From Verrucomicrobiota bacterium (GTDB taxonomy: Bacteria; Verrucomicrobiota; Kiritimatiellia; UBA8416; JABMPJ01), in assembly GCA_018648805.1 (NCBI GenBank), contig JABGQM010000001.1, positions 101,896 through 165,895 of the forward strand: DNA of 64,000 nucleotides. The letters are read 5' to 3'. The notes below the pieces were generated by a model that saw nothing but the letters and a program-made list of their open reading frames with translations, had not been told where the DNA came from and ran no database searches. Of the stretch, positions 1-64,000 are shown piece after piece (positions within the stretch are counted from its first letter, which is position 1; each line of letters opens with the position of its first letter). Made by a program: the position numbers and the translations under genes.

Positions 1-345
1 GCCGTGATCGACGATCCATCCCGGCTCCCCGTCGCCGCCCACCAGAAGCCCTGTCCCGCCCCCGGCGACGGCTTCATCGGTGCCGCCGATGCCGAGGCGA
101 TCGGCCGGGCCTGCATCGCACTCGGTGCCGGCCGACAGCGCGTCGAAGACCGCGTCGATCACGCCGTGGGCATCAGTGGCATTCTCAAAATTGGCGAACC
201 CGTATCGCAAGGCCAGCCCATGGCCATCATCCACGCCAACAGCCAGGCCACGCTTGACGCGGCCCGGCCCTTCATGGTGACCGCGTTCCAGGTCAGCGCT
301 GATCCTGTTGTTCCTCCTGATCTCATGGGAAAGGTTATCACATGA
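1..345 (+). CDS. deoA: thymidine/pyrimidine-nucleoside phosphorylase, C-terminal part (5' end lies outside the window)
   Basis: ORF 4..345 translation (…VDHAVGISGILKIGEPVSQGQPMAIIHANS…) matches the C-terminal domain of thymidine phosphorylase; its stop overlaps the cdd start (ATGA at 342-345). Confidence 0.7.
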   Translation, partial: AVIDDPSRLPVAAHQKPCPAPGDGFIGAADAEAIGRACIALGAGRQRVEDRVDHAVGISGILKIGEPVSQGQPMAIIHANSQATLDAARPFMVTAFQVSADPVVPPDLMGKVIT

Positions 346-731
346 AACCAACCGACCTGCTGGCCATGGCCGCCGACGCCCGCCACAACGCCCATGCACC
401 CTATTCTGAGTACCAGGTGGGCGCCGCCCTGCTGGCTGAGGACGGAAGTGTGACCATCGGCTGCAACGTAGAGAACGCCTCGTATGGTCTCACCATCTGT
501 GCCGAGCGTGTCGCCATCGGCAGCGCCGTGGCGGCCGGGAAAACAAAATTCACGGCCATCGCCATCGTCGCCGACGGCGGTCCCGCGCCCTTTCCGTGCG
601 GCGCCTGTCGCCAGGTGCTGTCGGAATTCTGCGCGCCTGAGCTCCCGGTCTACATCGCCGGTGCGGGTTTCACCGGTGCCCACGAAACCACCACCCTCGG
701 TGCGCTCCTGCCCCACGCCTTCAGTCTGTGA
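342..731 (+). CDS. cdd: cytidine deaminase
   Basis: 129 aa with the CAERVAI and PCGACRQ zinc-binding motifs of the cytidine deaminase family; translationally coupled to deoA. Confidence 0.85.
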   Translation: MKPTDLLAMAADARHNAHAPYSEYQVGAALLAEDGSVTIGCNVENASYGLTICAERVAIGSAVAAGKTKFTAIAIVADGGPAPFPCGACRQVLSEFCAPELPVYIAGAGFTGAHETTTLGALLPHAFSL

Positions 732-752
732 AGCGGGAACGCGGACGACGAG

Positions 753-780
753 CATCCGTGTCTATCCGTGACATCCGTGG
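753..780. repeat. tandem ATCCGTG heptamer x3 (catccgtg tct atccgtg a catccgtgg) in the cdd / Gfo-oxidoreductase intergenic region
   Basis: Direct reading; the same heptamer recurs in an array at 13144-13228. Confidence 0.6.
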
Positions 781-797
781 TCGAAATTGCTTCCGCC

Positions 798-1844
798 TTA
801 CGGGGTGATCTTTACCGGCTCGCCCAAGCGGGCGCTTTCGTAGATCGCATCCAGGAGCTCCATCACGATCAGACCCTCCTCGCCCGTGGCGATGTGGGGG
901 GTGTCGGCCACCAGCGCGTTGACAAAGTGGGCCTGGGCGGACTCCACGCCCGGCACCGGTGGCCGCAACTCCATGTCGTACTGCGCGCCGTCGCGTTCCT
1001 CGTAAAGCTTCGCTTCGAACTCGTAGGTCCCGTTGACATTGTGCTGCAAAAGGCCGGCTTTTGTGCCGAGCAGACGCGTCTGCATCAGTTCAGATTCGGC
1101 GATGTTGCCCGCCCAGCTCGCCTCGACCTCGAGCGTCGCGCCGTTGTCGAATGTGATCAGGGCTACGGCCATGTCTTCGACATCGAACGTCTTGCCCTGC
1201 TCCTTGGCCAGCGCCGAGGCGATGTGGTCGTAGGTGCGGCCCATGACCCACACCGGCTGCGGATAGCCCATCAGCCAGAGCGCCAGGTCGAGACGATGCA
1301 CCCCCAGGTCGATCAGCGGACCGCCCCCCGCCAGTGCTTTCGTGCCAAACCAGCCGCCGAAGCCCGGCATCCCGCGTCGGCGCAACCACTGCGTGCGTGC
1401 AAAGTAGATGTCGCCCAGTGTGCCGCGATCGACTTCCTTCTTGAGTGCCCAGGACTGTGGCGAGAAGCGGTACGAAAAATTGATCATGAGCCGCTTGCCG
1501 GCGGCGCGTCCCGCCGCAATCATTTCGCGCGCCTCGTCCGCGTTCATTGCCATCGGCTTTTCGCAGAAGACGTGCGCGCCTGCCTCGAAGGCCATGAGCG
1601 TGTAGGGGTGATGAAATTTGTTGGGTGTTGCGATCGAGACGATATCCAGCTTCTCCGCTGCGATCATCGCCGCCGCGTCCGTGTAGCGTCCCGCCACGTC
1701 GTTGGCCTCTCCGACCTCCGCCAGCCGATCTTCATCCTGATCACAGATCGCGACCACCTCGGTTTGCTCATGCGCATTGAACGCCTTCACATGGCTGCGC
1801 CCCATCCCCAGACCGATAACCCCCACCCGCATCACATCGCGCAT
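798..1844 (-). CDS. Gfo/Idh/MocA family NAD(P)-dependent oxidoreductase
   Basis: 348 aa; N-terminal Rossmann motif VGVIGLGMGRSH, EKP motif, C-terminal alpha/beta domain typical of Gfo/Idh/MocA. Confidence 0.8.
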   Translation of the reverse strand: MRDVMRVGVIGLGMGRSHVKAFNAHEQTEVVAICDQDEDRLAEVGEANDVAGRYTDAAAMIAAEKLDIVSIATPNKFHHPYTLMAFEAGAHVFCEKPMAMNADEAREMIAAGRAAGKRLMINFSYRFSPQSWALKKEVDRGTLGDIYFARTQWLRRRGMPGFGGWFGTKALAGGGPLIDLGVHRLDLALWLMGYPQPVWVMGRTYDHIASALAKEQGKTFDVEDMAVALITFDNGATLEVEASWAGNIAESELMQTRLLGTKAGLLQHNVNGTYEFEAKLYEERDGAQYDMELRPPVPGVESAQAHFVNALVADTPHIATGEEGLIVMELLDAIYESARLGEPVKITP

Positions 1845-2110
1845 ACCCGACTCCTATCTGTGAATCCAAACCATAAACCGAAGGCCCGTCTCTACCATCC
1901 CCCCGCAAACAAAGCAAGCCCCACCCAAAAGACCACACCTTCCACCAGAATTCCACCCACCACCAGAACTCCACCCGCCAAACACCCCGAAAGCCACGCC
2001 CGCGGCACCCAAAACCCTGTCATATAAACTCACGATCGTGAGTCTATATGACAGGTTTTTTCTATAAGAAGTTATAGACAAACAGGTTATCCTGTTGTCA
2101 TAAGTGAGAA

Positions 2111-3187
2111 TTACCGGTCGGTTTCGAGCCAGGTTATGATTTTCTGGTCGGCGGCGGGGAAGGGGTAGGTGCGCAGCTCGGGGATGGACACCCATTTGAC
2201 GGCGTCGACGGTGACAGCGCGGGCACGGCCTTTGACCGGTGTACACTCAAAGACATGCAGGGTCATCTTGAAGTGACTGAAGGCGTGGCGGATGGCGCCG
2301 AGTTGGCGGCGCACCCGGATGTGAATGCCGATCTCTTCATCGATCTCGCGTACCGCCGTCTGCTCGAGCGTTTCACCGGGCTCCTGCTTGCCGCCGGGAA
2401 ACTCCCACAGACCCCCCAGCATCTGGTCAGGGCGACGACGGGCAATCAGGATGCGTGGGCCGCGCCGAATCACACAGGCCGCTACGTCCATGTGCGGCAC
2501 GGGCTTGCGCGTGGGACGCACCGGGAGGGTCGCGGTCAACCCCTTGGCGTGCGCTTCGCACCAGCGCTGCAGTGGACACCCTTCACACACGGGATTACGC
2601 GGCTTGCAGACCAGCGCCCCGAGCTCCATGACCGCCTGGTTGAAGTCGCCGGCACGCCGCGGCGCAATACACCGGGTCACCTCCGCAGTCAGCGCACGGC
2701 GCACGGCCGGAAGCGTGCTGTCCTTCCGGATCCCGAGCAGCCGGGCGAAGACGCGTACGACGTTGCCATCCACGGCTGGCACGACCTCACCGAAACTGAT
2801 GCTGGCAATGGCGCCGGCGGCATAGGGGCCAATACCGGGCAGGGCCTGCCACTCGCTCGACAGGCGTGGCAACACGCCGTCACGCTCCTTGACAACCCAC
2901 ACGGCAGCCTTGTGTAGGTTGCGCGCACGCGAGTAGTACCCCAACCCCTGCCAGATTTCGAGAACGGCCTGCAGATCGGCCGCGGCGAGCACAAAGACGG
3001 TTGGGAAGCGCGCCATGAACCGCTCGAAGTAGGGCGTGACGGTTGCCACCTGGGTCTGCTGCAACATGATCTCGCTGACCCAGACCTTGTAAGGCTCGGG
3101 ATCCTCACGCCAGGGCATGGGGCGGCGTGCCCGGTCGAACCAGCGTAGGAGCGACCGCCGCAGTGGTATGGGATCTGGTATTGTCAT
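2111..3187 (-). CDS. mutY: A/G-specific adenine DNA glycosylase MutY (HhH-GPD domain + 4Fe-4S cluster + NUDIX-like C-terminal domain)
   Basis: HhH-GPD region (LPGIGPYAAGAIASISF), FeS loop C-x6-C-x2-C-x5-C (CKPRNPVCEGCPLQRWC), C-terminal MutT-like domain; the ORF extends to 3235 but MTIPD (3187) is the more plausible start. Confidence 0.85.
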   Translation of the reverse strand: MTIPDPIPLRRSLLRWFDRARRPMPWREDPEPYKVWVSEIMLQQTQVATVTPYFERFMARFPTVFVLAAADLQAVLEIWQGLGYYSRARNLHKAAVWVVKERDGVLPRLSSEWQALPGIGPYAAGAIASISFGEVVPAVDGNVVRVFARLLGIRKDSTLPAVRRALTAEVTRCIAPRRAGDFNQAVMELGALVCKPRNPVCEGCPLQRWCEAHAKGLTATLPVRPTRKPVPHMDVAACVIRRGPRILIARRRPDQMLGGLWEFPGGKQEPGETLEQTAVREIDEEIGIHIRVRRQLGAIRHAFSHFKMTLHVFECTPVKGRARAVTVDAVKWVSIPELRTYPFPAADQKIITWLETDR

Positions 3188-3228
3188 GCGGGAAGGATAG
3201 CAGAGAAGCGCGCGGTGTGCAGTAGGCA

Positions 3229-4515
3229 GTGACATACGGCGTGTATTCTGATGGTGCAGCTGATATGTTCAGTCGCAATCCGACTCGGGATATGATGATG
3301 CCAACCACGCTTTCAACCAATGTGATCACGCAGCTGCGCCGGACCTACCGCGAGGCGTACGATCTGACTAGTCTGCCGATCTCGGGAAACGGCGTCATTA
3401 CAGACCGCAACCGGAGTTCGGCCCTTCGCAACAACGCTATTTTCTGCCGTGCCCGCGCCCACGCCCTGCAGGAAGCCGTGCGCTGGGGTGAACCCTATGC
3501 CCTCTTCCTGGCGCCCGGCCTAATGACCTGGGTGATTCCGCTAGTGAACGGCGAGGAACTGGCCGGCGGTGTTAGCGGGGGTGAAGTCCGGATCGAGGAA
3601 GACGCCACCGACAGCACCGAGCTGGTCAACTTCATCGTATCCGCCGGGGTTAGTCGCAAAGCCGCCGCGGCCTACGTATCCAAGGTGCCCGCTTGGCCGC
3701 AACCGCGCGTACACGAGGCCGCCGCCAGCCTGTTCGAATCGTTCTACCAGCTCAGTGGCTGGACCCCCGCCCTCCTGACGCGTAACCGGATGAATGCGCT
3801 GCAGCAACGCCAGATCGCCGAGGTGATCCACGAGCGCAAGCGCCAGCCGCACTCGGCCTATCCCCTCGAAGAGGAGCGTATCCTGCTGTCGCTAATCCGG
3901 GTGGGCAACCGTGCCGGGGCACGCAGCATGCTCAACACGATGCTGGCCGCGATCTATCTCTACTCGCCACGTGAGGCGGTGATCCGCGCACGCATCATCG
4001 AAATGATGGGCTACCTGGTACGGGCCGCCGTGGAGGACAGTCCGCTCCTTGAACCGCTCCTCGAGCGACAGCAGAAGTGGATGGAACAGGTCTTCACGAC
4101 GGATGGGTTCGAATCGCTCTGCGTCGTGGTGCGCAAGGCGCTGGACGATTTCATGGACAGCATCTTTGAGCAGGGCTATGGCCGCACCAATAAGAAAGTC
4201 CGCAAAGCCATGGACTACGTGGCAGAGCATTTCACCGAGGACCTGCGCCTGGAGGACGTGGCCGCACATGTCGAGCTGAGTACGTTCCGCATCGCCCACA
4301 TGGTTAAAGACTTCACCGGACGCACCATTCTTCAGCAGGTCAAGCGGCTGCGTACGGAGAAAGCGCGCCGGCTACTCGAAGATACCACGCTGACCTGTGC
4401 CGAGATTGCCTACGAGGTGGGCTTTTCCGACCAGAGCTTCTTTACACGCCAGTTCCGCGAAATGACCGGCACCACGCCCGCCAGGTACCGCCGTGAACGA
4501 CGCGAGATCACGTGA
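3229..4515 (+). CDS. AraC-family transcriptional regulator (large N-terminal sensing domain + C-terminal dual HTH)
   Basis: C-terminal AraC HTH (…EIAYEVGFSDQSFFTRQFREMTGTTPARYR); paralogous to 8582..9790; start may be internal (3265 or 3292). Confidence 0.8.
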   Translation: MTYGVYSDGAADMFSRNPTRDMMMPTTLSTNVITQLRRTYREAYDLTSLPISGNGVITDRNRSSALRNNAIFCRARAHALQEAVRWGEPYALFLAPGLMTWVIPLVNGEELAGGVSGGEVRIEEDATDSTELVNFIVSAGVSRKAAAAYVSKVPAWPQPRVHEAAASLFESFYQLSGWTPALLTRNRMNALQQRQIAEVIHERKRQPHSAYPLEEERILLSLIRVGNRAGARSMLNTMLAAIYLYSPREAVIRARIIEMMGYLVRAAVEDSPLLEPLLERQQKWMEQVFTTDGFESLCVVVRKALDDFMDSIFEQGYGRTNKKVRKAMDYVAEHFTEDLRLEDVAAHVELSTFRIAHMVKDFTGRTILQQVKRLRTEKARRLLEDTTLTCAEIAYEVGFSDQSFFTRQFREMTGTTPARYRRERREIT

Positions 4516-4593
4516 GTTTATAACGTTCAAATGTTAACGCCTGAACGCACAGGCATGAACCCGGAAAGGACAATTGGCAAGCACGAGTGTCTT

Positions 4594-4763
4594 CACACTT
4601 AAGCCCACACTTGATCGCACACTTCGTCGCCACCCTTCGTTGGTTACGCTTAGTCGAACGGCTTAGTCGCTCAGCGACATAGATTGACGATCAAGCGGGT
4701 CGACTAGGTGTAACCAAGTAAGTGTGAGATTAAGTGTGGGACTAAGTGTCCGCTTAAGTGTGG
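4594..4763 (+). repeat. MITE-like imperfect palindromic repeat element, copy 1 (ends CACACTTAAG … CTTAAGTGTG)
   Basis: ~170 bp; a near-identical ~55 bp core (caagcgggtcgactaggtgtaaccaagtaagtgtga[g/a]attaagtgtgggactaagtgt) is shared with copy 2 at 17210-17395; internal cttagtcg / ttaagtgtg sub-repeats; lies ~130 bp upstream of the HK gene. Confidence 0.6.
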
Positions 4764-4921
4764 ATGGTAACCCATCCCCTTGGATACTACATTGTCGATC
4801 TGCTGCTGGGCGTTGCCCAACATGTGGACGATGCCCATGAGTTTCACCTGCTTTTCCGATTGGACCTGATCCGGCCGGGTAGGTAGTATGGACCGGTTGG
4901 CGAACATGCGGGAGTAGCAGT

Positions 4922-6109
4922 ATGAGCACGGAAAACCGGGACGACCTCATCCAGGCCAAGCGGCAGCTCAACAATGTGCTGCGCGAGTGCCACGAAAAAG
5001 AAGTTTTCAACTTCGCCCTCTTTCAGCACAACCCCTCCGCCATCACCGTGGTCGACAAGGACGGCAAGGTGGTCAAGAGCAACCTGGCCCGCCGACATGC
5101 ACACGATCCGCTGCCCGAACTCGGGCACACGCTTTTCTCGGGCGAATCGGAGTGTGACGTCATCATGAAGTCGGAGCTGAAGAAGGTGCTCGCGCAGAAC
5201 ACGGTGCGCGAGGTGTCGGACGTGCGCGCCGGCGGCCACATCTACGCCTTTACGCTGGCCCCTTTCGCTCACGGGGTGATCGTCATCCGCCAGGACATCA
5301 CCGAACACAAGCGCGCTGAGGCCCAGCTCGTGCAAGCCCAGAAACTGGCCGCCCTCGGCACGCTGGTCTCCGGCGTGGCGCACGAGGTGAGCAATCCCAA
5401 CAACGTCATGCTGCTCGGCCTCAAGACACTGCGACGCGTGGTGGACGACCTGCTGCCGGTGCTGGATGCACACCGGGAACAGGCGGGCGACTTCGAGGTC
5501 GGCATCGGCCCCTACAGCGAGTTCCGCGAGGAGCTTCCCGAAATGGTCGACTCCTGCTATCGCGCCGCGGAGCGCATCAACCGGCTTGTGACCGATCTCA
5601 AGGGGTATGCGCGCAAGGATGAGGGCGAAGCGCATGTGCCTTTCGACATCAATACCGTTGTGCAGAGCGCGGCCGACCTGATGGGCTCCACCATCCGCAA
5701 GGCCACACATAACTTTATTCTCGACTGTGCCGACGATCTGCCGCCGGTCCACGGGGCGGCCCGCCGCATCGAACAGGTCATCATCAACCTGCTGAGCAAC
5801 GCCTGCCAGGCTCTGCCCCGCCAGGACGGCCACATCACGGTGTCGACCGCTTACAACCGCGCCGCCAAGGAAGTACATGTGCGCGTCCAGGACGACGGCG
5901 TCGGCATTCCGCCCGAAGCTCTCTCGCAGATTACGGATCCCTTTTTCACCACCAAGCATGACACCGGCGGCACCGGGTTGGGCCTTTCGATCTCACGGCA
6001 GATTGCCGACAACCACGGTGGGGCCCTGGTATTCAGTTCGGCTGGCGGTCGCGGCGCCCTCGTGACGCTGACCCTTCCCGCCACGTCACACGAGGAACCC
6101 CACGCATGA
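4922..6109 (+). CDS. PAS-domain sensor histidine kinase (NtrB/ZraS-like)
   Basis: H-box HEVSNPNN, N/G1/G2 boxes (GGTGLGLSISRQIADNHGG); 4-bp overlap with the downstream response regulator. Confidence 0.85.
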   Translation: MSTENRDDLIQAKRQLNNVLRECHEKEVFNFALFQHNPSAITVVDKDGKVVKSNLARRHAHDPLPELGHTLFSGESECDVIMKSELKKVLAQNTVREVSDVRAGGHIYAFTLAPFAHGVIVIRQDITEHKRAEAQLVQAQKLAALGTLVSGVAHEVSNPNNVMLLGLKTLRRVVDDLLPVLDAHREQAGDFEVGIGPYSEFREELPEMVDSCYRAAERINRLVTDLKGYARKDEGEAHVPFDINTVVQSAADLMGSTIRKATHNFILDCADDLPPVHGAARRIEQVIINLLSNACQALPRQDGHITVSTAYNRAAKEVHVRVQDDGVGIPPEALSQITDPFFTTKHDTGGTGLGLSISRQIADNHGGALVFSSAGGRGALVTLTLPATSHEEPHA

Positions 6110-7548
6110 GTAAACCCGCTTTTCCCGTCCACCCCGTCCTTCTGGTTGATGACGATAAAGACCTGCTGCGCACCTACGTCTACGCGCTGCGCGCAGACGG
6201 GATCACGAATGTGATTACCTGCCACGATGGGGCCGATGTGGCCGATCTGATGAAGGGGCACGAGTTCGATGCGGTGATCCTGGACCTCAATATGCCGCGT
6301 GTGTCGGGCCGGGAGGTGCTCCCGGTCATCGCGCAGCGTCATCCCGAACTGCCCGTGATTGTGGCGACCGGCGTGGACGAGGTCGATATGGCCGTCAAGT
6401 GCATGCGCGCCGGTGCGTTTGACTACATGGTCAAGCCGGTCAAAGAGGAGCATCTCCTGGCCGCCCTGCGGCGCGCTCTGGATGTGCGTGATGTGCGCCG
6501 GGAAAACGCGCTGCTGACGCGCCAGCTGCTTTCGACCGAACTGACCCAGCCGGATGTATTCAGCGAGCTGATCACCAGCAACCAGGGCATGCGCAAGATG
6601 TTCCAGTATATCGAAGCGATTGCCTGTACTCCGCAGCCGATCCTCGTGACCGGGGAGACCGGCGTGGGCAAGGAGCTGGTGGCACGCGCCATCCACAACG
6701 CCAGCGGACGTCAGGGCAATTTCGTACCGGTCAACATCGCGGGCCTGGATGACAACGTCTTCTCGGATACGCTCTTCGGTCACGTCAAGGGGGCCTTCAC
6801 GGGTGCCCTGGATGTGCGCAAGGGGTTGATCGAGAAGGCCGAGGGCGGCACGCTCTTCCTGGATGAGATTGGCGATCTGAACAGCATGTCGCAGGTCAAG
6901 CTGCTGCGCCTGGTGCAGGAGCGTGAATACTTTGCGATGGGATCAGACAACGCCAAGCGCACCAACGCCCGCATCGTGGTAGCCACCAATCGCGACCTGC
7001 AGGCTATGCAGCGCGCCGGGGAGTTTCGCGAGGATCTCTACTTCCGCCTCCGCTCACACCATGTCACCGTGCCCCCCCTACGCGAACGGCTGGATGATCT
7101 GCCCCTGCTGCTGGACCATTTCCTGGCACGTTCAGCTAACGAAATGAACAAGAAGAAGCCCACGCCACCCCCCGAGTTGGCGGTGTTGCTTTCGACCTAT
7201 GCCTTCGCCGGGAATATTCGCGAGTTGGAGGCCATGTGCTACGACGCCGTGAGCACACACAAGGCCGGCGTTCTCTCGATGAACACCTTTCGCGAGGCTA
7301 TCTCGCGCGAAACAGGATCGCTGCCCGAGCCCCCCAGTCTCCCGGCCCCGGACCTGACGCCACCCGATTTCCTCAGTCCCGATCAGCCCCTCCCCTCCAT
7401 TCGCGAGGCGGAGCGACTTCTGATCGAGGAGGCCCTGCGCCGCACCAACGGCAACCAGACCATGGCCTCCCAACTGCTCGGGATCACCCGGCAGACCCTC
7501 AATCGCCACCTTAAAGCCATGCGCACCAAGGAGGAAAGCGCGCTGTAA
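6106..7548 (+). CDS. sigma-54-dependent response regulator (NtrC family; REC + AAA+ sigma-54 activator + Fis-type HTH)
   Basis: REC Asp, Walker A GETGVGKE, GAFTGA sigma-54 contact motif, C-terminal HTH. Confidence 0.9.
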   Translation: MSKPAFPVHPVLLVDDDKDLLRTYVYALRADGITNVITCHDGADVADLMKGHEFDAVILDLNMPRVSGREVLPVIAQRHPELPVIVATGVDEVDMAVKCMRAGAFDYMVKPVKEEHLLAALRRALDVRDVRRENALLTRQLLSTELTQPDVFSELITSNQGMRKMFQYIEAIACTPQPILVTGETGVGKELVARAIHNASGRQGNFVPVNIAGLDDNVFSDTLFGHVKGAFTGALDVRKGLIEKAEGGTLFLDEIGDLNSMSQVKLLRLVQEREYFAMGSDNAKRTNARIVVATNRDLQAMQRAGEFREDLYFRLRSHHVTVPPLRERLDDLPLLLDHFLARSANEMNKKKPTPPPELAVLLSTYAFAGNIRELEAMCYDAVSTHKAGVLSMNTFREAISRETGSLPEPPSLPAPDLTPPDFLSPDQPLPSIREAERLLIEEALRRTNGNQTMASQLLGITRQTLNRHLKAMRTKEESAL

Positions 7549-7582
7549 CAATGTTTGACACCGTACTGCTTTAGTACATGCC

Positions 7583-7613
7583 TGGCGCCCTATAACATGG
7601 GGCGCCATTTTCT
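7583..7613 (+). terminator. rho-independent terminator after the NtrC-type gene
   Basis: tggcgccc-tataacat-gggcgcca hairpin followed by TTTTCT. Confidence 0.6.
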
Positions 7614-7657
7614 ATAACTATATGATATAGAATAAATTACAACATCTTGAGTCATCC

Positions 7658-7672
7658 TGGCACGCCTACTGC
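7658..7672 (+). promoter_or_regulatory. candidate sigma-54 (-24/-12) promoter TGGCACgcctaCTGC upstream of the caspase-like gene
   Basis: GG and GC elements with canonical spacing (TGGCAC-N5-cTGC), ~40 bp upstream of the ATG at 7711, directly downstream of a sigma-54 activator gene. Confidence 0.45.
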
Positions 7673-7710
7673 GATATATAGCGGCACAAGCGAGAACAGG
7701 AGTTAAAAGG

Positions 7711-8532
7711 ATGACAACAAGAAACAACACGATCAAGCGGACGCTGGCAGCAACGGCAACCTTCCTCCTGGCCGCCACCCTGAGCAGCTACGCCGCGAGC
7801 GAAGCCTATGGCCGCCGGATCGCGATTTGTATTGGCATCAACAGCTACCCCTCCTACGCCCCCCTCGCCTGCTCGGTTAACGACGCGGTCGGGATGTCAC
7901 AGGTCTTCCAGAGCTACGGATTCGACAAGGTGCTGCTCCTGACGGACGAAGAGGCCCGCCGCGACGACATCGTTGGCGCGCTGAAGGAAGTCAGCGATGA
8001 GATCGCTAAAGACGATCTGCTGGTCTTTTTCTACGCGGGCCACGGCTGGACCGGCGCCGATGCCAACGGAAACCAGATGGGCTACGTGCTGCCCGTCGAG
8101 ACGCGCAAGGGACACGAGGCGGATGACGGCATCTCGATGCAGACGCTGCGCGAATCCGTCGAGGCCATGTCCAACCGTCACAGCCTTTTCATCATGGATT
8201 CCTGCTACTCAGGTTTCGGCATCAGTGTGGCCACATCCTCTTCCGACTGGACCTCCTCCCGGAGTATACAGATGCTGACCGCCGGCGGTGCGTTAGATCG
8301 CGCGTTCGAAGCCGATGGTCATGGTCTGTTCACTCGCTACATCCTCAACTACTTCCATCGCTCCGGGGGGAGGGACAGCGGTGTTTCGGCTCTGAAGCTG
8401 GCGGCTTATGTGCGCAACCGTGTGCGCCGCGAGACCTCGGGCTGGCAGACACCGCATTTCGGCCGCATGGGCGCAGGCGAGATCACGATCGCGATGAATG
8501 AGCCGGTCGCTGCCCTCGCAATGGCCAACTAG
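7711..8532 (+). CDS. secreted caspase-domain peptidase (C14 family, metacaspase/ICE-like)
   Basis: Signal peptide; catalytic dyad motifs FYAGHGW (His) and DSCYSG (Cys) with caspase-typical spacing. Confidence 0.75.
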   Translation: MTTRNNTIKRTLAATATFLLAATLSSYAASEAYGRRIAICIGINSYPSYAPLACSVNDAVGMSQVFQSYGFDKVLLLTDEEARRDDIVGALKEVSDEIAKDDLLVFFYAGHGWTGADANGNQMGYVLPVETRKGHEADDGISMQTLRESVEAMSNRHSLFIMDSCYSGFGISVATSSSDWTSSRSIQMLTAGGALDRAFEADGHGLFTRYILNYFHRSGGRDSGVSALKLAAYVRNRVRRETSGWQTPHFGRMGAGEITIAMNEPVAALAMAN

Positions 8533-8581
8533 CCGGAAGCCTGAGATCAGAGGTCGGAGGTCAGAGACTTCCACACCATCC

Positions 8582-9790
8582 CTACCCCGCACGGCGAAAG
8601 CGCAACGGCGTTGTGCCGGTCAGTCGCTTGAAGTGCTTAATGAAGTAGCTCTGGTCATTGAATCCCACAGCGTAGGCGATATCGGTACAGCTCTGCGCGG
8701 TGGTGGTCAACAGCTTCTGAGCATGCGTTACGCGCATCTGGTGGATCAGCTGCATCACCGTGCGGCCGGTATAGGTCTTCATCAGGTGGGCCAGGCGGCA
8801 GGGACTCAGGGCCACCTCGGCAGCCACGTCTCTTAGTGATATGGGGCGGGTGTAGTGGCGCCCGATATAGTCGATCGCCTGCGACACCTTGACGTTCGAG
8901 CGGTTGACCCCCTGTAGATAGATCGCGTCGCTGAAATCGTCCAGGGCGGTCATCAGTAACTGCGAGAGTTTCTCGAAGCTGCCCGCGGCAACCAGTTTTT
9001 CGGTCCAGGTGTGGTTGCGTTCAATCATCGGTTCGAGCAAGGGGTTGTCCTCAATGGCGGCGCGGGTCAGGCAGCTGAGCAGTTCGACTGCACGGGCGCG
9101 CAGCACGACCAGCTTGGGTGACGACATATAGATTACTGCCAGCATCTCGTTGAGCAGGCTGCGTGCCCCGTTGCGGTCCCCCGCCCGGATCGTGGCCAGC
9201 AGCATGCGCTCCTTCTCGAAGGCGTAGAGGGCTGGCTGGCCCTGCCGACGCTGATCTTCAATCGCCCGGTTGAGCTGTTCCATCTGACCACGCCGTAACC
9301 GGTTCTCCTCCATAAGCTCGGCCTGCCAGCCGCTCTGGAGGTAGAACACGTTCATCAAGTCGCGCGCCGACGCCTCGGCTCGTGCGCTGTCCCAGGCCGG
9401 CAGGTTCTCCAACACCGTTTCAACCGCCTCGGTCGCCAGCCCATGCTTAAAGAGATACTGCCGCGTCGGTTTGAGTGTCTGGCCCTCTTTCAGGCAGAGC
9501 ACCTCACCGCCGATCAACCCGCCGTGTATGCGGCGACGATCCTCCAGGGCCACCATCCAGGAGAGAATCCCCGGTGCCGGCTCAAAGAGATAGGGCACCC
9601 CCAAATCAATGCTCTGCTGCAGGGCGTAGCTGCGTCGGCGACGGGCCGTGTCGAGGGCGGCCAGCGGATCGTCCGATCCACTCACCCCACTCACCCCGCC
9701 CCCCACCGCCATCAGCCGCGCCGGCAATCCGTGCTGGTCACGGTAATCCCGGCTGACCGATTCAAAAAGCCGCTTCGACAATATCGCCAT
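8582..9790 (-). CDS. AraC-family transcriptional regulator (paralogue of 3229..4515)
   Basis: C-terminal AraC HTH; central region shares long colinear similarity with the 3229 protein (LLATIRAGDRNGARSLLNEMLAVIY… vs LLSLIRVGNRAGARSMLNTMLAAIY…). Confidence 0.8.
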   Translation of the reverse strand: MAILSKRLFESVSRDYRDQHGLPARLMAVGGGVSGVSGSDDPLAALDTARRRRSYALQQSIDLGVPYLFEPAPGILSWMVALEDRRRIHGGLIGGEVLCLKEGQTLKPTRQYLFKHGLATEAVETVLENLPAWDSARAEASARDLMNVFYLQSGWQAELMEENRLRRGQMEQLNRAIEDQRRQGQPALYAFEKERMLLATIRAGDRNGARSLLNEMLAVIYMSSPKLVVLRARAVELLSCLTRAAIEDNPLLEPMIERNHTWTEKLVAAGSFEKLSQLLMTALDDFSDAIYLQGVNRSNVKVSQAIDYIGRHYTRPISLRDVAAEVALSPCRLAHLMKTYTGRTVMQLIHQMRVTHAQKLLTTTAQSCTDIAYAVGFNDQSYFIKHFKRLTGTTPLRFRRAG

Positions 9791-9804
9791 ATGAATAACC
9801 TATC

Positions 9805-9828
9805 TATATCCAGATATATGGATATATA
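9805..9828. promoter_or_regulatory. 24-bp perfect palindrome TATATCCAGATATATGGATATATA in the divergent AraC / B12-binding-protein promoter region (candidate operator)
   Basis: Direct reading; AT-rich divergent intergenic region 9791-9983. Confidence 0.45.
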
Positions 9829-9983
9829 CGCACTTTATTTCTTCGATGCAACAATATCGTTATAGTTTGTGCAAAGAAAGGACTAGAGCGCACGCGGATG
9901 TCGGTCTAGGATATTCGTTTTCATGAAGTGGCATTTTTGGATCTCGTTGATGTAGGGATCTGTAACCAACACATAGGAGCACC

Positions 9984-10610
9984 ATGAGTATACTGCAGGA
10001 GATCGCTGAGAACCTGATGAAGGGCAAGGCCAATGACGTGAAGGCGCTGGTTGAGAAGGCGTTGGGCGAGGGTAGCGCACCGGGCGACGTGCTGAACGAT
10101 GGGCTGCTGGCCGGCATGAGCGTGATCGGCGAGCGCTTCAAGAAGAACGAAGTATACGTACCCGAGGTGTTGATTGCCGCCCGCGCGATGAAGGCCGGGA
10201 TGGAAATTCTTCAGCCGCAGCTGGCCGCTGCCGGCGTGGAGCCGATTGGCGTGGCCGTCGTGGGCACGGTCAAGGGCGACCTGCATGACATTGGTAAGAA
10301 CCTGGTCTGCATGATGCTCGAAGGCGCCGGCTTCAAGGTCGTCGATGCGGGTATCGACTGCGATCCCCAGAAGTTTGTCGACGTCGCCAAAGAGAGCAGC
10401 GCGGCTGTGATCGGGATCTCGGCCCTGTTGACCACAACCATGACCAACATGAAGTCGGTCGTGGATGCCGTCAAGGCCTCGGACCTGAGTACCAAGGTTA
10501 TGATCGGTGGCGCTCCGGTGACGCAGGCATTCTGCGACGAGATCGGAGCCGACGGTTATGCGCCGGACGCAGCTTCGGCGGCCGACCTGGCCAAGTCGCT
10601 GATGGCATAG
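9984..10610 (+). CDS. standalone cobalamin (B12)-binding protein (B12-binding_2 helical cap + Rossmann B12-binding domain; corrinoid-protein / AerR-like)
   Basis: DxHxxG B12 ligand motif (GDLHDIGKN), an SxL-like segment (GISALLTTT) and G-G (MIGGAP) segments; AGGAG RBS before the ATG. Confidence 0.8.
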   Translation: MSILQEIAENLMKGKANDVKALVEKALGEGSAPGDVLNDGLLAGMSVIGERFKKNEVYVPEVLIAARAMKAGMEILQPQLAAAGVEPIGVAVVGTVKGDLHDIGKNLVCMMLEGAGFKVVDAGIDCDPQKFVDVAKESSAAVIGISALLTTTMTNMKSVVDAVKASDLSTKVMIGGAPVTQAFCDEIGADGYAPDAASAADLAKSLMA

Positions 10611-10634
10611 TTCGCCGACAGAGTTGATGGAAGA

Positions 10635-10667
10635 GGGCACAAGGCTTCGGCCTTGTGCCTTTTTCTT
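10635..10667 (+). terminator. rho-independent terminator after the B12-binding gene
   Basis: ggcacaaggc-ttcg-gccttgtgcc hairpin followed by TTTTTCTTT. Confidence 0.6.
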
Positions 10668-10734
10668 TGGAGGGGTACGGTGCCTCAGACGGGTAGGGGG
10701 AACTCAACATCCAATGTCCAACAACGACTATCCA

Positions 10735-11661
10735 ATGTCCAAAGGCGATCTGGCAGCGGAGCTTTGCATTGTCGGACCGGGGGCCATGGGGTGTCTGTTG
10801 GCGTGCCGGCTGAGCGCGACGGGAAATCGTGTGGCGCTGGTGGACCATGATCCGGCGCGTGCGGCGCGCTTGAATGGGCGCGGGATTGTTCTGGTTGAGG
10901 ATGCGGTCGAGACAGAGCATGCCATCCCCGTGATCGCCCCGCCCTTTAACGCCCCACCCCCGCGCTGGCTCCTGATCTGCGTCAAGCGGCCGCAGACGCC
11001 CGCCGCCCTTAGAGCGCTGGGGCCCCTGCTAGGTCCCGAGAGCTGCCTCGTCTCTTTCCAGAACGGCATCGGGCATGAAGCGCTGCTTGCCGAAGCGGTC
11101 GGCAAGGCGCGGCTGCTCTGCGCCGCGAGCGCGCTGGGGGCCACGCTCCTCGGTGAGGGGCGGGTCAAGCCGGCCGGCGCGGGATGCACCCGCGTAGCGG
11201 CATGGTCGTCCGACGGCGCACCCCAGGCCGCGGCGCTGGTGGCGTTGCTCGCCGGGGCTGGACTGGAAGCGCGGGAGCACCCGGACGTGCGCGCCATGCT
11301 ATGGAGCAAGCTGATCGTCAACGCCGCGATCAATCCGGTCACCGCTCTGGCCGGGGTACCCAACGGGGCCCTGCTCGAACGCGACGTGCTGCGCCGCCAG
11401 GCGCATGCCGCCGCGCGCGAGGGTGAAGCCGTCGCGGCCGCACTCGGAATCGCGCTCGACTACGCGGATGCCTGCCGCCGCGTCGATGAGGTCTGCGCCG
11501 CCACGGCAGCCAATCGCTCCTCGATGCTGCAGGATGTCGAACGCGGCAGCGCGACGGAGATCGACTGCATCAACGGTGCGATTGTTGCTGCAGGGCGTGA
11601 GGCCGGGATCGCGGTGGGGGTCAATGAGGCGCTATGCCGGGACATCCTCGGGATCCGCTGA
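10735..11661 (+). CDS. panE: 2-dehydropantoate 2-reductase (ketopantoate reductase, ApbA/PanE family)
   Basis: N-terminal Rossmann motif IVGPGAMG; ApbA C-terminal domain; ORF starts at 10624 but lies downstream of the terminator, so the start is taken as 10735 (or 10714). Confidence 0.7.
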   Translation: MSKGDLAAELCIVGPGAMGCLLACRLSATGNRVALVDHDPARAARLNGRGIVLVEDAVETEHAIPVIAPPFNAPPPRWLLICVKRPQTPAALRALGPLLGPESCLVSFQNGIGHEALLAEAVGKARLLCAASALGATLLGEGRVKPAGAGCTRVAAWSSDGAPQAAALVALLAGAGLEAREHPDVRAMLWSKLIVNAAINPVTALAGVPNGALLERDVLRRQAHAAAREGEAVAAALGIALDYADACRRVDEVCAATAANRSSMLQDVERGSATEIDCINGAIVAAGREAGIAVGVNEALCRDILGIR

Positions 11662-11666
11662 GGGCG

Positions 11667-13061
<1,395 letters not shown>

Positions 13062-13143
13062 CGTATCTCTCCTTCTAACCGGATCTATTCATCAACCAGG
13101 ACACAAGCAGATAAAAACACACAGGATGAAGTCCTTTTTGACC

Positions 13144-13228
13144 ACGGATTACACGGATTGAACGGATTGCGGGCCGCAAGCGGCCCGGGTGGCGAAACCA
13201 CCCATCAGTGTCATCCGTGCCATCCGTG
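13144..13228. promoter_or_regulatory. repeat array between the HK and RR genes: CACGGATT x3 direct, 8-bp GC hairpin cgggccgc-aa-gcggcccg, then CATCCGTG x2 (inverted relative to the first array)
   Basis: Direct reading; outer ccacggat / atccgtgg form an inverted repeat around the hairpin; the same heptamer is found at 753-780. Confidence 0.45.
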
Positions 13229-13297
13229 GTTGTATCCATAAGGCTTTGCTTGTTCGTGTGTTATAACATCCATCTACGAGTTCGTGAATAATTCAGG

Positions 13298-14521
13298 CTA
13301 AAGTGGTTTCGCGCGTTTGCGTGTCGATTGCGCATTGAGCAGACGTATGCTGCGTTCGGCCAGGGGAAGCAGCACGGTAAAACCGGTGCCGGTGTCGGGC
13401 TTGCTCATCACCTCGATCTGGCCACCGTGTTCCTGCACGATGCGCTGGACGATCATGAGGCCGAGACCCGATCCGCTCGACTTGGTGGTGTGGTAGGGCT
13501 CGAAGATGCGGCTGAACTCCTCGCGACGGATACCGATCCCGGAATCGCGGAAGGATATGCCGAGGTATTCATCGGTCGTAAAGAGCAGAATCTTGAGCTG
13601 CCCGCCGTCGGGCATGGCCTGGAAGGCGTTGCGGATGACGTTGAAAAATACCTGCTTGATCTGGTCGCCATCGACCTTGATCTGCGGCAGCGAATCGGGA
13701 CGATCGATCTCGATGCTGATGTTACGGTCCTGCACCTCCTGCTTGAGCAGGGTCAGGGCTTCCTCGAGCAGCATCTCGATCCGGTTCGGCACCAGCTGCG
13801 GCCGGGTAGGGCGGATGGCCTGCAGAAATTGGGTGATGACCTGGTCGAGCCGCGTCACCTCAGTGCGCGCCACCTCGGTCAGCTCATGCAGCTCATCCAG
13901 ATCTTTCGCGCTCGTGGCGGCACCGTCAGCGGCGTCTTCACGCAGGTTTCCGATTTCGCGATCGAGCAGCTGCAGATGAATGTTGAGGGCGTTGAGCGGA
14001 TTCCCGATCTCGTGCGCCACGCCGGCGGCGAGCAGCTTGACCGCATTGATCCGCTCCGACTCACGTGCCGAGGCCTCCTGCTCCCGCTCGTGTGTCACGT
14101 CACGCAGAATCACCAGGGCCCCGCGACTGTCGGCGGAATCCTGATGCATCGGGACCACATAGAACGTTAGAAAGCGCTGTACGGGATAGGTGACCTCAAT
14201 CTCGCGCGAGACCAGTTTCGACCACTCCTTGGTGTCCAGACTCAGAATGCGATCCCAGTCCACCTCGCCCAGGTAACGCGAGACCGGCCGGCCCCGCTCG
14301 GAGTCCAGCGTGAAGCCCAGAAACTGCTCGGCGGCACGGTTGGCGTAGTCGAGATTGCCCTCGCTGCTGACCACCAGGATGCCCTCCTGGATCGACTGAA
14401 AGACCATTTCGAGCAGACCGCGGTCCTGTGCCAGGCGAAGAAAATGAGACTGCAGGCTTTCAGGATCCAAACGATCCAGTCGTTCGATAAGCTTCTCAAC
14501 AAATCCTGATTTCATTGGCAT
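13298..14521 (-). CDS. PAS-domain sensor histidine kinase (partner of the NtrC-type regulator downstream on the minus strand)
   Basis: H-box HEIGNPLNA, G-box GSGLGLMIVQRIV, N-terminal PAS. Confidence 0.85.
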   Translation of the reverse strand: MPMKSGFVEKLIERLDRLDPESLQSHFLRLAQDRGLLEMVFQSIQEGILVVSSEGNLDYANRAAEQFLGFTLDSERGRPVSRYLGEVDWDRILSLDTKEWSKLVSREIEVTYPVQRFLTFYVVPMHQDSADSRGALVILRDVTHEREQEASARESERINAVKLLAAGVAHEIGNPLNALNIHLQLLDREIGNLREDAADGAATSAKDLDELHELTEVARTEVTRLDQVITQFLQAIRPTRPQLVPNRIEMLLEEALTLLKQEVQDRNISIEIDRPDSLPQIKVDGDQIKQVFFNVIRNAFQAMPDGGQLKILLFTTDEYLGISFRDSGIGIRREEFSRIFEPYHTTKSSGSGLGLMIVQRIVQEHGGQIEVMSKPDTGTGFTVLLPLAERSIRLLNAQSTRKRAKPL

Positions 14522-14677
14522 TTGTAAGCACTCTCCCTGTTATGGATGCGACAATCTGACCCAACCATAGCGCGATAGTGCGGCGTTCGCAAGCGGTTTG
14601 TGTGGGTCATGTTGGCAGTCAGTTGGTAGTGGCACAGATTCAATCAAAGGTTAAGAACAGGCACGATTAAGGAAAAA

Positions 14678-14744
14678 GATTAGGGCGAAGGATTAGGGGG
14701 TACTTTTCAATCTTGATCTTTCGCCTTAATCTTTCGCCCTAATC
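14678..14744. promoter_or_regulatory. inverted repeat GATTAGGGCGAAGGATTAGGG …27 bp… CCTTAATCTTTCGCCCTAATC (19/21 match) in the divergent HK / LarA-like intergenic region
   Basis: Direct reading; each arm itself contains a direct GATTAGGG repeat; ~160-220 bp upstream of the HK start, consistent with an enhancer-like binding site. Confidence 0.4.
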
Positions 14745-14912
14745 TATTGGTATCGCTCAGATGGTGATACCTGGACTTGCAGGCATAAACCCAGATTTCT
14801 TTGCCATCGTTGGCGGTAGATGGTAACAGCTTATTTATTGTTCTTTTTTTTGGTGACACAGGCGTGGATATGGGGTTGACTGTGCGTTGCCCCTAATAGA
14901 GGAGAGAGTTGT

Positions 14913-16193
14913 ATGCTCTATTTCGAACGTGGATCGGAAAGCGATGTTATCACTCCGGATGAGGCCCGCGCGGCGCTGACGGGAGTGCTGGATCGGTTGG
15001 GTGCACGCGAGCGGGTATTGGCGATTCCGCCTGATTTTACCCGTTTTCACTCGCAGGCCGGGATGCTGACCTGTTTTGCTTTTGATTACTACGGTGATCG
15101 GTTAACTGATGTTTTGCCCGCCCTGGGCACGCACTCTCCCATGACGGCGGAGCAGCTTGACGAGATGTTCCCGGGCATTCCGCACTCACTTTTCCGCGAG
15201 CATGACTGGCGCGAGGGGGTGGTGACGCTGGGCGACGTACCGGCCGAGGTTGTGCGCGAGGTGTCGGGCGGGGTGGTGGACTATGCCTGGCCGGCGCAGG
15301 TGGATCATCTATTGACCGATGGCGGACACGATCTGATGCTGTCGATCGGGCAGGTGGTACCGCACGAAGTGGTCGGCATGGCCAATCACAGCAAGAACAT
15401 CTTTGTGGGCACGGGCGGGCCGGAGGGGATCAACAAGAGTCATTTCCTGGGCGCGGCCTACGGCATGGAGCGCATGATGGGGCGGGCCGACACCCCGGTG
15501 CGCCGGGTCTTGGATTATGCCTGCGAGCATTTTGCAACTGAGCTCCCGATTCTCTATGTGCAGACGGTAATTGGACGTGGCGACGCGGGCGCGCTTGAGC
15601 TGCGCGGTCTCTACATCGGTGACGGGCGCGAGTGTTTTGAGCGGGCCGCGGCGTTGTCGCTCAAAGTGAACTTTGAAATGCTGGATCAGCCGCTCAAGAA
15701 GGTGGTGGTCTACCTGGACCCCTCCGAATTCAAGAGCACATGGCTGGGCAACAAGAGCATTTACCGCACGCGCATGGCGATTGCGGACGAGGGCGAGCTG
15801 ATCGTGTTGGCACCGGGTGTACGCGAGTTTGGCGAGGACCCCGAGATCGACCGGCTGATCCGTGCCTATGGCTATTGCGGCACGCCGGCGGTGATGGAGG
15901 CGATGGCGGCCAATCCGGAGTTGGCGCAGAACCAGAGCGCGGCGGCCCACCTGATTCACGGCTCCTCGGAGGGGCGTTTCTCGATCACGTACTGTCCGGG
16001 TCACCTGAGTGAGGAAGAGATCCGGGGCGTGAATTTTGAGTATGCGCCGTTGGAAGAGATGCTGCAGCGCTACGATCCGGCCACGTTGAAAGACGGGGTC
16101 AACGTGATGGATGACGGCGAAGAGATTTTCTATATTTCGAATCCGGCCATCGGCCTGTGGTCATGGCGGCAACGGTTCGAGCAGAGCGAATAG
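14913..16193 (+). CDS. LarA-like (DUF2088/lactate racemase family) putative alpha-hydroxy-acid racemase/epimerase
   Basis: ~426 aa; overall size and motif pattern (ALGTHSPM, HEVVGMANHSKNIFVGTGG) recalled from the LarA family; assignment by memory, not searched. Confidence 0.4.
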   Translation: MLYFERGSESDVITPDEARAALTGVLDRLGARERVLAIPPDFTRFHSQAGMLTCFAFDYYGDRLTDVLPALGTHSPMTAEQLDEMFPGIPHSLFREHDWREGVVTLGDVPAEVVREVSGGVVDYAWPAQVDHLLTDGGHDLMLSIGQVVPHEVVGMANHSKNIFVGTGGPEGINKSHFLGAAYGMERMMGRADTPVRRVLDYACEHFATELPILYVQTVIGRGDAGALELRGLYIGDGRECFERAAALSLKVNFEMLDQPLKKVVVYLDPSEFKSTWLGNKSIYRTRMAIADEGELIVLAPGVREFGEDPEIDRLIRAYGYCGTPAVMEAMAANPELAQNQSAAAHLIHGSSEGRFSITYCPGHLSEEEIRGVNFEYAPLEEMLQRYDPATLKDGVNVMDDGEEIFYISNPAIGLWSWRQRFEQSE

Positions 16194-16201
16194 GAGCAGA
16201 G

Positions 16202-17059
16202 ATGAGTGTACCATTCAAGATTGAGCTGGAAGGCAAGACGGCGGTCGTCACCGGGGGCGGGGGCGTATTGTGCAGCACGATGGCCAAGGCATTGGCTGAG
16301 TGTGGCGCCAAGGTTGCGGTGGCAGATTTGCGGATCGATGCGGCCGAGACGGTGGCCAAAGAGATCACAGCCGCCGGCGGCACCGCCATCGGCGTGGAGT
16401 GCAACGTATTGGAGCGGGCCAGTCTCGATGCGGCACGTGAGCGGATTGAAGCCGAGCTGGGCCCGGTCGATATCCTGATCAATGGCGCCGGGGGCAATCA
16501 TCCCAAGGGCACGACCTCGATGGAGTTTCTGACCGAGGAGGTCTTGAAGCAGGCCGGTTCGGACGACACCACCTTCTTTGACCTGGATCCGGACGGCATA
16601 CAGTTCGTCTTTAACCTGAACTTCCTCGGAACGCTTCTGCCGTCACAGGCGTTTGCGCGCGGCATGGCCGAGCGGGGTGGGGGGGTCATCATCAACACCT
16701 CCTCGATGAACGCGTTTACGCCCCTGACGAAGATTCCGGCTTACAGCGGTGCCAAGGCGGCGGTGAGCAATTTCACGCAGTGGCTGGCGGTGCATATGTC
16801 AAAGGTGGGGATTCGGGTGAACGCGATTGCGCCGGGCTTCTTCCTGACCGATCAGAACCGCTCGCTCCTGACGAACGAGGACGGATCGCCGACGGCGCGC
16901 GGTGGCCAGATTATCGGGCAGACCCCGCTGGGCCGCTACGGCACACCAGAGGAGCTGGTGGGGACGTTGTTGTGGCTGGTGTCGGATCAGGCGGCGGGAT
17001 TTGTGACGGGGACGGTGATTCCAGTGGATGGAGGATTTTCGGCTTTTAGCGGCGTTTAG
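16202..17059 (+). CDS. short-chain dehydrogenase/reductase (mannonate/fructuronate oxidoreductase-like SDR)
   Basis: TGGGGVLC Rossmann motif, NGAGG, catalytic YSGAK; start taken at MSVPFK. Confidence 0.85.
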   Translation: MSVPFKIELEGKTAVVTGGGGVLCSTMAKALAECGAKVAVADLRIDAAETVAKEITAAGGTAIGVECNVLERASLDAARERIEAELGPVDILINGAGGNHPKGTTSMEFLTEEVLKQAGSDDTTFFDLDPDGIQFVFNLNFLGTLLPSQAFARGMAERGGGVIINTSSMNAFTPLTKIPAYSGAKAAVSNFTQWLAVHMSKVGIRVNAIAPGFFLTDQNRSLLTNEDGSPTARGGQIIGQTPLGRYGTPEELVGTLLWLVSDQAAGFVTGTVIPVDGGFSAFSGV

Positions 17060-17073
17060 AGCTATGCAGCGCT

Positions 17074-17151
17074 CCGGCTCAGGCGAGGGTTTCTTGGCTG
17101 GGGAGCGTGGAATACCACGCTCAAGGCCTACGAAACCCTCGCCTGAGCCGG
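17074..17151. repeat. nested perfect hairpin: 20-bp stem ccggctcaggcgagggtttc / gaaaccctcgcctgagccgg enclosing an 8-bp stem gagcgtgg-aata-ccacgctc
   Basis: Direct reading; immediately 3' of the SDR gene, no T-tract; abuts MITE-like copy 2. Confidence 0.5.
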
Positions 17152-17209
17152 AGCTGGGGGTAGGAGTAAACGCCTTGGGGGGTGCCTCATTAGTGGGGGG
17201 AGAATTTGT

Positions 17210-17395
17210 ACACTTAAACGCACACTTGATCGCACTCTTAGTCGCCACCCTTAGTCGGATACGCTTAGTCGAACTGCTTAGTCGCCGGATCTGCCCGGAA
17301 AAAGGAATACAGTGATTTACGACCAAGCGGGTCGACTAGGTGTAACCAAGTAAGTGTGAAATTAAGTGTGGGACTAAGTGTACGATGAAGTGTGA
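17210..17395 (+). repeat. MITE-like imperfect palindromic repeat element, copy 2
   Basis: Shares the ~55 bp core and arm structure with copy 1; ~75 bp upstream of gnd. Confidence 0.6.
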
Positions 17396-17471
17396 ACGGC
17401 AGAGCCAATGGCGGAGAGTGTGAAAATGACCCCGCCCTGTGTGGGGAGATAGTATAAGAGAAGGAGTCACG

Positions 17472-18926
<1,455 letters not shown>

Positions 18927-18932
18927 ACACAC

Positions 18933-18975
18933 AACGGGCGCCAGAATTCATCGTGAACTCTGGCGCCCGTTTTCT
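18933..18975. terminator. bidirectional rho-independent terminator between gnd and the convergent OMP gene
   Basis: aacgggcgccaga-(13 nt)-tctggcgcccgtt hairpin followed by TTTTCT. Confidence 0.65.
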
Positions 18976-18991
18976 ATCCAGCCCTCGTTCT

Positions 18992-19675
18992 TTAGAACGT
19001 ATACGACAAGCCCAGAGTCACAACCGGATAGAGCACGAATGGATCGACGTCTTCATCGACCTCTTTGATCTCTTCGGCAATAGCCGCGTTGAGATTATCC
19101 TGGAGCTCCTGATCCGAGGCCGTGGCCTTGATCGAGATATCCGGGCTGCCCTGAATCAGCACGCCTAAGTCGCACGAGAAGTGCCAGCGCGTATCCTCTT
19201 GCGCCGCGTTGCCCCATCCCAGCCCCACATAGGGCGAGAGGGTGTTGAAATTGACAACCCCATCCAGGCTCTGCAGCTTGAACGCCTCGTTATTGATACT
19301 GACCGTATCATCGGCCGACGCGGAGAGGCGGCCCTCGTTGGCATTGTAGTAGACACCACCCGACAGACGGAATGTGCCGCCACCCGGATGCCAGTCCAGC
19401 AATGCGCCGACAGTGAAAAAGTCGATGGTGGCCTCTACGGTATCCACAAGCTCATCGATTATTGCCTCATCCTCATCGAACTCATAGTCGTCATAGGTGT
19501 ATTTTACTCCGTTAGCTGACAGGCGGACATTGGTTTTTTCGCCCAGCCCCACGGTCAGGTCTGCCCCCAATCCCAGCGTTCCCACTTTTACCGACAGCCC
19601 GACATCCCCCATGGCTGCGGAGGCACTAGCCGTTGCCAGTGCCATGATGATCCATATGGATAACCATCGTTTCAT
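18992..19675 (-). CDS. outer-membrane beta-barrel protein (OmpW/OmpA-TM-like)
   Basis: Signal peptide, alternating amphipathic beta-strands, C-terminal aromatic residue (…GLSYTF). Confidence 0.55.
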   Translation of the reverse strand: MKRWLSIWIIMALATASASAAMGDVGLSVKVGTLGLGADLTVGLGEKTNVRLSANGVKYTYDDYEFDEDEAIIDELVDTVEATIDFFTVGALLDWHPGGGTFRLSGGVYYNANEGRLSASADDTVSINNEAFKLQSLDGVVNFNTLSPYVGLGWGNAAQEDTRWHFSCDLGVLIQGSPDISIKATASDQELQDNLNAAIAEEIKEVDEDVDPFVLYPVVTLGLSYTF

Positions 19676-19690
19676 TGTGACCCTCCCTCT

Positions 19691-20275
19691 CTATATCCCG
19701 ACACCGGTACTGATGCCGACAGTCCAATAATCACGCTCGCCGTCATTGGAACTCCACGTGTAGCGGCCCATCACTTCGAGGAGCTGCAGGCGGGAGTTAA
19801 ACCAGATCCGCACCCCAGTCTCGACATGGCCGCCCCAGTAGGACTCGCCAGCCGCGCTGTAGTCGTCGCCCTGCACGACCAGGGCGCCGTCACTGGCGTT
19901 GGCCTCGGCGCGGTTAAAGGAGTAGTTGTAGCTGCCGCCCGCCCCCACGAAGGGGGCCACAGTCCAATGCGGCATGAGTCGCAGGGTCATGCCGATGCCG
20001 CTGTATGTGGCTTCCTCAATGCCGTTGTAGAAGAGGCGCACGAAGTAGTCGCCAAAGATGGGGGTATCGGTCAGCCAGGTGCCGGAGCCAAGGCTGATGC
20101 CCCAGATATCGTCGGACGGATTGAGCAGAAAGGCGAAACTGGGCCCGGCCGGCTCCTCGTAATCTTCACGTTCATAATCATCATTCCAGAAGCTACCGGC
20201 CCGCAGGGGCAGGCTCAAAAGCGGGATCGCCAGAAGAAGGACAACTAGCTTACACTGTCGGCTCACGTTACGCAT
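19691..20275 (-). CDS. putative outer-membrane beta-barrel protein
   Basis: Signal peptide, Gly/aromatic-rich beta-strand pattern; start is only 12 bp from the divergent 20288 gene, so the start is uncertain. Confidence 0.45.
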   Translation of the reverse strand: MRNVSRQCKLVVLLLAIPLLSLPLRAGSFWNDDYEREDYEEPAGPSFAFLLNPSDDIWGISLGSGTWLTDTPIFGDYFVRLFYNGIEEATYSGIGMTLRLMPHWTVAPFVGAGGSYNYSFNRAEANASDGALVVQGDDYSAAGESYWGGHVETGVRIWFNSRLQLLEVMGRYTWSSNDGERDYWTVGISTGVGI

Positions 20276-20287
20276 GGAGATGTCATC

Positions 20288-23200
20288 ATGAACCGATTCG
20301 TTGTGGTCCGCAAGCTTCCTTCACTCCTTCTCGCGCTCCTTTTTCTGGGCAGTGCGGCCACCATGGCAGGGGCCGCTAAGGCACCCGACCTGCTCGACCG
20401 CGATGATGTGATTGAAGCGGCCGAGGCGGTAACGGCCGAGGTGTATCCCAACGCCGACGATGTGGTGGTGGATGAGCATATCCATACGGTCTACCAGGCC
20501 GACGGGACCTACCAGACCTGGGATGATGAATACATCAAGGTGTTGACCGAGAAGGGCAAGCGCAACCACCAGATGCTATCGCGCCATTATACGCTACCGT
20601 ACGGGACGGTGGAGGTGACGGAGCTGGCGGTGATCAAGCCGGACGGCACGCTGATCGAGGTGGACGTGGCCGCCAACAGCCGGGTCATGGTGAATCCGGG
20701 TCAGATGAGCGCCAACATCTACAACCCCAACAGCAAGATTCTGCAGGTCAGTGTGCCGGGTCTCGAAATCGGCGACACGCTCCACATCCGCTCGTTCCGC
20801 GACACGGTCAAGGCGCGCGTGCCCGATACCTTCAGTGACTACAATGTCTTCGAGTATACCGCCCCGATCAAGCATATCGAGCTCGAGATTCACGGGCCCA
20901 AGGAACTGCCCCTGGTCAACATACAACTCTATGACGCCGTGACCAACTCGGTCACCTTTAGCGAGAAATCCAACCGCAAGGGCCACCACTACCGCTGGGA
21001 GGTACGCGACGTGCCGCGCATGTTTTCAGAGCCACGCATGCCGGCCCTGCACACCGTGGTGCAGCGCCTGCTGGTCAGCACCATCCCGGACTGGGAATCG
21101 ATCTCACGCTGGTACTGGGAGCTCAGTGCGCCGCACCTGGATGCGGTCACGCCCGGGATGAAGAGCAAGGTGGCCGAGTTGATCGACGGGGTCACCGAGC
21201 GCCAGGCGAAGATTGAGCGACTCTTCACCTTTGTGTCGCAGCAGATTCGCTACATGGGCATCACGACCGAGACGACCGCACCCGGCTACGAGCCGCACGA
21301 TGTGAACATCACATTCGACAATCGTTATGGGGTCTGCCGCGACAAGGCGGCGCTGCTGGTGGCCATGCTGCGCCTGGCCGACCTGCCTGCTTATCCGGTG
21401 CTGATCAATGCGGGGCCACGCAAGGATGAAGAGGTGCCGCAACCCTATTTCAACCATGCCGTGGTAGCGGTCGGGAACGAAGACGGCTCCTATATCCTGA
21501 TGGATCCGACCGACGAGAACACCACCGAACTGTTCCCGCCTTATCTCGGCCACATGAGCTACCTCGTGGCCCATCCCGAGGGGGAGGGGCTGCTCACCTC
21601 GCCGGTATTACCCGCCGCGGAGAACCTGCTCACGATTGATACGCAGGGCACATTGGACGGCCTCGGAAATATCGCCCTGACCAGCCGCCTGACATTCAAC
21701 GGCATCAACGACAATGCCTATCGCGGCCACTTCACGCGCCTCAAGCCGGAAGAGCGCCGCCAGTTCTTCGAAGGCCAGCTCAAGCAACGTGTGGCCGGGG
21801 CGACCTTGACCGCTCTTGAGATCACACCGGCCGATATGCAGAATACGTCCGAGCCGCTGGTGGTGCAGCTCGACTACAAGGCGGCCGACTACCCGATCGC
21901 GGGGGCGCGTCACAGCATGCTGGCGGTGCCGTGGCTGGGCAACGGCATGGGGTATGCTAATTTTCTGCTGGGCAGCACCGGTCTCGATAAACGCAAGTAC
22001 CCGCTCTACACACGTCTGACGGCCGGGGTTGAGGAGTCTTTCACGCTGACACTGGATCCGGCCATTGGCCGGCTGGCGGGAACCCCCGCCGCCGCGTCAC
22101 TCAGTTCGGACGGCCTGCGCTACACCCAATCGTTCGGGGTGGTCAGCAACCGGCTCAACGCCACGGCGGCCTTCATGGTGGACGCGGTGGAGTTCTTACC
22201 GGCGGCCTATCTCGAGCTTAAGCAGCTGCTCAAGGCACGTGAGTATGAGCAGCGCAAGCGGGTGGTGTTTGCCCATGCGGCGGACACCGAACGGGCCAAC
22301 GATGTGCGCATCCTCTCCGATGACATCGTGGTCGAGCTGACCGATGCCACACACTGGACCGAACGACGCTCGATTACGAAACAGGTATTGACCTATGCCG
22401 GCAAGAAGGACCATTCAGAGCTCAAACTCGGCTTCAACCCGGCCTGGGAGACGGTGCGCCTGGCATCGGCGCGTGTCGTGAATCCGGATGGCACGGTGCA
22501 CAAGGTGGTCGATGATGAGATGAACCTGATGGATGCACGCTGGGTCGGGAGTGCGCCGCGCTATCCTCCCGCACGCACTCTGGTGGTCAGCCTGCCCGGC
22601 GTCGAAGAGGGAAGCGTGATCTCCTACGACGTCATCCGTGAAGTCAGCGGCAAGCCCTTCTTCTCACTGAACAAGAGCTTCCAGGGCTTCGATCCGGTTG
22701 ATGCGGCCTCGGTCAGCGTCACGACCCCGACCAACCTGCCCCTGCGCATTACGGATCGAACCGGCACAGAGAGCTACACACGGTCACCACGCGGCACGAC
22801 GGTTCAGCACCGCTGGAGCCTGGGCCCGCAGGCCGCACTCAAGCCGGAGAAGCAGCTACCACCGAGCTGGGACTACCTGCCCTCCCTGCTCATCTCGGCA
22901 GGGAGTTGGGAATCCTACATGGATGCACTGACGACCGTCTTCGATGCTGCCATGACCAATCAACCCGCCTGCGAGAGCAAGGCCCGCGAGCTGACCGCAG
23001 GTGAGACAGATGCACGGGCACAGATCCGCCTGCTGCGTGACTTCGTCGCACGCAATATTCGCAGTGCGGGGCCGGGACTGGCCTCCCTGCCGCTGAGTGC
23101 GGTCACGGTCGCCGACACCACGCTGGCCGATGGGTATGGCAACACGACCGACCGTGCGATTGTGCTGGCCGCTATGCTTAAGGCGGTCGGCCTTGAGCCG

Positions 23201-24079
23201 GAGCTGGTCCTGACCTCCGCCTGGGCACCCGAACTCGAGCCGCTGACCCGTCCGCTCCTGCAGACCCCGCAGCGCGGCGCCTTCACACATGTGCTGGTCA
23301 AGGTGATGGACGGCCGACGACCGCTCTACCTCAATGAGACCGATCACTACGCGCAACTCGGCAGCACCCCGTTTGAGGGTCAGCCCGCTTTGGCGCTGGA
23401 TGGTAGCCTGTCGGTTATTGAGCCGCCGCGCGATATGACCGAGCGATCACGGGCCGATTACCTGCTTGAGCTGAGCGCCAATGGCGATGCCCAGCTCACG
23501 GCCACACGGACCTACTACGGCATGTCGTTCGGCGCCACGCGACGTCACTATGCCGAGCTGCCACCTGAAGAGCGGCGGCGTCACTTCATGGAGTTGGTCG
23601 CCGGCCTATCGCAAGCCGCCGTGCCACGCGGCGCGCTCGAGACCGACTTCGAAACCTACCCCGGCTTCCGCGCCTTCACGGTTGATATTCCGCGCTTTGG
23701 GGTACGCGACGGGAAGTATCTTTACGTCACGCTGCCGCACGGCGTGGGGGATGTGCTACAGCTCGCCACTGACTCCCGTGAGCAGGCCTTCTATCGCGGA
23801 GCGCCGCTACGCAGCACGGTGCGTTACGATGTGAAATTGCCGGCCAATACCAAGGCCGTACACCTCGTCCCGCCCGAGATCGACTGGGAGGGGCCCAACG
23901 ACTTCGGCACGCTCCGCTTCACCCGGCAGCCCGGCGAGGCGGCCAACCACCTCACCCTCCTGCAGGACGTGAACATCAAGCCGGCGGTCGTCCGGCCAGA
24001 GGCCTATCCCGTCCTGCTCAACCTGCACCAGCGCCTGCGCCACCCCTCGGCCAGGATGCTCCTGGTCGAGTTGGAGTAA
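20288..24079 (+). CDS. secreted tandem DUF3857/transglutaminase-like protein (two DUF3857 + transglutaminase-core units)
   Basis: Signal peptide; first unit has a Cys-His-Asp core (GVCRD … NHAVVAV … LMDPTD); second unit is colinear but Cys is replaced (GYGNTTD … FTHVLVKV … LNETD). Confidence 0.7.
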   Translation: MNRFVVVRKLPSLLLALLFLGSAATMAGAAKAPDLLDRDDVIEAAEAVTAEVYPNADDVVVDEHIHTVYQADGTYQTWDDEYIKVLTEKGKRNHQMLSRHYTLPYGTVEVTELAVIKPDGTLIEVDVAANSRVMVNPGQMSANIYNPNSKILQVSVPGLEIGDTLHIRSFRDTVKARVPDTFSDYNVFEYTAPIKHIELEIHGPKELPLVNIQLYDAVTNSVTFSEKSNRKGHHYRWEVRDVPRMFSEPRMPALHTVVQRLLVSTIPDWESISRWYWELSAPHLDAVTPGMKSKVAELIDGVTERQAKIERLFTFVSQQIRYMGITTETTAPGYEPHDVNITFDNRYGVCRDKAALLVAMLRLADLPAYPVLINAGPRKDEEVPQPYFNHAVVAVGNEDGSYILMDPTDENTTELFPPYLGHMSYLVAHPEGEGLLTSPVLPAAENLLTIDTQGTLDGLGNIALTSRLTFNGINDNAYRGHFTRLKPEERRQFFEGQLKQRVAGATLTALEITPADMQNTSEPLVVQLDYKAADYPIAGARHSMLAVPWLGNGMGYANFLLGSTGLDKRKYPLYTRLTAGVEESFTLTLDPAIGRLAGTPAAASLSSDGLRYTQSFGVVSNRLNATAAFMVDAVEFLPAAYLELKQLLKAREYEQRKRVVFAHAADTERANDVRILSDDIVVELTDATHWTERRSITKQVLTYAGKKDHSELKLGFNPAWETVRLASARVVNPDGTVHKVVDDEMNLMDARWVGSAPRYPPARTLVVSLPGVEEGSVISYDVIREVSGKPFFSLNKSFQGFDPVDAASVSVTTPTNLPLRITDRTGTESYTRSPRGTTVQHRWSLGPQAALKPEKQLPPSWDYLPSLLISAGSWESYMDALTTVFDAAMTNQPACESKARELTAGETDARAQIRLLRDFVARNIRSAGPGLASLPLSAVTVADTTLADGYGNTTDRAIVLAAMLKAVGLEPELVLTSAWAPELEPLTRPLLQTPQRGAFTHVLVKVMDGRRPLYLNETDHYAQLGSTPFEGQPALALDGSLSVIEPPRDMTERSRADYLLELSANGDAQLTATRTYYGMSFGATRRHYAELPPEERRRHFMELVAGLSQAAVPRGALETDFETYPGFRAFTVDIPRFGVRDGKYLYVTLPHGVGDVLQLATDSREQAFYRGAPLRSTVRYDVKLPANTKAVHLVPPEIDWEGPNDFGTLRFTRQPGEAANHLTLLQDVNIKPAVVRPEAYPVLLNLHQRLRHPSARMLLVELE

Positions 24080-24106
24080 CTCGTATAACTGACTGGAGTG
24101 TGACCC

Positions 24107-25270
24107 ATGAGAGATGACCTGAAGCTTGGTATTATCGGTGCATGGGGACGTGGCATGGTCGGGCGCCACGGACATAAGCCTGGCGAAGGATCCCGCATTA
24201 CCATGTGCTGCGACATAAGGGAGAAAGCGATCGATCGCTGTAGAGAGCTGTGTGGACCCGATGTGGGATTCACAACGGATTACAGGGAGATGCTTGCCTC
24301 TGATGTTGATGCCGTTTTCATCGGTACCCCCGACTACCTGCATGAGGAGCAAGCAATCGCTGCGCTCGAAGCGGGTAAGGCCGTCTATCTGGAGAAGCCT
24401 ATGGCCATCACGATCGAAGGATGTGACCGCATCCTGGCGACGGCCATGAAGACAGGCACCAAGCTCTATCTCGGGCACAACATGCGACACTTCGAGTCGA
24501 TCCTGACCATGAAGAAGATTATCGACAGTGGAACCATCGGCGCGATTCAGGCGGTATGGTGCCGCCACTTTATAGCCTATGGCGGCGATGCCTATTTCAA
24601 GGACTGGCATTCCGAACAGCAGTATGCCACCGGGCTCCTTCTGCAAAAGGGCGCGCACGACATCGATGTGATCCACTGGCTGGCCGGCGGCTATACAGAG
24701 CGGGTAACCGGGATGGGCAAACTCTCCGTATACGACAAATGCAAACGCCGCAGCGCTGACCAGAGGGGTGACGCGACCTTCCATGCCGAGAACTGGCCAC
24801 CACTGACGCAGACAGATATGTCGCCCGTCATTGATGTAGAGGATCACAGCATGATCCTTATGCAGCTGGATAATGGTGTGCAGGCTTCATACATGCAGTG
24901 CCACTACGCCCCCGATAGCGTCCGCAACTACACGTTCATCGGCACCAAAGGACGCATTGAGAATGTTGGGGACAGCGGTGCATGTCAGGTGGCCGTATAC
25001 ACGACGCGCACGGACGGAAATGCGGCTCTGCCGGACATTGCCTACAATCATAAACCCCAATCAGGCGGACATGGGGGGTCAGACCCCGCCATTGTGCAGG
25101 AATTCGTTGAGTACGTGCGCGACGGGAAGAAGGCTACCACCTCACCCGTGGCGGCCCGCTATGCCGTCGCCTGCGGATGCTGCGGCACTGACTCGCTACG
25201 ATCAGGGTCAGCCCCTCGCGACATCCCGCCTCTCGATCCGGAGATTGTCGCCTATTTCGAGAACAACTGA
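24107..25270 (+). CDS. Gfo/Idh/MocA family oxidoreductase
   Basis: N-terminal Rossmann fold, EKP motif (YLEKPMA), C-terminal alpha/beta domain. Confidence 0.8.
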   Translation: MRDDLKLGIIGAWGRGMVGRHGHKPGEGSRITMCCDIREKAIDRCRELCGPDVGFTTDYREMLASDVDAVFIGTPDYLHEEQAIAALEAGKAVYLEKPMAITIEGCDRILATAMKTGTKLYLGHNMRHFESILTMKKIIDSGTIGAIQAVWCRHFIAYGGDAYFKDWHSEQQYATGLLLQKGAHDIDVIHWLAGGYTERVTGMGKLSVYDKCKRRSADQRGDATFHAENWPPLTQTDMSPVIDVEDHSMILMQLDNGVQASYMQCHYAPDSVRNYTFIGTKGRIENVGDSGACQVAVYTTRTDGNAALPDIAYNHKPQSGGHGGSDPAIVQEFVEYVRDGKKATTSPVAARYAVACGCCGTDSLRSGSAPRDIPPLDPEIVAYFENN

Positions 25271-25382
25271 GCACCACCACAGAATGACAGGACGAAAGCG
25301 ATAGAGAAACATCCAGTATGTTTAGACCGGCTGAATTGATGCATCATCAGATCCGCGGCGGCAGTTGCCGGGGAGACCAACG

Positions 25383-26234
25383 ATGAGGATATCTACGAGA
25401 GCAACATGGGCCTGTATGCTGGCGCTGGTATGTGGGGTGAACGCAGCGGAGAAGAGTGTGCCTGATAGAACATTGACCTACAAGAAGAGCGGCGCGGTGG
25501 AACTGAAGCTTCATGTTTTCAGCCCTGAAGACCACAAGGCGTCCGATCGGCGACCGGCCATCGTATTCTTTTTCGGAGGAGGCTGGCATAGCGGAACCCC
25601 GAGCCAGTTCTATGAGCACTGCACCTATTTGGCCTCCCGCGGCATGGTGGCCATGTCCGCTGAGTACCGCGTGAAATCCCGCAATAAGACGACACCACGC
25701 GAGTGCGTCATGGACGGGAAGTCGGCGGTCAGATGGATCCGGAACCATGCCGAGGAACTTGGTATTGATCCGAAACGGGTTGCGGCAGGTGGCGGATCAG
25801 CCGGGGGACACGTGGCGGCGGCCACAGGCACCACCAAGGGGTTTGAGGAGGAGGGGGAAGACCTGACTGTCAGCTCTCGCCCCAACGCCCTGGTCCTGTT
25901 CAATCCTGTCTACGACAACGGACCCGGTGGATTCGGCCACGCGCGTGTCGCGGGGTACTGGAAGGATTTCTCTCCGATGCACAATATCAGCAAGGAGACC
26001 CCTCCGACCGTCGTTTGCCTCGGCACCAAAGATAATCTCATACCCGTGAAGACGGCCAGGGAATACAAGCGCCTTATGGAGGCAGAGGGCCGGCGTTGTG
26101 ACCTGCACCTGCATGAGGGGCAGCCTCACGGGTTCTTCAATTACAGCCAACGAGAGAACTACACCAAGACCGTGATCGAAATGGATCGCTTCCTCGCTTC
26201 ACTGGGATATCTAAAAGGTGAGCCCACATTGTAG
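25383..26234 (+). CDS. secreted alpha/beta-hydrolase (esterase/lipase; carbohydrate-esterase-like)
   Basis: Signal peptide; HGGG oxyanion motif (FFFGGGWH), nucleophile elbow GGSAGG, C-terminal His in HGF. Confidence 0.75.
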   Translation: MRISTRATWACMLALVCGVNAAEKSVPDRTLTYKKSGAVELKLHVFSPEDHKASDRRPAIVFFFGGGWHSGTPSQFYEHCTYLASRGMVAMSAEYRVKSRNKTTPRECVMDGKSAVRWIRNHAEELGIDPKRVAAGGGSAGGHVAAATGTTKGFEEEGEDLTVSSRPNALVLFNPVYDNGPGGFGHARVAGYWKDFSPMHNISKETPPTVVCLGTKDNLIPVKTAREYKRLMEAEGRRCDLHLHEGQPHGFFNYSQRENYTKTVIEMDRFLASLGYLKGEPTL

Positions 26235-26307
26235 AACAATGTGCACCACCACGCCGGCTGGCGGGTCATGATGGAGGGGCGGGGTCATTTCGATACAGGA
26301 GGATGCT

Positions 26308-26718
26308 ATGAAGCCTTGTAGAGAGTGCCAACACGAGATATCAGAGCAGGCCATGGCGTGCCCGAAGTGCGGGGCGCCTTTTCCGGCCAAGGAGCAATGG
26401 GATGGATGGGGCTTCGAGTACAAGTCCAAGGTGATGGTCTGCGGCTTGCCCTGGCTGCACATCTCATTCAAATACAGGCCCAACCGTCGGCCGGTTCCGG
26501 CCCGGGGCGTCATCGCCATCGGGCAGTTCGCCTGCGGTATCATTACGATTTCCCAATTCGGCATTGGTGTGCTCAGTGTGAGTCAGTTCACGATCGCCGG
26601 CTATGCCGTGGCGCAGTTCGCCCTGGCCTATTCGCTCATTGCGCAGATGGGAATCTATATTCACGAAGGCCACGGACAACTGGTTAAATCCGTGACGGAA
26701 TTGCTGGAAATGCTCTGA
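26308..26718 (+). CDS. hypothetical zinc-ribbon protein with hydrophobic C-terminal repeats
   Basis: CxxC…CxxC (CRECQ…CPKCG) followed by repeated GxxxxQF hydrophobic segments. Confidence 0.5.
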   Translation: MKPCRECQHEISEQAMACPKCGAPFPAKEQWDGWGFEYKSKVMVCGLPWLHISFKYRPNRRPVPARGVIAIGQFACGIITISQFGIGVLSVSQFTIAGYAVAQFALAYSLIAQMGIYIHEGHGQLVKSVTELLEML

Positions 26719-26824
26719 GGACAGCCTAGGATATGCGCCGGTGATTAGAAACCGCATCGCATATTCTAATAGCCGCCATGGCCCCGTGTCTCATAGCATC
26801 GACCCCAACAGATAAGGAGGCGGC

Positions 26825-27361
26825 ATGCGCATATGGATTATACTCTTGGTGACGATGGTTCTCGTAGCGGCTACAAGCTTCGCAGAGGTGTTCGTCTTGA
26901 ACAACGGCGAGGAAGTCGAGGGCACCATCGCCCGGACAAGTGCCGACGGGCGGGTCACCATCAAGATGAAGTCGGGCGTTCGTACGTACCGTGTTACGGA
27001 GTTTGCAGAGGCAACCAGGGCGAAGCACTTCGCGGACCTGAAGGTCACGATGCCGAAGCAGAGGCGGAACGTCCGGACGTCCAGTGCAAAGGTCGCTGGC
27101 GCGTCGCTGGCTGACCCTTCCGAACAAAAGCAGCTGGCCGGCCTGATCATTGCCGGCATTGTGCTGATCTGTATAGGCGGGTTGTGGATGACCATTGCCG
27201 CCTTCGCCGAATCGCCGATCTGGGGAATCGCATTCCTGCTCTCGGGAGGGGTTGCTGAACTGGCCTTCATGGTCCTACATTGGGATCGGGCCAAGGGCCC
27301 CATCGCTACGCAGGTGCTGGGAATAGGTCTTTTAATAGCAGGCGTTGTCCTTGCAAGCTAG
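26825..27361 (+). CDS. hypothetical membrane protein
   Basis: N-terminal signal/TM segment and two C-terminal TM helices; no recognisable domain. Confidence 0.45.
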   Translation: MRIWIILLVTMVLVAATSFAEVFVLNNGEEVEGTIARTSADGRVTIKMKSGVRTYRVTEFAEATRAKHFADLKVTMPKQRRNVRTSSAKVAGASLADPSEQKQLAGLIIAGIVLICIGGLWMTIAAFAESPIWGIAFLLSGGVAELAFMVLHWDRAKGPIATQVLGIGLLIAGVVLAS

Positions 27362-27384
27362 CTGCAGCAGAAAGGAGTAGCCGC

Positions 27385-28185
27385 ATGATCGTATTCGGAT
27401 CGCGAATGTATGGCCGCAAGCATCTCGTGAAGGGGTGGGGCTATTGCGAGGCCTGCGCCACCTATGGCAAGCACATCAGCTACACGGGGCGTAAATGGGG
27501 CCATCTGTATTTTATTCCGTTGATTCCTCTGGGGTCCCGCATGCGTGTCATGAAGCAGTGCAAGAGCTGCTCCAACGGGGTCCATATCCCGGAGAAGGAC
27601 GTCCCGACGACCTTGAACGAGTTGCGCCAGCGTACAGACCGTGCATTGGCGGCACTCATTGCGGGGCAGAAGGAGTTTGATGACAATGGAACCATGATGC
27701 CCTGCTCGGCGTCGCTGGTAGGGGCGATCGAGTTGCTCTATTGCATGTCTGCGCAGGACTACGTTCGACTGGTTCTGGCCGCGCTGGAAGAGAAGGGGCT
27801 CACCTACACGTATCACCTGGTTAGAGGTGAGGCGGTGGAGTTTGAGGGAAAGCCCGGCGAAGCCGCCGGCGCCTATAAGCTGGCGGCAGACTGTGAGCCC
27901 ACCGAGACGCTGCCTCTGATGGCCCTGGGGGCAGTTCATCTCAACGGAGGTGACCTCGAAGATGCGCGGGCTGTCTATGAGAAAGCCCTGGAGCTGTCGG
28001 ACGACAAGTTTGGGGTCTTGCGGGTACTTTTGAAGGTCTATGGTGCCCTCAAGGATCACGCGAAGTTGGCTGAGACCTATGAGGCGTGCTTCACGCTCGT
28101 GCCCGAACTGGCCCAGGACAAGAAGAGCGTCAAGGCATACAAAAAGGCCTGCAAGAAGGCGGGCAAACAACCGGCGCTGAAATAG
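27385..28185 (+). CDS. hypothetical zinc-ribbon + TPR-like helical protein
   Basis: CEAC…CKSC zinc ribbon; helical C-terminal repeats; RBS AAAGGAG before the 27385 ATG. Confidence 0.5.
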   Translation: MIVFGSRMYGRKHLVKGWGYCEACATYGKHISYTGRKWGHLYFIPLIPLGSRMRVMKQCKSCSNGVHIPEKDVPTTLNELRQRTDRALAALIAGQKEFDDNGTMMPCSASLVGAIELLYCMSAQDYVRLVLAALEEKGLTYTYHLVRGEAVEFEGKPGEAAGAYKLAADCEPTETLPLMALGAVHLNGGDLEDARAVYEKALELSDDKFGVLRVLLKVYGALKDHAKLAETYEACFTLVPELAQDKKSVKAYKKACKKAGKQPALK

Positions 28186-28205
28186 GTGTGGTGAATGGTT
28201 GCGGC

Positions 28206-28793
28206 ATGTCGCAGGTGACTATGAAGCAAACGCTCAAACTGTTGGCCCCGTACCTGGCCGTTGCTGTGTTCTGGTGTGGGCTATCCAACGCGTGGCTTGC
28301 CATTCTTGCCTATCATGCTCAAATCCTATTCTGGTCGCGCCGTGACCTCACTACGCTCGGGAGAGGTTGCAAGAGACGTATCATGCTGCTGGCTCTACCT
28401 GCCGCGCTGGGGGGGCCGCTACTCTACGTTCTGTTGCCGTTCATCACGCACACGGAGCTCGCGGAGTGGTTAAGCAACCACCACCTCACCGGGTGGTCCT
28501 TCATGCTCATGATTCCCTACTTTGGTCTGCTTCATCCGTTGCTTGAGCAGGTTCACTGGGCGTCACTGCGGGAGCAGACCCCGTTGGCACATCCCCTGTT
28601 CGCGGGCTATCACCTGCTGGTACTTTACTCCCTTCTGACCGGGCCCTGGCTGATCGTGTGCTTTGCTGTTCTGACGACGGCCTCTCTCCTGTGGCAACAG
28701 ATGGCGCGACGGTCCAACAGTTTGGCCGTGCCGGTGGTGTCACACAGTCTGGCGGATCTCGGCATCATCATGGCGGCCTGGATGAGCCTATGA
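28206..28793 (+). CDS. CPBP-family intramembrane metalloprotease (CAAX protease/Abi-like)
   Basis: Multi-TM; motifs resembling EExxxR (LEQVHWASLRE), FxxxH (FAGYH) and HxxxD (HSLAD). Confidence 0.55.
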   Translation: MSQVTMKQTLKLLAPYLAVAVFWCGLSNAWLAILAYHAQILFWSRRDLTTLGRGCKRRIMLLALPAALGGPLLYVLLPFITHTELAEWLSNHHLTGWSFMLMIPYFGLLHPLLEQVHWASLREQTPLAHPLFAGYHLLVLYSLLTGPWLIVCFAVLTTASLLWQQMARRSNSLAVPVVSHSLADLGIIMAAWMSL

Positions 28794-28888
28794 AGAGTGG
28801 CGGCCCGCTCGCCGCTGGACCGCGTTCCGTTCCGTTGGTAGAGTCACGAACAGAGAGTCACGAACACTATGATCGATAGGGGGGAACC

Positions 28889-30067
28889 GTGAAGAGCATT
28901 ACAGGCTGGCGCGTCTATGTTTTGATGTTTGCAGGTATGGCACTTGTGGGGTGCGCCTCCATGAGTAGCGACATGTACTCTATGCGTGACGCGTCCATGC
29001 CCTTTGGCGCGGAGATGCTCGCCGACGCCGCTCCTTCGGACAGTGCGGCGGACTCTGAGGCCGCGTCGGAGCGGCACACCATGGCGGCTGATCTCGCGAC
29101 GCCTAAAGACCGGCTCGTGATCTATTACGGCTCGGTGGCACTGCTGGTGGAAAGCATCGCCGAACAGATGGATCGGATGCTCGTGCTTGTCAAAGAAGCG
29201 GGCGGCTACATGCAGTCGCTGAACGACAAGGTGGTTGTCGTGAAGATCCCCGCCGCACAGTTCGGTGATGTTGTGGCGCGGATCGAGCGTTTGGGAGAGG
29301 TGACTCATAAGAACATTGTGGGCGAAGATGTTACCGATCAGATGCGTGATTTTCAGATCCGGCTCAAGAATGCCGAACAGATCCGCGATCGACTCGCCGC
29401 CTTGTTGGATCGCGCCGAGAAGGTTGAAGATGCGCTGAAGATCGAACGTGAGCTGGGGCGTGTTACCGAGGGCATCGAGCTGCTCAAGGGGCAGATCCAG
29501 ATGATCGCGAACCGCATCGCGTTTTCCACGCTGACTGTGACTTTCAATTCGCCGCTGCCGCAACAGACCGTCAAGCAGGAGATTCCCTTCCCCTGGGTTT
29601 TGCAGCTGGGCGGCGACATGGTAACCGGTAGCCGAGGCCGGAGCCGCTACCACAGCGCGAAGAGCCGACGACGTGTGAAGTTCGATCTGCCGGAATCTTT
29701 TGCTAAGTATGAGGAGGATCACTACCGGACCCGCGCCATGTCGGCAGACGGGGTCTTTCTGAAGGTGGAGCGTCACGACAATGTGGAAGGTGGTGACCTC
29801 ACCTTCTGGACCACCTTTATCAAGCGGGCTCTTGCCGCGCGCCGCGCCTTGCGGGTGACCGATGCCGCCGACATAGAGATCCATGGCGGCAAGGCTGGTG
29901 TGATGCTATCGGCCGCGAAAGAGATCGGCGCCAAGCCACACCGCTATCTCGTAGCCGTCACGCAGACAGACAAGTATGTCGTGACCTATGAAGCCTGGGG
30001 TCCCGCCGAAGCCTTCAAGAACGCTGAAACGGCCATCAGGAAATCTGTTATGACCGTAAGGCTATAA
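28889..30067 (+). CDS. lipoprotein with a central coiled-coil (DUF4349-like)
   Basis: Lipobox LVGCAS; coiled-coil region; DUF4349 assignment by memory. Confidence 0.45.
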   Translation: MKSITGWRVYVLMFAGMALVGCASMSSDMYSMRDASMPFGAEMLADAAPSDSAADSEAASERHTMAADLATPKDRLVIYYGSVALLVESIAEQMDRMLVLVKEAGGYMQSLNDKVVVVKIPAAQFGDVVARIERLGEVTHKNIVGEDVTDQMRDFQIRLKNAEQIRDRLAALLDRAEKVEDALKIERELGRVTEGIELLKGQIQMIANRIAFSTLTVTFNSPLPQQTVKQEIPFPWVLQLGGDMVTGSRGRSRYHSAKSRRRVKFDLPESFAKYEEDHYRTRAMSADGVFLKVERHDNVEGGDLTFWTTFIKRALAARRALRVTDAADIEIHGGKAGVMLSAAKEIGAKPHRYLVAVTQTDKYVVTYEAWGPAEAFKNAETAIRKSVMTVRL

Positions 30068-30131
30068 CGGAAGGGGAAACAGATAGCCAATAGGATGCAC
30101 GCGCGTGTGGTGTCACGTAACGGGGCTGAAT

Positions 30132-31244
30132 CTAATTCTGGCCGGCTTTGCGTATGATCCGCATCGCGTCACGGGTGCCTATAGGGTCGACGCCATCCAC
30201 CGAGAGGGTGGCCGAGACCGCGCAGCCGTGCAGGTAGTGGGTTGTCGTGACGGTTACGGCATCCGGGTCGGCTGAGTCGGCGGGGCGGTATTGCCAGCGT
30301 GGGCCGATGTGGGCACGCTCAGGCAGGCTGTCGAATGCGGCTTCCGTGAACTCCGTGTCCAGATGCGGACAGCTCAGGACGGTGGCGAGGTGGGCCGTGA
30401 GGCTTTCTGCGATGGCGTGCTTGTCGAAGATGAATATCGCGTCGTCGCGGAAGTGTCCGAGTCCCATCCACGGCGCGCCCGGTTCCCATGGCATTCTGCT
30501 CAAGCGGCATCCCCACGGGTTCATGGGTCCATCCGGCATGCCAAAGCAGTAGGTCTCCGGATGTTCGCTCGCGGCGCGGCATTTCATGCAGGCCTCGACA
30601 TCAGCCGGGAGAGCCATCGGTGCGCTGCTCGGCTGCTCAGTGGGTGCCTCCCTATCCTCTGTCGTTGCGTCAGGCGCAAGAGCGGCGACGGCCTCATCGG
30701 GCACCGGTGTCGGTGGTGGCACCGCGGGTGTGGGTGGCTTCTTTTCAGGCTTCGGTTTCGGTATGGGCACCGGTTTGGGCACCGGCTTAGAAGCCGGACG
30801 TGGCGGCGGTGGTGGTGCGGGGATCGGAGGGGGCGCACTCTCGTCCGTGTATGCTGAGGGTTTCCTACCTACGCGTTTCAAGGCATTCTTGGCGCGCTGT
30901 ACGGCCAAGTCCATGTCGGCCTGCGCATACCCCATGGCTTTCGCCATCTTCTCGATCGGGGCCGACTCCATGGGTGAGATGTGGCCGTCGGCGAGAGCCA
31001 CCATGATCATATCTTGCAGGTTGGCCAGACGCTCACCCGGGGCTTCAGGAACCTGCAGCTGGTAGTGACCGTCCGCGAGCATATCGCCCGCGGCGGCCAC
31101 ATCATCTCGGGTGCCTCCGATACTGTGGATGATCGACCGCAGTACGAGGGATTCGGTTGCAGCGACCTCCCCCCCTACCTTGGCAATGCAGAGCACATTG
31201 GCCAGATAGGCGGGGCGATTCACTTTAGCTACGACCTTACTCAT
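30132..31244 (-). CDS. TerB-like N-terminal domain protein with Pro-rich linker and Cys-containing C-terminal domain
   Basis: N-terminal TerB/DjlA-N-like helical domain; PPPPRPASKPVPKPVP linker; last gene of the NfeD-flotillin operon. Confidence 0.45.
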   Translation of the reverse strand: MSKVVAKVNRPAYLANVLCIAKVGGEVAATESLVLRSIIHSIGGTRDDVAAAGDMLADGHYQLQVPEAPGERLANLQDMIMVALADGHISPMESAPIEKMAKAMGYAQADMDLAVQRAKNALKRVGRKPSAYTDESAPPPIPAPPPPPRPASKPVPKPVPIPKPKPEKKPPTPAVPPPTPVPDEAVAALAPDATTEDREAPTEQPSSAPMALPADVEACMKCRAASEHPETYCFGMPDGPMNPWGCRLSRMPWEPGAPWMGLGHFRDDAIFIFDKHAIAESLTAHLATVLSCPHLDTEFTEAAFDSLPERAHIGPRWQYRPADSADPDAVTVTTTHYLHGCAVSATLSVDGVDPIGTRDAMRIIRKAGQN

Positions 31245-31256
31245 AGGATTGCAGCC

Positions 31257-32744
31257 TTATGCGGTCGGGGGCTCATCCACCGGCGCGTCATTGCTGGCGG
31301 TCTTACCCAGGTATTCCGGCAGATCCAAACCGATCTGCTTGGCCAGCTCGTGCATCGGCGGCAGAGCGCCCATCATGCGCTGTCCAAGTCCGGACATCCC
31401 CTGGTTCTCTCCGCCGGTGTCCCAGACGAAGATCTTGTCGATCGGCAGGTCTTGAATGGCCTGGGCCTGGATCCGTGCGATCTCCTGCAGCTTCTCGATC
31501 AGGAGCAGCGAGGCCGCCTGTTCGGCTGAGGCGCAGGACTGTACGAGGCGTTGGTAACCCTCAGCCTTGCCGTCCAGAATGGCCTGCACACCCTTACCTT
31601 CAGCGGTCATGCGTGCCAGCGTGGCCTGGGCTTCACCCTCGGCGATGCGCACGGCTTTCTGCTTCTGGGCGTCAGCGGCAATCACGACCTTCTCGCGGTC
31701 GGCGTTGGCCGGCACCACGATCTCGGCGTTCAGGCGTGCCTGCTCACGTTCAGAGCGCGCTTCTTCAGCCATCTTTTCCGCGACTTCCTGGGCCACGCGA
31801 ATGGCACCATCTGCTTCACGTGCGGCAGATTCGGCGCGGTTACGGGCCTCTTCCTCGGCCACGCTCTGATTGGCCCGGAAGGCCGCCTTCTCGGAATCGG
31901 CTTCGGTTTCGCCCGACACCGCCTGCGCATCCAGGGCGGCTGATCTTGTGCGGCGATCCTTATCGGCCAACGCTTCACCAATCTCAGCATCGGCATTGGC
32001 TGCTGCCACAGCCACGCGCTGATCACGGTTGCGCTCGGCGACACCGGTCTTACCCGTTTTCTCCTGCTCGGCCACGTCGACGTTGGCCTGGTTGATCGCT
32101 TCGGCAGCAGCGCGGCGTCCTAGTGCGACGATGTAGCCGGACTCATCCTCGATGTCGCGGATGTTGACGTTGATCAGGGAGAGACCGATCTTCTCCAGCT
32201 CGCCGCTGACCGCATCATTCACCTTCGCGAGGAAGGCTTGCCGGTCCGCGTTGATCTCTTCGATTTTCATCGTGGCGATAACGGCACGCATCTGGCCGAG
32301 GATGATGTCCTGGGCCTGATCTTGGATCTCCTTGCTGGTAAGCCCAAGGAGGCGAATCGCCGCGTTCTGCATGATCCCGGTTGTTGTTGAGACGGCCGCG
32401 GTAACCGTGGTTGGCACCGTGACACGGATGTTCTCGAACGAGAGCGCATTCTTGAGATCGATGGGGACCACGAAGGGCTCCAGGTCCAGGTAGTCATAGG
32501 CCTGGATCAGCGGCCAGACGAATGCGGCGCCACCGTGAATACAGCGGGCGGCTCCGGCGTTTGTTTTTCCGTAGATCACCAGGATCCGGTTGGACGGACA
32601 GCGCTTGTAGCGCCGCGCGAAGCTAATGAACAGTATGATCACGGCCGCGGCCAGGATCATGGCCAGGACCAGAGCCACGGGGGCTCCCGATTTTGCCGAA
32701 CGACCGGCCTGGGCGATTACTATAGGTAGCATTGAGTTGATCAT
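31257..32744 (-). CDS. flotillin-like SPFH/band-7 protein (YqiK/FloA-like)
   Basis: N-terminal TM, SPFH domain, long Ala/Glu-rich coiled-coil flotillin repeat region. Confidence 0.85.
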   Translation of the reverse strand: MINSMLPIVIAQAGRSAKSGAPVALVLAMILAAAVIILFISFARRYKRCPSNRILVIYGKTNAGAARCIHGGAAFVWPLIQAYDYLDLEPFVVPIDLKNALSFENIRVTVPTTVTAAVSTTTGIMQNAAIRLLGLTSKEIQDQAQDIILGQMRAVIATMKIEEINADRQAFLAKVNDAVSGELEKIGLSLINVNIRDIEDESGYIVALGRRAAAEAINQANVDVAEQEKTGKTGVAERNRDQRVAVAAANADAEIGEALADKDRRTRSAALDAQAVSGETEADSEKAAFRANQSVAEEEARNRAESAAREADGAIRVAQEVAEKMAEEARSEREQARLNAEIVVPANADREKVVIAADAQKQKAVRIAEGEAQATLARMTAEGKGVQAILDGKAEGYQRLVQSCASAEQAASLLLIEKLQEIARIQAQAIQDLPIDKIFVWDTGGENQGMSGLGQRMMGALPPMHELAKQIGLDLPEYLGKTASNDAPVDEPPTA

Positions 32745-33355
32745 TTCTTACCTCCCTCTTCTGTTTCTGAGACGACTTCTACTTCTACTGTTGCCGGGCC
32801 CAGGATGCGTGTGACGACGACGGGCGTCCCCGACGTGATCGCCACACCACTGTGGGTCCTCGCTTTTACGAATGAAATAACATCACTGACCGCAATCCGC
32901 ACCTCGCCCTGGCCGGCTTCTGGGATATCCAGGTAAACCGTGCCATGTGCGCCCAGAGTTGAGGCAATGCGTTTCGTGCCGGTGTGCGCCAGTTTTGGGA
33001 GCAGCGAAAGGAGCACGGCCACACTGGCCATACCGGCCAGACCCCAGATCGTCGAGATACCCATGGCACGGCCGAGCGCCTCCCCGCGGCTGAGATAGAG
33101 TGCACTGCCCCACGTGAAGAGGGTGCAGAACGTGACGATGGCTCGTATGCTCAGCAGTCTGAATGCCACGACGGTGCCATCCGCATCGGCATCAAACTCA
33201 TCCGCGCCGGCGCCATCCCCCACGTCATCGCCGCTGTCATCATCCAGCCCGATCATCGCTGCAATCAGTTGCCACAGGAAAAACACACTGAAAAATGCCG
33301 CCGCACAGAAGAATCCTCTGTTTATGGTCGTTAGACCGTCCCACCAAGCTGTCAT
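32741..33355 (-). CDS. NfeD-like membrane protein (YqiJ-like; OB-fold C-terminus)
   Basis: TM helices plus C-terminal OB-fold; 4-bp overlap with the downstream flotillin gene, the classic nfeD-flotillin pairing. Confidence 0.7.
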   Translation of the reverse strand: MTAWWDGLTTINRGFFCAAAFFSVFFLWQLIAAMIGLDDDSGDDVGDGAGADEFDADADGTVVAFRLLSIRAIVTFCTLFTWGSALYLSRGEALGRAMGISTIWGLAGMASVAVLLSLLPKLAHTGTKRIASTLGAHGTVYLDIPEAGQGEVRIAVSDVISFVKARTHSGVAITSGTPVVVTRILGPATVEVEVVSETEEGGKK

Positions 33356-33469
33356 AATTTGCCCCTATCCAGTGTCAAGGTTCAGGTTCTTCTGCTCACG
33401 GAATCTGCAGTCATTGTGCGCTCTTGCATATCATGCACAAGTCGGAGTTGCAAGGTCCGCACTGAATCC

Positions 33470-33931
33470 TCAGGTCTTGCTCTTGTATTCACCACGCTCA
33501 CAGGCCACGACGAAGCTCTCGGCAACCGACTTCAGATCTTCCCATTCACGGCGCAGCTCCTCGGCCTCGCCCCCATCGATCTTGCCGTCGTCACGCATAC
33601 CGGCGGTCACGCTCTGCAGCACATCGGAGAACTCCTTGAGCATCTTCTGCGTGGACTCGAACACCGATCCGGAATATTCCTCATCGGCCTCCGTGTTCTG
33701 TACAAAGAAACCGTCAACTTGACGGCACAACCATTTGATCGGTCCACGGTCACCGGTTAGGTCACACAGCGCCGCGACACGGTCGAGGGGATTCTTGGCC
33801 CCGGACGCATCCGGCGAGTCACTGGCTTCGCACCAGCGATAGACCATGGCGGAGGACAGCTTCATATCAGAGGCCACGGACTTCACCCCGACCCCGCTGA
33901 CCGCCTTCTTCAGAACTTCATAAGATTCCAT
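33470..33931 (-). CDS. phage CII-like HTH transcriptional regulator
   Basis: N-terminal segment GVGVKSVASDMKLSSAMVYRWCEA resembles the lambda CII HTH (…AEAVGVDKSQISRWKRD); at the left edge of the lower-GC island. Confidence 0.45.
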   Translation of the reverse strand: MESYEVLKKAVSGVGVKSVASDMKLSSAMVYRWCEASDSPDASGAKNPLDRVAALCDLTGDRGPIKWLCRQVDGFFVQNTEADEEYSGSVFESTQKMLKEFSDVLQSVTAGMRDDGKIDGGEAEELRREWEDLKSVAESFVVACERGEYKSKT

Positions 33932-34351
33932 CTGACCTCCTCGATGCGCCGCCATAATCGCAGCAGGCCTTTCTGACGGCCATTAGAATCTGCAGGTTTG
34001 TTTATACCGGTGTGCGATGCCCTTGTCCACGCTGTCGCATGACTGATTCTTTTGTCACAGCTCTGCCAGGGAGAGCCGTTTTCCAGAAGATCGCCGAGGC
34101 ACGGCAGACATACGCCATATTACGCTGTGCACGAAGATGTTGCATCAACAGCGACGAAATCCAAAAGGTAGAGCGCCCGATAATGCCCGAAAGTGAATGG
34201 CAAACACGCAAGAAGCGGATTTACGCGAAGTTGAGGGCCTAACCTGACCCACAGGGCCTGTATCCCTGTGGAGCACGTTCATCCGCAAATCCGACCTTCT
34301 CTCTTGCGGTGATTTTGGCTATAACCCCTGCAATTGAAAAGCTGATCTGTT

Positions 34352-37300
34352 TTGAGGTGCATGAAAGGCGTTGGGATGATCGACGATTTGGTACAGGGGT
34401 TCGATGCGGAGCTGTTCTGCACACTTCTCAACGAGAAGTTTGCCGGGACGTTCTCGCCTATCGCGAAACCTATCCCCGTCGACAAGGACTTGCCCTGGAA
34501 AAGCGCGGAACAGCTCGGCATCGTGAAGGCTCTCCCTGATGCAAACGATGTCAATATGCCACTGCTGGTTGTTGCCGCGGAGTTGCCTGAGGGCGAGGAA
34601 CTGCGGGAGCGTAGCAGCCGCATCAAGCAGTTCAAATTCGCCAAGAAGGTGTTGGACTCGGCAATGTCCAGCCCGTCCCCCGGTGTCGACGGGCTGCCCT
34701 CGCAGGGGCTGTTCGTGTTCCACGATGACCAGGGGAACTTCCGCCTCAGCCTTGTCTACGGGAAGCCTGAGGGGACGAAGCTGGTGTGGAGCGCAGTCAA
34801 GCGACTCAGCTTCTACGTCGAAGCCGGAGACGGCAATAAGACCTTCCGTGATCGCGTGGCACTGCCGTGGAGCAGTTTCGACAAGTTGAAAGACGCCTTT
34901 TCAGTCGAGAAACTGACCAAGGAGTTCTACGGCCGACTCTTCAAGTGGTATCAGTGGGCGTTGTCCGATGAGATGGGTGTGACGTATCCCAACGATACGG
35001 AAACAGACGAGGATGACCGACAGATAAGCGAACACATCATCCGGCTGATTACCCGCCTGATGTTCGTCTGGTTTCTGAAACAGAAGCATCTCGTTCCTGA
35101 TGATCTCTTTAACCAAGCCAAGCTGAAGCAGGTCCTCAAGAAGTTCGATCCCGTTTCGGGCGACAACTACTACAGGGCCATCCTTCAGAATCTCTTCTTT
35201 GCCACGCTCAACTCGGAAATCCCCGAGCGCGCGTTCGCCACGCAGACAGGCGACCGAAGCGAGCACTTCGATATCAAGACTCTCTACCGTTACCCCAAGG
35301 AGTTTTCGATTTCAGAGGCTGACGTACTCGAGCTGTTCAAGGGTATTCCATTCCTTAACGGTGGGCTCTTTGAGTGTTTGGACCGGGGTCGAAACTACTA
35401 TGATGGATTCTCTCGTAACCGGAACAAAGCGGCAAAGATACCCAATCGGCTGTTCTTCGATGAGACCGAGGGCATTATTCCGCTTCTGTGTCAGTACAAC
35501 TTCACCGTGGAAGAGAATTCACCTGGCGACGAAGAAGTGGCACTCGATCCCGAATTACTGGGGCAAGTGTTTGAGAACCTCTTGGGTGCTTACAATCCGG
35601 AAACGGAAGTAGCGGCGCGTAAGGCAACGGGTTCGTTCTACACTCCGCGCGAGATTGTCAACTACATGGTGGACGAAAGCCTGATTGCCCACCTCAAGGC
35701 CCGGTGTGGCGAAGAGCAAGAAGAGATGATCCGCAAGCTCTTCGATGATGGAGAGTGCCCTGAGAACAAGGCGTTGTGCGAGCAGCTTGATCAGGCGTTG
35801 GTGACGGCCAAGATATTGGACCCCGCCTGCGGGTCGGGTGCCTTTCCGATGGGCATACTGCTGCGGATGGTTGAGCTTCTGCGTGTTCTGCGGGGAATTC
35901 CGGAGGACAACTCGGTCTATGAACTGAAGTTGCAGTTGATAGAGAATTGTATCTACGGCGCGGATATCCAGTGCATTGCCGTTCAGATTTCAAAACTCCG
36001 GTTCTTCATCTCCCTAGTTTGTGAGCAGAAGAAAGATGACTCCGCCGAGAACTACGGCATCAACTCTCTCCCGAATCTCGAAACGAAATTCGTGGCGGCG
36101 AATTCACTGATCGGTCTGCCGCAGTCTGGCAGAGATATTCTGGATCTGTGTACGGGCGACATTGCCACGCTCAAAGAGCAGCTTTTCGAAGTGCGTCATC
36201 AGCACTTCTCAGCAAAAACATTTCAGGAGAAGAAGGGGCTTCGCCGTGAGGACAAGAAGCTCCGCGGCTCCATCAAGCACACGGTGCGCCATGATGCACA
36301 GCCCGACCGCAGGCACCTTGAGCTCTTGCTCAAGGAGCGGGAGAAGGTGGCAGAGCCGAGATGGGAGGAGATTGCGCCTCCCCCCGCCAAGCAGGAGGAG
36401 ATGTTTGCTGGTTTGGCTCAAGCAGACACTATCCCTGCTGACCTCAAGTACGATGCCAACGAGAAGCAGCGTAAAGCACTCGACGCGGAGATTGCCCGCG
36501 AGAACAAGAGGCAGGATGTTCCGTCCACCGAAATTGATTCGATCGCCGACATGCTTGCCTCTTGGGACCCGTACGACCAGAACACTAGTGCGAGCTTTCT
36601 CGATCCCGAATGGATGTTCAATGTTACCGATGGATTTGACCTGGTCATCGGGAATCCACCGTATGGTATCCGCTACCAACGAACGGCACCGGAGCTTCGT
36701 TTCCCCGGTGCAGACCACGCTCTAAAGGTCCCTGACAGCTACATGGTGTTCATTCTTCGGTGTACGGGCTTTATGGTGAGCGGCGGCTCTATGAGCTTCA
36801 TTGTGCCCAATACATTCTGCGATCTGGAGAATGCTGATGCCTTTCGTCGCCACGTCCTTCGTTCGTTCTCGCTAAGGAATATATGGCAGACCGGATGGGC
36901 TTTTGACTCTGCCGTCGTCGATACGCTGGTGTTCTTCATGAGTAAACGGCCGCCCAAGGCCAGGGCCATGGTCGAGATCCTCATCGACGGGCGTACGTTT
37001 GCTCGCTCACTGCAGAGTTTCCTAAGCAACGAACTGTCAAAGATAGATTACCGTAACGATGCCAGTGACAGGAAATTGCTCGATAAGCTCTCCACTGTTG
37101 GAACACCGCTTAGTAACCTGGCTTCGGTCAAAGCGGGTGTCAAACTCTACGAACGGGGTAAAGGTATTCCACCCCAAGATGCCCGCGTTATTGCCAAAAA
37201 GCCTTATACAGTGAAAGAAACCTGCCCCAAAGGGTGGCGTCCCCTTTTCAGAGGGGGGCATGTGGAACGGTATCGCCTGGCCGTAACCGGCGAATTCGTC

Positions 37301-37909
37301 CATTACGGAGAGTGGCTGGCCGCCCCAAGAGCACCCGAACTATTTGAGGGTCCAAAGATCCTAGTCCGAAGAACAGACGATGTTCTTCGCGCAGCTCTCG
37401 AAGAGCACGGGGGCGTTGCCGTCAACTCATGTCATGTCATCAAAATTCTCGATAGCCGTAGCGAGAGACCCGCCTATGAGTACTTGGCTGCTTGCCTGAA
37501 TTCGCGACTACTTCAATATTTCTTTGAACGGAAGAATCCGCAGATGGTCGGAAAGACATTCGCCGAAATCAAGGTCGTGTATGTGGAGCGGCTTCCTGTT
37601 CGGGTCATTGACTGTGCCAATGAGGTAGAAAGCGAGATACGAGATACGCTGATTGGCCTCGCAAGACGGGTCACCTCCGCGAGGACAACCAATCCTTCTG
37701 CCGATGTATCTCCCCTTGAAGCCGAGATCGACCAACTTGTCTACAAGCTCTATGGTCTGACGACGGATGAGATTGCACTCGTCGAGGAGAGCGCGGCGAC
37801 TGCCGGCAAGGCTTCTGGGCGTTCGAAGAAGACAGCAGCAATGCCGAAGAAGAAGGTGCGCAGGAAGCGGAAGGCGGACCTCCCGCCATCCTTGCCTGGT
37901 TGGGATTGA
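34352..37909 (+). CDS. large N6-adenine DNA methyltransferase, PglX/MmeI/Eco57I family (gamma-class; MmeI-like N-terminal domain + MTase + C-terminal TRD-like region)
   Basis: Motif X GSFYTPREIV, motif I LDPACGSGAFPMG, motif IV VIGNPPYG in gamma-class order; 1185 aa; N-terminus resembles the MmeI/PglX N-domain but no clear PD-(D/E)xK triad; start could also be 34361 or 34376. Confidence 0.85.
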   Translation: MRCMKGVGMIDDLVQGFDAELFCTLLNEKFAGTFSPIAKPIPVDKDLPWKSAEQLGIVKALPDANDVNMPLLVVAAELPEGEELRERSSRIKQFKFAKKVLDSAMSSPSPGVDGLPSQGLFVFHDDQGNFRLSLVYGKPEGTKLVWSAVKRLSFYVEAGDGNKTFRDRVALPWSSFDKLKDAFSVEKLTKEFYGRLFKWYQWALSDEMGVTYPNDTETDEDDRQISEHIIRLITRLMFVWFLKQKHLVPDDLFNQAKLKQVLKKFDPVSGDNYYRAILQNLFFATLNSEIPERAFATQTGDRSEHFDIKTLYRYPKEFSISEADVLELFKGIPFLNGGLFECLDRGRNYYDGFSRNRNKAAKIPNRLFFDETEGIIPLLCQYNFTVEENSPGDEEVALDPELLGQVFENLLGAYNPETEVAARKATGSFYTPREIVNYMVDESLIAHLKARCGEEQEEMIRKLFDDGECPENKALCEQLDQALVTAKILDPACGSGAFPMGILLRMVELLRVLRGIPEDNSVYELKLQLIENCIYGADIQCIAVQISKLRFFISLVCEQKKDDSAENYGINSLPNLETKFVAANSLIGLPQSGRDILDLCTGDIATLKEQLFEVRHQHFSAKTFQEKKGLRREDKKLRGSIKHTVRHDAQPDRRHLELLLKEREKVAEPRWEEIAPPPAKQEEMFAGLAQADTIPADLKYDANEKQRKALDAEIARENKRQDVPSTEIDSIADMLASWDPYDQNTSASFLDPEWMFNVTDGFDLVIGNPPYGIRYQRTAPELRFPGADHALKVPDSYMVFILRCTGFMVSGGSMSFIVPNTFCDLENADAFRRHVLRSFSLRNIWQTGWAFDSAVVDTLVFFMSKRPPKARAMVEILIDGRTFARSLQSFLSNELSKIDYRNDASDRKLLDKLSTVGTPLSNLASVKAGVKLYERGKGIPPQDARVIAKKPYTVKETCPKGWRPLFRGGHVERYRLAVTGEFVHYGEWLAAPRAPELFEGPKILVRRTDDVLRAALEEHGGVAVNSCHVIKILDSRSERPAYEYLAACLNSRLLQYFFERKNPQMVGKTFAEIKVVYVERLPVRVIDCANEVESEIRDTLIGLARRVTSARTTNPSADVSPLEAEIDQLVYKLYGLTTDEIALVEESAATAGKASGRSKKTAAMPKKKVRRKRKADLPPSLPGWD

Positions 37910-37937
37910 TAGTAAGAGCTGAAAGCTGAAAGATAAA

Positions 37938-39614
37938 ATGGTGCACACGCAGGAAGAGCTAAAGCTGATTCTGGAGAACCTGATTGCTTCATGGGAGAAC
38001 GAGGTCGTTGAGTTCAAACGGGCTGGGGATGACTACAGCACGGACAAGATCGGCAAGTATCTCTCCGCTTTGGCGAATGAGGCCAATCTGCGGGGCATCG
38101 AACGCGCATGGCTGGTTTTCGGCGTCGACGACAAGTCGCGCCAGGTGGTTGGCTCAGACTACCGCCCCGAAACGGAACGTTTGCAGTCAATCAAGATGCA
38201 GATGGCGGAAAATACGGAGCCGAGTGTCACCTTCCGAAATGTGCATGAAGCCGTGTTTGTCGAAGGTCGGGTTGTTATGTTTGAGATTCCGGCCGCCCCC
38301 CGGGGAATTCCTATTGCATGGAAAGGCCATTGCTATGCGCGCGCCGGGGAGAGTCTGGTTGCGCTGGGCTTGGACAAGCAGGATGAAATCCGGAATCAAA
38401 CGGCGGCCACGGATTGGTCCGCTCAGCCCGTTCCCAGCGCGACAGTTGACCATCTCGATCCGCAAGCTGTCGCAACGGCTCGTCGTTCATTTACACAGAA
38501 ATACGCTAATCGGTTTGACAAGGAAACGGTAGATGGATGGTCCACATCGACGTTTCTTGACCGTGCCCGGTTGACTCAGGGCGGAGCGATTACCCGTACT
38601 GCGCTTCTGTTGTTGGGTAAGGCGGAGGCAGCACACCTTTTGTCCCCGCATCCGGTGCAGCTGACATGGAAGCTGCAGGGGGCTGAACGCGCCTATGAAC
38701 ATTTTGGGCCTCCCTTTCTGTTAAGCTCCAGTGCGTTGTATCAGCGTATCCGCAATGTGCAGGTCCGGGTGTTACCGGATGATGAGCTTTTGCCGGTTGA
38801 AGTTTCAAAATATGATCAGCGCGTGGTTCTTGAAGCCCTGCATAACTGCATTGTTCACCAGGACTATGCGCGCAATGGGAGGGTCATTGTCACCGAGATG
38901 CTGGATAAGCTTGTGTTTGAGAATGAGGGTGATTTCTTCGAGGGGAAGCCCGAGGACTATATTGCGGGTGAAAAGACCCCGAGTCGCTACCGGAATCCAT
39001 TTCTTGCCCAGGCGATGGCGGAGCTGAACATGATCGACACCATGGGCTATGGTATCCACGATATGCATATGGGACAGGTGAAACGCTTCTTCCCGCTCCC
39101 GGACTACGACTTGGGCAAGCCCAATTCGGTGCGAGTGATCCTCTACGGAAAGGTGGTCGATCCTGCCTATACACGACTGCTTATCCGGAACACCGATCTG
39201 CCTCTGGCCGATGTGTTGGCCTTGGATCGGGTCCAGAAAGAACTCCCTGTAGAGGATGCCACTGTTAGGCGATTACGTAGAGCGGGCATGATCGAAGGTC
39301 GGCGGCCGAACCTGCATATTGCCGCAAAATTGGCAGAAGCAACGGGAACAAGAGCTGCATATATAAAGACTAGAAGGCAGGACGATGCCTACTACGCCAA
39401 ACTCGTTACGGATTTCTTGAGACAATATGGCACAGCTACCCGTAAGGATATGGATGATCTGCTGCTGAACAAGATCAGCGACGGGCTAACGCACCAGCAG
39501 AAAAGGAACAAGGTACACAACCTTCTTGGCAAATGGAAAACTCAGGGCTTGATTGAGAACCAGGGCGGACGGGGTAATGGAGCTCTGTACGCTTTGATAA
39601 GTGATGACGAATAA
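37938..39614 (+). CDS. AlbA_2 (divergent AAA/Schlafen-like DNA-binding) + HATPase_c_4 + C-terminal HTH protein (RecG-C-terminal-like; RM-associated accessory)
   Basis: N-terminal ENEVVEFKRAGDD…LVFGVDD (AlbA_2 signature); HNCIVHQDY (HATPase_c_4 signature); 29 bp downstream of the MTase. Confidence 0.75.
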   Translation: MVHTQEELKLILENLIASWENEVVEFKRAGDDYSTDKIGKYLSALANEANLRGIERAWLVFGVDDKSRQVVGSDYRPETERLQSIKMQMAENTEPSVTFRNVHEAVFVEGRVVMFEIPAAPRGIPIAWKGHCYARAGESLVALGLDKQDEIRNQTAATDWSAQPVPSATVDHLDPQAVATARRSFTQKYANRFDKETVDGWSTSTFLDRARLTQGGAITRTALLLLGKAEAAHLLSPHPVQLTWKLQGAERAYEHFGPPFLLSSSALYQRIRNVQVRVLPDDELLPVEVSKYDQRVVLEALHNCIVHQDYARNGRVIVTEMLDKLVFENEGDFFEGKPEDYIAGEKTPSRYRNPFLAQAMAELNMIDTMGYGIHDMHMGQVKRFFPLPDYDLGKPNSVRVILYGKVVDPAYTRLLIRNTDLPLADVLALDRVQKELPVEDATVRRLRRAGMIEGRRPNLHIAAKLAEATGTRAAYIKTRRQDDAYYAKLVTDFLRQYGTATRKDMDDLLLNKISDGLTHQQKRNKVHNLLGKWKTQGLIENQGGRGNGALYALISDDE

Positions 39615-39842
39615 TCAAACGAACGGCCGCATCTATCAAACGAGAATCAAACGGATTGGCGTAAGTGCTTATGTATCGGATGGTTGTGGTTTGCTTGATG
39701 GAGCGAACTAAGGTGTGTGCGATAGCAAATGGGGGCGGTTTACACGGATGCAGTATGCGCCTATAAGCTGGGAGCGGATTGCCCTACACAGAAGTACCGG
39801 CTCACGGCCAAAGGCCGCGAAGTCTAGGAGAGGAAGAGCCCG

Positions 39843-42800
39843 ATGCTGATCACGAATATAAGCGAAGAGAACAGCTTGCTGACGCGGTTGGATCATCTAA
39901 TCGCGGAGAGCGAGGAGATGCGGGTTTTAGTGGGGTTCTTCTATTTCTGGGGAATCAGTGCCCTGCATGGCGGCTTGAGCAAGAACAAGGATTTTAAGGT
40001 TAAGATACTGGTGGGGCTGCAAGCGGAGGAGCATGCGGGGAAGATTGTTGAATTTGCGGGCGAACAGAGCCCGGAGATGACGGATGAAGAGCGGCGTTCG
40101 GGCTTCCTTGCAAGCCTGCGGTCAGTGATGCGAAGCCGCGAGGTTGATACGCAGAAATACTATGAACGAGTCTCGTTGTTTGTCGACCTGGTGAAGTCGG
40201 GGCAGATTGAAATCAAGAAGCCGCGCGAACCGAACCACGCGAAGCTGTATCACTATACACTGAAGAAGGGGCTGGCGCAGACACTGGACCGCAAGTACTG
40301 CTGGATTACGGGTAGCAGCAACATGACACGGCCCGGGCTGCTGGAGCAGAACGAGCTGAATGTGCAGCTTCTGGACTTTGGCGGCGAGGAGGCGAAGCAG
40401 TTCTTTGATGCACTGTGGAAGACCGCCGTGCCTTTGACCGACGATCCGGCCACCAAACAACGAATCATTGAAATGGTGGATGGCGATGAATCGCTCTTGG
40501 CCTCTGTTACTCCGTTCGAAGCATACGCGCTAGTCCTGAAGAACTACTTGGAACATCGCGATCTTTCCGACAGAACTCCGTCAATCGAGCGCGTTCTTGC
40601 TGAGCCGAAGGATGACGATGATGACTGCAAATATCGACCCTTGAGTTTTCAGGTGGATGCGGTCAATCAGGCCCTTTCGATCTTGCGTGAATACAATGGC
40701 GTGATCATTGCGGATGTGGTGGGTCTGGGTAAATCCGTGATGGGTAGCGTACTGGGCCGGGTGAATGGAAAACGGGGCATTGTGATTGCGCCACCGGGAT
40801 TGGTGGGAGATCAGAGCACAGGAACCGGCTGGTGGGGGTATCTGGAGGATTTCGGGCTGCATGACTGGCGCGCTGTTTCGCGCGGGAAACTGGATGAGGT
40901 ACTGGATCTCGTCAACCGCCAACGCGATTTCGAACTGGTTGTGGTAGACGAAGCACACTATTTTCGAAATCAGGACAGCGAGGATTATCACTATCTTTCG
41001 CAGATTTGCCGTGGCAAACAGGTTGTGTTGATGACGGCAACGCCCTACAGCAATCGCCCGAGCGATATGCTCTCACTTCTCAAACTGTTTACCCCCGCCC
41101 GACAATCGCTCTTGACTCCCGACGGGAATCTGGAAGCGCTGTTTCGAGGGTATCAGATTCAATACAACCGGGTTGACTACGTGTTGAAGCACCTTGAAAG
41201 TCCCGACCGTGCGGACAAAGTTGAGAGTCACTTGCGGAAGCTCGGCATATCGCTCGATGTCACGCAGGGGAACTACAAGAAGATCCGCCATGAGGTCAAG
41301 GCGCTCTGCAAAGGTTTGGCGCAGGAAATCCGGCAGGTGGTTGAACCGGTGATGATCCGCCGCAACCGGCTGGATCTGAAAGGCGATCCGGATTACGCGG
41401 GAGAAGTTGGCCAGAACCTGCCGACGATGCACGATCCGGTAGAGCAGTTCTACGAGCTGTCGCCAGAACAGAGCGAGTTCTACGATTTGGTCATCAGTGA
41501 GTATTTCGGCGAAGACAGCGCGTTTACGGGTGCGATTTATCAGCCCGGCGCCTATATGCCCGACCGGGCAGATGTGGACGCGGAGGCCGAAGAAGACGTG
41601 GGCGACTCTCGAGCGCTGGCCAATACCCAGCAGCGTAACATGTACAAGTTCATCCGCCGCTTGCTCGTGCGGCGTTTCGAAAGCTCATTCGGAGCTTTTG
41701 CCAACACGCTGGACAACCTGATTCGTGTGCACAGGAACGTAAGGCGGTTGGCCGTGCCCGCCCCGCTTGGCCGGGGGTTAATCGTCTTGGACCGTACGTT
41801 GATGGACAAGTTGGCGAATATGGAGAACGCATCTGACGAGGAAATCACCGAGATACTTCAGCGTCAGGAAGATCTGTTGAGTCCCGATGAGCTGGAAAAG
41901 CAACAGCGCAACCTACAAGTGTTCAGGGTTTCAGAGGATTTCGACGACGCAGGACGGGAGCAGTTCAATGCGGACCTACGAGCAGATATTCAGTTGCTGG
42001 AAAAGGTGAAAGCAGAAGTCGAGGCGCTCGACCTGATCGCCGATGATCCGAAGGCCCGAAAACTGATCGACGAGATTGAGGCGGTCCTTGCCGGGGAGCA
42101 CCCCGAACTCATCAGTGTTTCCAACGAACCACAACGGAAGATCCTCGTCTTCAGCGAGTTCGGTGACACTGTGAATCACCTGAAGGTGTATCTTGATGCC
42201 AAGTTCCCCGATCAGGTGTTGACCGTCCGCTCGCTGAGCAAAGGAGTTGCAAAAACGGTCCGCCAGAATTTTGATGGAGCCTGCAATCCTGGGTTGCAGC
42301 AAGATCAATACAAGGTCCTACTCGCAACCGATAAGATGTCCGAGGGATTGAACCTGAATCGCGCCGGATTGGTTATTAATTATGATATTCCGTGGAATCC
42401 GACGCGGGTGATCCAGAGAGTTGGGCGTATCAACAGAATCGGCACCAAAGTGTTTGATGATCTCTATCTGTTCAACTTCTTTCCGACCGAACAAGGCAAG
42501 GATCAGCACAATGTTCGGCAAATCGCGTCCAACAAGATGTTCATGATTCATGCATCAATCGGTGAAGATGCGAAGATTTTCGATACGGATGAGGAGCCGA
42601 CCCCGGCGGGGCTGTTCGAGAAGCTGAGCAGGAATCCCGACGAACTCGAAGAAGAGAGCTTTCTCACGCAGGCGAAGCGCGAGTGGGCTGAGATCCGCAA
42701 GAAGCATCCAGAGGTTGTCGAGAAGATCGGCAAGCTGCCAGGTCGCGTCAAGACCACGCAGCAGAGATCACCGGAAGGGGTCTACATGTTTGCTCGCAAG

Positions 42801-43280
42801 GGAATGACTCTGTTTGCCCTATGGCAACAGGTTGCGGGTGAAGAAGCAGAGATCGCTCACCTTTCGCTGCATGATGCCATAACCGCGATTAGATGTCCGT
42901 TTGATGCCAGGCCGGGCAAGCAGGTTGCGGACACGTTTTGGCCAAGCTATGAGGCTCTACAGGAAAGCCTGACCGATCGGCGGCATGCAAATCCACCGGG
43001 AGCAACGTCCCTAATCACCAAAGCACGCAACGTGCTTGCGACAGCGATTGGCAGCGGATCTGGTGGCTCTTTCGTGAAGATACTGCTGGACGATCTCCAG
43101 AATTGCGGCACTCTTTCAGATCGGACCTTGCGGAAGCTCATTGATGCCTCACGGGACAGCAAGGCGTTTGCGAAACTGATCAAGCAGCTTGAAACTGAAA
43201 TGGGGGCGGATTACCTGAATGCCATCAAGACGCGGATGCCACCCAATGAGGTGGTCATAGCGTTTGAGCACCAACTGTAA
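39843..43280 (+). CDS. PLD-family nuclease :: SNF2/SF2 helicase fusion protein
   Basis: N-terminal HxK…GSxN PLD motif (NHAKLYHY…ITGSSNMT); Walker A DVVGLGKSVMG, DEAH box VVVDEAHYFRN, helicase-C motif VI QRVGRINRIG; ~300-aa C-terminal extension. Confidence 0.85.
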   Translation: MLITNISEENSLLTRLDHLIAESEEMRVLVGFFYFWGISALHGGLSKNKDFKVKILVGLQAEEHAGKIVEFAGEQSPEMTDEERRSGFLASLRSVMRSREVDTQKYYERVSLFVDLVKSGQIEIKKPREPNHAKLYHYTLKKGLAQTLDRKYCWITGSSNMTRPGLLEQNELNVQLLDFGGEEAKQFFDALWKTAVPLTDDPATKQRIIEMVDGDESLLASVTPFEAYALVLKNYLEHRDLSDRTPSIERVLAEPKDDDDDCKYRPLSFQVDAVNQALSILREYNGVIIADVVGLGKSVMGSVLGRVNGKRGIVIAPPGLVGDQSTGTGWWGYLEDFGLHDWRAVSRGKLDEVLDLVNRQRDFELVVVDEAHYFRNQDSEDYHYLSQICRGKQVVLMTATPYSNRPSDMLSLLKLFTPARQSLLTPDGNLEALFRGYQIQYNRVDYVLKHLESPDRADKVESHLRKLGISLDVTQGNYKKIRHEVKALCKGLAQEIRQVVEPVMIRRNRLDLKGDPDYAGEVGQNLPTMHDPVEQFYELSPEQSEFYDLVISEYFGEDSAFTGAIYQPGAYMPDRADVDAEAEEDVGDSRALANTQQRNMYKFIRRLLVRRFESSFGAFANTLDNLIRVHRNVRRLAVPAPLGRGLIVLDRTLMDKLANMENASDEEITEILQRQEDLLSPDELEKQQRNLQVFRVSEDFDDAGREQFNADLRADIQLLEKVKAEVEALDLIADDPKARKLIDEIEAVLAGEHPELISVSNEPQRKILVFSEFGDTVNHLKVYLDAKFPDQVLTVRSLSKGVAKTVRQNFDGACNPGLQQDQYKVLLATDKMSEGLNLNRAGLVINYDIPWNPTRVIQRVGRINRIGTKVFDDLYLFNFFPTEQGKDQHNVRQIASNKMFMIHASIGEDAKIFDTDEEPTPAGLFEKLSRNPDELEEESFLTQAKREWAEIRKKHPEVVEKIGKLPGRVKTTQQRSPEGVYMFARKGMTLFALWQQVAGEEAEIAHLSLHDAITAIRCPFDARPGKQVADTFWPSYEALQESLTDRRHANPPGATSLITKARNVLATAIGSGSGGSFVKILLDDLQNCGTLSDRTLRKLIDASRDSKAFAKLIKQLETEMGADYLNAIKTRMPPNEVVIAFEHQL

Positions 43281-43308
43281 CAGGTCGTAAGTAACGAGGA
43301 GGGGAAGA

Positions 43309-43818
43309 ATGAGCAAGACAGGCAAATGCAAGAAGGCGGATCAGAGCCTAAAAGCCCTGGATGCGCAGGTCGCTGCGGTTACGGAGCATCTGATCTGTGT
43401 GTACGATGTTCTGGCCGGGATATGCAAAAAGAAACCCAAAGCTAAGTCACACACAAGGGTTCAGGAATTGAAGCAGCTTCCGGTAAAGCAAGGTGGGCTG
43501 GATTTCTATATCCAGTTTGCCCTCGTAGCAGATGATGCGGAAATAGAAGGCGCAATTGTTTACGGAGCATCCCGAGAACCTTGTTATCCAAATTCTCTTT
43601 GGCCGAATCCCGACAAGAAGCAACAGGAACGACCTCTAGCGTGTTTCTTTCTTGATTCCCTCGGAAAGGTCAGCATCAAAGGTAAATTGCAGGATGAGTG
43701 GTGGCTTACTGGCACAGAAGCAGATACCCAGGCAGCAGTTGAAGAAATGCACTATCGCGTCCTTGATATGATTTGGCGTGATGCATTGAACTGGACAAAC
43801 GAGCCACTCTTGCCCTAG
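43309..43818 (+). CDS. hypothetical protein (169 aa) in the island operon
   Basis: RBS GGAGGGG; no recognisable motif; AT-richer composition than the genome. Confidence 0.5.
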   Translation: MSKTGKCKKADQSLKALDAQVAAVTEHLICVYDVLAGICKKKPKAKSHTRVQELKQLPVKQGGLDFYIQFALVADDAEIEGAIVYGASREPCYPNSLWPNPDKKQQERPLACFFLDSLGKVSIKGKLQDEWWLTGTEADTQAAVEEMHYRVLDMIWRDALNWTNEPLLP

Positions 43819-43831
43819 CGGAGAAGGATTC

Positions 43832-45409
43832 ATGGAAAAGCTAACAGTACTGTCCCTCCTAAATAAATATCAGACATGGGTCAGAAATGGCGACATACAG
43901 TTTCTACCGAAAGCCTCTGAAGCCCAGAAAACCATCCTTGATCTTCTCGCCGAGCTTATTCCTGATTTCGAATTGGCAGGCGCGCAGGAGGGGGGGCTGA
44001 GCAAGAACCTTGACTGGTATAAAACACACGCGAAAGGCCGGAAGCTGTGGCAGGAACTTGTTAGCGCCTCTCTGAATAGCATAGACCCAGATTCCAAGGG
44101 AAATTCCACGCTGTTCGACTATCTAGAGAAAGCGACTCTCTTTGAGGATGTCTTGTATGGTCTTGAGGAGTACTACCGCGATCATACGCTTCACTCAATT
44201 TGGGTCTATTTGATAGGGGAATACATGCTCAGGGATCACCTCTCGGATGTCCGCAGTAACCTGAACTGGTATCTTTACAACGATTTTGAGAGTGAGAAGG
44301 CGTCCTACAAGCGGGATCTGATGCGCTACGCTCGTAAGAAGGAGCAGGATATTCGTGCTCAGGTAAACGAGAAACAAGATGCTGTTTGGTGCATCATGGC
44401 CCTTTGTCATGATTTAGGATACTCCCCCGCCAAGTTGAACAAGATCAATGATCGTGTCAGGGACGTTCTGAAGTTCTTTGATCTGCCGGAATTCAAACAA
44501 GTGGGGTATTCGCTGGATCTTGAGCAGCAGTTTCTCGTATCGCAAGTCCTTGAAATGATGGCTATGGATGTGCGCATCGTTCCGAGCGAGAATTACAGAG
44601 ATCCAGAAGTTGATACCGACGAAAAAGTGAAAATCAGAGGGTATCGTGATGACGCAACATACTGGCGCCTCTGCCGTGCTCTCGAGAAGCGACAGCATGG
44701 GATTCTAAGTTCCTATCTCCTTTACAAACTTGTCGGGTTGTTCGCCGAGTCGTGGGTTCGCGGGACCGGGGAAGAATGGGGACTTGAGGATTCTGAAGTG
44801 GTGGAGAATATCATTCGAGGTGACATTCTTTTTGCTATTGCGCAACATGAGTTCGATTATGCCCACATGAATCAGGTGGGAAGCCTCGCGGAAATCTTGT
44901 TCATTGCTGACGAGCTTGAGGAGTTTTCCCGGTATGGACGGCAACTTCTATCGCGGGAATACTCAGATACCACGGCTGAGACCGCCATAGAATTCACACC
45001 ACAAAACCCGAAACAGGGCGAGGATGTGGAGATCAATATTCTTTATGATTATGACACATCGCGAGGTCTGGCTGATTACTTCAACTTTTTCTGGCGAAAG
45101 GCGCAACGCCTCTGCACCGTCTATTCGCTTGATCTGGAAAAGGGTAGCGAGAGGTACTGTACAATCAACCGAGTCAAGATAACCGTCGCACGCGAGCGGC
45201 ACGAATTCTTCTTTGAGCTTCGCAAGGGAGCAGAGAACAAGAACAAGGGCTTCTTGCCTAGGACGAAGATTGGCCCTGTAGACTATGAAGAGGGAGAGTA
45301 CCTCCTCTCGTGCACGGATGACCGAATAGATGTGCTGACGAAGAACGGAAAAGTGAACCTGAAGGATTGGTGCAAGGATGCGGACAAACAGTACTCGTCA
45401 GCATCTTGA
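43832..45409 (+). CDS. putative HD-domain phosphohydrolase-like protein
   Basis: Candidate HD-superfamily motifs RDHTLHS and MALCHDLGY (cf. LLHDIGK); spacing longer than canonical; lowest-GC gene of the island. Confidence 0.4.
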   Translation: MEKLTVLSLLNKYQTWVRNGDIQFLPKASEAQKTILDLLAELIPDFELAGAQEGGLSKNLDWYKTHAKGRKLWQELVSASLNSIDPDSKGNSTLFDYLEKATLFEDVLYGLEEYYRDHTLHSIWVYLIGEYMLRDHLSDVRSNLNWYLYNDFESEKASYKRDLMRYARKKEQDIRAQVNEKQDAVWCIMALCHDLGYSPAKLNKINDRVRDVLKFFDLPEFKQVGYSLDLEQQFLVSQVLEMMAMDVRIVPSENYRDPEVDTDEKVKIRGYRDDATYWRLCRALEKRQHGILSSYLLYKLVGLFAESWVRGTGEEWGLEDSEVVENIIRGDILFAIAQHEFDYAHMNQVGSLAEILFIADELEEFSRYGRQLLSREYSDTTAETAIEFTPQNPKQGEDVEINILYDYDTSRGLADYFNFFWRKAQRLCTVYSLDLEKGSERYCTINRVKITVARERHEFFFELRKGAENKNKGFLPRTKIGPVDYEEGEYLLSCTDDRIDVLTKNGKVNLKDWCKDADKQYSSAS

Positions 45410-45424
45410 ATAGGTGAGATCTTT

Positions 45425-45802
45425 ATGGCGGGGAAAGTATACGGCTACGAGCTGATTCTGGATCTTCACGGTTGTGATGTGTCTACATTCAACCGCGAGA
45501 GTCTTGATAGCTATTTTGAGAAGCTCTGCAAGGCGATCAAGATGGTGAAGTGTGAGCGGTATTTCTGGGATGACGTCGGCGTCCCTAAGGAGGAGCAGCA
45601 AACTTCCCCGCATACGAAAGGCACGTCGGCGGTGCAGTTCATCCTGACTAGCACTATTGTGATTCATACACTGGAACTGATGGAAGCGGCCTACATAAAT
45701 ATTTTCTCCTGCAAAGAGTATGATGCAGGAGTGGCGGAGCAAATAACACGAGAGTGGTTTGGTGCAGAAGAATGCAAGACGCACTTTATCGAGAGGATCT
45801 GA
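45425..45802 (+). CDS. SpeH-like pyruvoyl-dependent S-adenosylmethionine decarboxylase family protein (small AdoMetDC fold)
   Basis: Colinear with bacterial SpeH: GYELILDLHGCD ~ GRHVISELWGCD; FILTSTIVIHTLELMEAAYINIFSCK ~ [26 protein letters not shown]; processing Ser retained but the flanking ES-H is T-S-T. Confidence 0.6.
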   Translation: MAGKVYGYELILDLHGCDVSTFNRESLDSYFEKLCKAIKMVKCERYFWDDVGVPKEEQQTSPHTKGTSAVQFILTSTIVIHTLELMEAAYINIFSCKEYDAGVAEQITREWFGAEECKTHFIERI

Positions 45803-45803
45803 C

Positions 45804-47180
45804 ATGCAATTGGTAGAGAAAGAGATACTGATCCCGGCACGCGATAACCAAGATGGACTTCTTGAGTATCTTGGCCAGGCGGTGGCCGCTGGCCTGAATG
45901 GCGATGAGATTCCCGTACGTGTTGCCGTTACGCGGACGGACAGTGAAGGATATCACTGTGAAGTGGGCATTCTCTCTGGAGTTGATCACTCCAAAGCCGA
46001 GAGTATTGAGTCGATGTTTGACCTTCGCCGCCGTGAATATGAAAACAACCAGGATTTCAATGCGGCGCTATTGGTTCCCACTGGAATAGGGGCGGAGATC
46101 GGTGGTCATTCGGGAGACGCTGGGGCCGTTGCACGGCTGATGGCCGCGAGCTGTGACAATCTCATTACGCATCCCAATGTCGTCAACGCCGCCGACATCA
46201 ACGAGTTGCCGGAGAACGGTCTCTATGTTGAAGGAAGTGTCATTTCCCGGCTGATGATGGGCACTGTCGGTTTACAGAAGGTCCGGTCAAATCGCGTGAT
46301 GATGATTGTGGATCAACACACTGACAAGATGTTCCATGAACTGTCCATCAACTCGGCCTCTGCCGCCCGTGCGGCCTTGGGACTAGACTGTCCTCTCGTA
46401 GTGAAGATGGAAGACCGTATTCTGATGCGTGCGTTGTTTTCAAAGTCAGGACGCGCTGTTGGCCAAATCGAGTTTCTGGAGTACCTATGCGAGGTGCTGG
46501 AAGAGCACCGGTCTGAATATGATGCCGTTGCCCTCACCTCGTTGATCAGTGTGCCAGAGCGTTTCCATAGCGACTACTTCGATAAGGACTCTGACATGGC
46601 TGTCAACCCGTGGGGCGGTGTTGAAGCCATGCTGACGCACGCTATCTCGATGCTATTTAACGTGCCATCAGCACATTCCCCCATGATGACATCGTCCGAA
46701 GTTATGAATCTGGATGTTGGCATCGTGGATCCCCGGAAATCGGCAGAGGCCGTTTCATCCACATATCTGCACTGTATTCTCAAGGGGCTGCACCGCAGCC
46801 CGCGGGTTGTGCCAGACATACCAATCCATGGCGATCCGGGGCTGTTGACTGTTGCGAACGTATCTTGTCTCGTGATTCCAGATGGGTGTGTTGGGTTGCC
46901 AACACTTGCGGCACTTGAGCAGGGCATCCCTGTTATTGCCGTCAAGGAGAACAAGAACTGCATGCGGAACCGGCTGGAAGATCTGCCCTTCGCACCAGGC
47001 AAACTCTTCATCGTTGAAAACTACCTTGAGGCCGCTGGCATCATGACGGCTCTAAGAGCAGGTGTTGCAGTGGACACTGTCCGCCGCCCCTTGGCGGATA
47101 CTGTGGTTGTGAACGCTCGCCGCCAGCACCATACAGAGTTTGCTCCGGCCGCAACCGAAGAGCGCACCTCGAGGGTGTGA
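45804..47180 (+). CDS. conserved hypothetical protein (458 aa), translationally coupled to the SpeH-like gene
   Basis: TGA-C-ATG coupling with the upstream gene; glycine-rich segment VPTGIGAEIGGHSGDAGAVARLMA and C-terminal VIPDGCVGLPTLAAL suggest Rossmann/SLOG-like folds (speculative). Confidence 0.5.
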   Translation: MQLVEKEILIPARDNQDGLLEYLGQAVAAGLNGDEIPVRVAVTRTDSEGYHCEVGILSGVDHSKAESIESMFDLRRREYENNQDFNAALLVPTGIGAEIGGHSGDAGAVARLMAASCDNLITHPNVVNAADINELPENGLYVEGSVISRLMMGTVGLQKVRSNRVMMIVDQHTDKMFHELSINSASAARAALGLDCPLVVKMEDRILMRALFSKSGRAVGQIEFLEYLCEVLEEHRSEYDAVALTSLISVPERFHSDYFDKDSDMAVNPWGGVEAMLTHAISMLFNVPSAHSPMMTSSEVMNLDVGIVDPRKSAEAVSSTYLHCILKGLHRSPRVVPDIPIHGDPGLLTVANVSCLVIPDGCVGLPTLAALEQGIPVIAVKENKNCMRNRLEDLPFAPGKLFIVENYLEAAGIMTALRAGVAVDTVRRPLADTVVVNARRQHHTEFAPAATEERTSRV

Positions 47181-48187
47181 TGAACAGGACGTTGGGATAC
47201 ATTCTTCTGTTGGGGGCTCTGCTCTCTCTCACTCCCGGCGTTTGCTCGGCTCGGAACCCGATCAGTGATTTCATGGCATCCATACGATATCGTCGGGCCT
47301 ATCAGCATGCCTGCGATGCGCATGCCTGTAAGCAGTCCGAGGACTACGATGGTGCCATCAAGAGTGCCTCGAAAGCGATCAAGGCGAACCGCGGGTATCG
47401 ATATGCGTACGAACTCCGTGCCGTGTGTTACTCGCACAAGGGCAACTTCAAGTTGGCTTTGGCCGACTGTAACACGGCCGCCGGTCTCAAGCCTTCCACC
47501 TCCTATATCTACACGCTGCGGGCAAGGGTGCATTCTGCCCTTGGCAACGACATGGCGTGTATTGCCGACTGTGACCAGGCGATCTCTCTAGACCCCAAGA
47601 GCGCTTATAGTTACGGGCTGCGCGGCTGGGTCAAGATGGGGCAGGGCCATCATGAAACGGCCATCAAGGATTTCGATACGAGCATCTCTCTGCAGGATGA
47701 CGAGGGCAAGACCTACTTCTGGCGGGCACGCGCCCTGGCGGCCACCGACAACTTCGAGGCTGCCTTGAAGGATCTTGAGTCGGGCGCCGCGCTGGACGGC
47801 TGGAACCATCACGCCTACCTGATGCGGGCACGGGTCCATGCCGACATGGGGTCCATCGCGAAAGCCATTGAGGATTGTGACCGGGCCATGGCGGCGGCAG
47901 AGGATTCACCAGAGCCCCTCAACACCAAAGCCTATATGCTCTGCACCATGCCCGATGAGAAATGGCGCAACGGTACGGAGGCATTGAAGTTGGCGCAACG
48001 CGCCTTGGAAATCTGCGGGGAGCGCCCCGCGCATATTCTGGATACCCTCGCCTGTGCCTACGCTGAGCTGGGCCGGTTTGACGAGGCCATCGCGGTTCAG
48101 CAGGAGGCCGTGAAGAAGCGTCCGGAGCACGCCGTTCTGCTTGAGCACATGGAGGCCTTCAAAGCACGCCGTCCCTGGCGGGAGTAG
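47180..48187 (+). CDS. secreted TPR-repeat protein
   Basis: Signal peptide then Cys-rich N-terminus and multiple TPR-like repeats; start overlaps the upstream stop (TGATG). Confidence 0.6.
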   Translation: MNRTLGYILLLGALLSLTPGVCSARNPISDFMASIRYRRAYQHACDAHACKQSEDYDGAIKSASKAIKANRGYRYAYELRAVCYSHKGNFKLALADCNTAAGLKPSTSYIYTLRARVHSALGNDMACIADCDQAISLDPKSAYSYGLRGWVKMGQGHHETAIKDFDTSISLQDDEGKTYFWRARALAATDNFEAALKDLESGAALDGWNHHAYLMRARVHADMGSIAKAIEDCDRAMAAAEDSPEPLNTKAYMLCTMPDEKWRNGTEALKLAQRALEICGERPAHILDTLACAYAELGRFDEAIAVQQEAVKKRPEHAVLLEHMEAFKARRPWRE

Positions 48188-48322
48188 GGAATTGAACCGC
48201 CTTGTGGGGCATTCATTCACTTCTTCCAGAGCTTCAAGCCCCATTGTTCTCACGTGGAGTTTCGCGTTGGAATCCCATTCTGTTCTGTAACTGCCTATCG
48301 CCATAATGGTAGGAAGATCGGC

Positions 48323-49156
48323 ATGAATATTGAATTAGGAGACAAGCAGCATCTTACCAGCTATCGTAAGATTGCGATTGCGAGCTGGCGGCATCCACGC
48401 AATCCGGAGACCTATACCATGTTGGATCTGCCGGTGGAGCCAGCTCTGGCGTTTCTTGAAACGTTGGAATCCGAGGTGCCGCTGACGCTCACGCATTTCG
48501 TAACGAAGGTTGCGGCACACTGTCTGGATCGCTATTCCGAGCTTAATCATGTCCTGAGGCTGGGCAACCTGTACAAGCGTAAGCATATCGATATCTTCAT
48601 CACAACGCTGTTGAAGACGGCACGGGGTAAAGATCTCTCCGGGTTTGTCATTCGCGATGCAGACAGAACATCCATTGCGGAGGTCGCGAGTATAGCCAAA
48701 GCACGCGCCTATGACCTGCGCCAGAACCGAGACCGGGAGTGCCTGAAAGTGCAGCGAATAGTGGATCCGCTCCCGTCGTGGATTCTGAGGCCTTTGCTCC
48801 TGGTTCAAGAATGTCTGCAGTTCACGCTCAATATAGCGCTGCCGGCGGTGGGCATGCCGAAGGATCGTTTCGGATCAGCCATGATCACTAACATCGGCGC
48901 GCTCGGTATTGAGAATGCCTTCATCCCGCTTTCACCGTACTCGCGCTGTCCCCTTCTGATCGGGATTGGAAAACCGCGCAAGGTGCCGATTGTACGTGAT
49001 GACCAGGTCGTTGCAGGAAACTCCGTGATGATCACCTTCACGTTCGACCACCGCTACGCTGACGGCGCGCACGGCTCGCATCTCATGCGGCGCTTCAAGA
49101 AGATCTTCGCCGATCCTGAGGCATTCAGGTCTATTTTTGAAGAGGAGCGTGCTTAG
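48323..49156 (+). CDS. standalone 2-oxoacid dehydrogenase E2-type acyltransferase catalytic-domain protein (CAT-like fold)
   Basis: DHRYADG catalytic His-Asp motif near the C-terminus; no lipoyl or E3-binding domains. Confidence 0.55.
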   Translation: MNIELGDKQHLTSYRKIAIASWRHPRNPETYTMLDLPVEPALAFLETLESEVPLTLTHFVTKVAAHCLDRYSELNHVLRLGNLYKRKHIDIFITTLLKTARGKDLSGFVIRDADRTSIAEVASIAKARAYDLRQNRDRECLKVQRIVDPLPSWILRPLLLVQECLQFTLNIALPAVGMPKDRFGSAMITNIGALGIENAFIPLSPYSRCPLLIGIGKPRKVPIVRDDQVVAGNSVMITFTFDHRYADGAHGSHLMRRFKKIFADPEAFRSIFEEERA

Positions 49157-49260
49157 GTGCCAACATGCAAGGAGTAGGGCGGGGCTTATGCTCCGATCAG
49201 TTTTGTCGCCTTCGCGGCCACCTCATCGTCTCGCAGGTCGCTCTCACTCTAACGCACCGT

Positions 49261-50652
49261 TTAGACGTGAGAAGGCATCAGCCCCACGGGGTGTGTGCCA
49301 TCACTGGGCACGGTGGCCTCGGTCGTGGAGGGGATGCCGTCGCACATGTTGGCGGGGGTGTTGCGGCGTAGGGCTTTGAGACCGTAGAAACCGTTCATGC
49401 AGAGTGTCATCAAGAAGGCACCCAGTCGCAGCCGATGGGTCGATCGAAGAAGACGGCCGACACAGTGGCGCAGTGAGAAGGCCTTGGTCCATAGCTGGCG
49501 GTGTGCTTCTTTCAGCTCATCCGCGTCCATGTTAGCCGGCGTGAAGGCGACATTGAACCCGTTGTAGAACTCCCATCCGCGCTGCGGTATGAGACGCCCC
49601 TCCTGCTCAAAGGTGTCGTGTAGCGCGGTGCCTTTGAACGGGGTCAGAATGCTGAGAAAAGGAACGTCGACACCGATGTCAAATAGCTGATCGCTCATCG
49701 CAACGATGCTGGCCGGGGTGTCGCTGTCGAAGCCGGCGATGAAGCCAGCCATCACGCAGATCCCACGCTCATGAAGGAGCGCAATGCAGCGTCGGTACTC
49801 CTCAATACGGTTATGTTGCTTATGTGCTTGCTGGAGTGCGTTCTGATGGAAAGACTCGATGCCGAGGAAGATTCCTATGCAGCCGGATTCCTGCATGAGA
49901 TCAAGCAGTTCTTCGTCGCGTGCGATATCGATGCTGGCCTGGGTGAGCCACCACTTCTTGTGCGGAATCATGGCGCGCAACAGCTCCTTGGCGTAACGCC
50001 GGTCGGCCAGCAGGTTGTCGTCCCAGAACCAGACCAGCTTTCGCTGCCACCATCGCTTGAAGTGATTGTAGGTGATGTCACGCATGACGTCGGCGACCGG
50101 GCGCATGCGAAACCCGGGGTTGAGACTCGGAACCGAACAGAACGAGCAGGAGAAGGGACATCCGCGCGTGGCTTGAACCACCCGCTTCACAAAGAAGGCG
50201 TCCGGCAGCAAGTCATAGCGAGGGGAGGGGAGCCCCTCCATCGCACATGGCCCCCCGACATAGCGCGCTTTCAGCAGCCCCTTCTCTGCATCGGCGATCA
50301 TCGCCTGCCATACGGCTTCTGCCTCTCCAATCACGATGGAGTCGAACACGCGCGCGGCCTCGTCCTCGCAGAATGTCACATGGGGGCCACCCCCTATGAC
50401 GGTCTTCCCGCGCCGTTTGAACTCGGCGGCGATCCTATAGGCCGCTGGCGCGAATCCGCTCTGTGTCGAAATGGCGATCAGATCCGCATCGCTGTCGAAC
50501 GGAATCGGCTCCACCTTCTGGTGAATCACGCGGACCTCGTGCTGTGGTGGGGTCAAGGCCGCAAGATGGATCCCCGTCAGTGGCGGGACGAAGGTACGCA
50601 GGTGGCCTTTGCGGTAGCGCGGAATGTAGGCGACGATGATGTCAATTTGCAT
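49261..50652 (-). CDS. B12-binding-domain radical SAM protein
   Basis: N-terminal B12-binding Rossmann region; CxxxCxxC (CPFSCSFC) radical SAM cluster motif; start taken at MQIDII. Confidence 0.8.
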
Positions 50653-51108
50653 GATGAGCTCCTTGCTTTGTGCGGTTCTCTGTGGTTCCAAGAGAGACGA
50701 GTATCATACCGCAAAGCACTTTGCAATACAAAGTGACAAAGAAATGCCGGGTACCTTCAAGAGGTAATACCTGGACCCCCTGCCGGTTCATCCGGCAGGA
50801 GTCAAAGACTGTCAGTCAACCGATGTGATCTCAAGACCTTCTGCGGCTGGCAGCGCGAGGAAAGCCCTGTGGGCCAGACTCGCACCAGACAGCCGCAGGT
50901 TCTGCTTTACCTCTTCTCTATAGACGGGGAATCTTTTGCACCTGCCGGGTAAACCGGCAGGGGGCATTCGGCAGCCATTAACAGGTGAACATTCCCGGAA
51001 TCTTGGCGGGTGTGGCAGTCCGAAATGGAAGATGGATCTAAGACTGGGGCATCGAGTTCCGTCTACTCTGTAGAGACCCAACGGCGGATCTGACTGAAAG
51101 GAGACATC

Positions 51109-52680
51109 ATGTCGACTGAATATGAGGCGTTGCGTGAGTTGATGGCGAGACACGGATTGCTTTCACTGTTCACGAAGCGGTCGCTGCGCGAGCGGATCCA
51201 CAGAGTGCGCGCAGGACTGAAGGCGGAGAAGGGGAGCGGCGAATACAAGTATGCGCGGCTGCAACTGGTTCGTCTCTCGGCGCCACTGAGCGCCGTCATG
51301 GTGCCGCTGCTGGCGGTCCTACTCCTGACGCTCCTGGCCCGGGCCATTCCTGAACACAGCTCTAGCATGATCGTGGAGATGATCCCGGAGGAGCCCGCAC
51401 CCGAGCCTCTCGATCCGAACGTCGAGGTGGAGATAGATCCCCTCGAGACGCCTACGCCGACTGACGTCGAGACTTTGCCGGACACCCCCATGACCGTCGA
51501 TGAACCGAATGTGTTGGACACGCCGGCGGTAGAACCGGTCGCCGACATCGTCGAGCGCTTCACGGTGGACCTGACCCGGAGCCCCGTGTATTTTCCGGGA
51601 CCCTTTGGGCCACGCGGCGACCCCGGTGGCCGCGACGAGGCGATGGAGACGTTCGATGCGCCCGGCAATACGGAAGACGCCGTGATACGGGCACTGCGTT
51701 GGCTGCAGGCGGAACAGCTGCCGGACGGCTCGTGGGCCAAGACCAAGCCGGCCATGACGGGCCTGGCGCTGCTGGCTTTTCTGGGGCATGGTGAAAAACC
51801 TGAATCTGAAGCCTATGGCGAGACGGTGTTGAAAGCGATCCAGTGGCTCGTGAACAATCAAGAATCAAGCGGCCTCTTCAGAGGGCGCGATGGTCACAAC
51901 TACAGCCACCCGATTGCGACCTACGCCCTGTGTGAGGCCTTTGCGCTGACACAGGTGCCGATGGTACGCGAGGCAGCCGAGAAGGCGTTGGCCGTTGTGG
52001 TTGAGGGACAGCACTCCAGCGGCGGGTGGGACTACAACTGCAAACAGTCGACGCGCGATGATACCTCCTATATGGGGTGGTGCGTGCAGGCGTTGAAGGC
52101 GGCCAAGATGGGCGGCTTGGAGCATCCCGGTCTCGATGCGGCCATGGCACGCGCCGTGAAGGGCATGCAGAAGAACGCACATCCGCAGGGCGGATTCGGC
52201 TACACCCGTCCGGGGCAGGGCGGGTTGACCGGTGTGGGCGTGCTCTGCATGCAGATGCTTGGCGCCGGCCATGAACCGGAGGCGCGGCGCGGGTTGGCGA
52301 ACCTCCTGCAGACGGCAACCTTCGACTGGCAGAAGCCGTGGGGCGGCTCGCCAATGTATTACTGGTACTACGCCACGCAAGCCCACTTTTTTGCGGGAGG
52401 CAGCGCCTGGGAGAAATGGAATCCGGGTTTTGCCCATCAACTGGTCCGTGGCCAGACGGTGCTGAGATCCCAGGCCGAGGGCGAGAAGAATATGGGCTAC
52501 TGGGACTCTCCCGGTCAGAAAGAGCACAGCGACGGCCGCGTGCAGGACACCTGCCTGGCCACCCTCCAACTCGAAGTCTACTACCGCTACCTGCGCACCC
52601 AGCAGCGCCCTGGTGAAAGAGAAGAGGAGAACGACTTGGCCACCGGCCAGAAAGAGGTAAAAGTTCAGATTGTGATCTGA
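51109..52680 (+). CDS. membrane-anchored prenyltransferase/squalene-oxidase-repeat (terpenoid cyclase-fold) protein
   Basis: TM anchor, Pro/Glu-rich linker, repeated QW-like motifs (LPDGSW, SGGWDY, QGGFGY). Confidence 0.7.
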   Translation: MSTEYEALRELMARHGLLSLFTKRSLRERIHRVRAGLKAEKGSGEYKYARLQLVRLSAPLSAVMVPLLAVLLLTLLARAIPEHSSSMIVEMIPEEPAPEPLDPNVEVEIDPLETPTPTDVETLPDTPMTVDEPNVLDTPAVEPVADIVERFTVDLTRSPVYFPGPFGPRGDPGGRDEAMETFDAPGNTEDAVIRALRWLQAEQLPDGSWAKTKPAMTGLALLAFLGHGEKPESEAYGETVLKAIQWLVNNQESSGLFRGRDGHNYSHPIATYALCEAFALTQVPMVREAAEKALAVVVEGQHSSGGWDYNCKQSTRDDTSYMGWCVQALKAAKMGGLEHPGLDAAMARAVKGMQKNAHPQGGFGYTRPGQGGLTGVGVLCMQMLGAGHEPEARRGLANLLQTATFDWQKPWGGSPMYYWYYATQAHFFAGGSAWEKWNPGFAHQLVRGQTVLRSQAEGEKNMGYWDSPGQKEHSDGRVQDTCLATLQLEVYYRYLRTQQRPGEREEENDLATGQKEVKVQIVI

Positions 52681-52730
52681 TGGCCGGTTGAGGTAGTGTG
52701 AGCGGAAAGCGGAAAGCAAAGGAGACCAAG

Positions 52731-53228
52731 ATGAGACCTCATCAGTCGTGGATCGGGAGACTAGTCGTGCTTGCAAGTGCCGTCGCGCTCTGCCTGCCTG
52801 TTGCAGCAGCGGACCATAAGGAACTGAAGGCGTTTCCGCCTGCGAAAGAAGGCATGAAACGTCTCGTCATCGTGCTGCCGCACAAGGAGCGTGGCGAAGA
52901 AGATGCTTTCAAGGTCGAGATCGTCGCCGGCAAGACGATGCTGACCGATGGGGTCAACCGGATGCGACTCGGAACCGCCATTGAAGCTCGTCCCCTCAAA
53001 GGCTGGGGCTATACCTATTATGACGTCACGGGATCCGGGCACGCTATGAGTACGATGATGGCTCCGCCACCGGGGACCCCCAAGGTCAAGCGCTTTGTGG
53101 CGGGCACCTCCCTGACGATCCGGTACAACAGCCGTCTGCCCATCGTGGTCTACGCACCCCCGGAGTACGAACTGCGCTATCGGATTTGGAAGGCGCCGCA
53201 GCGCTTCGAAACGGTCAACAACGGGTAG
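52731..53228 (+). CDS. eco: ecotin-family serine protease inhibitor (periplasmic)
   Basis: Strong colinearity with E. coli ecotin: KEGMKRLVI, KGWGYTYY, STMMAPPPG, RYNSRLPIVVYAP, RYRIWKA; signal peptide. Confidence 0.85.
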   Translation: MRPHQSWIGRLVVLASAVALCLPVAAADHKELKAFPPAKEGMKRLVIVLPHKERGEEDAFKVEIVAGKTMLTDGVNRMRLGTAIEARPLKGWGYTYYDVTGSGHAMSTMMAPPPGTPKVKRFVAGTSLTIRYNSRLPIVVYAPPEYELRYRIWKAPQRFETVNNG

Positions 53229-53381
53229 GCGCCCGCGCCACAATACGAGACGCTCCGCCCCTTACCCGGCCTGTGATTCCCATGTTCAGTCAGTCCCCTC
53301 TGGGGCTCTCTCAGCCGTTTCCGTTGGCGAAATCGGAAGCCAGTGTCGACCACCGATGCCCCGATGCAATGCACTGCCTTT

Positions 53382-53723
53382 TCAGAGCCGAACGATTGTG
53401 GTCTCGGCCGACCACGACTTCCAAGGGGGCTTTCCCGACTTGAGTTGGTTGGCAATGTCCGGTGGGAGGTCTGATAAGAGTGTCCAGTAGACCGTCGTCC
53501 TGTGGCCGTGAAACATGAACGGCGCTTGCCCATACTCCAAGTATGCCCTCTGGTCTGTGTTTCCTATGTAGGTTGTCCAGTTGAAACTGGAGATCTGTTT
53601 CATGCGTTCTGCTCGGATGACAAATTCAGATCCGGACAAACGCTTGATGCGAGTGCTGGCACAGCCAGAGAGAGACATGCCGATCAAGACGACTAGAAGG
53701 GCTGTTGCTGCTCTTGTCATCAT
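53382..53723 (-). CDS. hypothetical lipoprotein
   Basis: Lipobox LSGCAS; no other recognisable features. Confidence 0.4.
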   Translation of the reverse strand: MMTRAATALLVVLIGMSLSGCASTRIKRLSGSEFVIRAERMKQISSFNWTTYIGNTDQRAYLEYGQAPFMFHGHRTTVYWTLLSDLPPDIANQLKSGKPPWKSWSAETTIVRL

Positions 53724-53807
53724 CTCGTCCTTTCTCTGAGAGACGTCTGGGCTCTCCGGCGGCCTTTAGGCCGTACGTGAGCAGCCCTTTGTTGGCCTCT
53801 CTGGTCA

Positions 53808-54107
53808 TCAGGCATGTAGAGGTGCAGCGTGCAGTTCGATGCCAAGAGCCTGAACCACTTTGAGAATTGTATCAAACCCCGGGGTTCGGTCACCGGAGAG
53901 GGCTTTATAGAGACTCTCCCGCGAGAGACCAGCATCCCTCGCAACTTGTGTCATGCCCTTGGCGCGAGCGATGTCACCGAGGGCCTTGGCGACGAACGAT
54001 GCATCGCCGTTTGACTCATCGAGGCACGCCTCAAGATAGGCGGCCATCTCTTCGGGGGTCCGAAGGTGCTCGGCCACGTCATATCGTGTGGTACTTGTCT
54101 TGCTCAT
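53808..54107 (-). CDS. HigA-family addiction-module antidote (HTH antitoxin)
   Basis: ~100 aa with an HTH and the conserved C-terminus of the putative addiction-module antidote family; immediately downstream of the toxin gene. Confidence 0.65.
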   Translation of the reverse strand: MSKTSTTRYDVAEHLRTPEEMAAYLEACLDESNGDASFVAKALGDIARAKGMTQVARDAGLSRESLYKALSGDRTPGFDTILKVVQALGIELHAAPLHA

Positions 54108-54117
54108 ATTCCTCCTC

Positions 54118-54408
54118 CTACAAGTTGCGCGATAGGCGCAACGCAGTGCTAATGTCCCGACTTTGGGTCCGCTTGTCACCACCGGCTAGCAATATGACCA
54201 ACGAGCGTCCTCGCTTCCTGAAATAGACCCGATAGCCGGGACCGTAATCAATGATCAACTCCGATACCCCTTCACCAACTGGCCTGACGTTTCCGGCATT
54301 GCCTGCGGCAAGTCGCTCGATCCTCGCAAGAACGCGAGCGCGTGCGCGTAGGTCGCGTAGGCCGTCAACCCACTTGGCAAATGTGGCCGTCTTACGGATT
54401 TCAATCAT
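54118..54408 (-). CDS. RelE/ParE-superfamily addiction-module killer toxin (HigB-like)
   Basis: 96 aa; typical N-terminus MIEIRKTATFAKW…; 10-bp gap to the antitoxin gene. Confidence 0.65.
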   Translation of the reverse strand: MIEIRKTATFAKWVDGLRDLRARARVLARIERLAAGNAGNVRPVGEGVSELIIDYGPGYRVYFRKRGRSLVILLAGGDKRTQSRDISTALRLSRNL

Positions 54409-54611
54409 CGGCTATACTGTATCCAGAAGGCTACACCCTGTCAAGTGTCGGGTTTCGGATTCCTCATCTTAGGCCAACGCCTCGCGGGGTGGAGGGACAG
54501 GCCACCAGAGTACCCCCAGCGGGTAGCCGCCCGCACCACAATGACAGCCGGTGGTGCCGGACACCACATTGCGTTGTTGCCGTGGGCGGGGGGTTATGGT
54601 TTGCTCAACAG

Positions 54612-56303
54612 ATGCTTGAGTCTGGTGCATATGGGCGATCGCCGCTGGGGCGGGCGGTTCGAAGAGTCGGGGGGCGTCTTGCCGTCGTGCGGTTCGCGCG
54701 GTGGTGGCAGTGGGCCTTTCTGTCTGCGGCCGTGCTGTATGCGGTTGTGCTGATCGTCTCGCGTCTGCTGATCTCGCTTCCCTTCATAGTGGATCCACTG
54801 ACGCTGGTGGTGATTCCGCTGATCTCACTGCCGGTGGCGTGGCTGGGCTATCGGCGGGTCAGCCCGTCCGATGGGGCGCGGGCGATAGATAAGGCAGAGG
54901 GCACCAGCGATCTCTTCCTGACGGCTGTATTGATCGAGGAGGGTGCGCCGGAATTTTCGGAACTGGTGACCTCGGATGCCGCGCAGCGTGTGGGGCAGGT
55001 GAAGCCGCGCCGCGTGGTGCCCTGGGATGGCCGGGCTGAGGCGTTGCGCTGTGTGGCGGCCGTGGTGGTGTTGTGGGCTGGGGTCGCATGGCTGCCGCAG
55101 CTCGATCCGTTTGGACATGTCGAGCAGCGCGAGCAGCAGGAGGCCCGACGTGAAGAGCTCTCACAGACCCGCCAAGTTACGCAGCTGCGCAAGGCGCGTA
55201 TCGCCACGAAGCTGCCGTCCGGCAAACTCAGCGAAGAGACCGAGCTGCGCATTGAGGAACTGAAGAAGACCTTTGTGAGTATGAATCCGGGGCAGCCCAA
55301 GAACAACTTCAAGGCGCTGACCCAACAACAACAGGAGCTGGGCAAGAGCTGGCAGCGCACCAAGCACTCCAGCGCCGCCCTGGGTGCCCTGCCGCGCCTC
55401 GACCAAGCGTTCGGCGCCCAGTCGCCCCGTACGGAGCAGTGGAGTAAGCAGCTGGCGCAGGGCGATGCAGAGGGGATGAAGCAGGAGCTGCGTGAGCTGG
55501 GCGATATGGCGCGTAAGCTGGCCGAGATGCCCGATGGCGAAGTGAAGCGCAAGCTTGAGCGTGAGATGAAGCGTCGCCTTGAAGAGCTCTCCCGTTTCGC
55601 CAACGACAAGATGGCCGCGCGCGCCCTGGCCGCCTCGCTCGAGCGGGCTCTGACCCAGATGAAGATGGGCGATTCCCAGGAGCTGTCACAGGAGGCGATG
55701 GAGGCCCTGGCCGAGTCCCTCAATCTTTCTGAAATGGAGCTCTCCCAACTGCAACAGTCCATGGATGATTTGAAGGCTCTGGAAGAGGCCCTGCGCACGC
55801 TCCAGATGGCGCAGCAGTGCAACCAGCAGCAGGCTCTGGATGGCGAGGCCTGCACGAATGCGGCCTCCCTCTCGGATTACGCCGCGATGTATGAGCAGAT
55901 GCTGGCCCAGCAAGGCGGCTGCGGTGCCTGCGAGGGCTGCCTGGCCGGCACGGGCTGCACCGGCGGCGGCGGGGCGGGACAAGGCATGGGGGGACCGGGG
56001 ACAGGCGAGGGTGGCGAAGCCCCTGAAGATGACTCGCTGGAGACCGATCATGTCAGCGAGACCTCGCGCTCGGCCATGCGCGCCGGCAAGATCCTGATGC
56101 AGTGGCAAACCGATGAGTCGGCTGACCGCGGTCGCGCCGCGGCCGACTACGATCGCCAGATCCGGGATCTGCGTGAAGGGATCAGCGAAGCCGTGCTCAA
56201 CGAAGGGGTCCCGCCGGTCTATCACGATACGATCCGCCGCTATTTCGATTCGCTGGCCGGCGGCGAGGAGGCCGCCGCACTGCCCGAGGAAGAGGCGCCA
56301 TGA
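54612..56303 (+). CDS. membrane protein with long coiled-coil and Gly/Cys-rich segment, first gene of the ABC-transporter operon
   Basis: Three N-terminal TM helices; Gln/Glu-rich coiled coil; stop overlaps the SBP start (ATGA); start uncertain (ORF opens at 54342). Confidence 0.45.
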   Translation: MLESGAYGRSPLGRAVRRVGGRLAVVRFARWWQWAFLSAAVLYAVVLIVSRLLISLPFIVDPLTLVVIPLISLPVAWLGYRRVSPSDGARAIDKAEGTSDLFLTAVLIEEGAPEFSELVTSDAAQRVGQVKPRRVVPWDGRAEALRCVAAVVVLWAGVAWLPQLDPFGHVEQREQQEARREELSQTRQVTQLRKARIATKLPSGKLSEETELRIEELKKTFVSMNPGQPKNNFKALTQQQQELGKSWQRTKHSSAALGALPRLDQAFGAQSPRTEQWSKQLAQGDAEGMKQELRELGDMARKLAEMPDGEVKRKLEREMKRRLEELSRFANDKMAARALAASLERALTQMKMGDSQELSQEAMEALAESLNLSEMELSQLQQSMDDLKALEEALRTLQMAQQCNQQQALDGEACTNAASLSDYAAMYEQMLAQQGGCGACEGCLAGTGCTGGGGAGQGMGGPGTGEGGEAPEDDSLETDHVSETSRSAMRAGKILMQWQTDESADRGRAAADYDRQIRDLREGISEAVLNEGVPPVYHDTIRRYFDSLAGGEEAAALPEEEAP

Positions 56304-57319
56304 AGCGACCCTGGCTGCGCATCGCCTTCCTCATACTCATGCTTCTGCCCGCCGCGTTCGTCATCACGCTGGTGCATCTGCGCGCGCCGGACCTGGTCGT
56401 CTACTGCGCCCATGACTCACTCTATGCCGACGCCGTCATCCGGAAGTTCGAGGCGCAGTCGGGTCTGCGTGTGGCGGTGAAGTATGACAGCGAGGCCACC
56501 AAGTCGCTCGGCCTGACCGAGTTGCTGATCTATGAGCACGAGCGACCGCAGTGCGATGTGTTCTGGAACAACGAACTGCTCGGCACGCGCGACTTGCAGG
56601 CGCGCGGCATGCTGGCCGCCTACAAGGGCGACGGGTATGCCCGTATTCCTGACAAGCACAAGGATGCCGACGGCCTGTGGACGGGCTTTGGCGCCCGCAT
56701 GCGCGTCTACATTGTGAACACGAACCGCTGCAACGCCTCGTATGCGGCCGTAGACGCACGGCTCGCCGCAGATGATCTCTCGCGCGTGGCCATGGCGCGT
56801 CCGCTCTACGGTACCACTCTGACCCACTACTGTGTGCTGTGGCAGCAGATGGGGAAAGCGGGAGTGCTGGGCTGGCACACCTCACTGCGCCAACGCGGTC
56901 TGCGCGAAGTGGCCGGCAACTCCACGGTCAAGAACCAGGTGGCGGCTGGGGCGTGCGATCTCGGCTTCACGGATACGGATGATTTCTTCCTGGCCAAGGA
57001 CGCGGGTGCGCCCGTGGCGTTGTTGCCGGTGGTGACGCCAAACAACACGACCATCGTGATTCCCAATACGGTGGCGATTATCGCAGGTGCCCGGCAGCCT
57101 GCCAACGCGCGGCGCTTCGTCGACTACCTTCTCTCGGCCGAGACCGAGATCGCTCTCGCCAATTCGCCTTCGCGCCAGATTCCCCTGGGCCTGGTGGATC
57201 CATCTCTGATCCCCCCCGAGGTCGCTGACCTGCTGCCGGCGGCCGCACGTGGCGGCACGCTGAGCGGGCTCAACGAGATTCGCACAGCCTGCATCGCCTG
57301 GTTGAAAGGGGAGGGCTGA
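56300..57319 (+). CDS. ABC transporter periplasmic substrate-binding protein (family-1, iron(III)/FbpA-like)
   Basis: Signal peptide; SBP_bac_1-like fold. Confidence 0.75.
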   Translation: MKRPWLRIAFLILMLLPAAFVITLVHLRAPDLVVYCAHDSLYADAVIRKFEAQSGLRVAVKYDSEATKSLGLTELLIYEHERPQCDVFWNNELLGTRDLQARGMLAAYKGDGYARIPDKHKDADGLWTGFGARMRVYIVNTNRCNASYAAVDARLAADDLSRVAMARPLYGTTLTHYCVLWQQMGKAGVLGWHTSLRQRGLREVAGNSTVKNQVAAGACDLGFTDTDDFFLAKDAGAPVALLPVVTPNNTTIVIPNTVAIIAGARQPANARRFVDYLLSAETEIALANSPSRQIPLGLVDPSLIPPEVADLLPAAARGGTLSGLNEIRTACIAWLKGEG

Positions 57320-57324
57320 GCAAG

Positions 57325-58758
57325 ATGCTGTCCGCTTCAAGCTGTTCGGGGCTCTCACGCGCCCTGCTCATTGGTGTGGCGGCGGTGCCGCTGGGCTATG
57401 CCGGTGCCGCCGCCCTCGCTTCGCGCTGCCGGACGATTCGGCTGGCGGCCTGGGGCGGTGCCGTGGCCTGTTTCTTTGCCCCGCCGCTTCTGACGGGCTA
57501 TGCCTATGCTAATTTCACAGGACTGCCCGGTGTTGCGTCCTCCGTGCGCAGTCTGTGCTATGGACTGCTGGTTCTGGCGCGTCTGCTCCCTGTGGCGGCC
57601 GTGCTCTGGTTGATCTGTCCGGGCCAGGTGTCGCGTGAGGCGTGGCATGCCGTGCGGCTGGCGTGGCCGCGTCTCACTCACCGGATGCGCCTGGTACACG
57701 CCTGGCAGCAGCTCTGTCACGGGTCCGCGGCGACGGCGGCGGCCGTGCTGGGGGCGGTCTTTGTACTGGCCTTCACTGAATTCGAGCTGGCCGCCTTTCT
57801 GGGCGTGGAGCAGTGGACCGTAACGATCTTTGATGCACAGGTGGGCGGCATGTCGCTGGCCGCCTCGCTGCGCCGGGTCGCTCTGCCGGCCGCCATGGCC
57901 GGGGGGCTTGCCGTCGCGGTGGTGCTCGTCCTGCGTGCGTCGCGTCCCGTTGCGACCGGTGGCGCATCACCCCGCCGCGGGTGGGCGCCGGTCGGCCTCG
58001 CGGTGTTCATGGCGGGTGCCCTACTCGTGGCGGTGGTGCCCGGCGCGATCGTGGTGCGGGGCGTATGGCCGGGGGCATTGACGGCGTGGCGCGGATTCGG
58101 GCTGGGCCGTGAACTGGCCAGCAGCCTGCTGGTCGCTGCGGCCGCGGGAGGGTTGGCCTGCGTGGCAGCGGGGTTGGTCTGCCGGCGGTCACCCCGTCCG
58201 GGACGGCAGGCGCTACAGATGGCGGGTGTGATTGCGCTGCTCGTGCCGGGGTTGCTGGGCGGATTGGTTGTGGGCCTGCTCTTTTTAGCCATGCTGCAGG
58301 TGCCGCTGCTATGGATCCTGCGCAGCACGCCGCTGCCGCTGATCGTGGCGGCGTCCTTGATGGTGATGCCGGTGGCGCTGCTGATCCAGCTTCTGCTGCG
58401 CGGCCGTCGCCGCGTGGCCGATCTGCATCTGGCGCGGCTCCTGGCGGCGAGTCCGGATCCGGGCGTGCGCCGTCGCGCGACATCCCTCAGCTGGGTGCGC
58501 GGCAGCCGCCCCCTTTTCTGGGCGGCGGCCCTGCTGATCTACCAGGTGTTCTCCGACATCACGCTGGCCTCACTCTTGGCCCCGCTGCGTATGCCACTCG
58601 TGATGCCGCGGCTCTATAATTTTATGCATTACGGTCGCAGCGCGGTGTTGACCAGTTCGCTGCTGATTGCGGTTGTGGTGCCGCTCGCGGCCCTGACGTT
58701 GGCATCGTTCACCTACCGCATCTGGAGGGCACGGCATGCCGCCACTCTGGACATGTGA
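57325..58758 (+). CDS. ABC transporter permease (duplicated-TMD FbpB-like)
   Basis: ~12 TM helices, two permease repeats. Confidence 0.8.
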   Translation: MLSASSCSGLSRALLIGVAAVPLGYAGAAALASRCRTIRLAAWGGAVACFFAPPLLTGYAYANFTGLPGVASSVRSLCYGLLVLARLLPVAAVLWLICPGQVSREAWHAVRLAWPRLTHRMRLVHAWQQLCHGSAATAAAVLGAVFVLAFTEFELAAFLGVEQWTVTIFDAQVGGMSLAASLRRVALPAAMAGGLAVAVVLVLRASRPVATGGASPRRGWAPVGLAVFMAGALLVAVVPGAIVVRGVWPGALTAWRGFGLGRELASSLLVAAAAGGLACVAAGLVCRRSPRPGRQALQMAGVIALLVPGLLGGLVVGLLFLAMLQVPLLWILRSTPLPLIVAASLMVMPVALLIQLLLRGRRRVADLHLARLLAASPDPGVRRRATSLSWVRGSRPLFWAAALLIYQVFSDITLASLLAPLRMPLVMPRLYNFMHYGRSAVLTSSLLIAVVVPLAALTLASFTYRIWRARHAATLDM

Positions 58759-59692
58759 GGGGGTTGTGGTGAAGGGCGCCACGCGTCCGCGCCTCACCTG
58801 CGATGGCCTGCAGATCGAGTCCGGCATCACGGCCGTGCTGGGGGAATCGGGCGCAGGAAAGTCTACGCTGCTGAACCTGTTGGTCGGGTTTGCGCGTCCC
58901 GATGCGGGCCGCCTGCGGAGCGCGCTGCCCGAGGATGACGGCCGCCTTCCGCTTTTCTGGGTGCCGCAGAACGAAGGGCTGTGGCCGCACCTGCGTGTGG
59001 CCGCCCATGTGAGCAGCGTGCAGGCCGTCGGCGCGGCGGACGTGACCAAGCTGCTGCAGTCGATGGAGTTGTCCGGACTCGAAGCGCGCCATGTTGCAGA
59101 GCTCTCCGTAGGGGAGCAGTCCCGCCTAGCGGTGGCGCGGGCCGTGGCGGCCGATGCCGCCGTAACCGTTTTAGATGAACCCTTCGTGCATGTCGATCGC
59201 GCGCGCCGCGGCCTGTTGTGGCAACGCGTTGTAGCGAAGGCGCGGGCGGCCGGCACCTCGCTCGTTTTTGCCACGCATTCAGCGCGCATGGTGTTGGGAT
59301 TCGCCGAGCAGGTGGTGCTCCTGCGTGAGGGTGCCGTGATTGCCGCCGGTAGCGTGGATGCGCTTTACTGGCAACCGGCCACCCCCGCGATTGCCGAGGC
59401 GCTCGGGCCAGTCAACTGGCTGGCCGCGGACGAGGCGGCCATCTGGCTGCCGGGCGGCGCAGAGAAACGCAACTACCGTCCCTGTGAGCTGCAGCTCGAA
59501 GCGGCGGAGGCGGACGCCCCGCTGCGAGTGGAGCGCGAACAATTCGGTGGCGAGGTCAGCGAGGTGACGCTGGTGCATGTTGCGAGAGGCCGGCAGCGCA
59601 GTTTCTGTCTCTTGCCCGGCACCCCGCTCCCGTCCGGTTCGCCCGTGCGGCTGAGTGCGCGGCCCTGCCGCAGCGCGGGAGGTGTCGCATGA
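58736..59692 (+). CDS. ABC transporter ATP-binding protein
   Basis: Walker A GESGAGKST, ABC signature LSVGEQSR, Walker B VTVLDEP. Confidence 0.85.
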   Translation: MPPLWTCEGVVVKGATRPRLTCDGLQIESGITAVLGESGAGKSTLLNLLVGFARPDAGRLRSALPEDDGRLPLFWVPQNEGLWPHLRVAAHVSSVQAVGAADVTKLLQSMELSGLEARHVAELSVGEQSRLAVARAVAADAAVTVLDEPFVHVDRARRGLLWQRVVAKARAAGTSLVFATHSARMVLGFAEQVVLLREGAVIAAGSVDALYWQPATPAIAEALGPVNWLAADEAAIWLPGGAEKRNYRPCELQLEAAEADAPLRVEREQFGGEVSEVTLVHVARGRQRSFCLLPGTPLPSGSPVRLSARPCRSAGGVA

Positions 59693-59770
59693 GGGGGTGG
59701 CTTCTGGTTTCAGTTGGCGCATTACATATGATACTGCGAGGCAGAAAGTCTGTTCCCCGTGGGCGCAAAC

Positions 59771-59916
59771 GACACTTAACCGCCACCTTTACTCGGATAC
59801 CCTTAACCGACTCACTTCAACGAGAAGCGGCCGGAAAACGAGAGAGTCGATCGTTTAAGGGTATCCGAGTAAGGGTAGCGAGTAAGGGTCCGCTTAAGTG
59901 TGCGCTTAAGTGTGTT
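59771..59916 (+). repeat. MITE-like imperfect palindromic repeat element, copy 3 (divergent)
   Basis: Same termini (cacttaa… / …ccgcttaagtgtg) and palindromic arm structure as copies 1 and 2, with variant arms built from cttactcgg sub-repeats; directly upstream of the NHL lipoprotein gene. Confidence 0.5.
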
Positions 59917-59931
59917 TGCTGTGTGGTTCAA

Positions 59932-60825
59932 GTGTTCTTCTTCGTTTCAGTTGCGGCCGCGCTTGTGGCGGGCTGCGGCGGGCGGACCGATCCGGTGCCG
60001 TTCGAGCATGAGGCGGTCTGGCGTATGGCGCCTTCGGAGACAGGCATTCCCGCGCCGCGCAGTCTCTGTGTGGCGAAAAATGGCGAGCTGTACGTACTGG
60101 ATACGATCGGGCGCGTACTGGTGTATGGACCCCGCGGCGCGTTGGCGCGGCAGTGGAGTATGCCTGAAACATCGGTCGGTCGCCCCGAAGGCGTTGTGGA
60201 GTTGCGCGACGGCTCCATCCTGGTGGCCGACACGCACTATCATCGCCTGGTCCGCTTCAGTTCGAGCGGTGAGGTGCTCTCGATGTGGGGCGGCAAGGGC
60301 GAGGGCCCCGGCGAATTCATTTACCCGGTGGCTGTGACACAGGATCCGGCCGGGCTCATCTACGTGGCGGAGTATGGCGGCAACGATCGCATCCAGGTCT
60401 TTTCGGAAACGGGGGAGCTGCTGCGCAGCTTCGGGAGTTTTGGCACCGGCGAGGGGCAGCTGCAGCGCTGTTCGGGTTTGGCTTACACGGGGGGACGTCT
60501 CTACGTGGCGGATGCGATCAACAACCGCGTGCAGGTCTACACGCCGCAGGGCGAGCTCGTGGCCAGCTATACACGGCCGGGCGATGTGCCGTTTCGTTTT
60601 CCCTATGATATCGCCGTCACACCGGCCGGCACGTTGGCGGTGATCGAGTACACGGCCGGCCGCATCAGCGTGATCAATCCAGATGGCAGCCTGGTGGGCC
60701 GCTACGGCCGCACCGGACGCGGCGAGGGGGCGTTCGCCACGCCGTGGGGCATTGCGGCGGGCGCCGACGGCCGCATCTTCGTGGCGGATACGGGCAACCA
60801 TCGTATCGTGGTGGTGCGCCCATGA
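59932..60825 (+). CDS. NHL-repeat (six-bladed beta-propeller) lipoprotein
   Basis: Lipobox LVAGCGG; repeated NHL blades (YHRLVRF, NDRIQVF, NNRVQVY, NHRIVVV); the track ORF opens at 59689 but its 5' part is the repeat element, so a GTG start near 59932 is more plausible. Confidence 0.65.
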   Translation: MFFFVSVAAALVAGCGGRTDPVPFEHEAVWRMAPSETGIPAPRSLCVAKNGELYVLDTIGRVLVYGPRGALARQWSMPETSVGRPEGVVELRDGSILVADTHYHRLVRFSSSGEVLSMWGGKGEGPGEFIYPVAVTQDPAGLIYVAEYGGNDRIQVFSETGELLRSFGSFGTGEGQLQRCSGLAYTGGRLYVADAINNRVQVYTPQGELVASYTRPGDVPFRFPYDIAVTPAGTLAVIEYTAGRISVINPDGSLVGRYGRTGRGEGAFATPWGIAAGADGRIFVADTGNHRIVVVRP

Positions 60826-63809
60826 AGCAGCCTCAGATCATCACCATGCTTTTTCCGTCGCCGCGTCGGCCGCTGCGTCTGCGCGACGTGTTGCCGCTTC
60901 TTATTTTCGGACTCCTCTTTGCGGGGACCTGTCTGACCCTTGAGTTGACGCACACGGTCCTATTCGCCGTGCCGCGCGCGTTCTGGCTCTCGCCGCTTTT
61001 TATCTGGCTGTGGTGGATCGGACTGTGCGGCCGCAGCGGGGTGGTTGGCCTGGCCGCCGTGACGTCTCTGCTGGTGCGCCTGCTCCTGGCAGGTGTGTTG
61101 ATCATGGCGCTGGCCGAACCCCGCGCCGTGCGCTCGAATGACGAAACGGTTGTGGTCTACGCGCTGGATGTATCCGACTCGATCAGTGACGAGGTGTTGA
61201 CGCGCGCGCTCGGGTTTATGAACCGCACCGTGCAGGGCAAGCCGGAACGCGACAAGGCCGGCTTGGTGGTATTCGGTCGCCGCGCCGGTGTCGAGCTGCC
61301 GCCGCGTGAGTCGTTTCCTTTTGAAGCGATTAATGTGCGCGTGCCGCGCGATGGCAGCAGCCTTGAGCGTGCCCTGGCGCTCTCCAGCGCCATGCTGCCT
61401 GATTCGAGTGCGGGGCGCATCGTGCTGCTCTCCGACGGCGCACAGACCGAGGGCGATGCCGCCGGCATGCTGTCGGAGCTGACCGCGCGCGGTATCCGCG
61501 TGGACGCCCTGCCGATCGCTTACACCTACGACCGCGAGGTCTGGCTGGAGCGACTCGACCTGCCGCGTGTCGTGAAAGAGGGCGAAACCTACGAGGCCTC
61601 GGTGGTGCTCTCCTCGCTGGCCGACGGAGCGGGCACGCTCACGCTCTCGGAAAACGGCGAGACCGTGGCTGAACAGCGCGTCACATTCAAGGCCGGCAAG
61701 AACCGGCTGGTCCTGCCGCTCTACATGCGCGGTCCCGGCTTCTATGAATATGCGGCGCGCATCCGCGTACCGGCCGATGAGGACGGGTGGAGCGAGAACA
61801 ACCTGGCCGTCAACCATCTCTTCCTGAAGGGGGAGGGGCGCGTGTTGGTGGTCACAGGCGGTTCGGGCGGTGGTGAGCAGACACGCTGGCTGGGCCAGGC
61901 GATGCGGCAATCGGGATTGCTGATTGATGAGAAGGACGCTTTCGAGCTCCCGCTGGACGCCCTCTCCTACCTGCCTTACGACAGCATCGTCTTTGTCAAC
62001 GTGGCGGCCGACGAGTTGGATGCGGCCCGTATGCAGGCCATTCACGATGCGGTGGTGGTGCAGGGCTCTGGCTTCCTGATGGTGGGCGGTCAGAACAGTT
62101 TCGGGGCGGGCGGCTACAACCGCAGCCTGATCGAGAAGATCCTGCCGGTCTCGATGGATATCAAAAAACGCAAGGTGCTGCCCAAGGGCGCCCTGGCGAT
62201 TATTCTGCATACCTGTGAGTTCGCCGAGGGCAACACCTGGGGCAAGCGCATTGCCAAGGATGCCATACGCGTACTGGGCGCGCAGGACGAGGTGGGGGTG
62301 CTGGTCTACTCCTATGGCGCGGGTAGCAGCGGTGAGCGCTGGCTGTTTCCACTCACGCCTGCATCAGAGTATGACGCGCTGGTGCCGCTGATCAACAACG
62401 CGACGATCGGCGACATGCCGAGCTTCGCCACCACGATGGAGCTGGGCTACAAAGGGCTGGCGGCCAGCGACGCGGCCTCGCGTCATATGATTATTATCTC
62501 CGACGGCGATCCCTCGCCCCCGCCCCCGCCCCTGCTGGCCAAGTTTGCGGCGGCCCAGATTAGCGTCTCCACCGTGGCGATCCAACCACACGGCGGCCAG
62601 GAGCAGGGCATCATGGCGGCCATCGCGAGTGCCACGGGCGGACGCTACTACTTTCCGCAGGATCCGGCCGAGCTGCCTTCGATCTTCATCAAGGAAGCCA
62701 AGACGCTCAAGCGCAACATCATCCAGAACCGCACCTTTGTGCCGGCGGCCGGATTTCCCTCGCCCATTCTGAAGGGCATTGAGACCGTGCCGCCGCTGCA
62801 CGGCCTGGTGCTGACGATGGCCAAGCCGCGCGCCCAGACGATTCTATTGGCGCCGGACGAAGACGACAGTGACCCGCTACTGGCCATATGGCGGCACGGC
62901 CTCGGTACCACCGCGGCCTTCACCTCCGACCTCTCGGCCAACTGGGGGCGCGACTGGGTCAAGTGGGATCGCTACCAGCCTTTCGTGCGTCAGCTCATGA
63001 CGGCAATCGGCCGGGTAGAGCGTGAGCGCAATCTCTTCGTGAACCTGCACGCCGAAGGGGGCGAGGCGCGGGTGCTGGTCGAAGATCACCACGCCAATCC
63101 CGGCTTCCTCGATCTCAAAGCCGAGGTCGCGCTGGCCGGCGGTGTGACGCGTCCGATTGACCTCCGGCAGGTGGGACCGCGGCTCTATGAAGGCCGCTTC
63201 GCCCTGGCTGGCAGCGGGCGCTACCAGGTCCTCGTGGCCGGATCGGGCGACGGGCGGCAAGAGCACGCCACCGCGGGCCTGATGGTGCCTTACTCGCCGG
63301 AATACCTCCGCTTCCGTTCCGACCCGGTTCTGCTCGAACGGATCGCCGACGGCACGGGCGGGCGTCTCTTGAACGGCACCGAGACGGGGGAGGACCTTTT
63401 CAATGCCGACCGCGAGGTGCGTCGCCAGACGCGGCCCATCACGGATTGGTTTCTCTGGGCCCTGGCCATTCTGCTGCCGCTGGATGTGGCGGTACGGCGT
63501 GTGCGGATCGACTGGCGCGAGCTGTGGGGCCGCCTGACCGGGCGCGCGCGACCGGGTAAATCGACCCAAACCCTCGGCTCGCTGCTGGCACGCAAGGAGC
63601 ATGTGGATCGCGGACTGGATGCGGTGCGCGACGCGCATCTGCCGCCGGTCACCCCGATCAAGCGTACGGACGCCAAGCGGCCGCGCCGCGCGCCGCAGGA
63701 GCGTAGCGAGAGCGCTGCCGATACGATTGAACCGAGTGAAGAACCGACATCGACAACCGGCCAGCTCCTGGCGCGCAAGCGCCGCTGGCAGAGCGATAGA
63801 GATGAATAG
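60822..63809 (+). CDS. BatA-like membrane protein with VWA domain(s)
   Basis: N-terminal TM helices; MIDAS DxSxS (YALDVSDSIS); second VWA-like region; C-terminal TM; ATGA overlap with the NHL gene. Confidence 0.7.
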   Translation: MKQPQIITMLFPSPRRPLRLRDVLPLLIFGLLFAGTCLTLELTHTVLFAVPRAFWLSPLFIWLWWIGLCGRSGVVGLAAVTSLLVRLLLAGVLIMALAEPRAVRSNDETVVVYALDVSDSISDEVLTRALGFMNRTVQGKPERDKAGLVVFGRRAGVELPPRESFPFEAINVRVPRDGSSLERALALSSAMLPDSSAGRIVLLSDGAQTEGDAAGMLSELTARGIRVDALPIAYTYDREVWLERLDLPRVVKEGETYEASVVLSSLADGAGTLTLSENGETVAEQRVTFKAGKNRLVLPLYMRGPGFYEYAARIRVPADEDGWSENNLAVNHLFLKGEGRVLVVTGGSGGGEQTRWLGQAMRQSGLLIDEKDAFELPLDALSYLPYDSIVFVNVAADELDAARMQAIHDAVVVQGSGFLMVGGQNSFGAGGYNRSLIEKILPVSMDIKKRKVLPKGALAIILHTCEFAEGNTWGKRIAKDAIRVLGAQDEVGVLVYSYGAGSSGERWLFPLTPASEYDALVPLINNATIGDMPSFATTMELGYKGLAASDAASRHMIIISDGDPSPPPPPLLAKFAAAQISVSTVAIQPHGGQEQGIMAAIASATGGRYYFPQDPAELPSIFIKEAKTLKRNIIQNRTFVPAAGFPSPILKGIETVPPLHGLVLTMAKPRAQTILLAPDEDDSDPLLAIWRHGLGTTAAFTSDLSANWGRDWVKWDRYQPFVRQLMTAIGRVERERNLFVNLHAEGGEARVLVEDHHANPGFLDLKAEVALAGGVTRPIDLRQVGPRLYEGRFALAGSGRYQVLVAGSGDGRQEHATAGLMVPYSPEYLRFRSDPVLLERIADGTGGRLLNGTETGEDLFNADREVRRQTRPITDWFLWALAILLPLDVAVRRVRIDWRELWGRLTGRARPGKSTQTLGSLLARKEHVDRGLDAVRDAHLPPVTPIKRTDAKRPRRAPQERSESAADTIEPSEEPTSTTGQLLARKRRWQSDRDE

Positions 63810-63820
63810 GAGGACCCGTC

Positions 63821-64000
63821 ATGCAGAACGATGAACAGCTCCAGCAGGAGGCCGCCCGTTTTAGGGAACAGTATCACCGCGCCCGTGAGGCGGTCGGCAC
63901 CATCATGGTAGGTCAGGATGGAGTTGTGGAAGGGGTCATGACCGGACTCTTCTGTGGCGGCAATGTCCTGCTCGAAGGCGTGCCCGGGTTGGGCAAGACC
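63821..64000 (+). CDS. MoxR-family AAA+ ATPase (N-terminal part; 3' end lies outside the window)
   Basis: …LLEGVPGLGKT Walker A at the window edge; classic VWA-MoxR pairing. Confidence 0.7.
   Translation, partial: MQNDEQLQQEAARFREQYHRAREAVGTIMVGQDGVVEGVMTGLFCGGNVLLEGVPGLGKT

Follow-up and report, generated by a model that had tools for sequence, protein, structure and literature searches.

The described MITEs include the Rickettsia palindromic elements, Correia/NEMIS and Nezha, and some of these are inserted in frame in genes. REP and BIME elements are built from a self-complementary unit of 20-40 nt, occur in alternating extragenic clusters and are connected with RAYT, a Y1 transposase. IS110/IS1111 elements often target REPs. 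In the En/Spm transposon, subterminal 12-bp motifs are bound by a transposon protein. Proteins of the PF05635/S23p type are, to our knowledge, very widespread, and we know of no function for them outside diversity-generating retroelements (Avd). Likewise, we know of no resolved account of how rRNA intervening sequences (IVS) spread. The IVS in the 23S rRNA of Coxiella and Leptospira are excised by RNase III, and in Coxiella the S23p ORF, whose product is probably not expressed, lies in an IVS with a terminal stem and short tandem repeats; the S23p protein of X. campestris (2GSC) is a homopentameric toroid (PMC4990558).

Three copies of a palindromic repeat were analyzed in the stretch of 64,000 nucleotides studied here, which we call the window, and their coordinates agree with those of the original prediction. 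These copies probably belong to a Lentisphaerota-specific family of mobile 'foldback' repeats with a mosaic structure, of which they would be non-autonomous members without a gene. All three palindromes have their arm tips outward (form A):

4594..4763, no strand assigned: palindrome of copy 1, form A, with the left arm at about 4594-4671, the loop at about 4672-4687 and the right arm at about 4688-4763
17210..17395, no strand assigned: palindrome of copy 2, form A, with the left arm at 17210-17285, a loop, and the right arm at 17318-17395
59771..59916, no strand assigned: palindrome of copy 3, form A, with arms at 59771-59822 and 59851-59916

The copies had been described as long imperfect palindromes with internal tandem sub-repeats, and this description holds. 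They are inverted repeats whose arms pair over 30-40 nt at 77-87% complementarity and in further registers, and the sub-repeats inside them have a 12-nt spacing. The arms are built of 5-6 repeated units each, with a unit length of about 12 nt (ACACTTA.. / ..TAAGTGT). The sequence is (C)ACACTTnnnCG in the left arm and the complement, ..TAAGTGT.., in the right arm. In 148 arms of the family, self-identity was maximal at lags 12-13, with values of 0.41 and 0.39 vs about 0.2-0.3 at other lags. An arm is 65-75 bp long and has a 'base' (..CGAnnAAGCGGG..) and a 'tip' (..TAAGTGTG). In the window copies the two arms stand tail-to-tail with the bases beside a short loop and the tips outward, which gives a hairpin-forming palindrome of 146-186 bp, or 227-318 bp including the flanks. 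The sequence CTTAAGTGTG, allowing at most one mismatch, occurs six times in the window vs 1.5 expected, and all six occurrences lie within the three copies. For copies 1 and 2 a near-identical core of about 55 bp had been reported; we find 57 nt in common with one mismatch. The right arms of these two copies are 92% identical, and copy 3 is 70-75% identical to either. Searches of the 64-kb window with blastn-short and with an nhmmer arm profile revealed no further family copies.

Folding of the single strands was calculated next to dinucleotide shuffles. The energies for copies 1, 2 and 3 were -94, -78 and -70 kcal/mol (z = -10.6, -6.9 and -8.3), and in each case none of 200 shuffles was as stable. 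Six-frame translation of the copies gave no real ORF. The peptide said to be common to the antisense ORFs 4663..5010 and 17265..17642, RTLSPTLN(L/F)TLTWLHLVDPL, is indeed present in both.

The copies had also been placed 75-130 bp ahead of a start codon. This is correct for copy 2, which lies 76 nt upstream of ATG 17472, and incorrect for copy 1, which lies 158 nt upstream of ATG 4922, as well as for copy 3, which lies inside an ORF. All three are situated between co-directional genes, so that each is equally downstream of one gene and upstream of another. Elsewhere in the window, the segment 36000-48000 has a GC content of 0.53-0.54 vs 0.56-0.67 in the remainder; this low-GC segment may be horizontally acquired.

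Copy 3 and its surroundings comprise the following features:

59717..59943, no strand assigned: whole copy-3 insertion of 227 bp, made up of a 54-nt left flank, the palindrome 59771-59916 and a 27-nt right flank
59707..59716, no strand assigned: left 10-bp direct repeat GTTTCAGTTG, perfect, a putative target-site duplication, at a spacing of 237 from its partner
59944..59953, no strand assigned: right 10-bp direct repeat GTTTCAGTTG, a perfect match to the left copy
59689..60825, + strand: NHL-repeat lipoprotein ORF of 378 aa, with ATG at 59689, interrupted by copy 3 without a shift of frame

The closest homologues of the NHL protein, P0001 and P0002 (91% and 89% identity), have 299 aa and the N-termini MRRWLLVPIMAVLVAGC and MRGWLLVPIMAVLVAGC, and their loci (L147 and L148) are uninterrupted. 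The protein of the window starts with MRGWLLVSVG, followed by 79 extra aa and then by ..FFFVSVAAALVAGC. The insertion together with one copy of the direct repeat amounts to 237 bp or 79 codons. Since the difference between 378 and 299 codons is the exact spacing of the GTTTCAGTTG repeats, copy 3 corresponds to 227 bp of inserted sequence and a duplication of 10 bp. Inside the direct repeats the palindrome is bordered by 54 and 27 nt of unrelated flank, and no terminal inverted repeat is found there. Copy 3 is in frame and stop-free, in the sole open frame of the three, and the hydrophobic core and the lipobox (..VSVAAALVAGC) are intact after the insertion. These properties would explain why copy 3 is tolerated. 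The NHL signal peptide with its in-frame insertion is a natural example of a repeat absorbed into coding sequence. In the sequence ATGA, the NHL start codon at 59689 overlaps with the stop of the ABC ATPase gene that lies upstream. The start calls for the NHL gene differ, as ENA assemblies contain the 378-aa ORF from 59689 and the NCBI MAG record uses GTG 59923, just past the repeat. Nine contigs agree in the copy-3 region, and copy 3 is present in every assembly of the species that was found; it is thus fixed in the species. These data show that foldback elements are inherited after insertion. As an observation on the neighborhood, many Planctomycetota and Verrucomicrobiota homologues have the ABC ATPase and the NHL protein fused into one polypeptide of about 600 aa (PF00005 + PF01436); the corresponding window genes occupy 58736-60825.

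Copies 1 and 2 are bordered by the following features:

4520..4593, no strand assigned: left flanking module of copy 1, with 97% identity over 68 nt to locus L172 and 90% to L194
4764..4837, no strand assigned: right flanking module of copy 1, common to L172 only
17193..17203, no strand assigned: left direct repeat of copy 2, imperfect 11 bp, GTGGGGGGAGA, with one mismatch to its partner, also in L236
17396..17438, no strand assigned: tail from copy 2 to the right direct repeat, kept in L236 despite a different palindrome there
17439..17449, no strand assigned: right direct repeat of copy 2 and its tail, GTGTGGGGAGA, also in L236

The left module of copy 1 belongs to the repeated unit, because it is also present in the L172 and L194 elements. 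Around this unit there is a weak 7-bp direct repeat, TGAGTTT (4513-4519 and 4838-4844), of a length within the chance range. For copy 1, we found no close relative in which the site is empty and can be aligned. Copies 1 and 2 are homologous from tip to tip and not beyond. The tail of copy 2 opens with a remnant of a GAGAACGG-type unit, and BLAST against all loci gave no homologues of this tail or of the non-palindromic flanks of copy 3. The boundaries of the element are inconsistent: copies 1 and 2 are homologous tip-to-tip, copy 3 carries 54 + 27 nt of unique flank, and copy 1 has a 75-nt flank as in L172 and L194. The initial view that the palindrome tips are the element ends is supported by the homology of copies 1 and 2 and contradicted by the copy-3 insertion and by the comparison of copy 1 with L172. 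It is also at odds with the relatives bounded by terminal inverted repeats, which have the opposite polarity.

Orthologous sites were available for copy 2. This copy is identical and in the same position in six independent assemblies, and a gnd protein identical to that of the window is encoded by JABHCQ010000027 (MAG GCA_018673455.1) as well as by several metagenome contigs from ENA and JGI. The nearest named homologues come from 'Lentisphaerae bacterium' MAGs. In L233 (Gnd 93% identical) the site is a 94-nt spacer and the element is absent. In L236 (Gnd 96% identical) the same flanks enclose a different palindrome with 12-nt units of the GACGAGAACGG type; it lies at about 60-200, orthologous to window 17204-17395, and the GACGAGAACGG-type units replace those of the ACACTTA type. 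Units of the GACGAGAACGG type also adjoin TAAGTGT arms in L042, L097, L056 and L179, and the window contains no GACGAGAACGG-type arrays. Two other inverted repeats were noticed in the gnd region. A separate 124-bp palindrome at 17051-17174, with 60-nt arms of 75% complementarity and a 4-nt loop, begins in the last codons of an SDR gene, abuts copy 2 and is partly conserved in L236. A further inverted repeat at 18916-18988, with 35-nt arms and a 3-nt loop, lies at the gnd 3' end between convergent genes and may be a terminator or another repeat.

The spread of the family was determined by a genome scan with a three-unit pattern and one genome per species. Among the matches listed, true relatives were found only in Victivallales, Lentisphaerae/Lentisphaeria and one 'Kiritimatiellae' MAG, and these matches show multi-copy dispersal confined to one phylum. 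Many matches outside Lentisphaerota were rejected as family members, as they are plain TAAGTGT tandem arrays. In viral contigs the three-unit pattern gave 24 matches, all of them unrelated simple 12-mer tandem repeats and none a family member. Overall, arms were detected in at least 15 Lentisphaerota genome loci and, with a more specific pattern, in 84 metagenome loci. The arm profile revealed tail-to-tail pairs with a short loop (form A, 18 cases), head-to-head pairs (form B), solo arms and tandem arms. Solo arms do not form hairpins. Several arms on one contig were seen in L171, L177 and L102, and 84 of 139 units adjoin contig ends. Gene context could be classified for 55 units, of which 34 were tandem, 8 convergent, 9 divergent and 4 inside an ORF (51/55 intergenic). 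The strand of solo arms relative to transcription was 11:9, i.e. without bias. This dispersal pattern is the signature of a selfish repeat and not of a positioned regulatory site. In 16 tail-to-tail copies the hairpin is preserved, with compensatory changes at 7 of 32 consensus pairs (e.g. UA:7/CG:7 and AU:8/GC:6). Selection for pairing or a joint inheritance of the two arms would account for this, and the changes do not distinguish DNA from RNA.

Direct repeats of at least 9 bp flank 7 of 30 elements vs 6.6% in controls, a weak excess in which some of the seven are duplicate loci. Their length varies, with 10 bp (perfect) at copy 3, 11 bp with one mismatch at copy 2, 7 bp at copy 1 and 8 bp in a subfamily with terminal inverted repeats. 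This subfamily was found on the Ga0307990 metagenome contigs, where nine copies align over about 480 bp. The unit ends in 27-bp terminal inverted repeats, GGNTCYTCCGCAGAATCTGTGGGTA, and is bordered by 8-bp AT-rich duplications (ATAATTTA; GTAATTG[C/T]). Inside this unit the arms stand head-to-head, and their AAGCGGG 'base' faces the terminal repeat. A true terminal inverted repeat of 27 bp is confined to the subfamily of the Ga0307990 type, and none is present in the window. Together, the 10-bp duplication at copy 3 and the 27-bp inverted repeats with 8-bp duplications of the related subfamily show that foldback elements insert at new sites.

A cognate autonomous insertion sequence with the same ends was not found in a non-exhaustive search of about 240 loci. 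The distant arm pairs in L198, L110 and L150 were considered as borders of an autonomous element and rejected, as ordinary host genes lie between them. The transposases of L201 were rejected as the element's own enzyme as well. Here, within 210-2830, IS110-family (457-1707) and IS1595-family (1873-2700) genes are nested insertions in a head-to-head palindrome, which suggests that the palindromes are insertion targets. Beside another head-to-head palindrome, L042 carries at 1-100 tandem 42-bp repeats, each with a small hairpin (gcggagcaaaaggtttgtagttccgcctt[c/t]aggcggct); these are another repeat family in the same genomes. The literature on Lentisphaerae/Victivallales repeats and on PF05635 mobility yielded nothing describing the family, and the foldback repeat family of Lentisphaerota is apparently undescribed.

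In several relatives the arms enclose a gene. The loci L195, L209 and L203 have a gene of 250-258 aa between two head-to-head arms, which abuts both tips, and L195 has terminal inverted repeats too. Arms also lie on either side of an S23p gene in L241 and L239, two more independent loci. The cassettes are located as follows:

L195 3153-4205: S23p cassette, arms bracket the gene
L241 3930-4833: S23p cassette, arms bracket the gene
L209, L203 and L239: further S23p cassettes, arms bracket the gene

Thus, in all five cassette loci inspected, two arms tightly flank a PF05635 gene of about 250 aa, at a distance of about 5-25 nt from the start and stop codons. This gene encodes two domains in tandem of the kind named 'four helix bundle protein' or '23S rRNA intervening sequence protein' (PF05635, TIGR02436). 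For the two proteins scanned, from L195 and L209, the PF05635 match had E = 1e-24 to 1e-28, and the sole PDB match of the cassette protein was 2GSC. The loci L151 and L189 are internal-deletion derivatives of the cassette. The protein family comprises at least 821 clusters at 90% identity (E <= 1e-10). Most of these lie on contigs with a length of about 1 kb, which is what a repeat that disrupts assembly should produce. The window arms are 76-84% identical to the gene-flanking arms, which is above the identity of copy 1 to copy 3. These loci show that the arms are physically linked to a multi-copy S23p gene in relatives. An HMM built from 120 homologues found no PF05635 gene among the window ORFs in the 64 kb, and conserved 16S/23S rRNA motifs were absent from all loci and from the window.

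We then weighed other explanations. One proposal was that the histidine kinase, gnd and NHL genes are controlled by the copies, acting as a structured 5' leader or as a riboswitch-like or attenuator-type RNA in cis. The same nominal orientation of all three copies ahead of + strand genes and the strong predicted structure are in favor of this. Yet the comparison of the NHL and gnd orthologous sites excludes a conserved leader, as the element is absent there or replaced by another. In addition, the genes downstream of the three copies have unrelated functions, neither position nor strand is biased in the family, and copy 3 lies within an ORF. The Rfam check turned out negative, with no match at gathering threshold in the whole window. 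Permissive scans returned weak matches to miRNA hairpin models (17-32 bits vs 56-101 needed), all but one, and among them the strongest, on the palindrome 17051-17174; the exception is a marginal match (E 0.84) within copy 2. The two strands were compared by fold energy and by G-U pairs, which gave no consistent sign of strand-specific RNA selection between copies, and there is no consistent + strand excess of G-U pairs. A sigma-70-like promoter consensus had no match around the three copies, and two terminator-like matches, near copy 3 only, were within shuffle expectation. Thus we regard a regulatory leader as highly improbable. Chance similarity or an assembly artefact is more improbable still, and we practically dismiss it. 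Nothing favors it beyond the fact that the source is a metagenome-assembled genome, and the same element is in the same place in six independent assemblies at gnd and in nine contigs at the NHL locus, so the elements are not assembly artefacts. Fold z-scores and motif count lie beyond all shuffles, which speaks against chance.

Two further readings deserve more weight, although we consider both unlikely. The arms could be REP/BIME-like repeats maintained by the host, i.e. binding sites or RNA structures that the host exploits and that a RAYT-type or other domesticated enzyme spreads. They might protect mRNA 3' ends, let RNase III process the RNA between co-transcribed genes or bind a nucleoid protein. 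The mosaic use of solo, paired (in both orientations) and tandem arms is as in BIMEs, most copies are extragenic, one palindrome contains an IS110-family element, all three window copies stand between co-directional genes and the hairpins are very stable. However, the arm is a 65-75-bp array of direct units and not a self-complementary REP of 20-40 nt, no Y1/RAYT gene was noticed in a non-systematic look, presence is not conserved at orthologous sites, one copy is in a coding region and the 11:9 ratio of solo arms gives no strand bias with respect to transcription. Alternatively, and overlapping with the preferred reading, the double four-helix-bundle protein of the PF05635 (S23p) type may recognize the arms as its cognate nucleic acid. 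It would bind the arrays of 12-nt units, as DNA or as RNA stem, and drive the spread or processing of an IVS-like selfish cassette, and the window copies would be orphan binding arrays. The arms abut the gene in 5/5 cassette loci, there are 5-6 units per arm, the X. campestris protein is a homopentamer, and in the Coxiella IVS, too, an S23p ORF is accompanied by a terminal stem and short tandem repeats (PMC4990558). However, the window has arms and no PF05635 gene within 64 kb, the Coxiella protein is probably not even expressed (PMC4990558), and the gene could be mere cargo. A bolder version, which we likewise consider unlikely, would make the arms the S23p recognition array. Arms and gene together would then form a hitherto unrecognized and highly successful selfish cassette of PVC bacteria, a free-living counterpart of the 23S rRNA IVS. 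Its transcribed stems would be cut by RNase III, and the window copies would be orphan stems, one of them absorbed in frame in a lipoprotein signal peptide.

We therefore return to the mobile foldback family as the preferred reading. The MITE-like or REP-like nature suggested originally is supported by a dispersed multi-copy repeat that breaks assemblies and is absent or replaced at orthologous sites in close relatives. The window copies would be mobilised in trans by an enzyme encoded outside the element, and their position beside the histidine kinase, gnd and NHL genes would be incidental. In related genomes the family also includes the same arms head-to-head around an S23p gene, gene-less deletion derivatives, solo arms and tandem arms. 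If co-transcribed, the copies are predicted to yield near-perfect RNA duplexes of about 70 bp as RNase III substrates, and these duplexes could uncouple or destabilise the flanking mRNA halves. Several findings count against a mobile family. The tail-to-tail order in the window is the inverse of the arm order around the gene, no element-owned transposase was found, the window has neither the 27-bp terminal inverted repeat nor a PF05635 gene, the element boundaries are inconsistent, the excess of flanking direct repeats is weak, and copy 1 has no known empty site in a close relative.

The repeats have practical consequences. They fragment Lentisphaerota assemblies, generate spurious ORFs such as 4663..5010 and 17265..17642 and cause the conflicting NHL starts (59689 / 59923), and masking of the foldback family would improve MAG annotation. 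The same arms with and without a gene, in hundreds of copies and outside rRNA, are a concrete system for the study of S23p binding, mobility and RNA processing. The interest would be higher if the partnership of S23p and arms proves functional.

In comparison with known systems, the MITEs share with this family a small size (< ~600 bp) and a non-coding, palindromic, multi-copy nature; there are three copies in the 64 kb and many per contig or metagenome in relatives. Empty sites in relatives (NHL in L147 and L148; the 94-nt gnd spacer of L233) and target duplications at copy 3 and in the terminal-inverted-repeat subfamily are further similarities, and the in-frame insertion of copy 3 in a protein-coding gene resembles the Rickettsia palindromic elements. 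Unlike in MITEs, we found no parent insertion sequence whose ends match, and both the ends and the length of the duplication vary, with 8 bp, 10 bp or, at the tips of copies 1 and 2, no evident duplication. In the terminal-inverted-repeat subfamily the repeated module has an internal or subterminal position. Proteobacterial REP/BIME elements are similar in their mosaic extragenic use, with a module that is solo or paired in either orientation, in stable hairpins between co-transcribed genes and in being a target of IS110-family insertion; in contrast, the module here is a tandem array and not a short self-complementary REP, and the phylum is different. Long inverted arms made of tandem short sub-repeats are also known from the eukaryotic Foldback and CACTA (En/Spm) transposons, but these belong to another domain of life and have no sequence homology, so that the analogy is one of architecture only.

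The 23S rRNA IVS with an S23p ORF from Coxiella, Leptospira and Brucella (PMC4990558) resemble the relatives in having an inverted-repeat stem with a PF05635 gene in the loop. As in the IVS, the relatives L195, L209, L203, L241 and L239 have short tandem repeats beside the ORF, are selfish and reach a high copy number, and in L151 and L189 the ORF is being eroded by deletions. The counterpart of the RNase III excision of IVS would be the predicted near-perfect duplexes of about 70 bp. In contrast to the IVS, which sit in helix 9, 25 or 45 of the 23S gene, the present elements lie outside rRNA. Their arms are 65-75-bp arrays of 12-nt units vs a simple 28-bp stem in the IVS, the gene of the relatives encodes a tandem double domain of about 250 aa, and the window copies are gene-less with arms in the inverse, tail-to-tail order. 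In summary, the family behaves as a MITE/REP-type repeat and is architecturally related to the S23p-bearing intervening sequences.

Follow-up and report, generated by a model that had tools for sequence, protein, structure and literature searches.

A conserved -24/-12 element and a candidate enhancer point to two-component, sigma-54-dependent control of a predicted exported caspase-family peptidase in Kiritimatiellia

The window, a 64,000-nucleotide stretch of DNA from a Verrucomicrobiota bacterium of the Kiritimatiellia, carries three consecutive plus-strand genes encoding a sensor histidine kinase, an NtrC-type activator and a caspase-family peptidase. The features at this locus are as follows.

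4922-6109, plus strand: sensor histidine kinase, 395 aa (Pfam HATPase_c, with HisKA and PAS_4 below cut-off).
6106-7548, plus strand: NtrC-type response regulator/sigma-54 enhancer-binding protein, 480 aa (Pfam, motifs and orthologue alignment).
7545-7590, no strand assigned: candidate upstream activating sequence (enhancer), with a core conserved in 13/13 loci.
7583-7613, plus strand: intrinsic terminator of the kinase/activator operon (hairpin at 7583-7607, then a T-run).
7608-7657, no strand assigned: AT-rich spacer from enhancer to promoter, the presumed looping region (composition and inspection).
7658-7672, plus strand: predicted sigma-54 promoter TGGCACgcctaCTGC (pattern match and conservation in 13/13 loci, with a variable spacer).
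7684-7710, plus strand: predicted 5' leader (putative transcription start near G7684 +/-2; Shine-Dalgarno sequence AGGAG at 7698-7702).
7711-8532, plus strand: C14 caspase-family peptidase, 273 aa, predicted exported (Pfam, alignment, AF2 model and Foldseek).

The kinase contains a HATPase_c domain (2e-27) and an H-box, AH154EVSNP, together with a HisKA match (6.5e-6) that falls just under the cut-off (26.5 against 26.9 bits). The H-box histidine, the HATPase_c domain and the operon pairing with a regulator place it among the HisKA-type sensor kinases. No hydrophobic segment is seen in its hydropathy profile, which marks the protein as soluble. Orthologues that lie beside the activator in related loci are 45-79% identical to it. 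The kinase and activator genes overlap by 4 nt (ATGA). The operon of a PAS histidine kinase and a sigma-54 activator described in the initial annotation stands as a kinase/activator pair, whereas its PAS assignment is a weak one (PAS_4, E 6e-4, 20.4 bits against a cut-off of 23.1); PAS matches are also found in the kinase orthologues of L173 and L175.

The activator displays the full architecture of an NtrC-family enhancer-binding protein, with Pfam matches to REC (3e-27), Sigma54_activat (1e-56), AAA_lid_14 and HTH_8 (5e-11), the REC aspartate D60, a Walker A motif (GETGVGKE, residues 183-190), an AAA+ GAFTGA loop (229-234), a Walker B motif (DEIGD, 253-257) and a Fis-type HTH at residues 448-470. 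Among NCBIfam families, the kinase/activator pair matches AtoC, NtrC and AtoS best; the AtoC and NtrC matches of the activator are all under cut-off (AtoC, 342 against 714 bits). Because these scores lie far below the equivalog cut-offs, the activator does not count as an orthologue of AtoC, NtrC, ZraR or any other named regulator. The window also encodes a second, paralogous activator (11667-13061, 38% identity), in which the HTH recognition region NGNQTMAxxLLGITRQTLNRHLK, conserved among orthologues of the first activator, is different. An RpoN box (ARRTVAKYR) was not found in six-frame translations of the 64-kb window and 175 loci, and sigma-54 is presumed to be present in the host organism solely on the basis of the GAFTGA activators and the conserved promoter.

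The peptidase matches Peptidase_C14 (PF00656, 7e-19) over profile positions 1-223 of 233, and its catalytic dyad, His111 (AGH111G, 8041-8043) and Cys165 (DSC165YSG, 8203-8205), is intact, as had been noted earlier, and invariant in an alignment of 13 homologues. The C-terminal (V/L)AMA(R/N) tail is conserved as well. The AF2 model has a pLDDT of 78, with a core at 88-97, and retrieves MALT1, GSU0716 and metacaspases in Foldseek (E 1e-10 to 1e-13; GSU0716, E 2e-11); sequence matches in the PDB include Yca1 and GSU0716, and solved structures share only 15-21% identity with the protein. In the model, the protein is predicted to adopt the caspase-hemoglobinase (p20) fold. The C14 orthocaspase/metacaspase family has been defined previously, and its orthocaspases rely on a His/Cys dyad to cut their substrates after basic residues (PMC6426788). 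By inspection, residues about 1-28 form a putative Sec-type signal peptide, in which R4/K9/R10 are followed by TLAATATFLLAATL and then SYA|AS; the Kyte-Doolittle maximum lies at residues 11-29, the AF2 model has a low-confidence helix at the N-terminus, and N-terminal hydrophobic segments are present in the homologues. The earlier description of the peptidase as "secreted" is therefore better worded as "exported", to the periplasm or beyond.

Upstream of the peptidase gene, TGGCACGCCTACTGC at 7658-7672 on the plus strand places GG at 7659-7660 (-24/-25) and GC at 7671-7672 (-13/-12), which is the canonical GG-N10-GC spacing originally reported for this site. The element matches the consensus TGGCAC-N5-TTGC at 9/10 positions, the single mismatch being a -12 block of CTGC rather than TTGC, and the peptidase ATG (7711) lies 39 nt downstream of the C of its GC, in agreement with the first estimate of about 40 bp. 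Since the distance from -12 to +1 is fixed in sigma-54 promoters, transcription is predicted to start near G7684. TGGCAC-N5-YTGC has a single match in the 64-kb window, the 7658-7672 element itself; shuffled windows are expected to contain 0.60 matches per 64 kb, and 42% of shuffles contain at least one. Taken alone, the motif is thus within chance, and the weight of the argument is carried by its position and conservation. A looser test returned five further 9/10 sigma-54 sites in the window, which were rejected as promoters for being intragenic, as most are, or, at 54089, for overlapping the start of a minus-strand gene. No convincing sigma-54 site was seen in the neighbourhood of the second activator (14500-14913). 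A scan of 4500-10000 for sigma-70-like promoters gave no match, which is weak evidence because the consensus of this phylum is unknown. An Rfam search of 4400-8700 gave no match at E up to 1, and the region thus holds no known riboswitch or leader RNA.

Comparison across related loci provides this weight. The comparison set comprises 13 non-redundant loci with this caspase family or the partner activator, and the related loci come from Kiritimatiellia/Lentisphaerae-type MAGs with 28-85% protein identity. In 13/13 of these loci TGGYAY-N5-BTGC precedes the caspase start by 15-42 nt, and it is kept even where the surrounding DNA is unalignable and the gene order rearranged, while its 5-nt spacer and its flanks vary freely. 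The same pattern occurs only nine other times in 350 kb of these loci (0.026 per kb). Beyond this family the signal fades: most of the distant caspases (25-36% identity; Desulfobacterales and others) lack both sigma-54 sites and adjacent activators, with L153 as an exception, and about 11 of 157 such loci have any upstream site scoring at least 8/10, which argues that the circuit is specific to this caspase family.

The intergenic region contains a second conserved element. At 7545-7590, GTAACA (7545-7550) is followed by a core dyad, TTTGAC-ACC-GTACTG (7554-7568; TTTGACaccGTA), and then by a half-site-like element. The core, TTTKAC-N3-GTMA, is present in every one of the 13 loci about 85-105 nt upstream of -24, appears in inverted orientation in L010 and L011, and is palindromic (TTTGAC-N3-GTCAAA) in L009 and L011. 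It is kept whichever gene lies upstream, be it the activator gene, as in the window, or an AraC gene, as in L007, L092 and L173. An unbiased scan returned it as the top conserved 11-mer, in 5/7 distant loci, whereas none of 30 shuffles exceeded 4, and the exact pattern has no second occurrence in the 64-kb window. This dyad-symmetric element sits where an enhancer-binding protein would bind, and we regard it as a candidate enhancer. The core is absent upstream of the kinase gene, and autoregulation of the kinase/activator operon was rejected on this ground.

The GC content of the intergenic region is 43%, compared with 60% for the window; inspection of the enhancer-promoter interval by eye revealed no WATCAA-N4-TTR match to an IHF site. 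The clean terminator annotated at 7583-7613 proved to have an 11-bp GC-rich stem of -19.8 kcal/mol (z = -4.7 against shuffles), and in L001, L003, L012 and L013 the hairpin and T-run are retained with different stem sequences. The peptidase gene is therefore split from the kinase/activator operon by a strong terminator, and since the next gene is convergent, it is monocistronic.

Activator orthologues with 60-85% identity and an intact GAFTGA motif adjoin the caspase gene in 9/13 loci, in tandem in the window, L001, L012, L013, L003, L010 and L030, and convergently in L007 and L173. In L005, L009 and L011, the caspase gene retains promoter and enhancer with no activator within 6 kb, and in L172, L174 and L175 orthologous activators occur without an adjacent caspase gene, indicating that linkage is frequent and not obligatory. 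Linkage of the caspase gene to an AraC-family gene is roughly as frequent as its linkage to the activator, and the AraC-family product could therefore bind part of the upstream element.

The reading we favour, and consider probable, is that the three genes form a module in which the kinase and the NtrC-type activator control the exported caspase-family peptidase via the conserved enhancer and the -24/-12 promoter. The conserved promoter and the conserved dyad element with its linked activator are two independent lines of sequence support for sigma-54 control, and the two-component, sigma-54-dependent regulation first proposed for this peptidase is thus supported by inference. In the proposed circuit, built on directly observed sequence elements, their conservation and gene linkage, we infer the sigma-54 dependence, the activator's identity, the start site, export, and the peptidase's activity and specificity. 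The cytoplasmic PAS-type kinase would sense an intracellular signal and phosphorylate Asp60 of the activator, which would assemble on the dyad-symmetric enhancer immediately after the stop codon of its gene and loop over some 100 bp of AT-rich DNA that also holds the operon terminator. ATP hydrolysis and the GAFTGA loop would then open the sigma-54 holoenzyme at TGGCAC-N5-CTGC, and transcription from near 7684 would yield a monocistronic mRNA with a 27-nt leader. The resulting cysteine peptidase would be exported by its Sec signal peptide and act either in the periplasm or beyond the cell, where, by analogy with other ortho- and metacaspases, its cleavage sites would probably follow basic residues. 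We give somewhat better than even credence to the broader version, in which a dedicated two-component/sigma-54 circuit of this kind extends across the Kiritimatiellia with the exported caspase as its sole local output, and in which the deeper branches make leaderless or near-leaderless caspase mRNAs, because their -12 element lies only 15-19 nt from the ATG.

The most serious competitor accepts the sigma-54 promoter and questions only its partner: the promoter might answer to another enhancer-binding protein, encoded at 11667-13061 or unlinked, with the adjacent pair controlling other genes and its adjacency reflecting inherited synteny. The presence of two activators in the window would fit this, as would the three loci with promoter and enhancer and no nearby activator and the three with activators and no caspase gene. 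However, the same activator working in trans would account for the unlinked cases just as well, the linked activator is orthologous in nine loci that span three gene arrangements, L003, L007, L010 and L173 lack the second activator, and conservation of the HTH parallels that of the enhancer. We therefore consider this explanation unlikely.

It is far less probable that TGGCAC-N5-CTGC is a chance or non-promoter sequence, with the caspase gene transcribed from a housekeeping-sigma promoter and possibly governed by neighbouring AraC-family regulators. Chance alone would account for a single match in 64 kb (0.6 per window), genes of the AraC family flank the locus and accompany the caspase gene in most loci, and the promoter consensus of the phylum is uncharacterised; yet it is exactly the -24 and -12 blocks that are kept in 13/13 loci against the low background, with spacer and flanks unconstrained, no sigma-70-like site was detected in 4500-10000, and an intact GAFTGA activator is encoded next door. 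Least probable of all, and rejected here, is that the module belongs to an anti-phage or conflict system with the caspase-like protease as effector. The peptidase matches the generic PADLOC "caspase" model (1e-12) and, below threshold, the NCBIfam family "caspase, EACC1-associated type", and the activator matches RtcR/PspF-type PADLOC models, but these matches reflect generic shared domains only and score under the family cut-offs (68 against 140 bits). The protease itself is small, with a putative signal peptide, and carries none of the sensor or partner domains that defence caspases have; the genes around it are metabolic and regulatory.

The favoured module of kinase, activator and exported caspase resembles NtrB/NtrC-glnAp2 and AtoS/AtoC, which likewise combine a histidine kinase with a REC-AAA+(GAFTGA)-Fis-HTH activator, place the target beside the regulator genes and have a dyad enhancer some 100 bp ahead of a GG-N10-GC promoter. 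It differs from them in its host, a Kiritimatiellia-type PVC bacterium, and in its target, a single protease of predicted export rather than a metabolic operon. The NtrC site is TGCACC-N5-GGTGCA, unlike the TTTKAC-N3-GTMA of the enhancer described here. The peptidase shares the p20-type fold and His-Cys dyad of bacterial orthocaspases and metacaspase-like C14 proteins such as Microcystis MaOC1 and Geobacter GSU0716 (PDB 3bij), but starts with a putative signal peptide and lacks accessory domains; a transcriptional control is proposed for it, whereas none is reported for the others in the literature searched. No paper in that literature connected bacterial caspase homologues with sigma-54 or with a two-component system of their own: a search for orthocaspase with sigma-54 returned nothing, metacaspase with sigma-54 returned unrelated papers only, and Kiritimatiell* with sigma-54 or rpoN returned nothing. 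A predicted exported enzyme under proposed sigma-54/enhancer-binding-protein control fits the theme of sigma-54 as "controller of the bacterial exterior", the title phrase of Francke et al. 2011 (PMC3162934), which names neither caspases nor peptidases among the targets and in whose text PVC-group bacteria were not found. The regulatory design is canonical, even textbook, while the kind of target is unusual and previously unreported.

Little is known of what bacterial caspase homologues do in the physiology of the cell. If the broader version of the circuit is real, a bacterial ortho- or metacaspase would for the first time have a defined signal-to-transcription pathway. The module offers a concrete handle, as promoter, enhancer and activator are all transferable to a reporter host, and it extends the annotation of sigma-54 promoters and enhancers to the poorly studied Kiritimatiellia. 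The signal of the kinase, once found, would reveal the circumstances in which the protease is put to use.

The module consists of a histidine kinase (HK) gene, an NtrC-type activator gene and a gene for a caspase-like C14 peptidase (the caspase), arranged as follows:

4922-6109: histidine kinase, 395 aa; HATPase_c (2e-27), H-box AH154EVSNP
6106-7548: NtrC-type activator, 480 aa; REC, Sigma54_activat (1e-56), AAA_lid_14 and HTH_8
7583-7613: terminator of the HK/activator operon; 11-bp GC-rich hairpin, then a T-run
7658-7672, + strand: candidate sigma-54 promoter, GG-N10-GC, TGGCACGCCTACTGC
7711-8532, + strand: Peptidase_C14 protein, 273 aa (Pfam 7e-19)

The HK and activator genes overlap at 6106-6109 (ATGA), and the terminator that the initial annotation placed at the end of their operon is evident as a stable hairpin (-19.8 kcal/mol, z = -4.7). 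The pairing of a PAS histidine kinase with a sigma-54 activator likewise stands for both proteins, with the PAS assignment less secure, as the PAS_4 match of the HK, like its HisKA match, falls slightly below the Pfam threshold. No hydrophobic segment was found in the HK protein, and the sensor is thus predicted to be cytoplasmic. The activator carries D60 in LDLNMP, Walker A (183-190), GAFTGA (229-234) and Walker B (253-257).

In the candidate promoter, exactly 10 nt lie between GG (7659-7660) and GC (7671-7672), 9 of the 10 specified positions of TGGCAC-N5-TTGC agree, and the ATG at 7711 lies 39 nt downstream of the C of GC, matching the element and the distance of ~40 bp first described. 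AGGAG (7698-7702) provides a Shine-Dalgarno sequence 8 nt before this ATG. By itself, the motif is not beyond chance: 0.6 occurrences are expected per shuffled window, at least one match appears in 42% of shuffles, and the window holds five further 9/10 sigma-54-type sites, mostly intragenic. The case for the promoter therefore rests on position and conservation.

About 20 close homologues of the caspase were found, all in Kiritimatiellia/Lentisphaerae-type metagenome bins. Contigs carrying caspase homologues and those carrying activator orthologues were compared, giving 13 non-redundant loci (the window, contigs L001 and L012, and the ten other contigs tabulated below), whose caspases share 28-85% identity with the window protein. 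In 13/13 loci, TGGYAY-N5-BTGC precedes the caspase start by 15-42 nt on the coding strand, compared with only 9 other occurrences in 350 kb of these loci on both strands (0.026 per kb). The -24 and -12 blocks and their spacing are constant, while the 5-nt spacer and the flanks are free to differ, which is the signature of a sigma-54 promoter. When five close relatives with alignable DNA are counted as one lineage, about nine independent lineages remain. Among distant caspases, only about 11 of 157 loci have any site of at least 8/10 in a scan of about 330 nt upstream.

Candidate promoter elements and candidate enhancer cores (locus; promoter element; enhancer core)
Window; TGGCACgcctaCTGC; 7554-7568, TTTGACaccGTACTG
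L013; TGGCACgctcgTTGC
L003; TGGCACgttcgCTGC
L005; TGGCATcgtgcCTGC; TTTGACagcGTAAAG
L007; TGGCACcgagaTTGC; TTTTACaccGTAACG
L092; TGGCACatgcgTTGC; CTTTACcccGTAATG
L009; TGGCATggctgCTGC; TTTTACacaGTCAAA
L010; TGGTACggttgGTGC; inverted, TTTTACtccGTAACA
L011; TGGCATtccgtGTGC; inverted, TTTGACggtGTCAAA, perfect 6-3-6 palindrome
L030; TGGCATggtgaTTGC; TTTTCCactGTAGCA
L173; TGGCATatccgTTGC; TTTTACtttGTCTAG

Beyond the initial annotation, a second conserved block, with a TTTKAC-N3-GTMA core, lies about 100 nt (85-105 nt) upstream of -24 in every one of the 13 loci. Half-site-like elements flank the core on both sides (GTAACA upstream and, about 17-19 nt downstream, a second TTTTAC or GTTAC), and the exact degenerate pattern occurs once in the window. 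When the 220-nt upstream region from the window was compared with seven distant loci in an unbiased 11-mer scan, TTTGACACCGT and TTGACACCGTA were the only 11-mers shared by at least 4 loci, each in 5/7; the maximum in 30 shuffles was 4 loci. Conservation of the block is not due to coding sequence; the preceding gene is the activator, past its stop codon, in the window clade and an AraC gene in L007, L092 and L173. The dimeric Fis-type HTH of an NtrC-family enhancer-binding protein is expected to bind a site with dyad symmetry, in either orientation and at such a distance. By analogy, the block is a candidate enhancer.

Orthologous activators share 60-85% identity with that of the window, versus only 38% for its paralogue (11667-13061). 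All keep GAFTGA (GAYTGA in L173), and their HTH region, NGNQTMAxxLLGITRQTLNRHLK, is nearly invariant and differs in the paralogue. The orthologue immediately precedes the caspase in the window, L001, L012, L013, L003, L010 and L030, and is downstream and convergent in L007 and L173; the linkage has therefore outlived at least one rearrangement. In L005, L009 and L011, promoter and enhancer are present and no activator was found within 6 kb; conversely, an orthologous activator is present in L172, L174 and L175, with no caspase found. These unlinked loci leave room for some other activator driving the caspase promoter, and are equally compatible with the orthologous activator acting in trans. 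Taken together, the observation of the element is confirmed, and its reading as sigma-54 control is supported by strong comparative evidence.

In the deeper branches, the -12 C lies just 15-19 nt from the caspase ATG, with no space for a Shine-Dalgarno sequence (L092 375-408; L009 1987-2018; L011 3921-3953; L030 5966-6001; L173 about 7377-7344, minus strand). A sigma-54 start there would leave a 3-7 nt leader, i.e., a leaderless or near-leaderless mRNA, unlike in the window clade, where a predicted 27-nt leader carries AGGAG. Similar spacing is seen in L153 (744-776), an unrelated metagenome contig, in which a perfect TGGCACgaaccTTGC (744-758) lies 15 nt before the ATG of a distant caspase (27% identity, signal peptide present); no activator was found in the 7.5 kb of contig sequence. 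Small exported caspases outside the family may therefore also be under sigma-54 control.

The gene after the caspase, an AraC-family regulator (8582-9790), is convergent, and the caspase gene is therefore monocistronic. The His/Cys dyad proposed from the initial reading is intact, with His111 (AGHG) and Cys165 (DSCYSG) invariant in 13 homologues. The AlphaFold model has a mean pLDDT of 78 (core 88-97), with low values confined to the signal peptide, one loop and the tail. The best structural matches of the model are MALT1 paracaspase, Geobacter GSU0716 (3bij) and metacaspases of yeast, plants and trypanosomes (TM about 0.6, E 1e-13 to 1e-9), and a PDB sequence search returned the same relatives. 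Orthocaspases, which use the same dyad, cut their substrates after basic residues (PMC6426788), a specificity that may carry over to the window protease. Secretion, as originally suggested, is likely at the level of export: by inspection, basic residues at the N-terminus are followed by a hydrophobic core of 14 residues and SYA|AS, and homologues likewise carry N-terminal hydrophobic segments (a lipobox-like LLAC in L010). Nearly all family members end in a (V/L)AMA(R/N) tail (window 8512-8529; low AF2 confidence), which might serve in sorting, anchoring or autoinhibition and is not known to match any signal. A 240-aa database match, P0019, annotated as a FixJ-family response regulator, shares 94% identity with the caspase across 36% of its length; a frameshift or a chimeric gene call in a closely related contig probably explains this match.

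AraC-family paralogues (about 40% identical) bracket the module at 3229-4515 (+), with a PocR sensory domain, and 8582-9790 (-), and an MtgC/MtbC-like corrinoid protein is encoded beside it (9984-10610, +); in L173, S-methyltransferase and pterin-binding genes come next. This AraC-corrinoid neighbourhood accompanies the caspase at a frequency similar to that of the activator (L001, L003, L007, L010, L173). In L174, a Lentisphaerae MAG, an IS200/IS605-type (Y1_Tnp) transposase gene (6784-7803) occupies the caspase's usual place after the HK/activator operon. A defence-system reading of the module was rejected. A second HK/sigma-54 activator pair, 11667-13061 (-) and 13298-14521 (-), lies 3 kb past the caspase gene end; no convincing -24/-12 site was found near this pair, nor at 14521-14913, which is upstream of the following gene. 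A hairpin repeat about 180 nt long is dispersed over three positions (4594-4763, 17209-17394, 59883-59914), with each arm made of 3-4 tandem 12-nt units containing TAAGTGTG (TAAGTGTG-N4-TAAGTGTG: 12 matches versus 0.12 expected). Copies 1 and 2 align over about 180 nt, and copy 3 is incomplete; the copy that precedes the HK gene has no counterpart in L001 and L003, which are syntenic and have a gap of only 50-90 nt at this position. The repeat has no Rfam match and looks MITE- or REP-like; a hairpin of 13-nt units at 14665-14748 is separate.

In the mechanism that these conserved elements suggest, a signal would lead the PAS-HK (H154) to phosphorylate the activator (D60~P), which would oligomerise at 7545-7590, loop across the AT-rich spacer (43% GC versus 60% for the window) and use ATP to remodel the sigma-54 holoenzyme at 7658-7672. 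Transcription from near 7684 would yield a leader with the Shine-Dalgarno sequence and then the pre-protease, to be exported via Sec as an active C14 peptidase. The design is the canonical one of NtrB/NtrC and AtoS/AtoC; however, the window system scores below every NCBIfam equivalog threshold, and is therefore an unnamed family member, and its target is unusual. A literature search found nothing connecting sigma-54 to bacterial ortho- or metacaspases and nothing on sigma-54 in Kiritimatiellia. The "bacterial exterior" theme of sigma-54 accommodates an exported enzyme, and such proteases go unmentioned in that paper (PMC3162934). While the regulatory logic is textbook, the module offers a rare, testable way into the role of a bacterial caspase homologue.

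Follow-up and report, generated by a model that had tools for sequence, protein, structure and literature searches.

A methyltransferase–helicase module and a mobile four-gene cassette in a candidate composite defence island of a Verrucomicrobiota bacterium

We analyzed a 64-kb stretch of DNA (the window) from a Verrucomicrobiota bacterium, in which a single multi-gene defence system had been predicted at positions 34352–47180. The gene positions, tight spacing, plus-strand orientation, and low-GC island of the original prediction were borne out by ORF calling and GC content (Table 1), with 7 ORFs found in the interval rather than the 8 genes counted earlier; since only 7 lie inside it, the “eighth” can only be the TPR gene, the start of which overlaps the end of the DUF3326 gene by 4 bp and in which GC is back to 0.597. 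Gaps between consecutive genes are 28, 228, 28, 13, 15, and 1 bp. GC content is 0.60 and 0.635 in the flanks and 0.54 in the first 3 genes (module 1), stepping to 0.49 in genes 4 to 6, the first 3 of a downstream 4-gene cassette (43309–47180). No convincing plus-strand terminator was found before about 49.1 kb, and the loci inspected contained no TPR counterpart 3′ of other cassettes. At the upstream edge of the island lies a divergent phage CII-like regulator gene, which we treat as context only.

Table 1. Features of the locus, in window coordinates.
Feature	Position	Strand	Length	Remarks
Phage CII-like (Phage_CP76) regulator	33470..33955	−		Pfam 1.4e-9; context only
N6-adenine DNA methyltransferase, gamma-class, TaqI-like target-recognition domain	34352..37909	+	1185 aa	Module 1
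SLFN_AlbA_2 then HATPase_c_4 protein	37938..39614	+	558 aa	Module 1, embedded auxiliary; Pfam 1.2e-16, 2.1e-10
Motif copy 1, AAATGGGGGCGG(T/A)TTAC	39727..39751	+	17–25 nt	116 nt upstream of HKD-SNF2 start codon
Putative HKD (PLD-family) nuclease domain, single, N-terminal, fused to SNF2/SF2 helicase	39843..43280	+	1145 aa	Module 1
Motif copy 2, AAATGGGGGCGG(T/A)TTAC	43198..43222	+		111 nt upstream of first cassette gene
Small protein	43309..43818	+	169 aa	Cassette gene 1; 94–286 aa elsewhere
HD/phosphodiesterase-superfamily metal-dependent phosphohydrolase	43832..45409	+	525 aa	Cassette gene 2; C-terminal beta-rich domain
Class-1b AdoMetDC/SpeD-fold pyruvoyl-dependent decarboxylase homologue	45425..45802	+	125 aa	Cassette gene 3
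DUF3326 protein, long form	45804..47180 (or from 45759)	+	458 (473) aa	Cassette gene 4; Pfam 1.2e-87
TPR protein	47177..48187	+		TPR families (Pfam); context only, outside cassette

All methyltransferase and helicase motifs quoted in the original prediction are present, and Pfam supported its Eco57I/N6_Mtase, AlbA_2/HATPase_c_4, SNF2-rel_dom/Helicase_C, and AdoMet_dc assignments. The methyltransferase, which is Type IIG/PglX-like and likely starts at the ATG at 34363 or 34377, matches Eco57I (1.7e-20), TaqI_C (2.3e-16), and N6_Mtase (1.8e-9), as well as the PADLOC model REase_MTase_IIG (5e-56), and carries GSFYTP at residue 427, DPACGSG at 490, and NPPY at 768; a search of this protein for the nuclease motif PD..(D/E)xK found none. 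The second protein pairs its Schlafen-type domain with HATPase_c_4, a minimal GHKL/histidine-kinase-like domain. The third, which we presume to be a translocase-nuclease effector, matches SNF2-rel_dom (1.8e-9) and Helicase_C (3.9e-16), with GLGKS at 294, DEAH at 369, and QRVGRINR at 858. Its predicted PLD domain holds at the level of motifs (HAK at 132, GSSN at 157) but gives a PLDc_2 match below the cut-off (E = 0.0033), and we treat the HKD nuclease as putative. PADLOC returned partial matches of this protein to BrxHI/II, HmaA, DrmD, and “HKD+Snf2” C3a139, and all NCBIfam matches were far below cut-off. The motif AAATGGGGGCGG(T/A)TTAC has exactly 2 matches in the window versus 0.03 expected and was absent from all other loci fetched; its second copy sits within the 3′ end of the helicase gene.

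Module 1 recurs without the cassette. Methyltransferase and HKD-SNF2 pairs were found in Parabacteroides and in Allomeiothermus pMESIL02. In L087 and L088, HKD-SNF2 orthologues (39% and 33% identity) lie beside Eco57I-type methylases. The Parabacteroides locus, the methylase of which is 42% identical to that of the window, contains all 3 module 1 gene types, with a Schlafen-HATPase_c_4 gene adjoining the pair, and lacks the downstream genes.

Within the cassette, the small protein has no Pfam, PADLOC, or NCBIfam match and evolves fast (21% to 54% identity to orthologues versus 50% to 90% for the cassette enzymes), being conserved only in the C-terminal motif MHYRxLDxIWxDALNWxNExLLP. Its gene precedes the HD-like gene in L001, L003, L005, L006, L007, L009, L010, L011, L079, L082, L083, and L128, and is missing in L012, L013, and L017. 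The HD-like call holds insofar as the invariant H...HD...D motifs are kept (H118, H193-D194, D360) and structure comparison revealed a fold similar to HD/PDE enzymes, PDE-like, but it has no Pfam support. The SpeD-like protein belongs to the AdoMet_dc family (2e-14, 54 bits; cut-off 25), and its invariant Ser76, His81, and Cys96 align to Ser63, His68, and Cys83 of the Thermotoga maritima enzyme, with a Thr-Ser rather than Glu-Ser cleavage site (Glu-Ser-His replaced by Thr-Ser-Thr). Judged by these residues, both enzymes look active. The earlier label “SpeH-like” should not be taken to mean a SAM decarboxylase, because characterized homologues decarboxylate arginine or ornithine (PMC10407285).

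The 458-aa product previously listed as unknown is a DUF3326 protein (1e-87), 66% to 86% identical across phyla, in which about 85 additional N-terminal residues precede the core. Its model (pLDDT 56) is of too low quality for a fold assignment, with only a generic alpha/beta flavodoxin/Rossmann-like domain seen. The DUF3326 gene always lies directly 3′ of the SpeD-like gene and is its obligate partner; a natural fusion, P0243, joins AdoMet_dc and DUF3326 in one protein. The pair is also an autonomous unit. It occurs alone in L080, in what looks like an ordinary chromosomal setting, and in L081. Of 38 IMG/VR contigs with a DUF3326 gene, 35 contain the pair, next to varying genes, and 2 of the pair-bearing contigs carry phage replication genes; in phage contig L101, the pair is flanked by genes for ribonucleotide reductase and DNA ligase. 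A GNAT acetyltransferase inserted into the pair in L122–L124 fits amine metabolism. The HD-like partner accompanied the pair only in cells; the viral contigs and phage genomes searched contained no such case.

To place the cassette in context, we inspected 18 loci by hand, the window and 17 others. RM or Dnd genes lie within about 3 genes of the cassette in 12 of 17 informative loci, often at 7–70 bp and on the same strand. These neighbours include Type III Res/Mod (L001), MmeI-like IIG enzymes (L003, L009, L083), an N6_N4 methylase-Mrr fusion (L012), an HSDR_N-methylase with an S subunit (L017), HerA with a Type I-like R subunit and an M-S fusion (L085), a SacI-like endonuclease with a C5 methylase (L127), DndCDE (L082), and Dnd-associated genes (L079, with a decarboxylase 90% and a DUF3326 protein 86% identical to those of the window). 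In L006 and L128, the genes nearby are limited to IS elements and other mobile or defence-like ones, and a defence neighbour was not seen in L005, L013, L084, and perhaps L128. The closest relatives of the cassette (77% to 90% identical proteins) have entirely different neighbours, IS elements or integrases flank several cassettes, and the patchy distribution across phyla at 50% to 80% identity, together with low GC, indicates horizontal transfer. The cassette is a horizontally mobile 4-gene unit. It matches no described defence system in the libraries and literature searched: PADLOC matched none of its 4 proteins, and no literature on them in a defence context was found.

Because the cassette repeatedly forms apparent operons with unrelated DNA-modification-based defence systems, we read it as an accessory or stand-alone immunity module, a defence role that gene context makes probable. 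The alternative, an ordinary operon for polyamine or other amine biosynthesis that lies by chance in a variable region and has no immune role, draws on the SpeD homologues that are polyamine-pathway decarboxylases (PMC10407285, PMC9992855) and on PavB, a DUF3326 protein required, with the decarboxylase PavA, for N-(5-aminopentyl)cadaverine and the polyamine pavettamine. The non-defence setting of the pair in L080, its occurrence as a phage auxiliary gene pair, and the 3 loci without defence neighbours (L005, L013, L084) point the same way. However, the RM and Dnd association, the flanking mobile elements, and the signs of horizontal transfer argue against it, as do a fast-evolving small partner and an HD/PDE-fold enzyme, both unexpected in a polyamine pathway, and we regard a purely metabolic operon as rather unlikely. 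The earlier view that the genes downstream are no random metabolic operon was upheld, as was the defence-type character of the island.

The same comparison bears on whether module 1 and the 4 downstream proteins form one machine of 7 or 8 genes. All genes share a strand, with gaps of 13–28 bp save one of 228 bp and no convincing terminator in between; the 17-nt motif precedes both the helicase gene and the cassette by a similar distance; and in L011 a methylase, a 224-aa protein, and an SNF2 protein directly precede the cassette. These features make a functional coupling of module 1 and the cassette conceivable. The L011 helicase, however, is without the HKD domain and aligns to that of the window over about 200 residues at 29% identity, and GC differs between the halves. 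The halves dissociate in both directions, the pair standing alone in L087 and L088 and the cassettes beside unrelated systems. One integrated system is therefore not upheld, and we consider a single machine quite unlikely. On balance, we favour by a little a composite bacterial defence-island segment of 2 separable modules.

The SpeD-like enzyme might instead decarboxylate SAM and thereby tune or protect the cofactor of neighbouring SAM-dependent restriction systems; a possible variant is that it makes decarboxylated SAM, resistant to phage SAM lyase, an enzyme whose mechanism has reportedly been described. Such a role agrees with the AdoMetDC fold and with the presence of the catalytic Ser, His, and Cys. 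Type I-like, IIG, III, and BR-like systems, which make up most cassette neighbours, use or require SAM. Yet the protein scores 26 bits against the NCBIfam SAM-decarboxylase equivalog (cut-off 75.65), its Glu-Ser-His site is altered, several characterized homologues are not SAM decarboxylases, Dnd genes and a Type II C5 methylase system are among the neighbours, and DUF3326 and the HD-like enzyme are left without a role, all of which render this explanation very improbable.

DNA or nucleotide hypermodification is a further candidate, in which the substrate of the HD/PDE-fold enzyme would be an activated nucleotide or DNA base and an appended amine would be made or trimmed by the decarboxylase/DUF3326 pair, the cassette cooperating with or substituting for neighbouring DNA-modification enzymes. 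HD-like paralogues (24% to 28% identity; L048, L049, L051, L060, L061, L069, L073, L086) adjoin genes for 5-hmdU DNA kinase, thymidylate-synthase-like, Nmad2, TIR-like/SLOG, and radical SAM proteins; in known thymidine hypermodification pathways, amino acids or putrescine are attached first and decarboxylation follows (PMC8989533); the cassette neighbours are DNA-modifying systems; and the L101 pair lies among nucleotide and DNA genes. Phage thymidine-hypermodification clusters (5-HMUDK, aGPT-Pplase/AADT, radical SAM, decarboxylase) are alike in that HD-like paralogues occur in bacterial clusters with 5-hmdU DNA kinase, thymidylate-synthase-like, and radical SAM genes and the cassette has a decarboxylase and an amine-handling enzyme, but they differ in that the window has no kinase, hydroxymethylase, or transferase (aGPT-Pplase/amino-acid:DNA transferase among the locus genes) and the HD-like family is not among the described pathway components. 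Moreover, the pair usually stands by itself, suggestive of a free metabolite; the methylases nearby are of unrelated classes; and HD-like paralogues are also found in non-DNA contexts, accompanied by radical SAM and DUF2284 genes alone. Hypermodification thus appears unlikely.

Returning to the immunity module, the cassette most likely consists of an amine-making enzyme pair joined to a phosphohydrolase, a chemistry that we advance tentatively. The SpeD-like and DUF3326 proteins would condense and decarboxylate an amino-acid-derived substrate to a polyamine-type amine, by analogy with PavA/PavB and carboxyspermidine dehydrogenase/decarboxylase (CASDH/CASDC), and the HD/phosphodiesterase-fold hydrolase, with the small partner in most loci, would process a nucleotide or phosphodiester substrate, or sense one, such that amine-metabolite chemistry may be coupled to nucleotide hydrolysis. 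The cassette shares with PavA/PavB the genetic pairing of a decarboxylase and a DUF3326 protein, both being needed in the pavettamine system to join 2 amine units into a triamine; by contrast, the cassette decarboxylase has the pyruvoyl SpeD fold rather than a PLP-dependent one, the DUF3326 protein of the cassette is of the long form, with an additional N-terminal domain, and the cassette is without a Rieske or JmjC partner. HEC-07, a candidate embedded in Hma systems (Payne et al. 2024 preprint), is similar in that its gene likewise encodes an AdoMetDC-like fold and lies within or next to an Hma/RM-type system, but it is a single protein (AdoMetDC-like, thioredoxin-like, and RelE RNase) without DUF3326 or an HD-like partner, and the cassette is matched by no PADLOC model.

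For module 1, no defence library places all genes of the locus in a described system, as predicted, and profile searches of the locus genes and window ORFs of at least 800 aa confirmed that PglZ, BrxC, DrmA, and DrmB are absent. The proposed likeness to BREX type 3 and DISARM held for shared parts only. Like BREX type 3 (PglX/BrxXI, BrxHII, BrxC, PglZ), the locus sets a large gamma-class adenine methyltransferase beside an SNF2-type helicase, but PglZ, BrxC, BrxA, and BrxB are absent at the locus, the helicase carries an HKD domain with no RapA-like Tudor or C-terminal domains detected, and the methyltransferase reaches at most 56 bits against NCBIfam PglX models with cut-offs of 400–900. DISARM class 1 likewise unites SNF2 helicase, PLD-family nuclease, and adenine methylase activities, but the locus is without DrmA and DrmB (DUF1998), the DrmD match reaches 131 bits (cut-off 610), DrmMI gives only a partial match (2.6e-13), and the PLD domain forms part of the helicase protein instead of having its own gene.

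Module 1 is nearer the Type-2 BREX-related (BR) systems, which are DUF499-centred, “Hma-like,” and RM-like (Rakesh & Krishnan, NAR 2026, PMC12839542) and combine an N6-methyltransferase with an N-terminal HKD-Swi2/Snf2 helicase, to which a Schlafen-minimal histidine kinase-wHTH auxiliary is often added; SLFN_AlbA_2-HATPase_c_4 is a widespread auxiliary effector architecture of BREX and BR loci (PMC12839542). Module 1 lacks 2 defining features of Type-2 BR systems. Neither the DUF499 AAA+ ATPase nor DUF3780 was found in the locus genes or scanned window ORFs of at least 800 aa, and the orthologous loci of Parabacteroides and Allomeiothermus lack both as well; the PADLOC HmaA match, in addition, covers only the C-terminal helicase region. 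Module 1 would be an ATP-dependent RM-like module in which the methyltransferase marks self DNA, the HKD-nuclease::SNF2 translocase serves as restriction effector, and the Schlafen/AlbA_2-GHKL protein provides an auxiliary, probably RNase-type, backup. With an N6-adenine methyltransferase paired with a Swi2/Snf2 helicase in which an N-terminal HKD endonuclease replaces the Tudor domain, and with an embedded Schlafen-minimal histidine kinase auxiliary effector gene, module 1 resembles a minimal variant of the Type-2 BR-like kind.

The proposed eight-gene defence system resolves into seven co-directional ORFs, separated in order by 28, 228, 28, 13, 15 and 1 bp, with a TPR-protein gene as the eighth, overlapping the last of them by 4 bp. 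All sequence motifs quoted in the original prediction were found at the locus, as was the lower-GC island (0.54 for genes 1–3 and 0.49 for genes 4–6, against flanking values of 0.60 and 0.635); its boundaries are not marked by a tRNA, an integrase or flanking repeats. A promoter and terminator scan returned fewer sites than in shuffled sequence and was uninformative on operon structure. The architecture is very probably that of two separable modules, namely module 1, composed of METHYLTRANSFERASE, a Schlafen-like gene and an HKD-SNF2 helicase, and a downstream cassette of four genes (see table). The TPR and 2-oxoacid_dh-like genes that follow were ruled out as cassette members, since neither is conserved at any other locus. 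The minus-strand genes on the opposite side may form a further module for stress or defence, or may regulate the island. The 17-nt motif AAATGGGGGCGG(T/A)TTAC is present in exactly two copies in 64 kb, where 0.03 would be expected by chance; when extended, the copies are identical at 21 of 25 positions. The first lies 116 nt 5' of the HKD-SNF2 start codon and the second, within the helicase coding sequence, 111 nt 5' of the first cassette gene. The motif, which is missing from all other loci fetched, may be a shared operator or an internal promoter, and the pair of copies hints at separate but co-regulated promoters for the helicase and the cassette.

Features of the window and of the fetched comparison loci (L-numbers), with gene neighbours of the cassette
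Locus	Position	Strand	Feature
Window	28844-33355	-	Immediately upstream of island: genes for 346-aa protein, TerB-domain protein, SPFH/Band_7 protein, 204-aa protein
Window	33470-33955	-	Phage CII-like (Phage_CP76) regulator, after the TerB/Band_7 cluster
Window	34352-37909	+	Module 1, methyltransferase
Window	37938-39614	+	Module 1, Schlafen/AlbA_2-HATPase_c_4 gene
Window	39727-39751		Motif copy 1
Window	39843-43280	+	Module 1, HKD-SNF2 helicase
Window	43198-43222		Motif copy 2
Window	43309-47180	+	Cassette: 169-aa small protein, 525-aa HD-like enzyme, 125-aa SpeD-like decarboxylase, 458-aa DUF3326 protein
Window	47177-48187		TPR gene
Window	47177-49156		TPR gene over the DUF3326 stop codon, then 300-aa protein matching 2-oxoacid dehydrogenase acyltransferases over their C-terminal catalytic part only
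L001			Cassette; Type III Res/Mod
L003, L009, L083			Cassette; MmeI-like Type IIG enzymes
L011			Cassette; methylase + 224 aa + SNF2
L012			Cassette; N6_N4 methylase-Mrr fusion, 7 bp downstream
L017			Cassette; HSDR_N-methylase + S subunit, 19 bp downstream
L085			Cassette; HerA, Type I-like R subunit, M-S fusion
L127			Cassette; SacI-like endonuclease, C5 methylase, IS, integrase, caspase, HNH
L079			Cassette; Dnd-associated genes, DUF4062-HATPase_c_4, AbiEii
L082			Cassette; DndCDE, resolvase, transposase
L006			Cassette; HerA-like giant protein, HhH-GPD
L128			Cassette; IS110, helicase-PLD
L005, L013, L084			Cassette; nothing suggestive
L013	9054-9974		PRMT-like SAM methyltransferase (PRMT_C, PrmA) directly 5' of HD-like gene, in the small protein's usual place
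L081	7482-11383		Decarboxylase/DUF3326 pair after ABC-type ATPase and 252-aa protein genes
L095 (IMG/VR)	7623-9269		Pair on putative phage genome
L101 (IMG/VR)	7603-8981		Pair among DNA polymerase, ribonucleotide reductase, ligase genes
L086 (Parabacteroides distasonis NZ_OY725812.1)	45.6-50.8 kb		HD-like paralogue cluster beside integrase
L088 (Parabacteroides distasonis NZ_OY725763.1)	20.0-28.5 kb		HTH, Schlafen-HATPase_c_4, HKD-SNF2, Eco57I-type methylase, then 304-aa hypothetical protein, TIR protein, another hypothetical protein, AAA_11/AAA_12 helicase

The 525-aa protein has 279 homologues, the best 120 of which are 46–79% identical to it over their full length. Wherever an orthologous locus includes downstream sequence, the HD-like gene is always followed by an AdoMet_dc gene (123–138 aa) and then by a DUF3326 gene (~456–473 aa), and in most loci a small, poorly conserved gene lies 5' of it. 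RM or Dnd genes are found within ~3 genes of the cassette, usually on the same strand, in 12 of the 17 informative loci, the window included. The cassettes nearest to that of the window (L079, L006 and L001) encode proteins 77–90% identical to its own and have entirely different neighbours. Because its gene neighbours vary between loci, the cassette is a mobile unit, placed repeatedly in or against DNA-modification-based defence loci. These many other neighbours refute a bond specific to the methylase/helicase pair, and the recurrence of defence loci among them refutes, in its simple form, the counter-reading of the cassette as an unrelated metabolic operon. On gene context, we lean towards a defence or RM-accessory role. 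None of the four cassette proteins (43309-47180) has a match in PADLOC-DB v2.0.0 at E ≤ 0.01, in line with the prediction of an undescribed system, and literature searches on DUF3326, AdoMetDC, pyruvoyl or dcSAM in phage defence found nothing relevant; the cassette thus matches nothing in PADLOC v2 or in the searchable literature. Among defence candidates, an AdoMetDC-like fold has been reported for HEC-07 alone, the architecture of which differs from that of the cassette.

The 169-aa and 525-aa proteins have no match in Pfam, NCBIfam or PADLOC. The HD-like call for the latter, not borne out by a Pfam match, is upheld by H...HD...D metal-binding residues on an all-alpha HD fold, which place the protein in the HD/class I phosphodiesterase superfamily; no match was obtained against the PDB, with either the single sequence or a profile, or for its model against the BFVD viral structure library. 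The 125-aa protein, originally described as SpeH-like, does match AdoMet_dc (2e-14; 54.2 bits versus 25) and contains invariant Ser76, His81 and Cys96, aligned to Ser63, His68 and Cys83 of Thermotoga maritima AdoMetDC; the family match and the pyruvoyl-precursor/self-processing Ser, catalytic His and Cys assign it to SpeD class 1b (PF02675). It falls far below the SAM-decarboxylase equivalog TIGR03330 (26.4 bits versus 75.65), its processing site is Thr-Ser-Thr, not Glu-Ser, and arginine and ornithine decarboxylases are among the SpeD homologues that have been characterised (PMC10407285). The supposed 458-aa unknown is a DUF3326 protein (Pfam PF11805, 1e-87; 294.6 bits versus a cut-off of 25), with 66–86% identity across phyla, from a family of ~1,200 sequence clusters. 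According to the Pfam family description, DUF3326 also occurs in cyanobacteria and plants. Searches for a solved relative of DUF3326 with single-sequence, 16-sequence and 44-sequence profiles gave chance-level matches only, and the structure model was too poor to classify. As a tentative and rather unlikely proposal for its chemistry, the cassette might combine an amine-forming pair with a nucleotide/phosphodiester hydrolase and a fast-evolving partner.

The SpeD-like decarboxylase and DUF3326 genes also occur as a pair on their own. In L080, the pair, without an HD-like gene, is followed by DUF350 and unknown genes; in L081, again without the HD-like gene, it lies near integrases and directly after an AAA_15/AAA_21 ABC-type ATPase and an unannotated 252-aa protein, which may be alternative partners replacing the small and HD-like genes. 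One protein (P0243, 562 aa) is a natural AdoMet_dc::DUF3326 single-polypeptide fusion, and a GNAT acetyltransferase gene is inserted between the two genes in three viral loci (L122–L124). DUF3326 was found in 38 IMG/VR contigs (L089–L126), with a SpeD-like gene adjoining or within ~2 kb in 35 of them and other neighbours varying; in two contigs that were checked, the gene content includes DNA polymerase, ribonucleotide reductase, ligase, topoisomerase and exonuclease. No HD-like protein was found in viral contigs or GenBank phages, plasmids yielded one distant paralogue only, and DUF3326 had no match in cultured or GenBank phages; these searches rule out the presence of the cassette on cultured phages or plasmids. 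Being found alone, fused and in viruses with varying neighbours, the pair seems to form a self-sufficient unit of two enzymatic steps that acts on common metabolites, and could be an as yet undescribed auxiliary metabolic gene pair of viruses. Most economically, it would make a polyamine-type amine by condensation and decarboxylation, by analogy with carboxyspermidine dehydrogenase/decarboxylase and with PavA/PavB; a preprint on pavettamine reports that the DUF3326 protein PavB and the decarboxylase PavA are required for N-(5-aminopentyl)cadaverine and pavettamine. That one pair is found both in phage replication modules and in the defence islands of hosts points to an arms race over a single metabolite. 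Pyruvoyl-decarboxylase/DUF3326 chemistry has so far been tied only to polyamine synthesis, and it would become part of prokaryotic defence should the cassette serve immunity or act as an RM accessory. The otherwise uncharacterised DUF3326 gains a testable context, as an obligate partner of a SpeD-like decarboxylase, sometimes fused to it, in a pair that is phage-borne.

Distant paralogues of the HD-like protein (24–29% identity, E mostly 1e-15 to 1e-45) are never accompanied by the SpeD-like/DUF3326 pair. A radical SAM/SPASM gene accompanies a paralogue in 19 loci, frequently together with DUF2284; the full trio is present in L035, L045, L052–L056, L063, L065, L066, L068, L071 and L072, from Lachnospiraceae, other Bacillota, Planctomycetota (Phycisphaerales) and Promethearchaeota (Asgard archaea). 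Tandem copies of the HD-like gene are found in L022, L040 and L047. About 8 loci (L048, L049, L051, L060, L061, L069, L073 and L086) combine a paralogue with hypermodification-type genes, including some or all of those for 5-hmdU DNA kinase, thymidylate-synthase-like, radical SAM, Nmad2, ThsB-TIR-like and TIR-SLOG proteins. In thymidine hypermodification, amino acids or putrescine are added onto phosphorylated 5-hmdU and then decarboxylated, and the paper describing the pathway mentions no HD/PDE-fold component (PMC8989533); the HD-like family is thus tied to bacterial 5-hmdU DNA kinase clusters, in which such a component is undescribed. This adjacency to hallmark genes is compatible with a role of the cassette in DNA or nucleotide aminoalkylation, in which it would install or process a polyamine-type aminoalkyl group on DNA, a nucleotide or a SAM-derived cofactor as a second mark or signal for its RM/Dnd neighbours, with phages using the pair oppositely. 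However, the 5-hmdU DNA kinase, dUMP hydroxymethylase and aGPT-Pplase (AADT) transferase are absent from the locus genes and flanks, such genes having been found only beside the distant paralogues in other genomes, and the autonomy of the pair argues for a free metabolite, so that we regard aminoalkylation as improbable.

In module 1, Pfam identifies Eco57I, TaqI_C and N6_Mtase domains in the methyltransferase, SLFN_AlbA_2 and HATPase_c_4 in the Schlafen-like protein, and SNF2-rel_dom and Helicase_C in the helicase. The predicted PLD::SNF2 fusion is confirmed in its SNF2 part, and the HKD part is supported by HAK132...GSSN157 and a sub-threshold PLDc_2 match (E = 0.0033). By PADLOC, the methyltransferase falls among Type IIG-like methyltransferases (5e-56), and the helicase has partial matches only, to BrxHI/II, HmaA, DrmD, DpdE and the 'HKD+Snf2' model. 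Judging from the literature on these families, the methylase would mark self DNA, the HKD-SNF2 protein would translocate on unmarked DNA and cut it, and the Schlafen-like protein would serve as a backup effector. The NCBIfam equivalog scores of the module 1 proteins are all far under the cut-offs, with 33–56 bits for PglX (BREX_1/2/5/6_MTaseX; cut-offs 400–900), below the PglX family threshold, and 131 bits for DrmD (NF038317; cut-off 610), below equivalog level.

As originally predicted, Pfam searches of the locus genes, flanking genes and window ORFs of at least 800 aa, together with PADLOC and NCBIfam searches of the nine locus genes only, revealed no PglZ, BrxC, DrmA or DrmB, and DUF499 and DUF3780 were likewise absent from the locus genes, flanks and ORFs of at least 800 aa; module 1 therefore belongs to neither BREX nor DISARM. 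With core genes missing and scores below threshold, BREX type 3 and DISARM class 1 are ruled out: within the scope searched, the PglZ alkaline-phosphatase-fold protein and BrxC/PglY ATPase of BREX types 1–6 were not found, the DUF1998 protein (DrmB) of DISARM class 1 is absent, and the sole DrmA match (2e-14) is partial and to the already assigned single helicase. In Type IIG (MmeI-like) enzymes, an N-terminal PD-(D/E)xK nuclease is fused to the methyltransferase and target-recognition domain. The methyltransferase of the window, which may be of this type, has the methyltransferase and TaqI_C domains and an uncharacterised N-terminal stretch of 330 aa; neither a PD...(D/E)xK pattern nor the MmeI N-terminal domains DUF7149 and DUF7814, seen in L003 and L009, were detected in it. 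[quoted passage not shown] The window has the helicase, with N-terminal HKD followed by SNF2 motifs, the Eco57I/N6_Mtase gene upstream and a Schlafen gene, but the defining DUF499 AAA+ ATPase and DUF3780 were not found in its locus genes, flanks or ORFs of at least 800 aa. The 169-aa protein was ruled out as DUF3780, since, like other small neighbours, it has no Pfam match, and it travels with the cassette beside Type III and IIG systems. In Parabacteroides distasonis, an orthologous helicase (33% identity) lies between an SLFN_AlbA_2/HATPase_c_4 gene and an Eco57I-type methylase 42% identical to that of the window, with the three gene types of module 1 in a different order and no DUF499, and in Allomeiothermus silvanus pMESIL02 the helicase orthologue (39%) follows an Eco57I-type methylase; the cassette is absent from both loci. 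The DUF499-less trio thus recurs across phyla, and recurrence in the two loci indicates that the absence of DUF499 is no assembly accident. Given these DUF499-less orthologous loci, we read module 1, from its sequence, as a putative minimal, DUF499-less variant of a BR/Hma-kind ATP-dependent RM-like system. The HKD-SNF2 and methylase core of BREX-related systems can then exist without the DUF499 ATPase that defines them, so that surveys anchored on DUF499 would undercount such systems.

Follow-up and report, generated by a model that had tools for sequence, protein, structure and literature searches.

A PLD nuclease-SNF2 helicase fusion paired with a type IIG-like methyltransferase: a candidate two-gene restriction-modification-like module in a Verrucomicrobiota bacterium

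Introduction

Type III and type ISP restriction systems are two-gene operons in which a methyltransferase (MTase) bearing a target-recognition domain (TRD) works alongside an SF2 ATPase-nuclease directed at unmodified sites. In the NgoAVII/CglI-type systems, a PLD nuclease of the RE_NgoFVII family works with an SF2-like ATPase. SauUSI is a PLD-SF2 helicase restriction enzyme, which we take to be the protein of PDB entry 7CLG, titled 'putative helicase'. In HmaABC of Halomonas meridiana, a nuclease-fused Snf2 helicase was found experimentally to be needed against phage T4, and other defence genes insert at a hotspot within the hmaABC operon (Liu et al. 2024, PMC11232893). Type-2 BREX-related (BR) systems, which join an HKD-Snf2 helicase fusion with an N6-adenine MTase, have been proposed to be restriction-modification-like, with the fusion as the primary effector (Rakesh and Krishnan, NAR 2026, PMC12839542). 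Finally, Milman et al. (2023, PMC9881135), who reported programmed inversions in Cj0031-like genes, noted in passing that such genes lie beside PLD (cd09178) and SNF coding sequences. Both the pairing of an MTase with PLD and SNF genes and the HKD-Snf2 fusions of Type-2 BR systems were thus known before.

Here we describe a gene from a Verrucomicrobiota bacterium whose product carries an N-terminal PLD domain and a SNF2 ATPase on one polypeptide (PLD-SNF2). The gene lies in a 64,000-nucleotide stretch of DNA (GCA_018648805.1, JABGQM010000001.1:101896-165895), hereafter the window. With a probability of roughly 0.6, we consider that PLD-SNF2 provides motor and nuclease, as the restriction subunit, in an ATP-dependent defence module of two genes that resembles restriction-modification and in which a neighbouring MTase would be the specificity and modification subunit.

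Domain architecture of PLD-SNF2

The gene (Table 1) has a Shine-Dalgarno-like GGAGAGGA about 8 nt 5' of its ATG. Characteristic motifs were located at aa 131-162 (NHAKLYHYTLKK...ITGSSNMT), 294-298 (GLGKS, Walker A), 369-372 (DEAH), 398-401 (TATP) and 858-867 (QRVGRINRIG, motif VI), with about 275 aa remaining C-terminal to motif VI. Walker A, DExH, motif III and motif VI, together with Pfam scores above the cut-offs for SNF2-rel_dom (37.5 bits, cut-off 24.9) and Helicase_C (59.7 bits, cut-off 23.5), mark the ATPase as a member of the SNF2 family; the Pfam ResIII model scores 16.9 bits. The RapA model reaches 45 bits against a cut-off of 576, so the protein is not RapA-like.

Table 1. Features of the module and of the adjoining genes (positions counted from the first letter of the window)
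Feature	Position	Strand	Remarks
Partner DNA methyltransferase (MTase)	34352-37909	+	1185 aa from TTG 34352
Schlafen/AlbA_2 + HATPase_c_4 protein, cargo between MTase and helicase	37938-39614	+	558 aa; Pfam SLFN_AlbA_2 1.2e-16, HATPase_c_4 2.1e-10
PLD-SNF2 protein, predicted motor-nuclease subunit	39843-43280	+	1145 aa, ATG start
PLD (HKD) nuclease domain	39843-40487	+	aa 1-215; single HKD-type motif
SNF2 ATPase lobe 1	40638-41102	+	aa 266-420; Pfam SNF2-rel_dom, DEAD, ResIII
Family-specific inter-lobe insert, ~330 aa	41103-42092	+	aa 421-750; alignment, regional identities
SNF2 ATPase lobe 2 including motif VI	42093-42482	+	aa 751-880; Pfam Helicase_C 3.9e-16
Conserved C-terminal region, ~265 aa	42483-43277	+	aa 881-1145
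Four-gene cassette after PLD-SNF2	43309-47180	+	separate conserved block
169-aa protein	43309-43818	+	
525-aa protein	43832-45409	+	H..HD-like motifs
AdoMet decarboxylase	45425-45802	+	
DUF3326	45759-47180	+	true start probably past 45802

In the PLD domain, the codons of N131-H132-A-K134 occupy positions 40233-40244 and those of G157-S-S-N160 positions 40311-40322, followed by E171 and N173. The canonical Asp at Lys+4 is missing, and the spacing from K134 to GSSN is about 22 residues. With the single sequence as query, Pfam PLDc_2 scores 17.7-21 bits, under its cut-off of 27. At the family level, PLDc_2 matches 12 of 12 homologue N-terminal domains (best E-value 9.4e-10) and RE_NgoFVII 11 of 12, while the N-terminal family profile matches a sole solved structure in the PDB, 7CLG_A (E = 4e-7, across HAK...GSSNLT...NV). 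These family-level matches make the PLD assignment secure despite the sub-cut-off score of the single sequence. Among PADLOC models applied to the same 12 domains, ZacB matches 11 and mREase_IV (SauUSI-like) five, PbeA also produces matches, and DrmC matches three, weakly. As judged from these profiles, the domain is much closer to restriction-type PLDs than to DrmC. An earlier, sequence-only reading of this DNA had proposed, for 39843-43280, an N-terminal PLD domain followed by a complete SNF2 core; an open reading frame of 1145 codons lies exactly there and is real, its quoted motifs are all present, and both domain calls hold. Of the two outcomes that the reading had named as fatal to it, lack of PLD similarity and kinship with housekeeping RapA-like proteins, neither was found.

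The inter-lobe insert, with 36% median identity over the family, received no domain assignment. The C-terminal region is predicted to consist of helices, a four-stranded sheet and a helical bundle; domain and structure searches gave no assignable fold for it, and no modified-base reader (SRA, DUF3427 or similar) was detected there. This region is a candidate surface for MTase docking or DNA binding. Since neither the insert nor the C-terminal 265 aa has an assigned function, recognition could sit in the helicase instead of the MTase.

Distribution and conservation of the family

At least 550 species genomes encode full-length homologues with 35-90% identity, and the family also occurs on plasmids and in predicted prophages. 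Cultured strains with the module include Allomeiothermus silvanus DSM 9946 (plasmid pMESIL02), Flavobacterium celericrescens and Fibrobacter intestinalis ATCC 43854. Residues H132, K134, G157-S-S-N160 and E171 are invariant in all 71 near-full-length homologues compared (median identity ~40%), as are the ATPase motifs GLGK(S/T), DExH, TATP and QRxGRINR. The N-terminal PLD profile retrieved 161 representative clusters at E <= 1e-30; among the 150 of these that were listed, nearly all of the complete proteins measure ~1040-1220 aa, and this near-uniform length indicates that the PLD-SNF2 fusion is constant in the family. By these sequence measures, PLD-SNF2 is a member of a widespread, unnamed family of fixed architecture. 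A literature search found no experimental study of any member.

Partner methyltransferase and locus context

Same-strand MTase homologues accompany PLD-SNF2 in 32 of the 33 genome loci whose flanks extend 4.5 kb or more on each side (80 related loci were collected overall). The homologue precedes PLD-SNF2 in 23 loci and follows it in 30, so that either gene order occurs, and overlaps of 4-60 nt are common. The two genes are also neighbours on plasmid pMESIL02 and at 15 of the 17 loci located on viral contigs. When all neighbouring ORFs of the 80 loci, which come from many phyla, were clustered, no third conserved gene emerged. The MTase-helicase pairing is therefore near-obligate and operon-like.

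In the window, a 558-aa AlbA_2/HATPase_c_4 gene separates the two partners. Its homologues are sporadic in the 80 related loci, and close relatives have at this position either DUF1016/YhcG together with an AlbA_2-Fic_C protein (L001) or Fic/DOC (L002). The slot between MTase and helicase is thus occupied by variable cargo, and the AlbA_2 gene is not a core component. The region from 34 to 46 kb forms a low-GC island (0.49-0.55 versus 0.59-0.66 in the flanks).

The start of the MTase is likelier to be the ATG at 34361 or 34376 than the TTG. The protein comprises an N-terminal alpha/beta domain (~aa 9-213), a DUF7814/MmeI_hel-like helical spacer, a gamma-class N6-adenine MTase domain and a TaqI_C TRD; a long insert separates catalytic motifs DPACGSGAF (motif I) and GNPPYG (motif IV NPPY). 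Pfam scores are 74.2 bits for Eco57I (cut-off 25.3) and 60.6 bits for TaqI_C (cut-off 26.5). By motif and Pfam criteria, the partner is a gamma-class N6-adenine DNA methyltransferase. Between close relatives, aa 1-600 of the MTase are 72-84% identical and the TRD just 20-35%, while the helicase is 85-97% identical throughout. Divergence of the TRD on a conserved background is the pattern expected for specificity switching in restriction-modification systems, and shows that the TRD is swapped between close relatives (TRD mosaicism).

The best PADLOC models for the MTase are of the type IIG REase_MTase kind (188 bits), which raises an alternative: the MTase may be a self-sufficient type IIG/IIL enzyme cutting with its own N-terminal nuclease, with PLD-SNF2 serving as accessory, as back-up or as processive degrader of DNA already cut. 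Residue D125 of the N-terminal domain is indeed 98% conserved, and related systems commonly possess back-up nucleases (PMC12839542). However, an invariant R131-x-S133 takes the place of the canonical (D/E)xK, E86 is not strictly conserved, none of 41 MTase homologues matched MmeI_N, and Foldseek with a model of the N-terminus returned no significant nuclease match. The domain may have a restriction-endonuclease-like fold without (D/E)xK, and as a nuclease it is presumably inactive. Moreover, the near-obligate and often translationally coupled pairing is more in keeping with a subunit than with a dispensable extra. We therefore regard a self-sufficient MTase as unlikely, although it is the best of the alternatives considered here.

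If PLD-SNF2 is instead the restriction subunit, the MTase would read a short sequence via its swappable TRD and methylate the host copies, and this methylation would protect the host. On unmethylated incoming DNA, PLD-SNF2 would be engaged, probably through the MTase, with which it presumably interacts, and the SNF2 core would hydrolyse ATP and translocate along double-stranded DNA. Because each polypeptide has a single HKD motif, two copies must join their PLD domains to make one active site; the PLD domain would thus cut DNA as a dimer, after dimerisation or collision.

Downstream four-gene cassette

Only 29 nt separate the helicase stop codon from a four-gene cassette on the same strand, gaps in the downstream + strand run are 14-29 nt, and no + strand terminator-like site was found between helicase and cassette. 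The cassette could be co-transcribed with the PLD-SNF2 module in this window. Its genes stay together in 83 other loci, in most of them immediately 3' of diverse restriction-modification or other defence genes, including systems of types I and III and type IIG-like ones; one locus (L093) has no restriction-modification genes. Possibly, the decarboxylase, DUF3326 and HD-like proteins form a new small-molecule-based accessory of restriction systems.

The cassette might cooperate with the module here, by supplying or sensing a small molecule, SAM-derived or of polyamine type, through which restriction would be modulated. Its close same-strand position and its company elsewhere are consistent with this. 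Nevertheless, homologues of the cassette genes are absent from all 80 PLD-SNF2 loci, which means that the module does not need the cassette, and the cassette is found with restriction-modification systems of unrelated types, or at times with none. Cooperation is accordingly improbable.

Comparison with described defence systems

Class 1 DISARM also has SNF2, PLD and large N6-adenine MTase functions in one locus, and DrmD is the top NCBIfam model for the helicase; in Type-2 BR systems an N-terminal HKD domain is carried by a Swi2/Snf2 helicase adjoining an N6-adenine MTase, as here. HmaABC likewise combines a Snf2-nuclease fusion with a methylase, and its insertion hotspot resembles the cargo slot of our locus. 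The locus might thus be a reduced or divergent class 1 DISARM (DrmD + DrmC + DrmMI) or a Type-2 BR/Hma system whose other parts were lost or lie elsewhere. The best curated helicase matches indeed come from these systems: DrmD (NF038317, 131 bits; NF038318, 84 bits), BrxHI/II (108 bits) and PADLOC HmaA (102 bits, partial, aa 584-870), and PADLOC DrmMI weakly matches the MTase (46.7 bits). Yet the scores are far under the family cut-offs (610 and 950 for the two DrmD models) and cover only the generic helicase C-lobe, while the BR-like helicase of locus L107 matches PLD-SNF2 at just 46 bits. The DISARM signature pair DrmA and DrmB (DUF1998) was found neither among the window ORFs scanned nor as a conserved element of the 80 loci, and the same is true of PglZ, BrxC and DUF499, the AAA+ ATPase that defines BR. 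DUF3780 (Pfam), present in 98% of Type-2 BR loci (PMC12839542), is absent among the window proteins scanned, and the 80 loci have no conserved small neighbour. HmaABC carries its nuclease at the C-terminus, as a nickase of the PD-(D/E)xK type, where PLD-SNF2 has an N-terminal PLD; it also has a third gene, hmaC (DUF499 ATPase), whereas no third family is conserved here. That the locus is a reduced or divergent DISARM or BR/Hma system thus has little probability. Membership in BREX itself was rejected, with neither PglZ nor BrxC in the window ORFs scanned and 56 bits for the NCBIfam BREX-1 PglX model against a cut-off of 500. Since the curated cut-offs of both DrmD and PglX are missed by far, the DISARM analogy is superfamily-level only.

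These results bear on several further claims of the sequence-only reading. The absence of DrmA/DrmB stands. The description of the protein as a DrmC+DrmD-like fusion survives at the superfamily level only, and the MTase is Eco57I/type IIG-like instead of PglX-like. Pairing with one MTase alone is right in that the MTase is the sole conserved partner across loci, but not for the window, where the AlbA_2 gene lies between the two and four + strand genes follow. Nor is the architecture a one-off: it is fixed in a large family, and the Cj0031-like pairing had already been tabulated in 2023 (PMC9881135). The most economical reading remains an effector that unites translocase and nuclease and works with the adjacent MTase.

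The type III and type ISP systems resemble the PLD-SNF2 module in their two-gene logic and arrangement, but here the motor is of SNF2 type, the nuclease is a PLD rather than PD-(D/E)xK, and the MTase is an Eco57I/type IIG-like gamma enzyme rather than a beta-class Mod. Type IIG/IIL enzymes (MmeI, DrdV, BpuSI, Cj0031) have a domain order identical to that of the partner MTase, which differs in lacking the D...(D/E)xK signature and MmeI_N and in being linked to a separate motor-nuclease. The NgoAVII/CglI systems share the RE_NgoFVII family with the PLD-SNF2 N-terminal domains; however, their nuclease and ATPase are separate proteins, a B3-like recognition domain resides in the nuclease subunit, and the MTase is a C5 enzyme.

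SauUSI likewise combines, in one chain, an N-terminal PLD bearing one HKD motif and an SF2 ATPase behind it, but this ATPase is of DEAD/ResIII rather than SNF2 type and is followed by a C-terminal modified-cytosine reader, and the enzyme, a modification-dependent one of type IV, lacks a partner MTase. A SauUSI-like, modification-dependent (type IV-like) PLD-SNF2 that attacks foreign modified DNA, with the MTase functionally independent, would agree with 7CLG_A as the closest solved PLD relative and with the mREase_IV matches, but is very improbable, as type IV enzymes need no cognate MTase, whereas here one is linked almost invariably and often translationally coupled, and no counterpart of the reader was detected.

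Implications

PLD-helicase fusions and MTase-linked SNF2 helicases are established themes of bacterial defence, and the module is in this respect no conceptual surprise. More tentatively than its role in restriction, we suggest that the pair, found in at least 550 species of many phyla, may constitute a distinct class of ATP-dependent restriction-modification, outside Types I-IV, DISARM, BREX and Hma: a type IIG-derived MTase that has lost its own nuclease would load a trans-acting SNF2 double-stranded DNA translocase, which would cut only when two PLD half-sites meet. Should the two-gene module function in the manner set out for PLD-SNF2 as restriction subunit, it would be a widespread and compact restriction system built from a chromatin-remodeller-type SNF2 motor and a PLD half-site nuclease, and would illustrate the way in which a type IIG enzyme passes cutting to a separate motor-nuclease. 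It would also provide a name for thousands of genes now annotated as 'helicase-related protein' and a simple system for the coupling of SNF2 motors to sequence-specific methylation.

A SNF2 helicase with a conserved N-terminal PLD domain

The PLD-SNF2 gene of the window is exactly as described in the sequence-only reading, with an ATG start and 1145 codons. A ribosome-binding-like sequence (GGAGAGGA) precedes the ATG by about 8 nt. All motifs quoted in that reading are present in the protein (see the table), and motif VI is followed by ~275 residues, in line with the proposed C-terminal extension. When the window sequence was analyzed alone, SNF2-rel_dom and Helicase_C both exceeded the Pfam cut-offs, and PLDc_2 stayed below its own (17.7 bits vs 27). 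We therefore relied on the family: 21 full-length homologs sharing 43–84% identity were aligned and their N-terminal 262 residues were then used in searches. PLDc_2 matched all 12 N-terminal domains tested (best E-value = 9.4e−10), substantiating the presence of a PLD domain, and the PLD model of the NgoFVII restriction endonuclease matched 11 of the 12. Searches with the conserved C-terminal 265 residues yielded no assignment, and a phmmer search of the PDB with the whole protein returned only generic matches to the C-lobe of SNF2/DEAD helicases.

In a public record (P0004) the identical protein, from a Verrucomicrobia MAG, is annotated as a 972-aa 'helicase'. The later start removes the entire PLD domain (window 39843-40361), so that the annotation conceals the nuclease; the long form is backed by dozens of homologs of ~1145 aa. 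Residues H132, K134, G157, S158, N160 and E171, as well as the helicase motifs GLGK(S/T), DExH, TATP and QRxGRINR, are invariant in 71 near-full-length homologs (median identity ~40%), indicating that both catalytic centers are under strong purifying selection. Each chain carries a single HKD motif. Since the active sites of Nuc and BfiI are built by two chains, that of the PLD-SNF2 protein would need two chains as well.

Features of the window and related loci
Locus	Feature	Position	Strand	Remarks
Window	TerB-domain protein	30132-31244	-	
Window	Flotillin-like protein	31257-32744	-	NCBIfam FloT 113 bits, below its cut-off
Window	204-aa ORF	within 30132-33355	-	
Window	Short ORF	34036-34242	+	5′ of methyltransferase
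Window	Methyltransferase	34352-37909	+	1185 aa
Window	Cargo	37938-39614	+	Schlafen/AlbA_2 + HATPase_c_4 protein
Window	PLD-SNF2	39843-43280	+	1145 aa
PLD-SNF2 protein	NHAKLYHYTLKK...ITGSSNMT	aa 131-162		
PLD-SNF2 protein	GLGKS	aa 294-298		
PLD-SNF2 protein	DEAH	aa 369-372		
PLD-SNF2 protein	QRVGRINRIG	aa 858-867		Motif VI
Window	169-aa protein	43309-43818	+	Cassette
Window	525-aa protein	43832-45409	+	Cassette; conserved YRDHTLHS and ALCHDLGY motifs
Window	AdoMet_dc	45425-45802	+	Cassette; 54 bits
Window	DUF3326	45759-47180	+	Cassette
L001	Cargo	6232-9996		Unknown gene, DUF1016/YhcG nuclease, AlbA_2-Fic_C protein
L002	Cargo	8742-9869		Fic/DOC protein
L164 (pMESIL02, NC_014214.1)	Module copy	99721-107262		

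Pairing with an adenine methyltransferase

Six-frame translations of 80 fetched loci carrying PLD-SNF2 genes were searched with the window proteins, and all neighboring ORFs were also clustered without prior assumptions. Only two families recurred: PLD-SNF2 itself (80/80) and homologs of the 1185-aa methyltransferase (53/80). The latter is encoded on the same strand as PLD-SNF2 in 32 of the 33 loci with 4.5 kb or more of flank on each side. It precedes PLD-SNF2 in 23 loci and follows it in 30, often with overlaps of 4–60 nt. The pairing is also found in 15 of 17 loci on viral contigs and on plasmid pMESIL02. The simplest account, to which we assign a probability of about 0.6, is a two-gene, ATP-dependent restriction-modification-like module, in which the methyltransferase would provide sequence recognition and self-protection, and the PLD-SNF2 protein would translocate along DNA and cleave it when two PLD half-sites meet. 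The four alternatives considered below fit this near-obligate, often translationally coupled pairing less well. A literature search found no paper or functional study characterizing the two-gene family. A passage in Milman et al. 2023 (PMC9881135) on Cj0031-like genes adjoining PLD (cd09178) and SNF coding sequences indicates that the pairing has already been seen, and the PLD-SNF2 fusion evidently has a CDD model.

Where the two genes are not adjacent, variable cargo fills the gap, as in the window, L001 and L002 (the latter two being close relatives). The slot seems to be a hotspot for insertions within the operon, comparable to the analogous one in hmaABC (PMC11232893). GC content is 0.49–0.55 over 34–46 kb of the window and 0.59–0.66 in the flanks, the low-GC stretch with the module sitting between ordinary chromosomal genes. 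No tRNA genes and no convincing flanking repeats that could serve as island boundaries were detected in the window, and promoter and terminator scans gave nothing informative, at or below shuffle expectation. Three minus-strand genes (30132-33355) directly precede the island. The short ORF preceding the methyltransferase gene ends in PESEWQTRKKRIYAKLRA at its stop codon, resembling the SEADTRAKLIDP-type start of HsdR_N domains; judging from this likeness, it may be a leftover of an earlier restriction gene at the site.

Eco57I, N6_Mtase and TaqI_C domains make up the methyltransferase annotation, and the DPACGSGAF and NPPY motifs are both present. It had been read as PglX-like, but PglX models give only 41–56 bits vs curated cut-offs of 400–900, and in PADLOC it is matched best by type IIG REase-MTase models (188 bits). 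It shares 72–84% identity with its closest relatives (L001, L002 and L003) over aa 1-600 vs 20–35% in the TaqI_C target-recognition region (aa 800-1100), while the neighboring helicase keeps 85–97% identity. Partial-coverage matches show the same mosaic pattern. A mosaic methyltransferase next to a steady helicase is the signature of restriction-modification specificity swapping, and implies that the specificity domain was recently exchanged.

The type IIG affinity raises the possibility that the methyltransferase is a self-sufficient restriction enzyme and the helicase an accessory. The stretch at ~aa 215-400 matches DUF7814/MmeI_hel in roughly half of 41 homologs; the MmeI_N nuclease domain was undetected in the same 41. 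We infer that the methyltransferase derives from a type IIG enzyme and that its own nuclease domain has probably degenerated, and consider a self-sufficient enzyme unlikely.

A separate downstream cassette

Four genes follow PLD-SNF2 on the same strand, and coupling of the module to this cassette is a second alternative. Nevertheless, none of the 80 PLD-SNF2 loci carries the four genes, which places the cassette outside the module, rules out the 169-aa and 525-aa genes as its parts and makes coupling improbable. The cassette is a conserved block of its own: in 83 other loci with the 525-aa gene (L081-L163), its companions are DUF3326 (58), AdoMet_dc (53) and the small upstream gene (48), most contigs being short; in 13 loci a PLP-dependent Orn/DAP/Arg decarboxylase substitutes for AdoMet_dc. 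Among the annotated loci with upstream flank, most have the cassette directly downstream of same-strand restriction or defense genes of several unrelated types. These include type III Res/Mod (L081, L094), Mrr with a type IIG-like methyltransferase (L082), Eco57I-like methyltransferases (L083, L096, L135), a DUF1156 methyltransferase with a SNF2 helicase (L107), type I HsdR or HsdS (L119, L125, L127), Shedu (L108) and AAA_15/21 ATPases. L093 departs most clearly from this pattern, its upstream genes encoding a type II secretion system, and in L088 the flank contains just one large HATPase_c protein, encoded on the opposite strand.

The 525-aa protein has no Pfam match, and its conserved motifs, the sole basis for this suggestion, look HD-like (H..HD-like). 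Searches of PDB sequences gave nothing significant for its family profile or for DUF3326, no PADLOC model matches the 169-aa, 525-aa or DUF3326 proteins, and the 525-aa gene occurs in 0 of 2.9 million viral contigs. A 2026 preprint implicates PavB, a DUF3326 protein, in polyamine biosynthesis. The cassette is possibly an uncharacterized defense-island accessory making a small molecule (a polyamine or decarboxylated SAM).

Comparison with known systems

We also considered a reduced DISARM or BREX-related system. The protein had been likened to a DrmC–DrmD fusion lacking DrmA/DrmB. Indeed, a DUF1998/DrmA-like gene is neither conserved in the 80 loci nor present among the window ORFs scanned, but the DISARM affinity itself did not hold: the defining genes are missing, the DrmD model scores 131 bits vs the curated cut-off of 610, and DrmC likeness is marginal (PADLOC, 3 of 12 N-terminal domains, E-value ~4e−3). 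As for BREX, the locus is without PglZ or BrxC and the methyltransferase fails the PglX model; none of DUF499, PglZ and BrxC is conserved across the 80 loci or found among the window ORFs scanned. The closest described architecture is that of the Type-2 BREX-related system, in which a Swi2/Snf2 helicase bears an HKD domain at its N-terminus and is accompanied by an N6-methyltransferase. However, the defining genes of that system encode a DUF499 ATPase and DUF3780 (PMC12839542), both missing from the window genes scanned, and we give little credence to a reduced version of either system. Experiments on HmaA demonstrate that phage defense can be conferred by a Snf2 helicase with a nuclease fused to it (PMC11232893), although in HmaA the nuclease is a PD-(D/E)xK domain at the C-terminus rather than an N-terminal PLD.

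According to PADLOC, the N-terminal domain resembles ZacB, PbeA and the PLDs of type IV and type II restriction enzymes. The only significant PDB match of the N-terminal family profile is 7CLG_A (E-value = 4e−7), spanning HAK...GSSNLT...NV. This entry, titled 'putative helicase' in the database, is presumably SauUSI, a restriction enzyme that combines a PLD domain with an SF2 helicase. A SauUSI-like type IV enzyme nevertheless accounts poorly for the methyltransferase pairing and seems very improbable. A housekeeping RapA-like role can be dismissed, because the protein scores 45 bits vs the RapA cut-off of 576 and belongs to a methyltransferase-linked family borne by islands, plasmids and prophages.

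Distribution of the family

A word-indexed search with the PLD-SNF2 protein gave >3500 matches, full-length ones coming from Verrucomicrobiota, Kiritimatiellia, Marinimicrobia, Bacteroidota and Chloroflexota. When the N-terminal profile was searched exhaustively, 161 representative clusters were recovered at E ≤ 1e−30; among the 150 of these that were listed, nearly all complete proteins are ~1040–1220 aa long, with the PLD domain at the extreme N-terminus. Relatives, named 'helicase-related protein' in RefSeq, occur in at least 550 species (one genome scanned per species), including cultured Flavobacterium celericrescens, Fibrobacter intestinalis ATCC 43854 and Neotamlana nanhaiensis. Members are also found on 17 predicted viral contigs and on plasmids, such as pMESIL02 of Allomeiothermus silvanus and one from Thermus oshimai. 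In the copy from the cultured strain A. silvanus DSM 9946 (L164), the methyltransferase appears split into a 'DNA methyltransferase' (WP_041653913.1, 787 aa) and a 327-aa hypothetical protein. Both lie upstream of WP_013159907.1, the 'helicase-related protein', and another DNA adenine methylase is encoded nearby. This pMESIL02 copy would make a convenient experimental entry point to the module.
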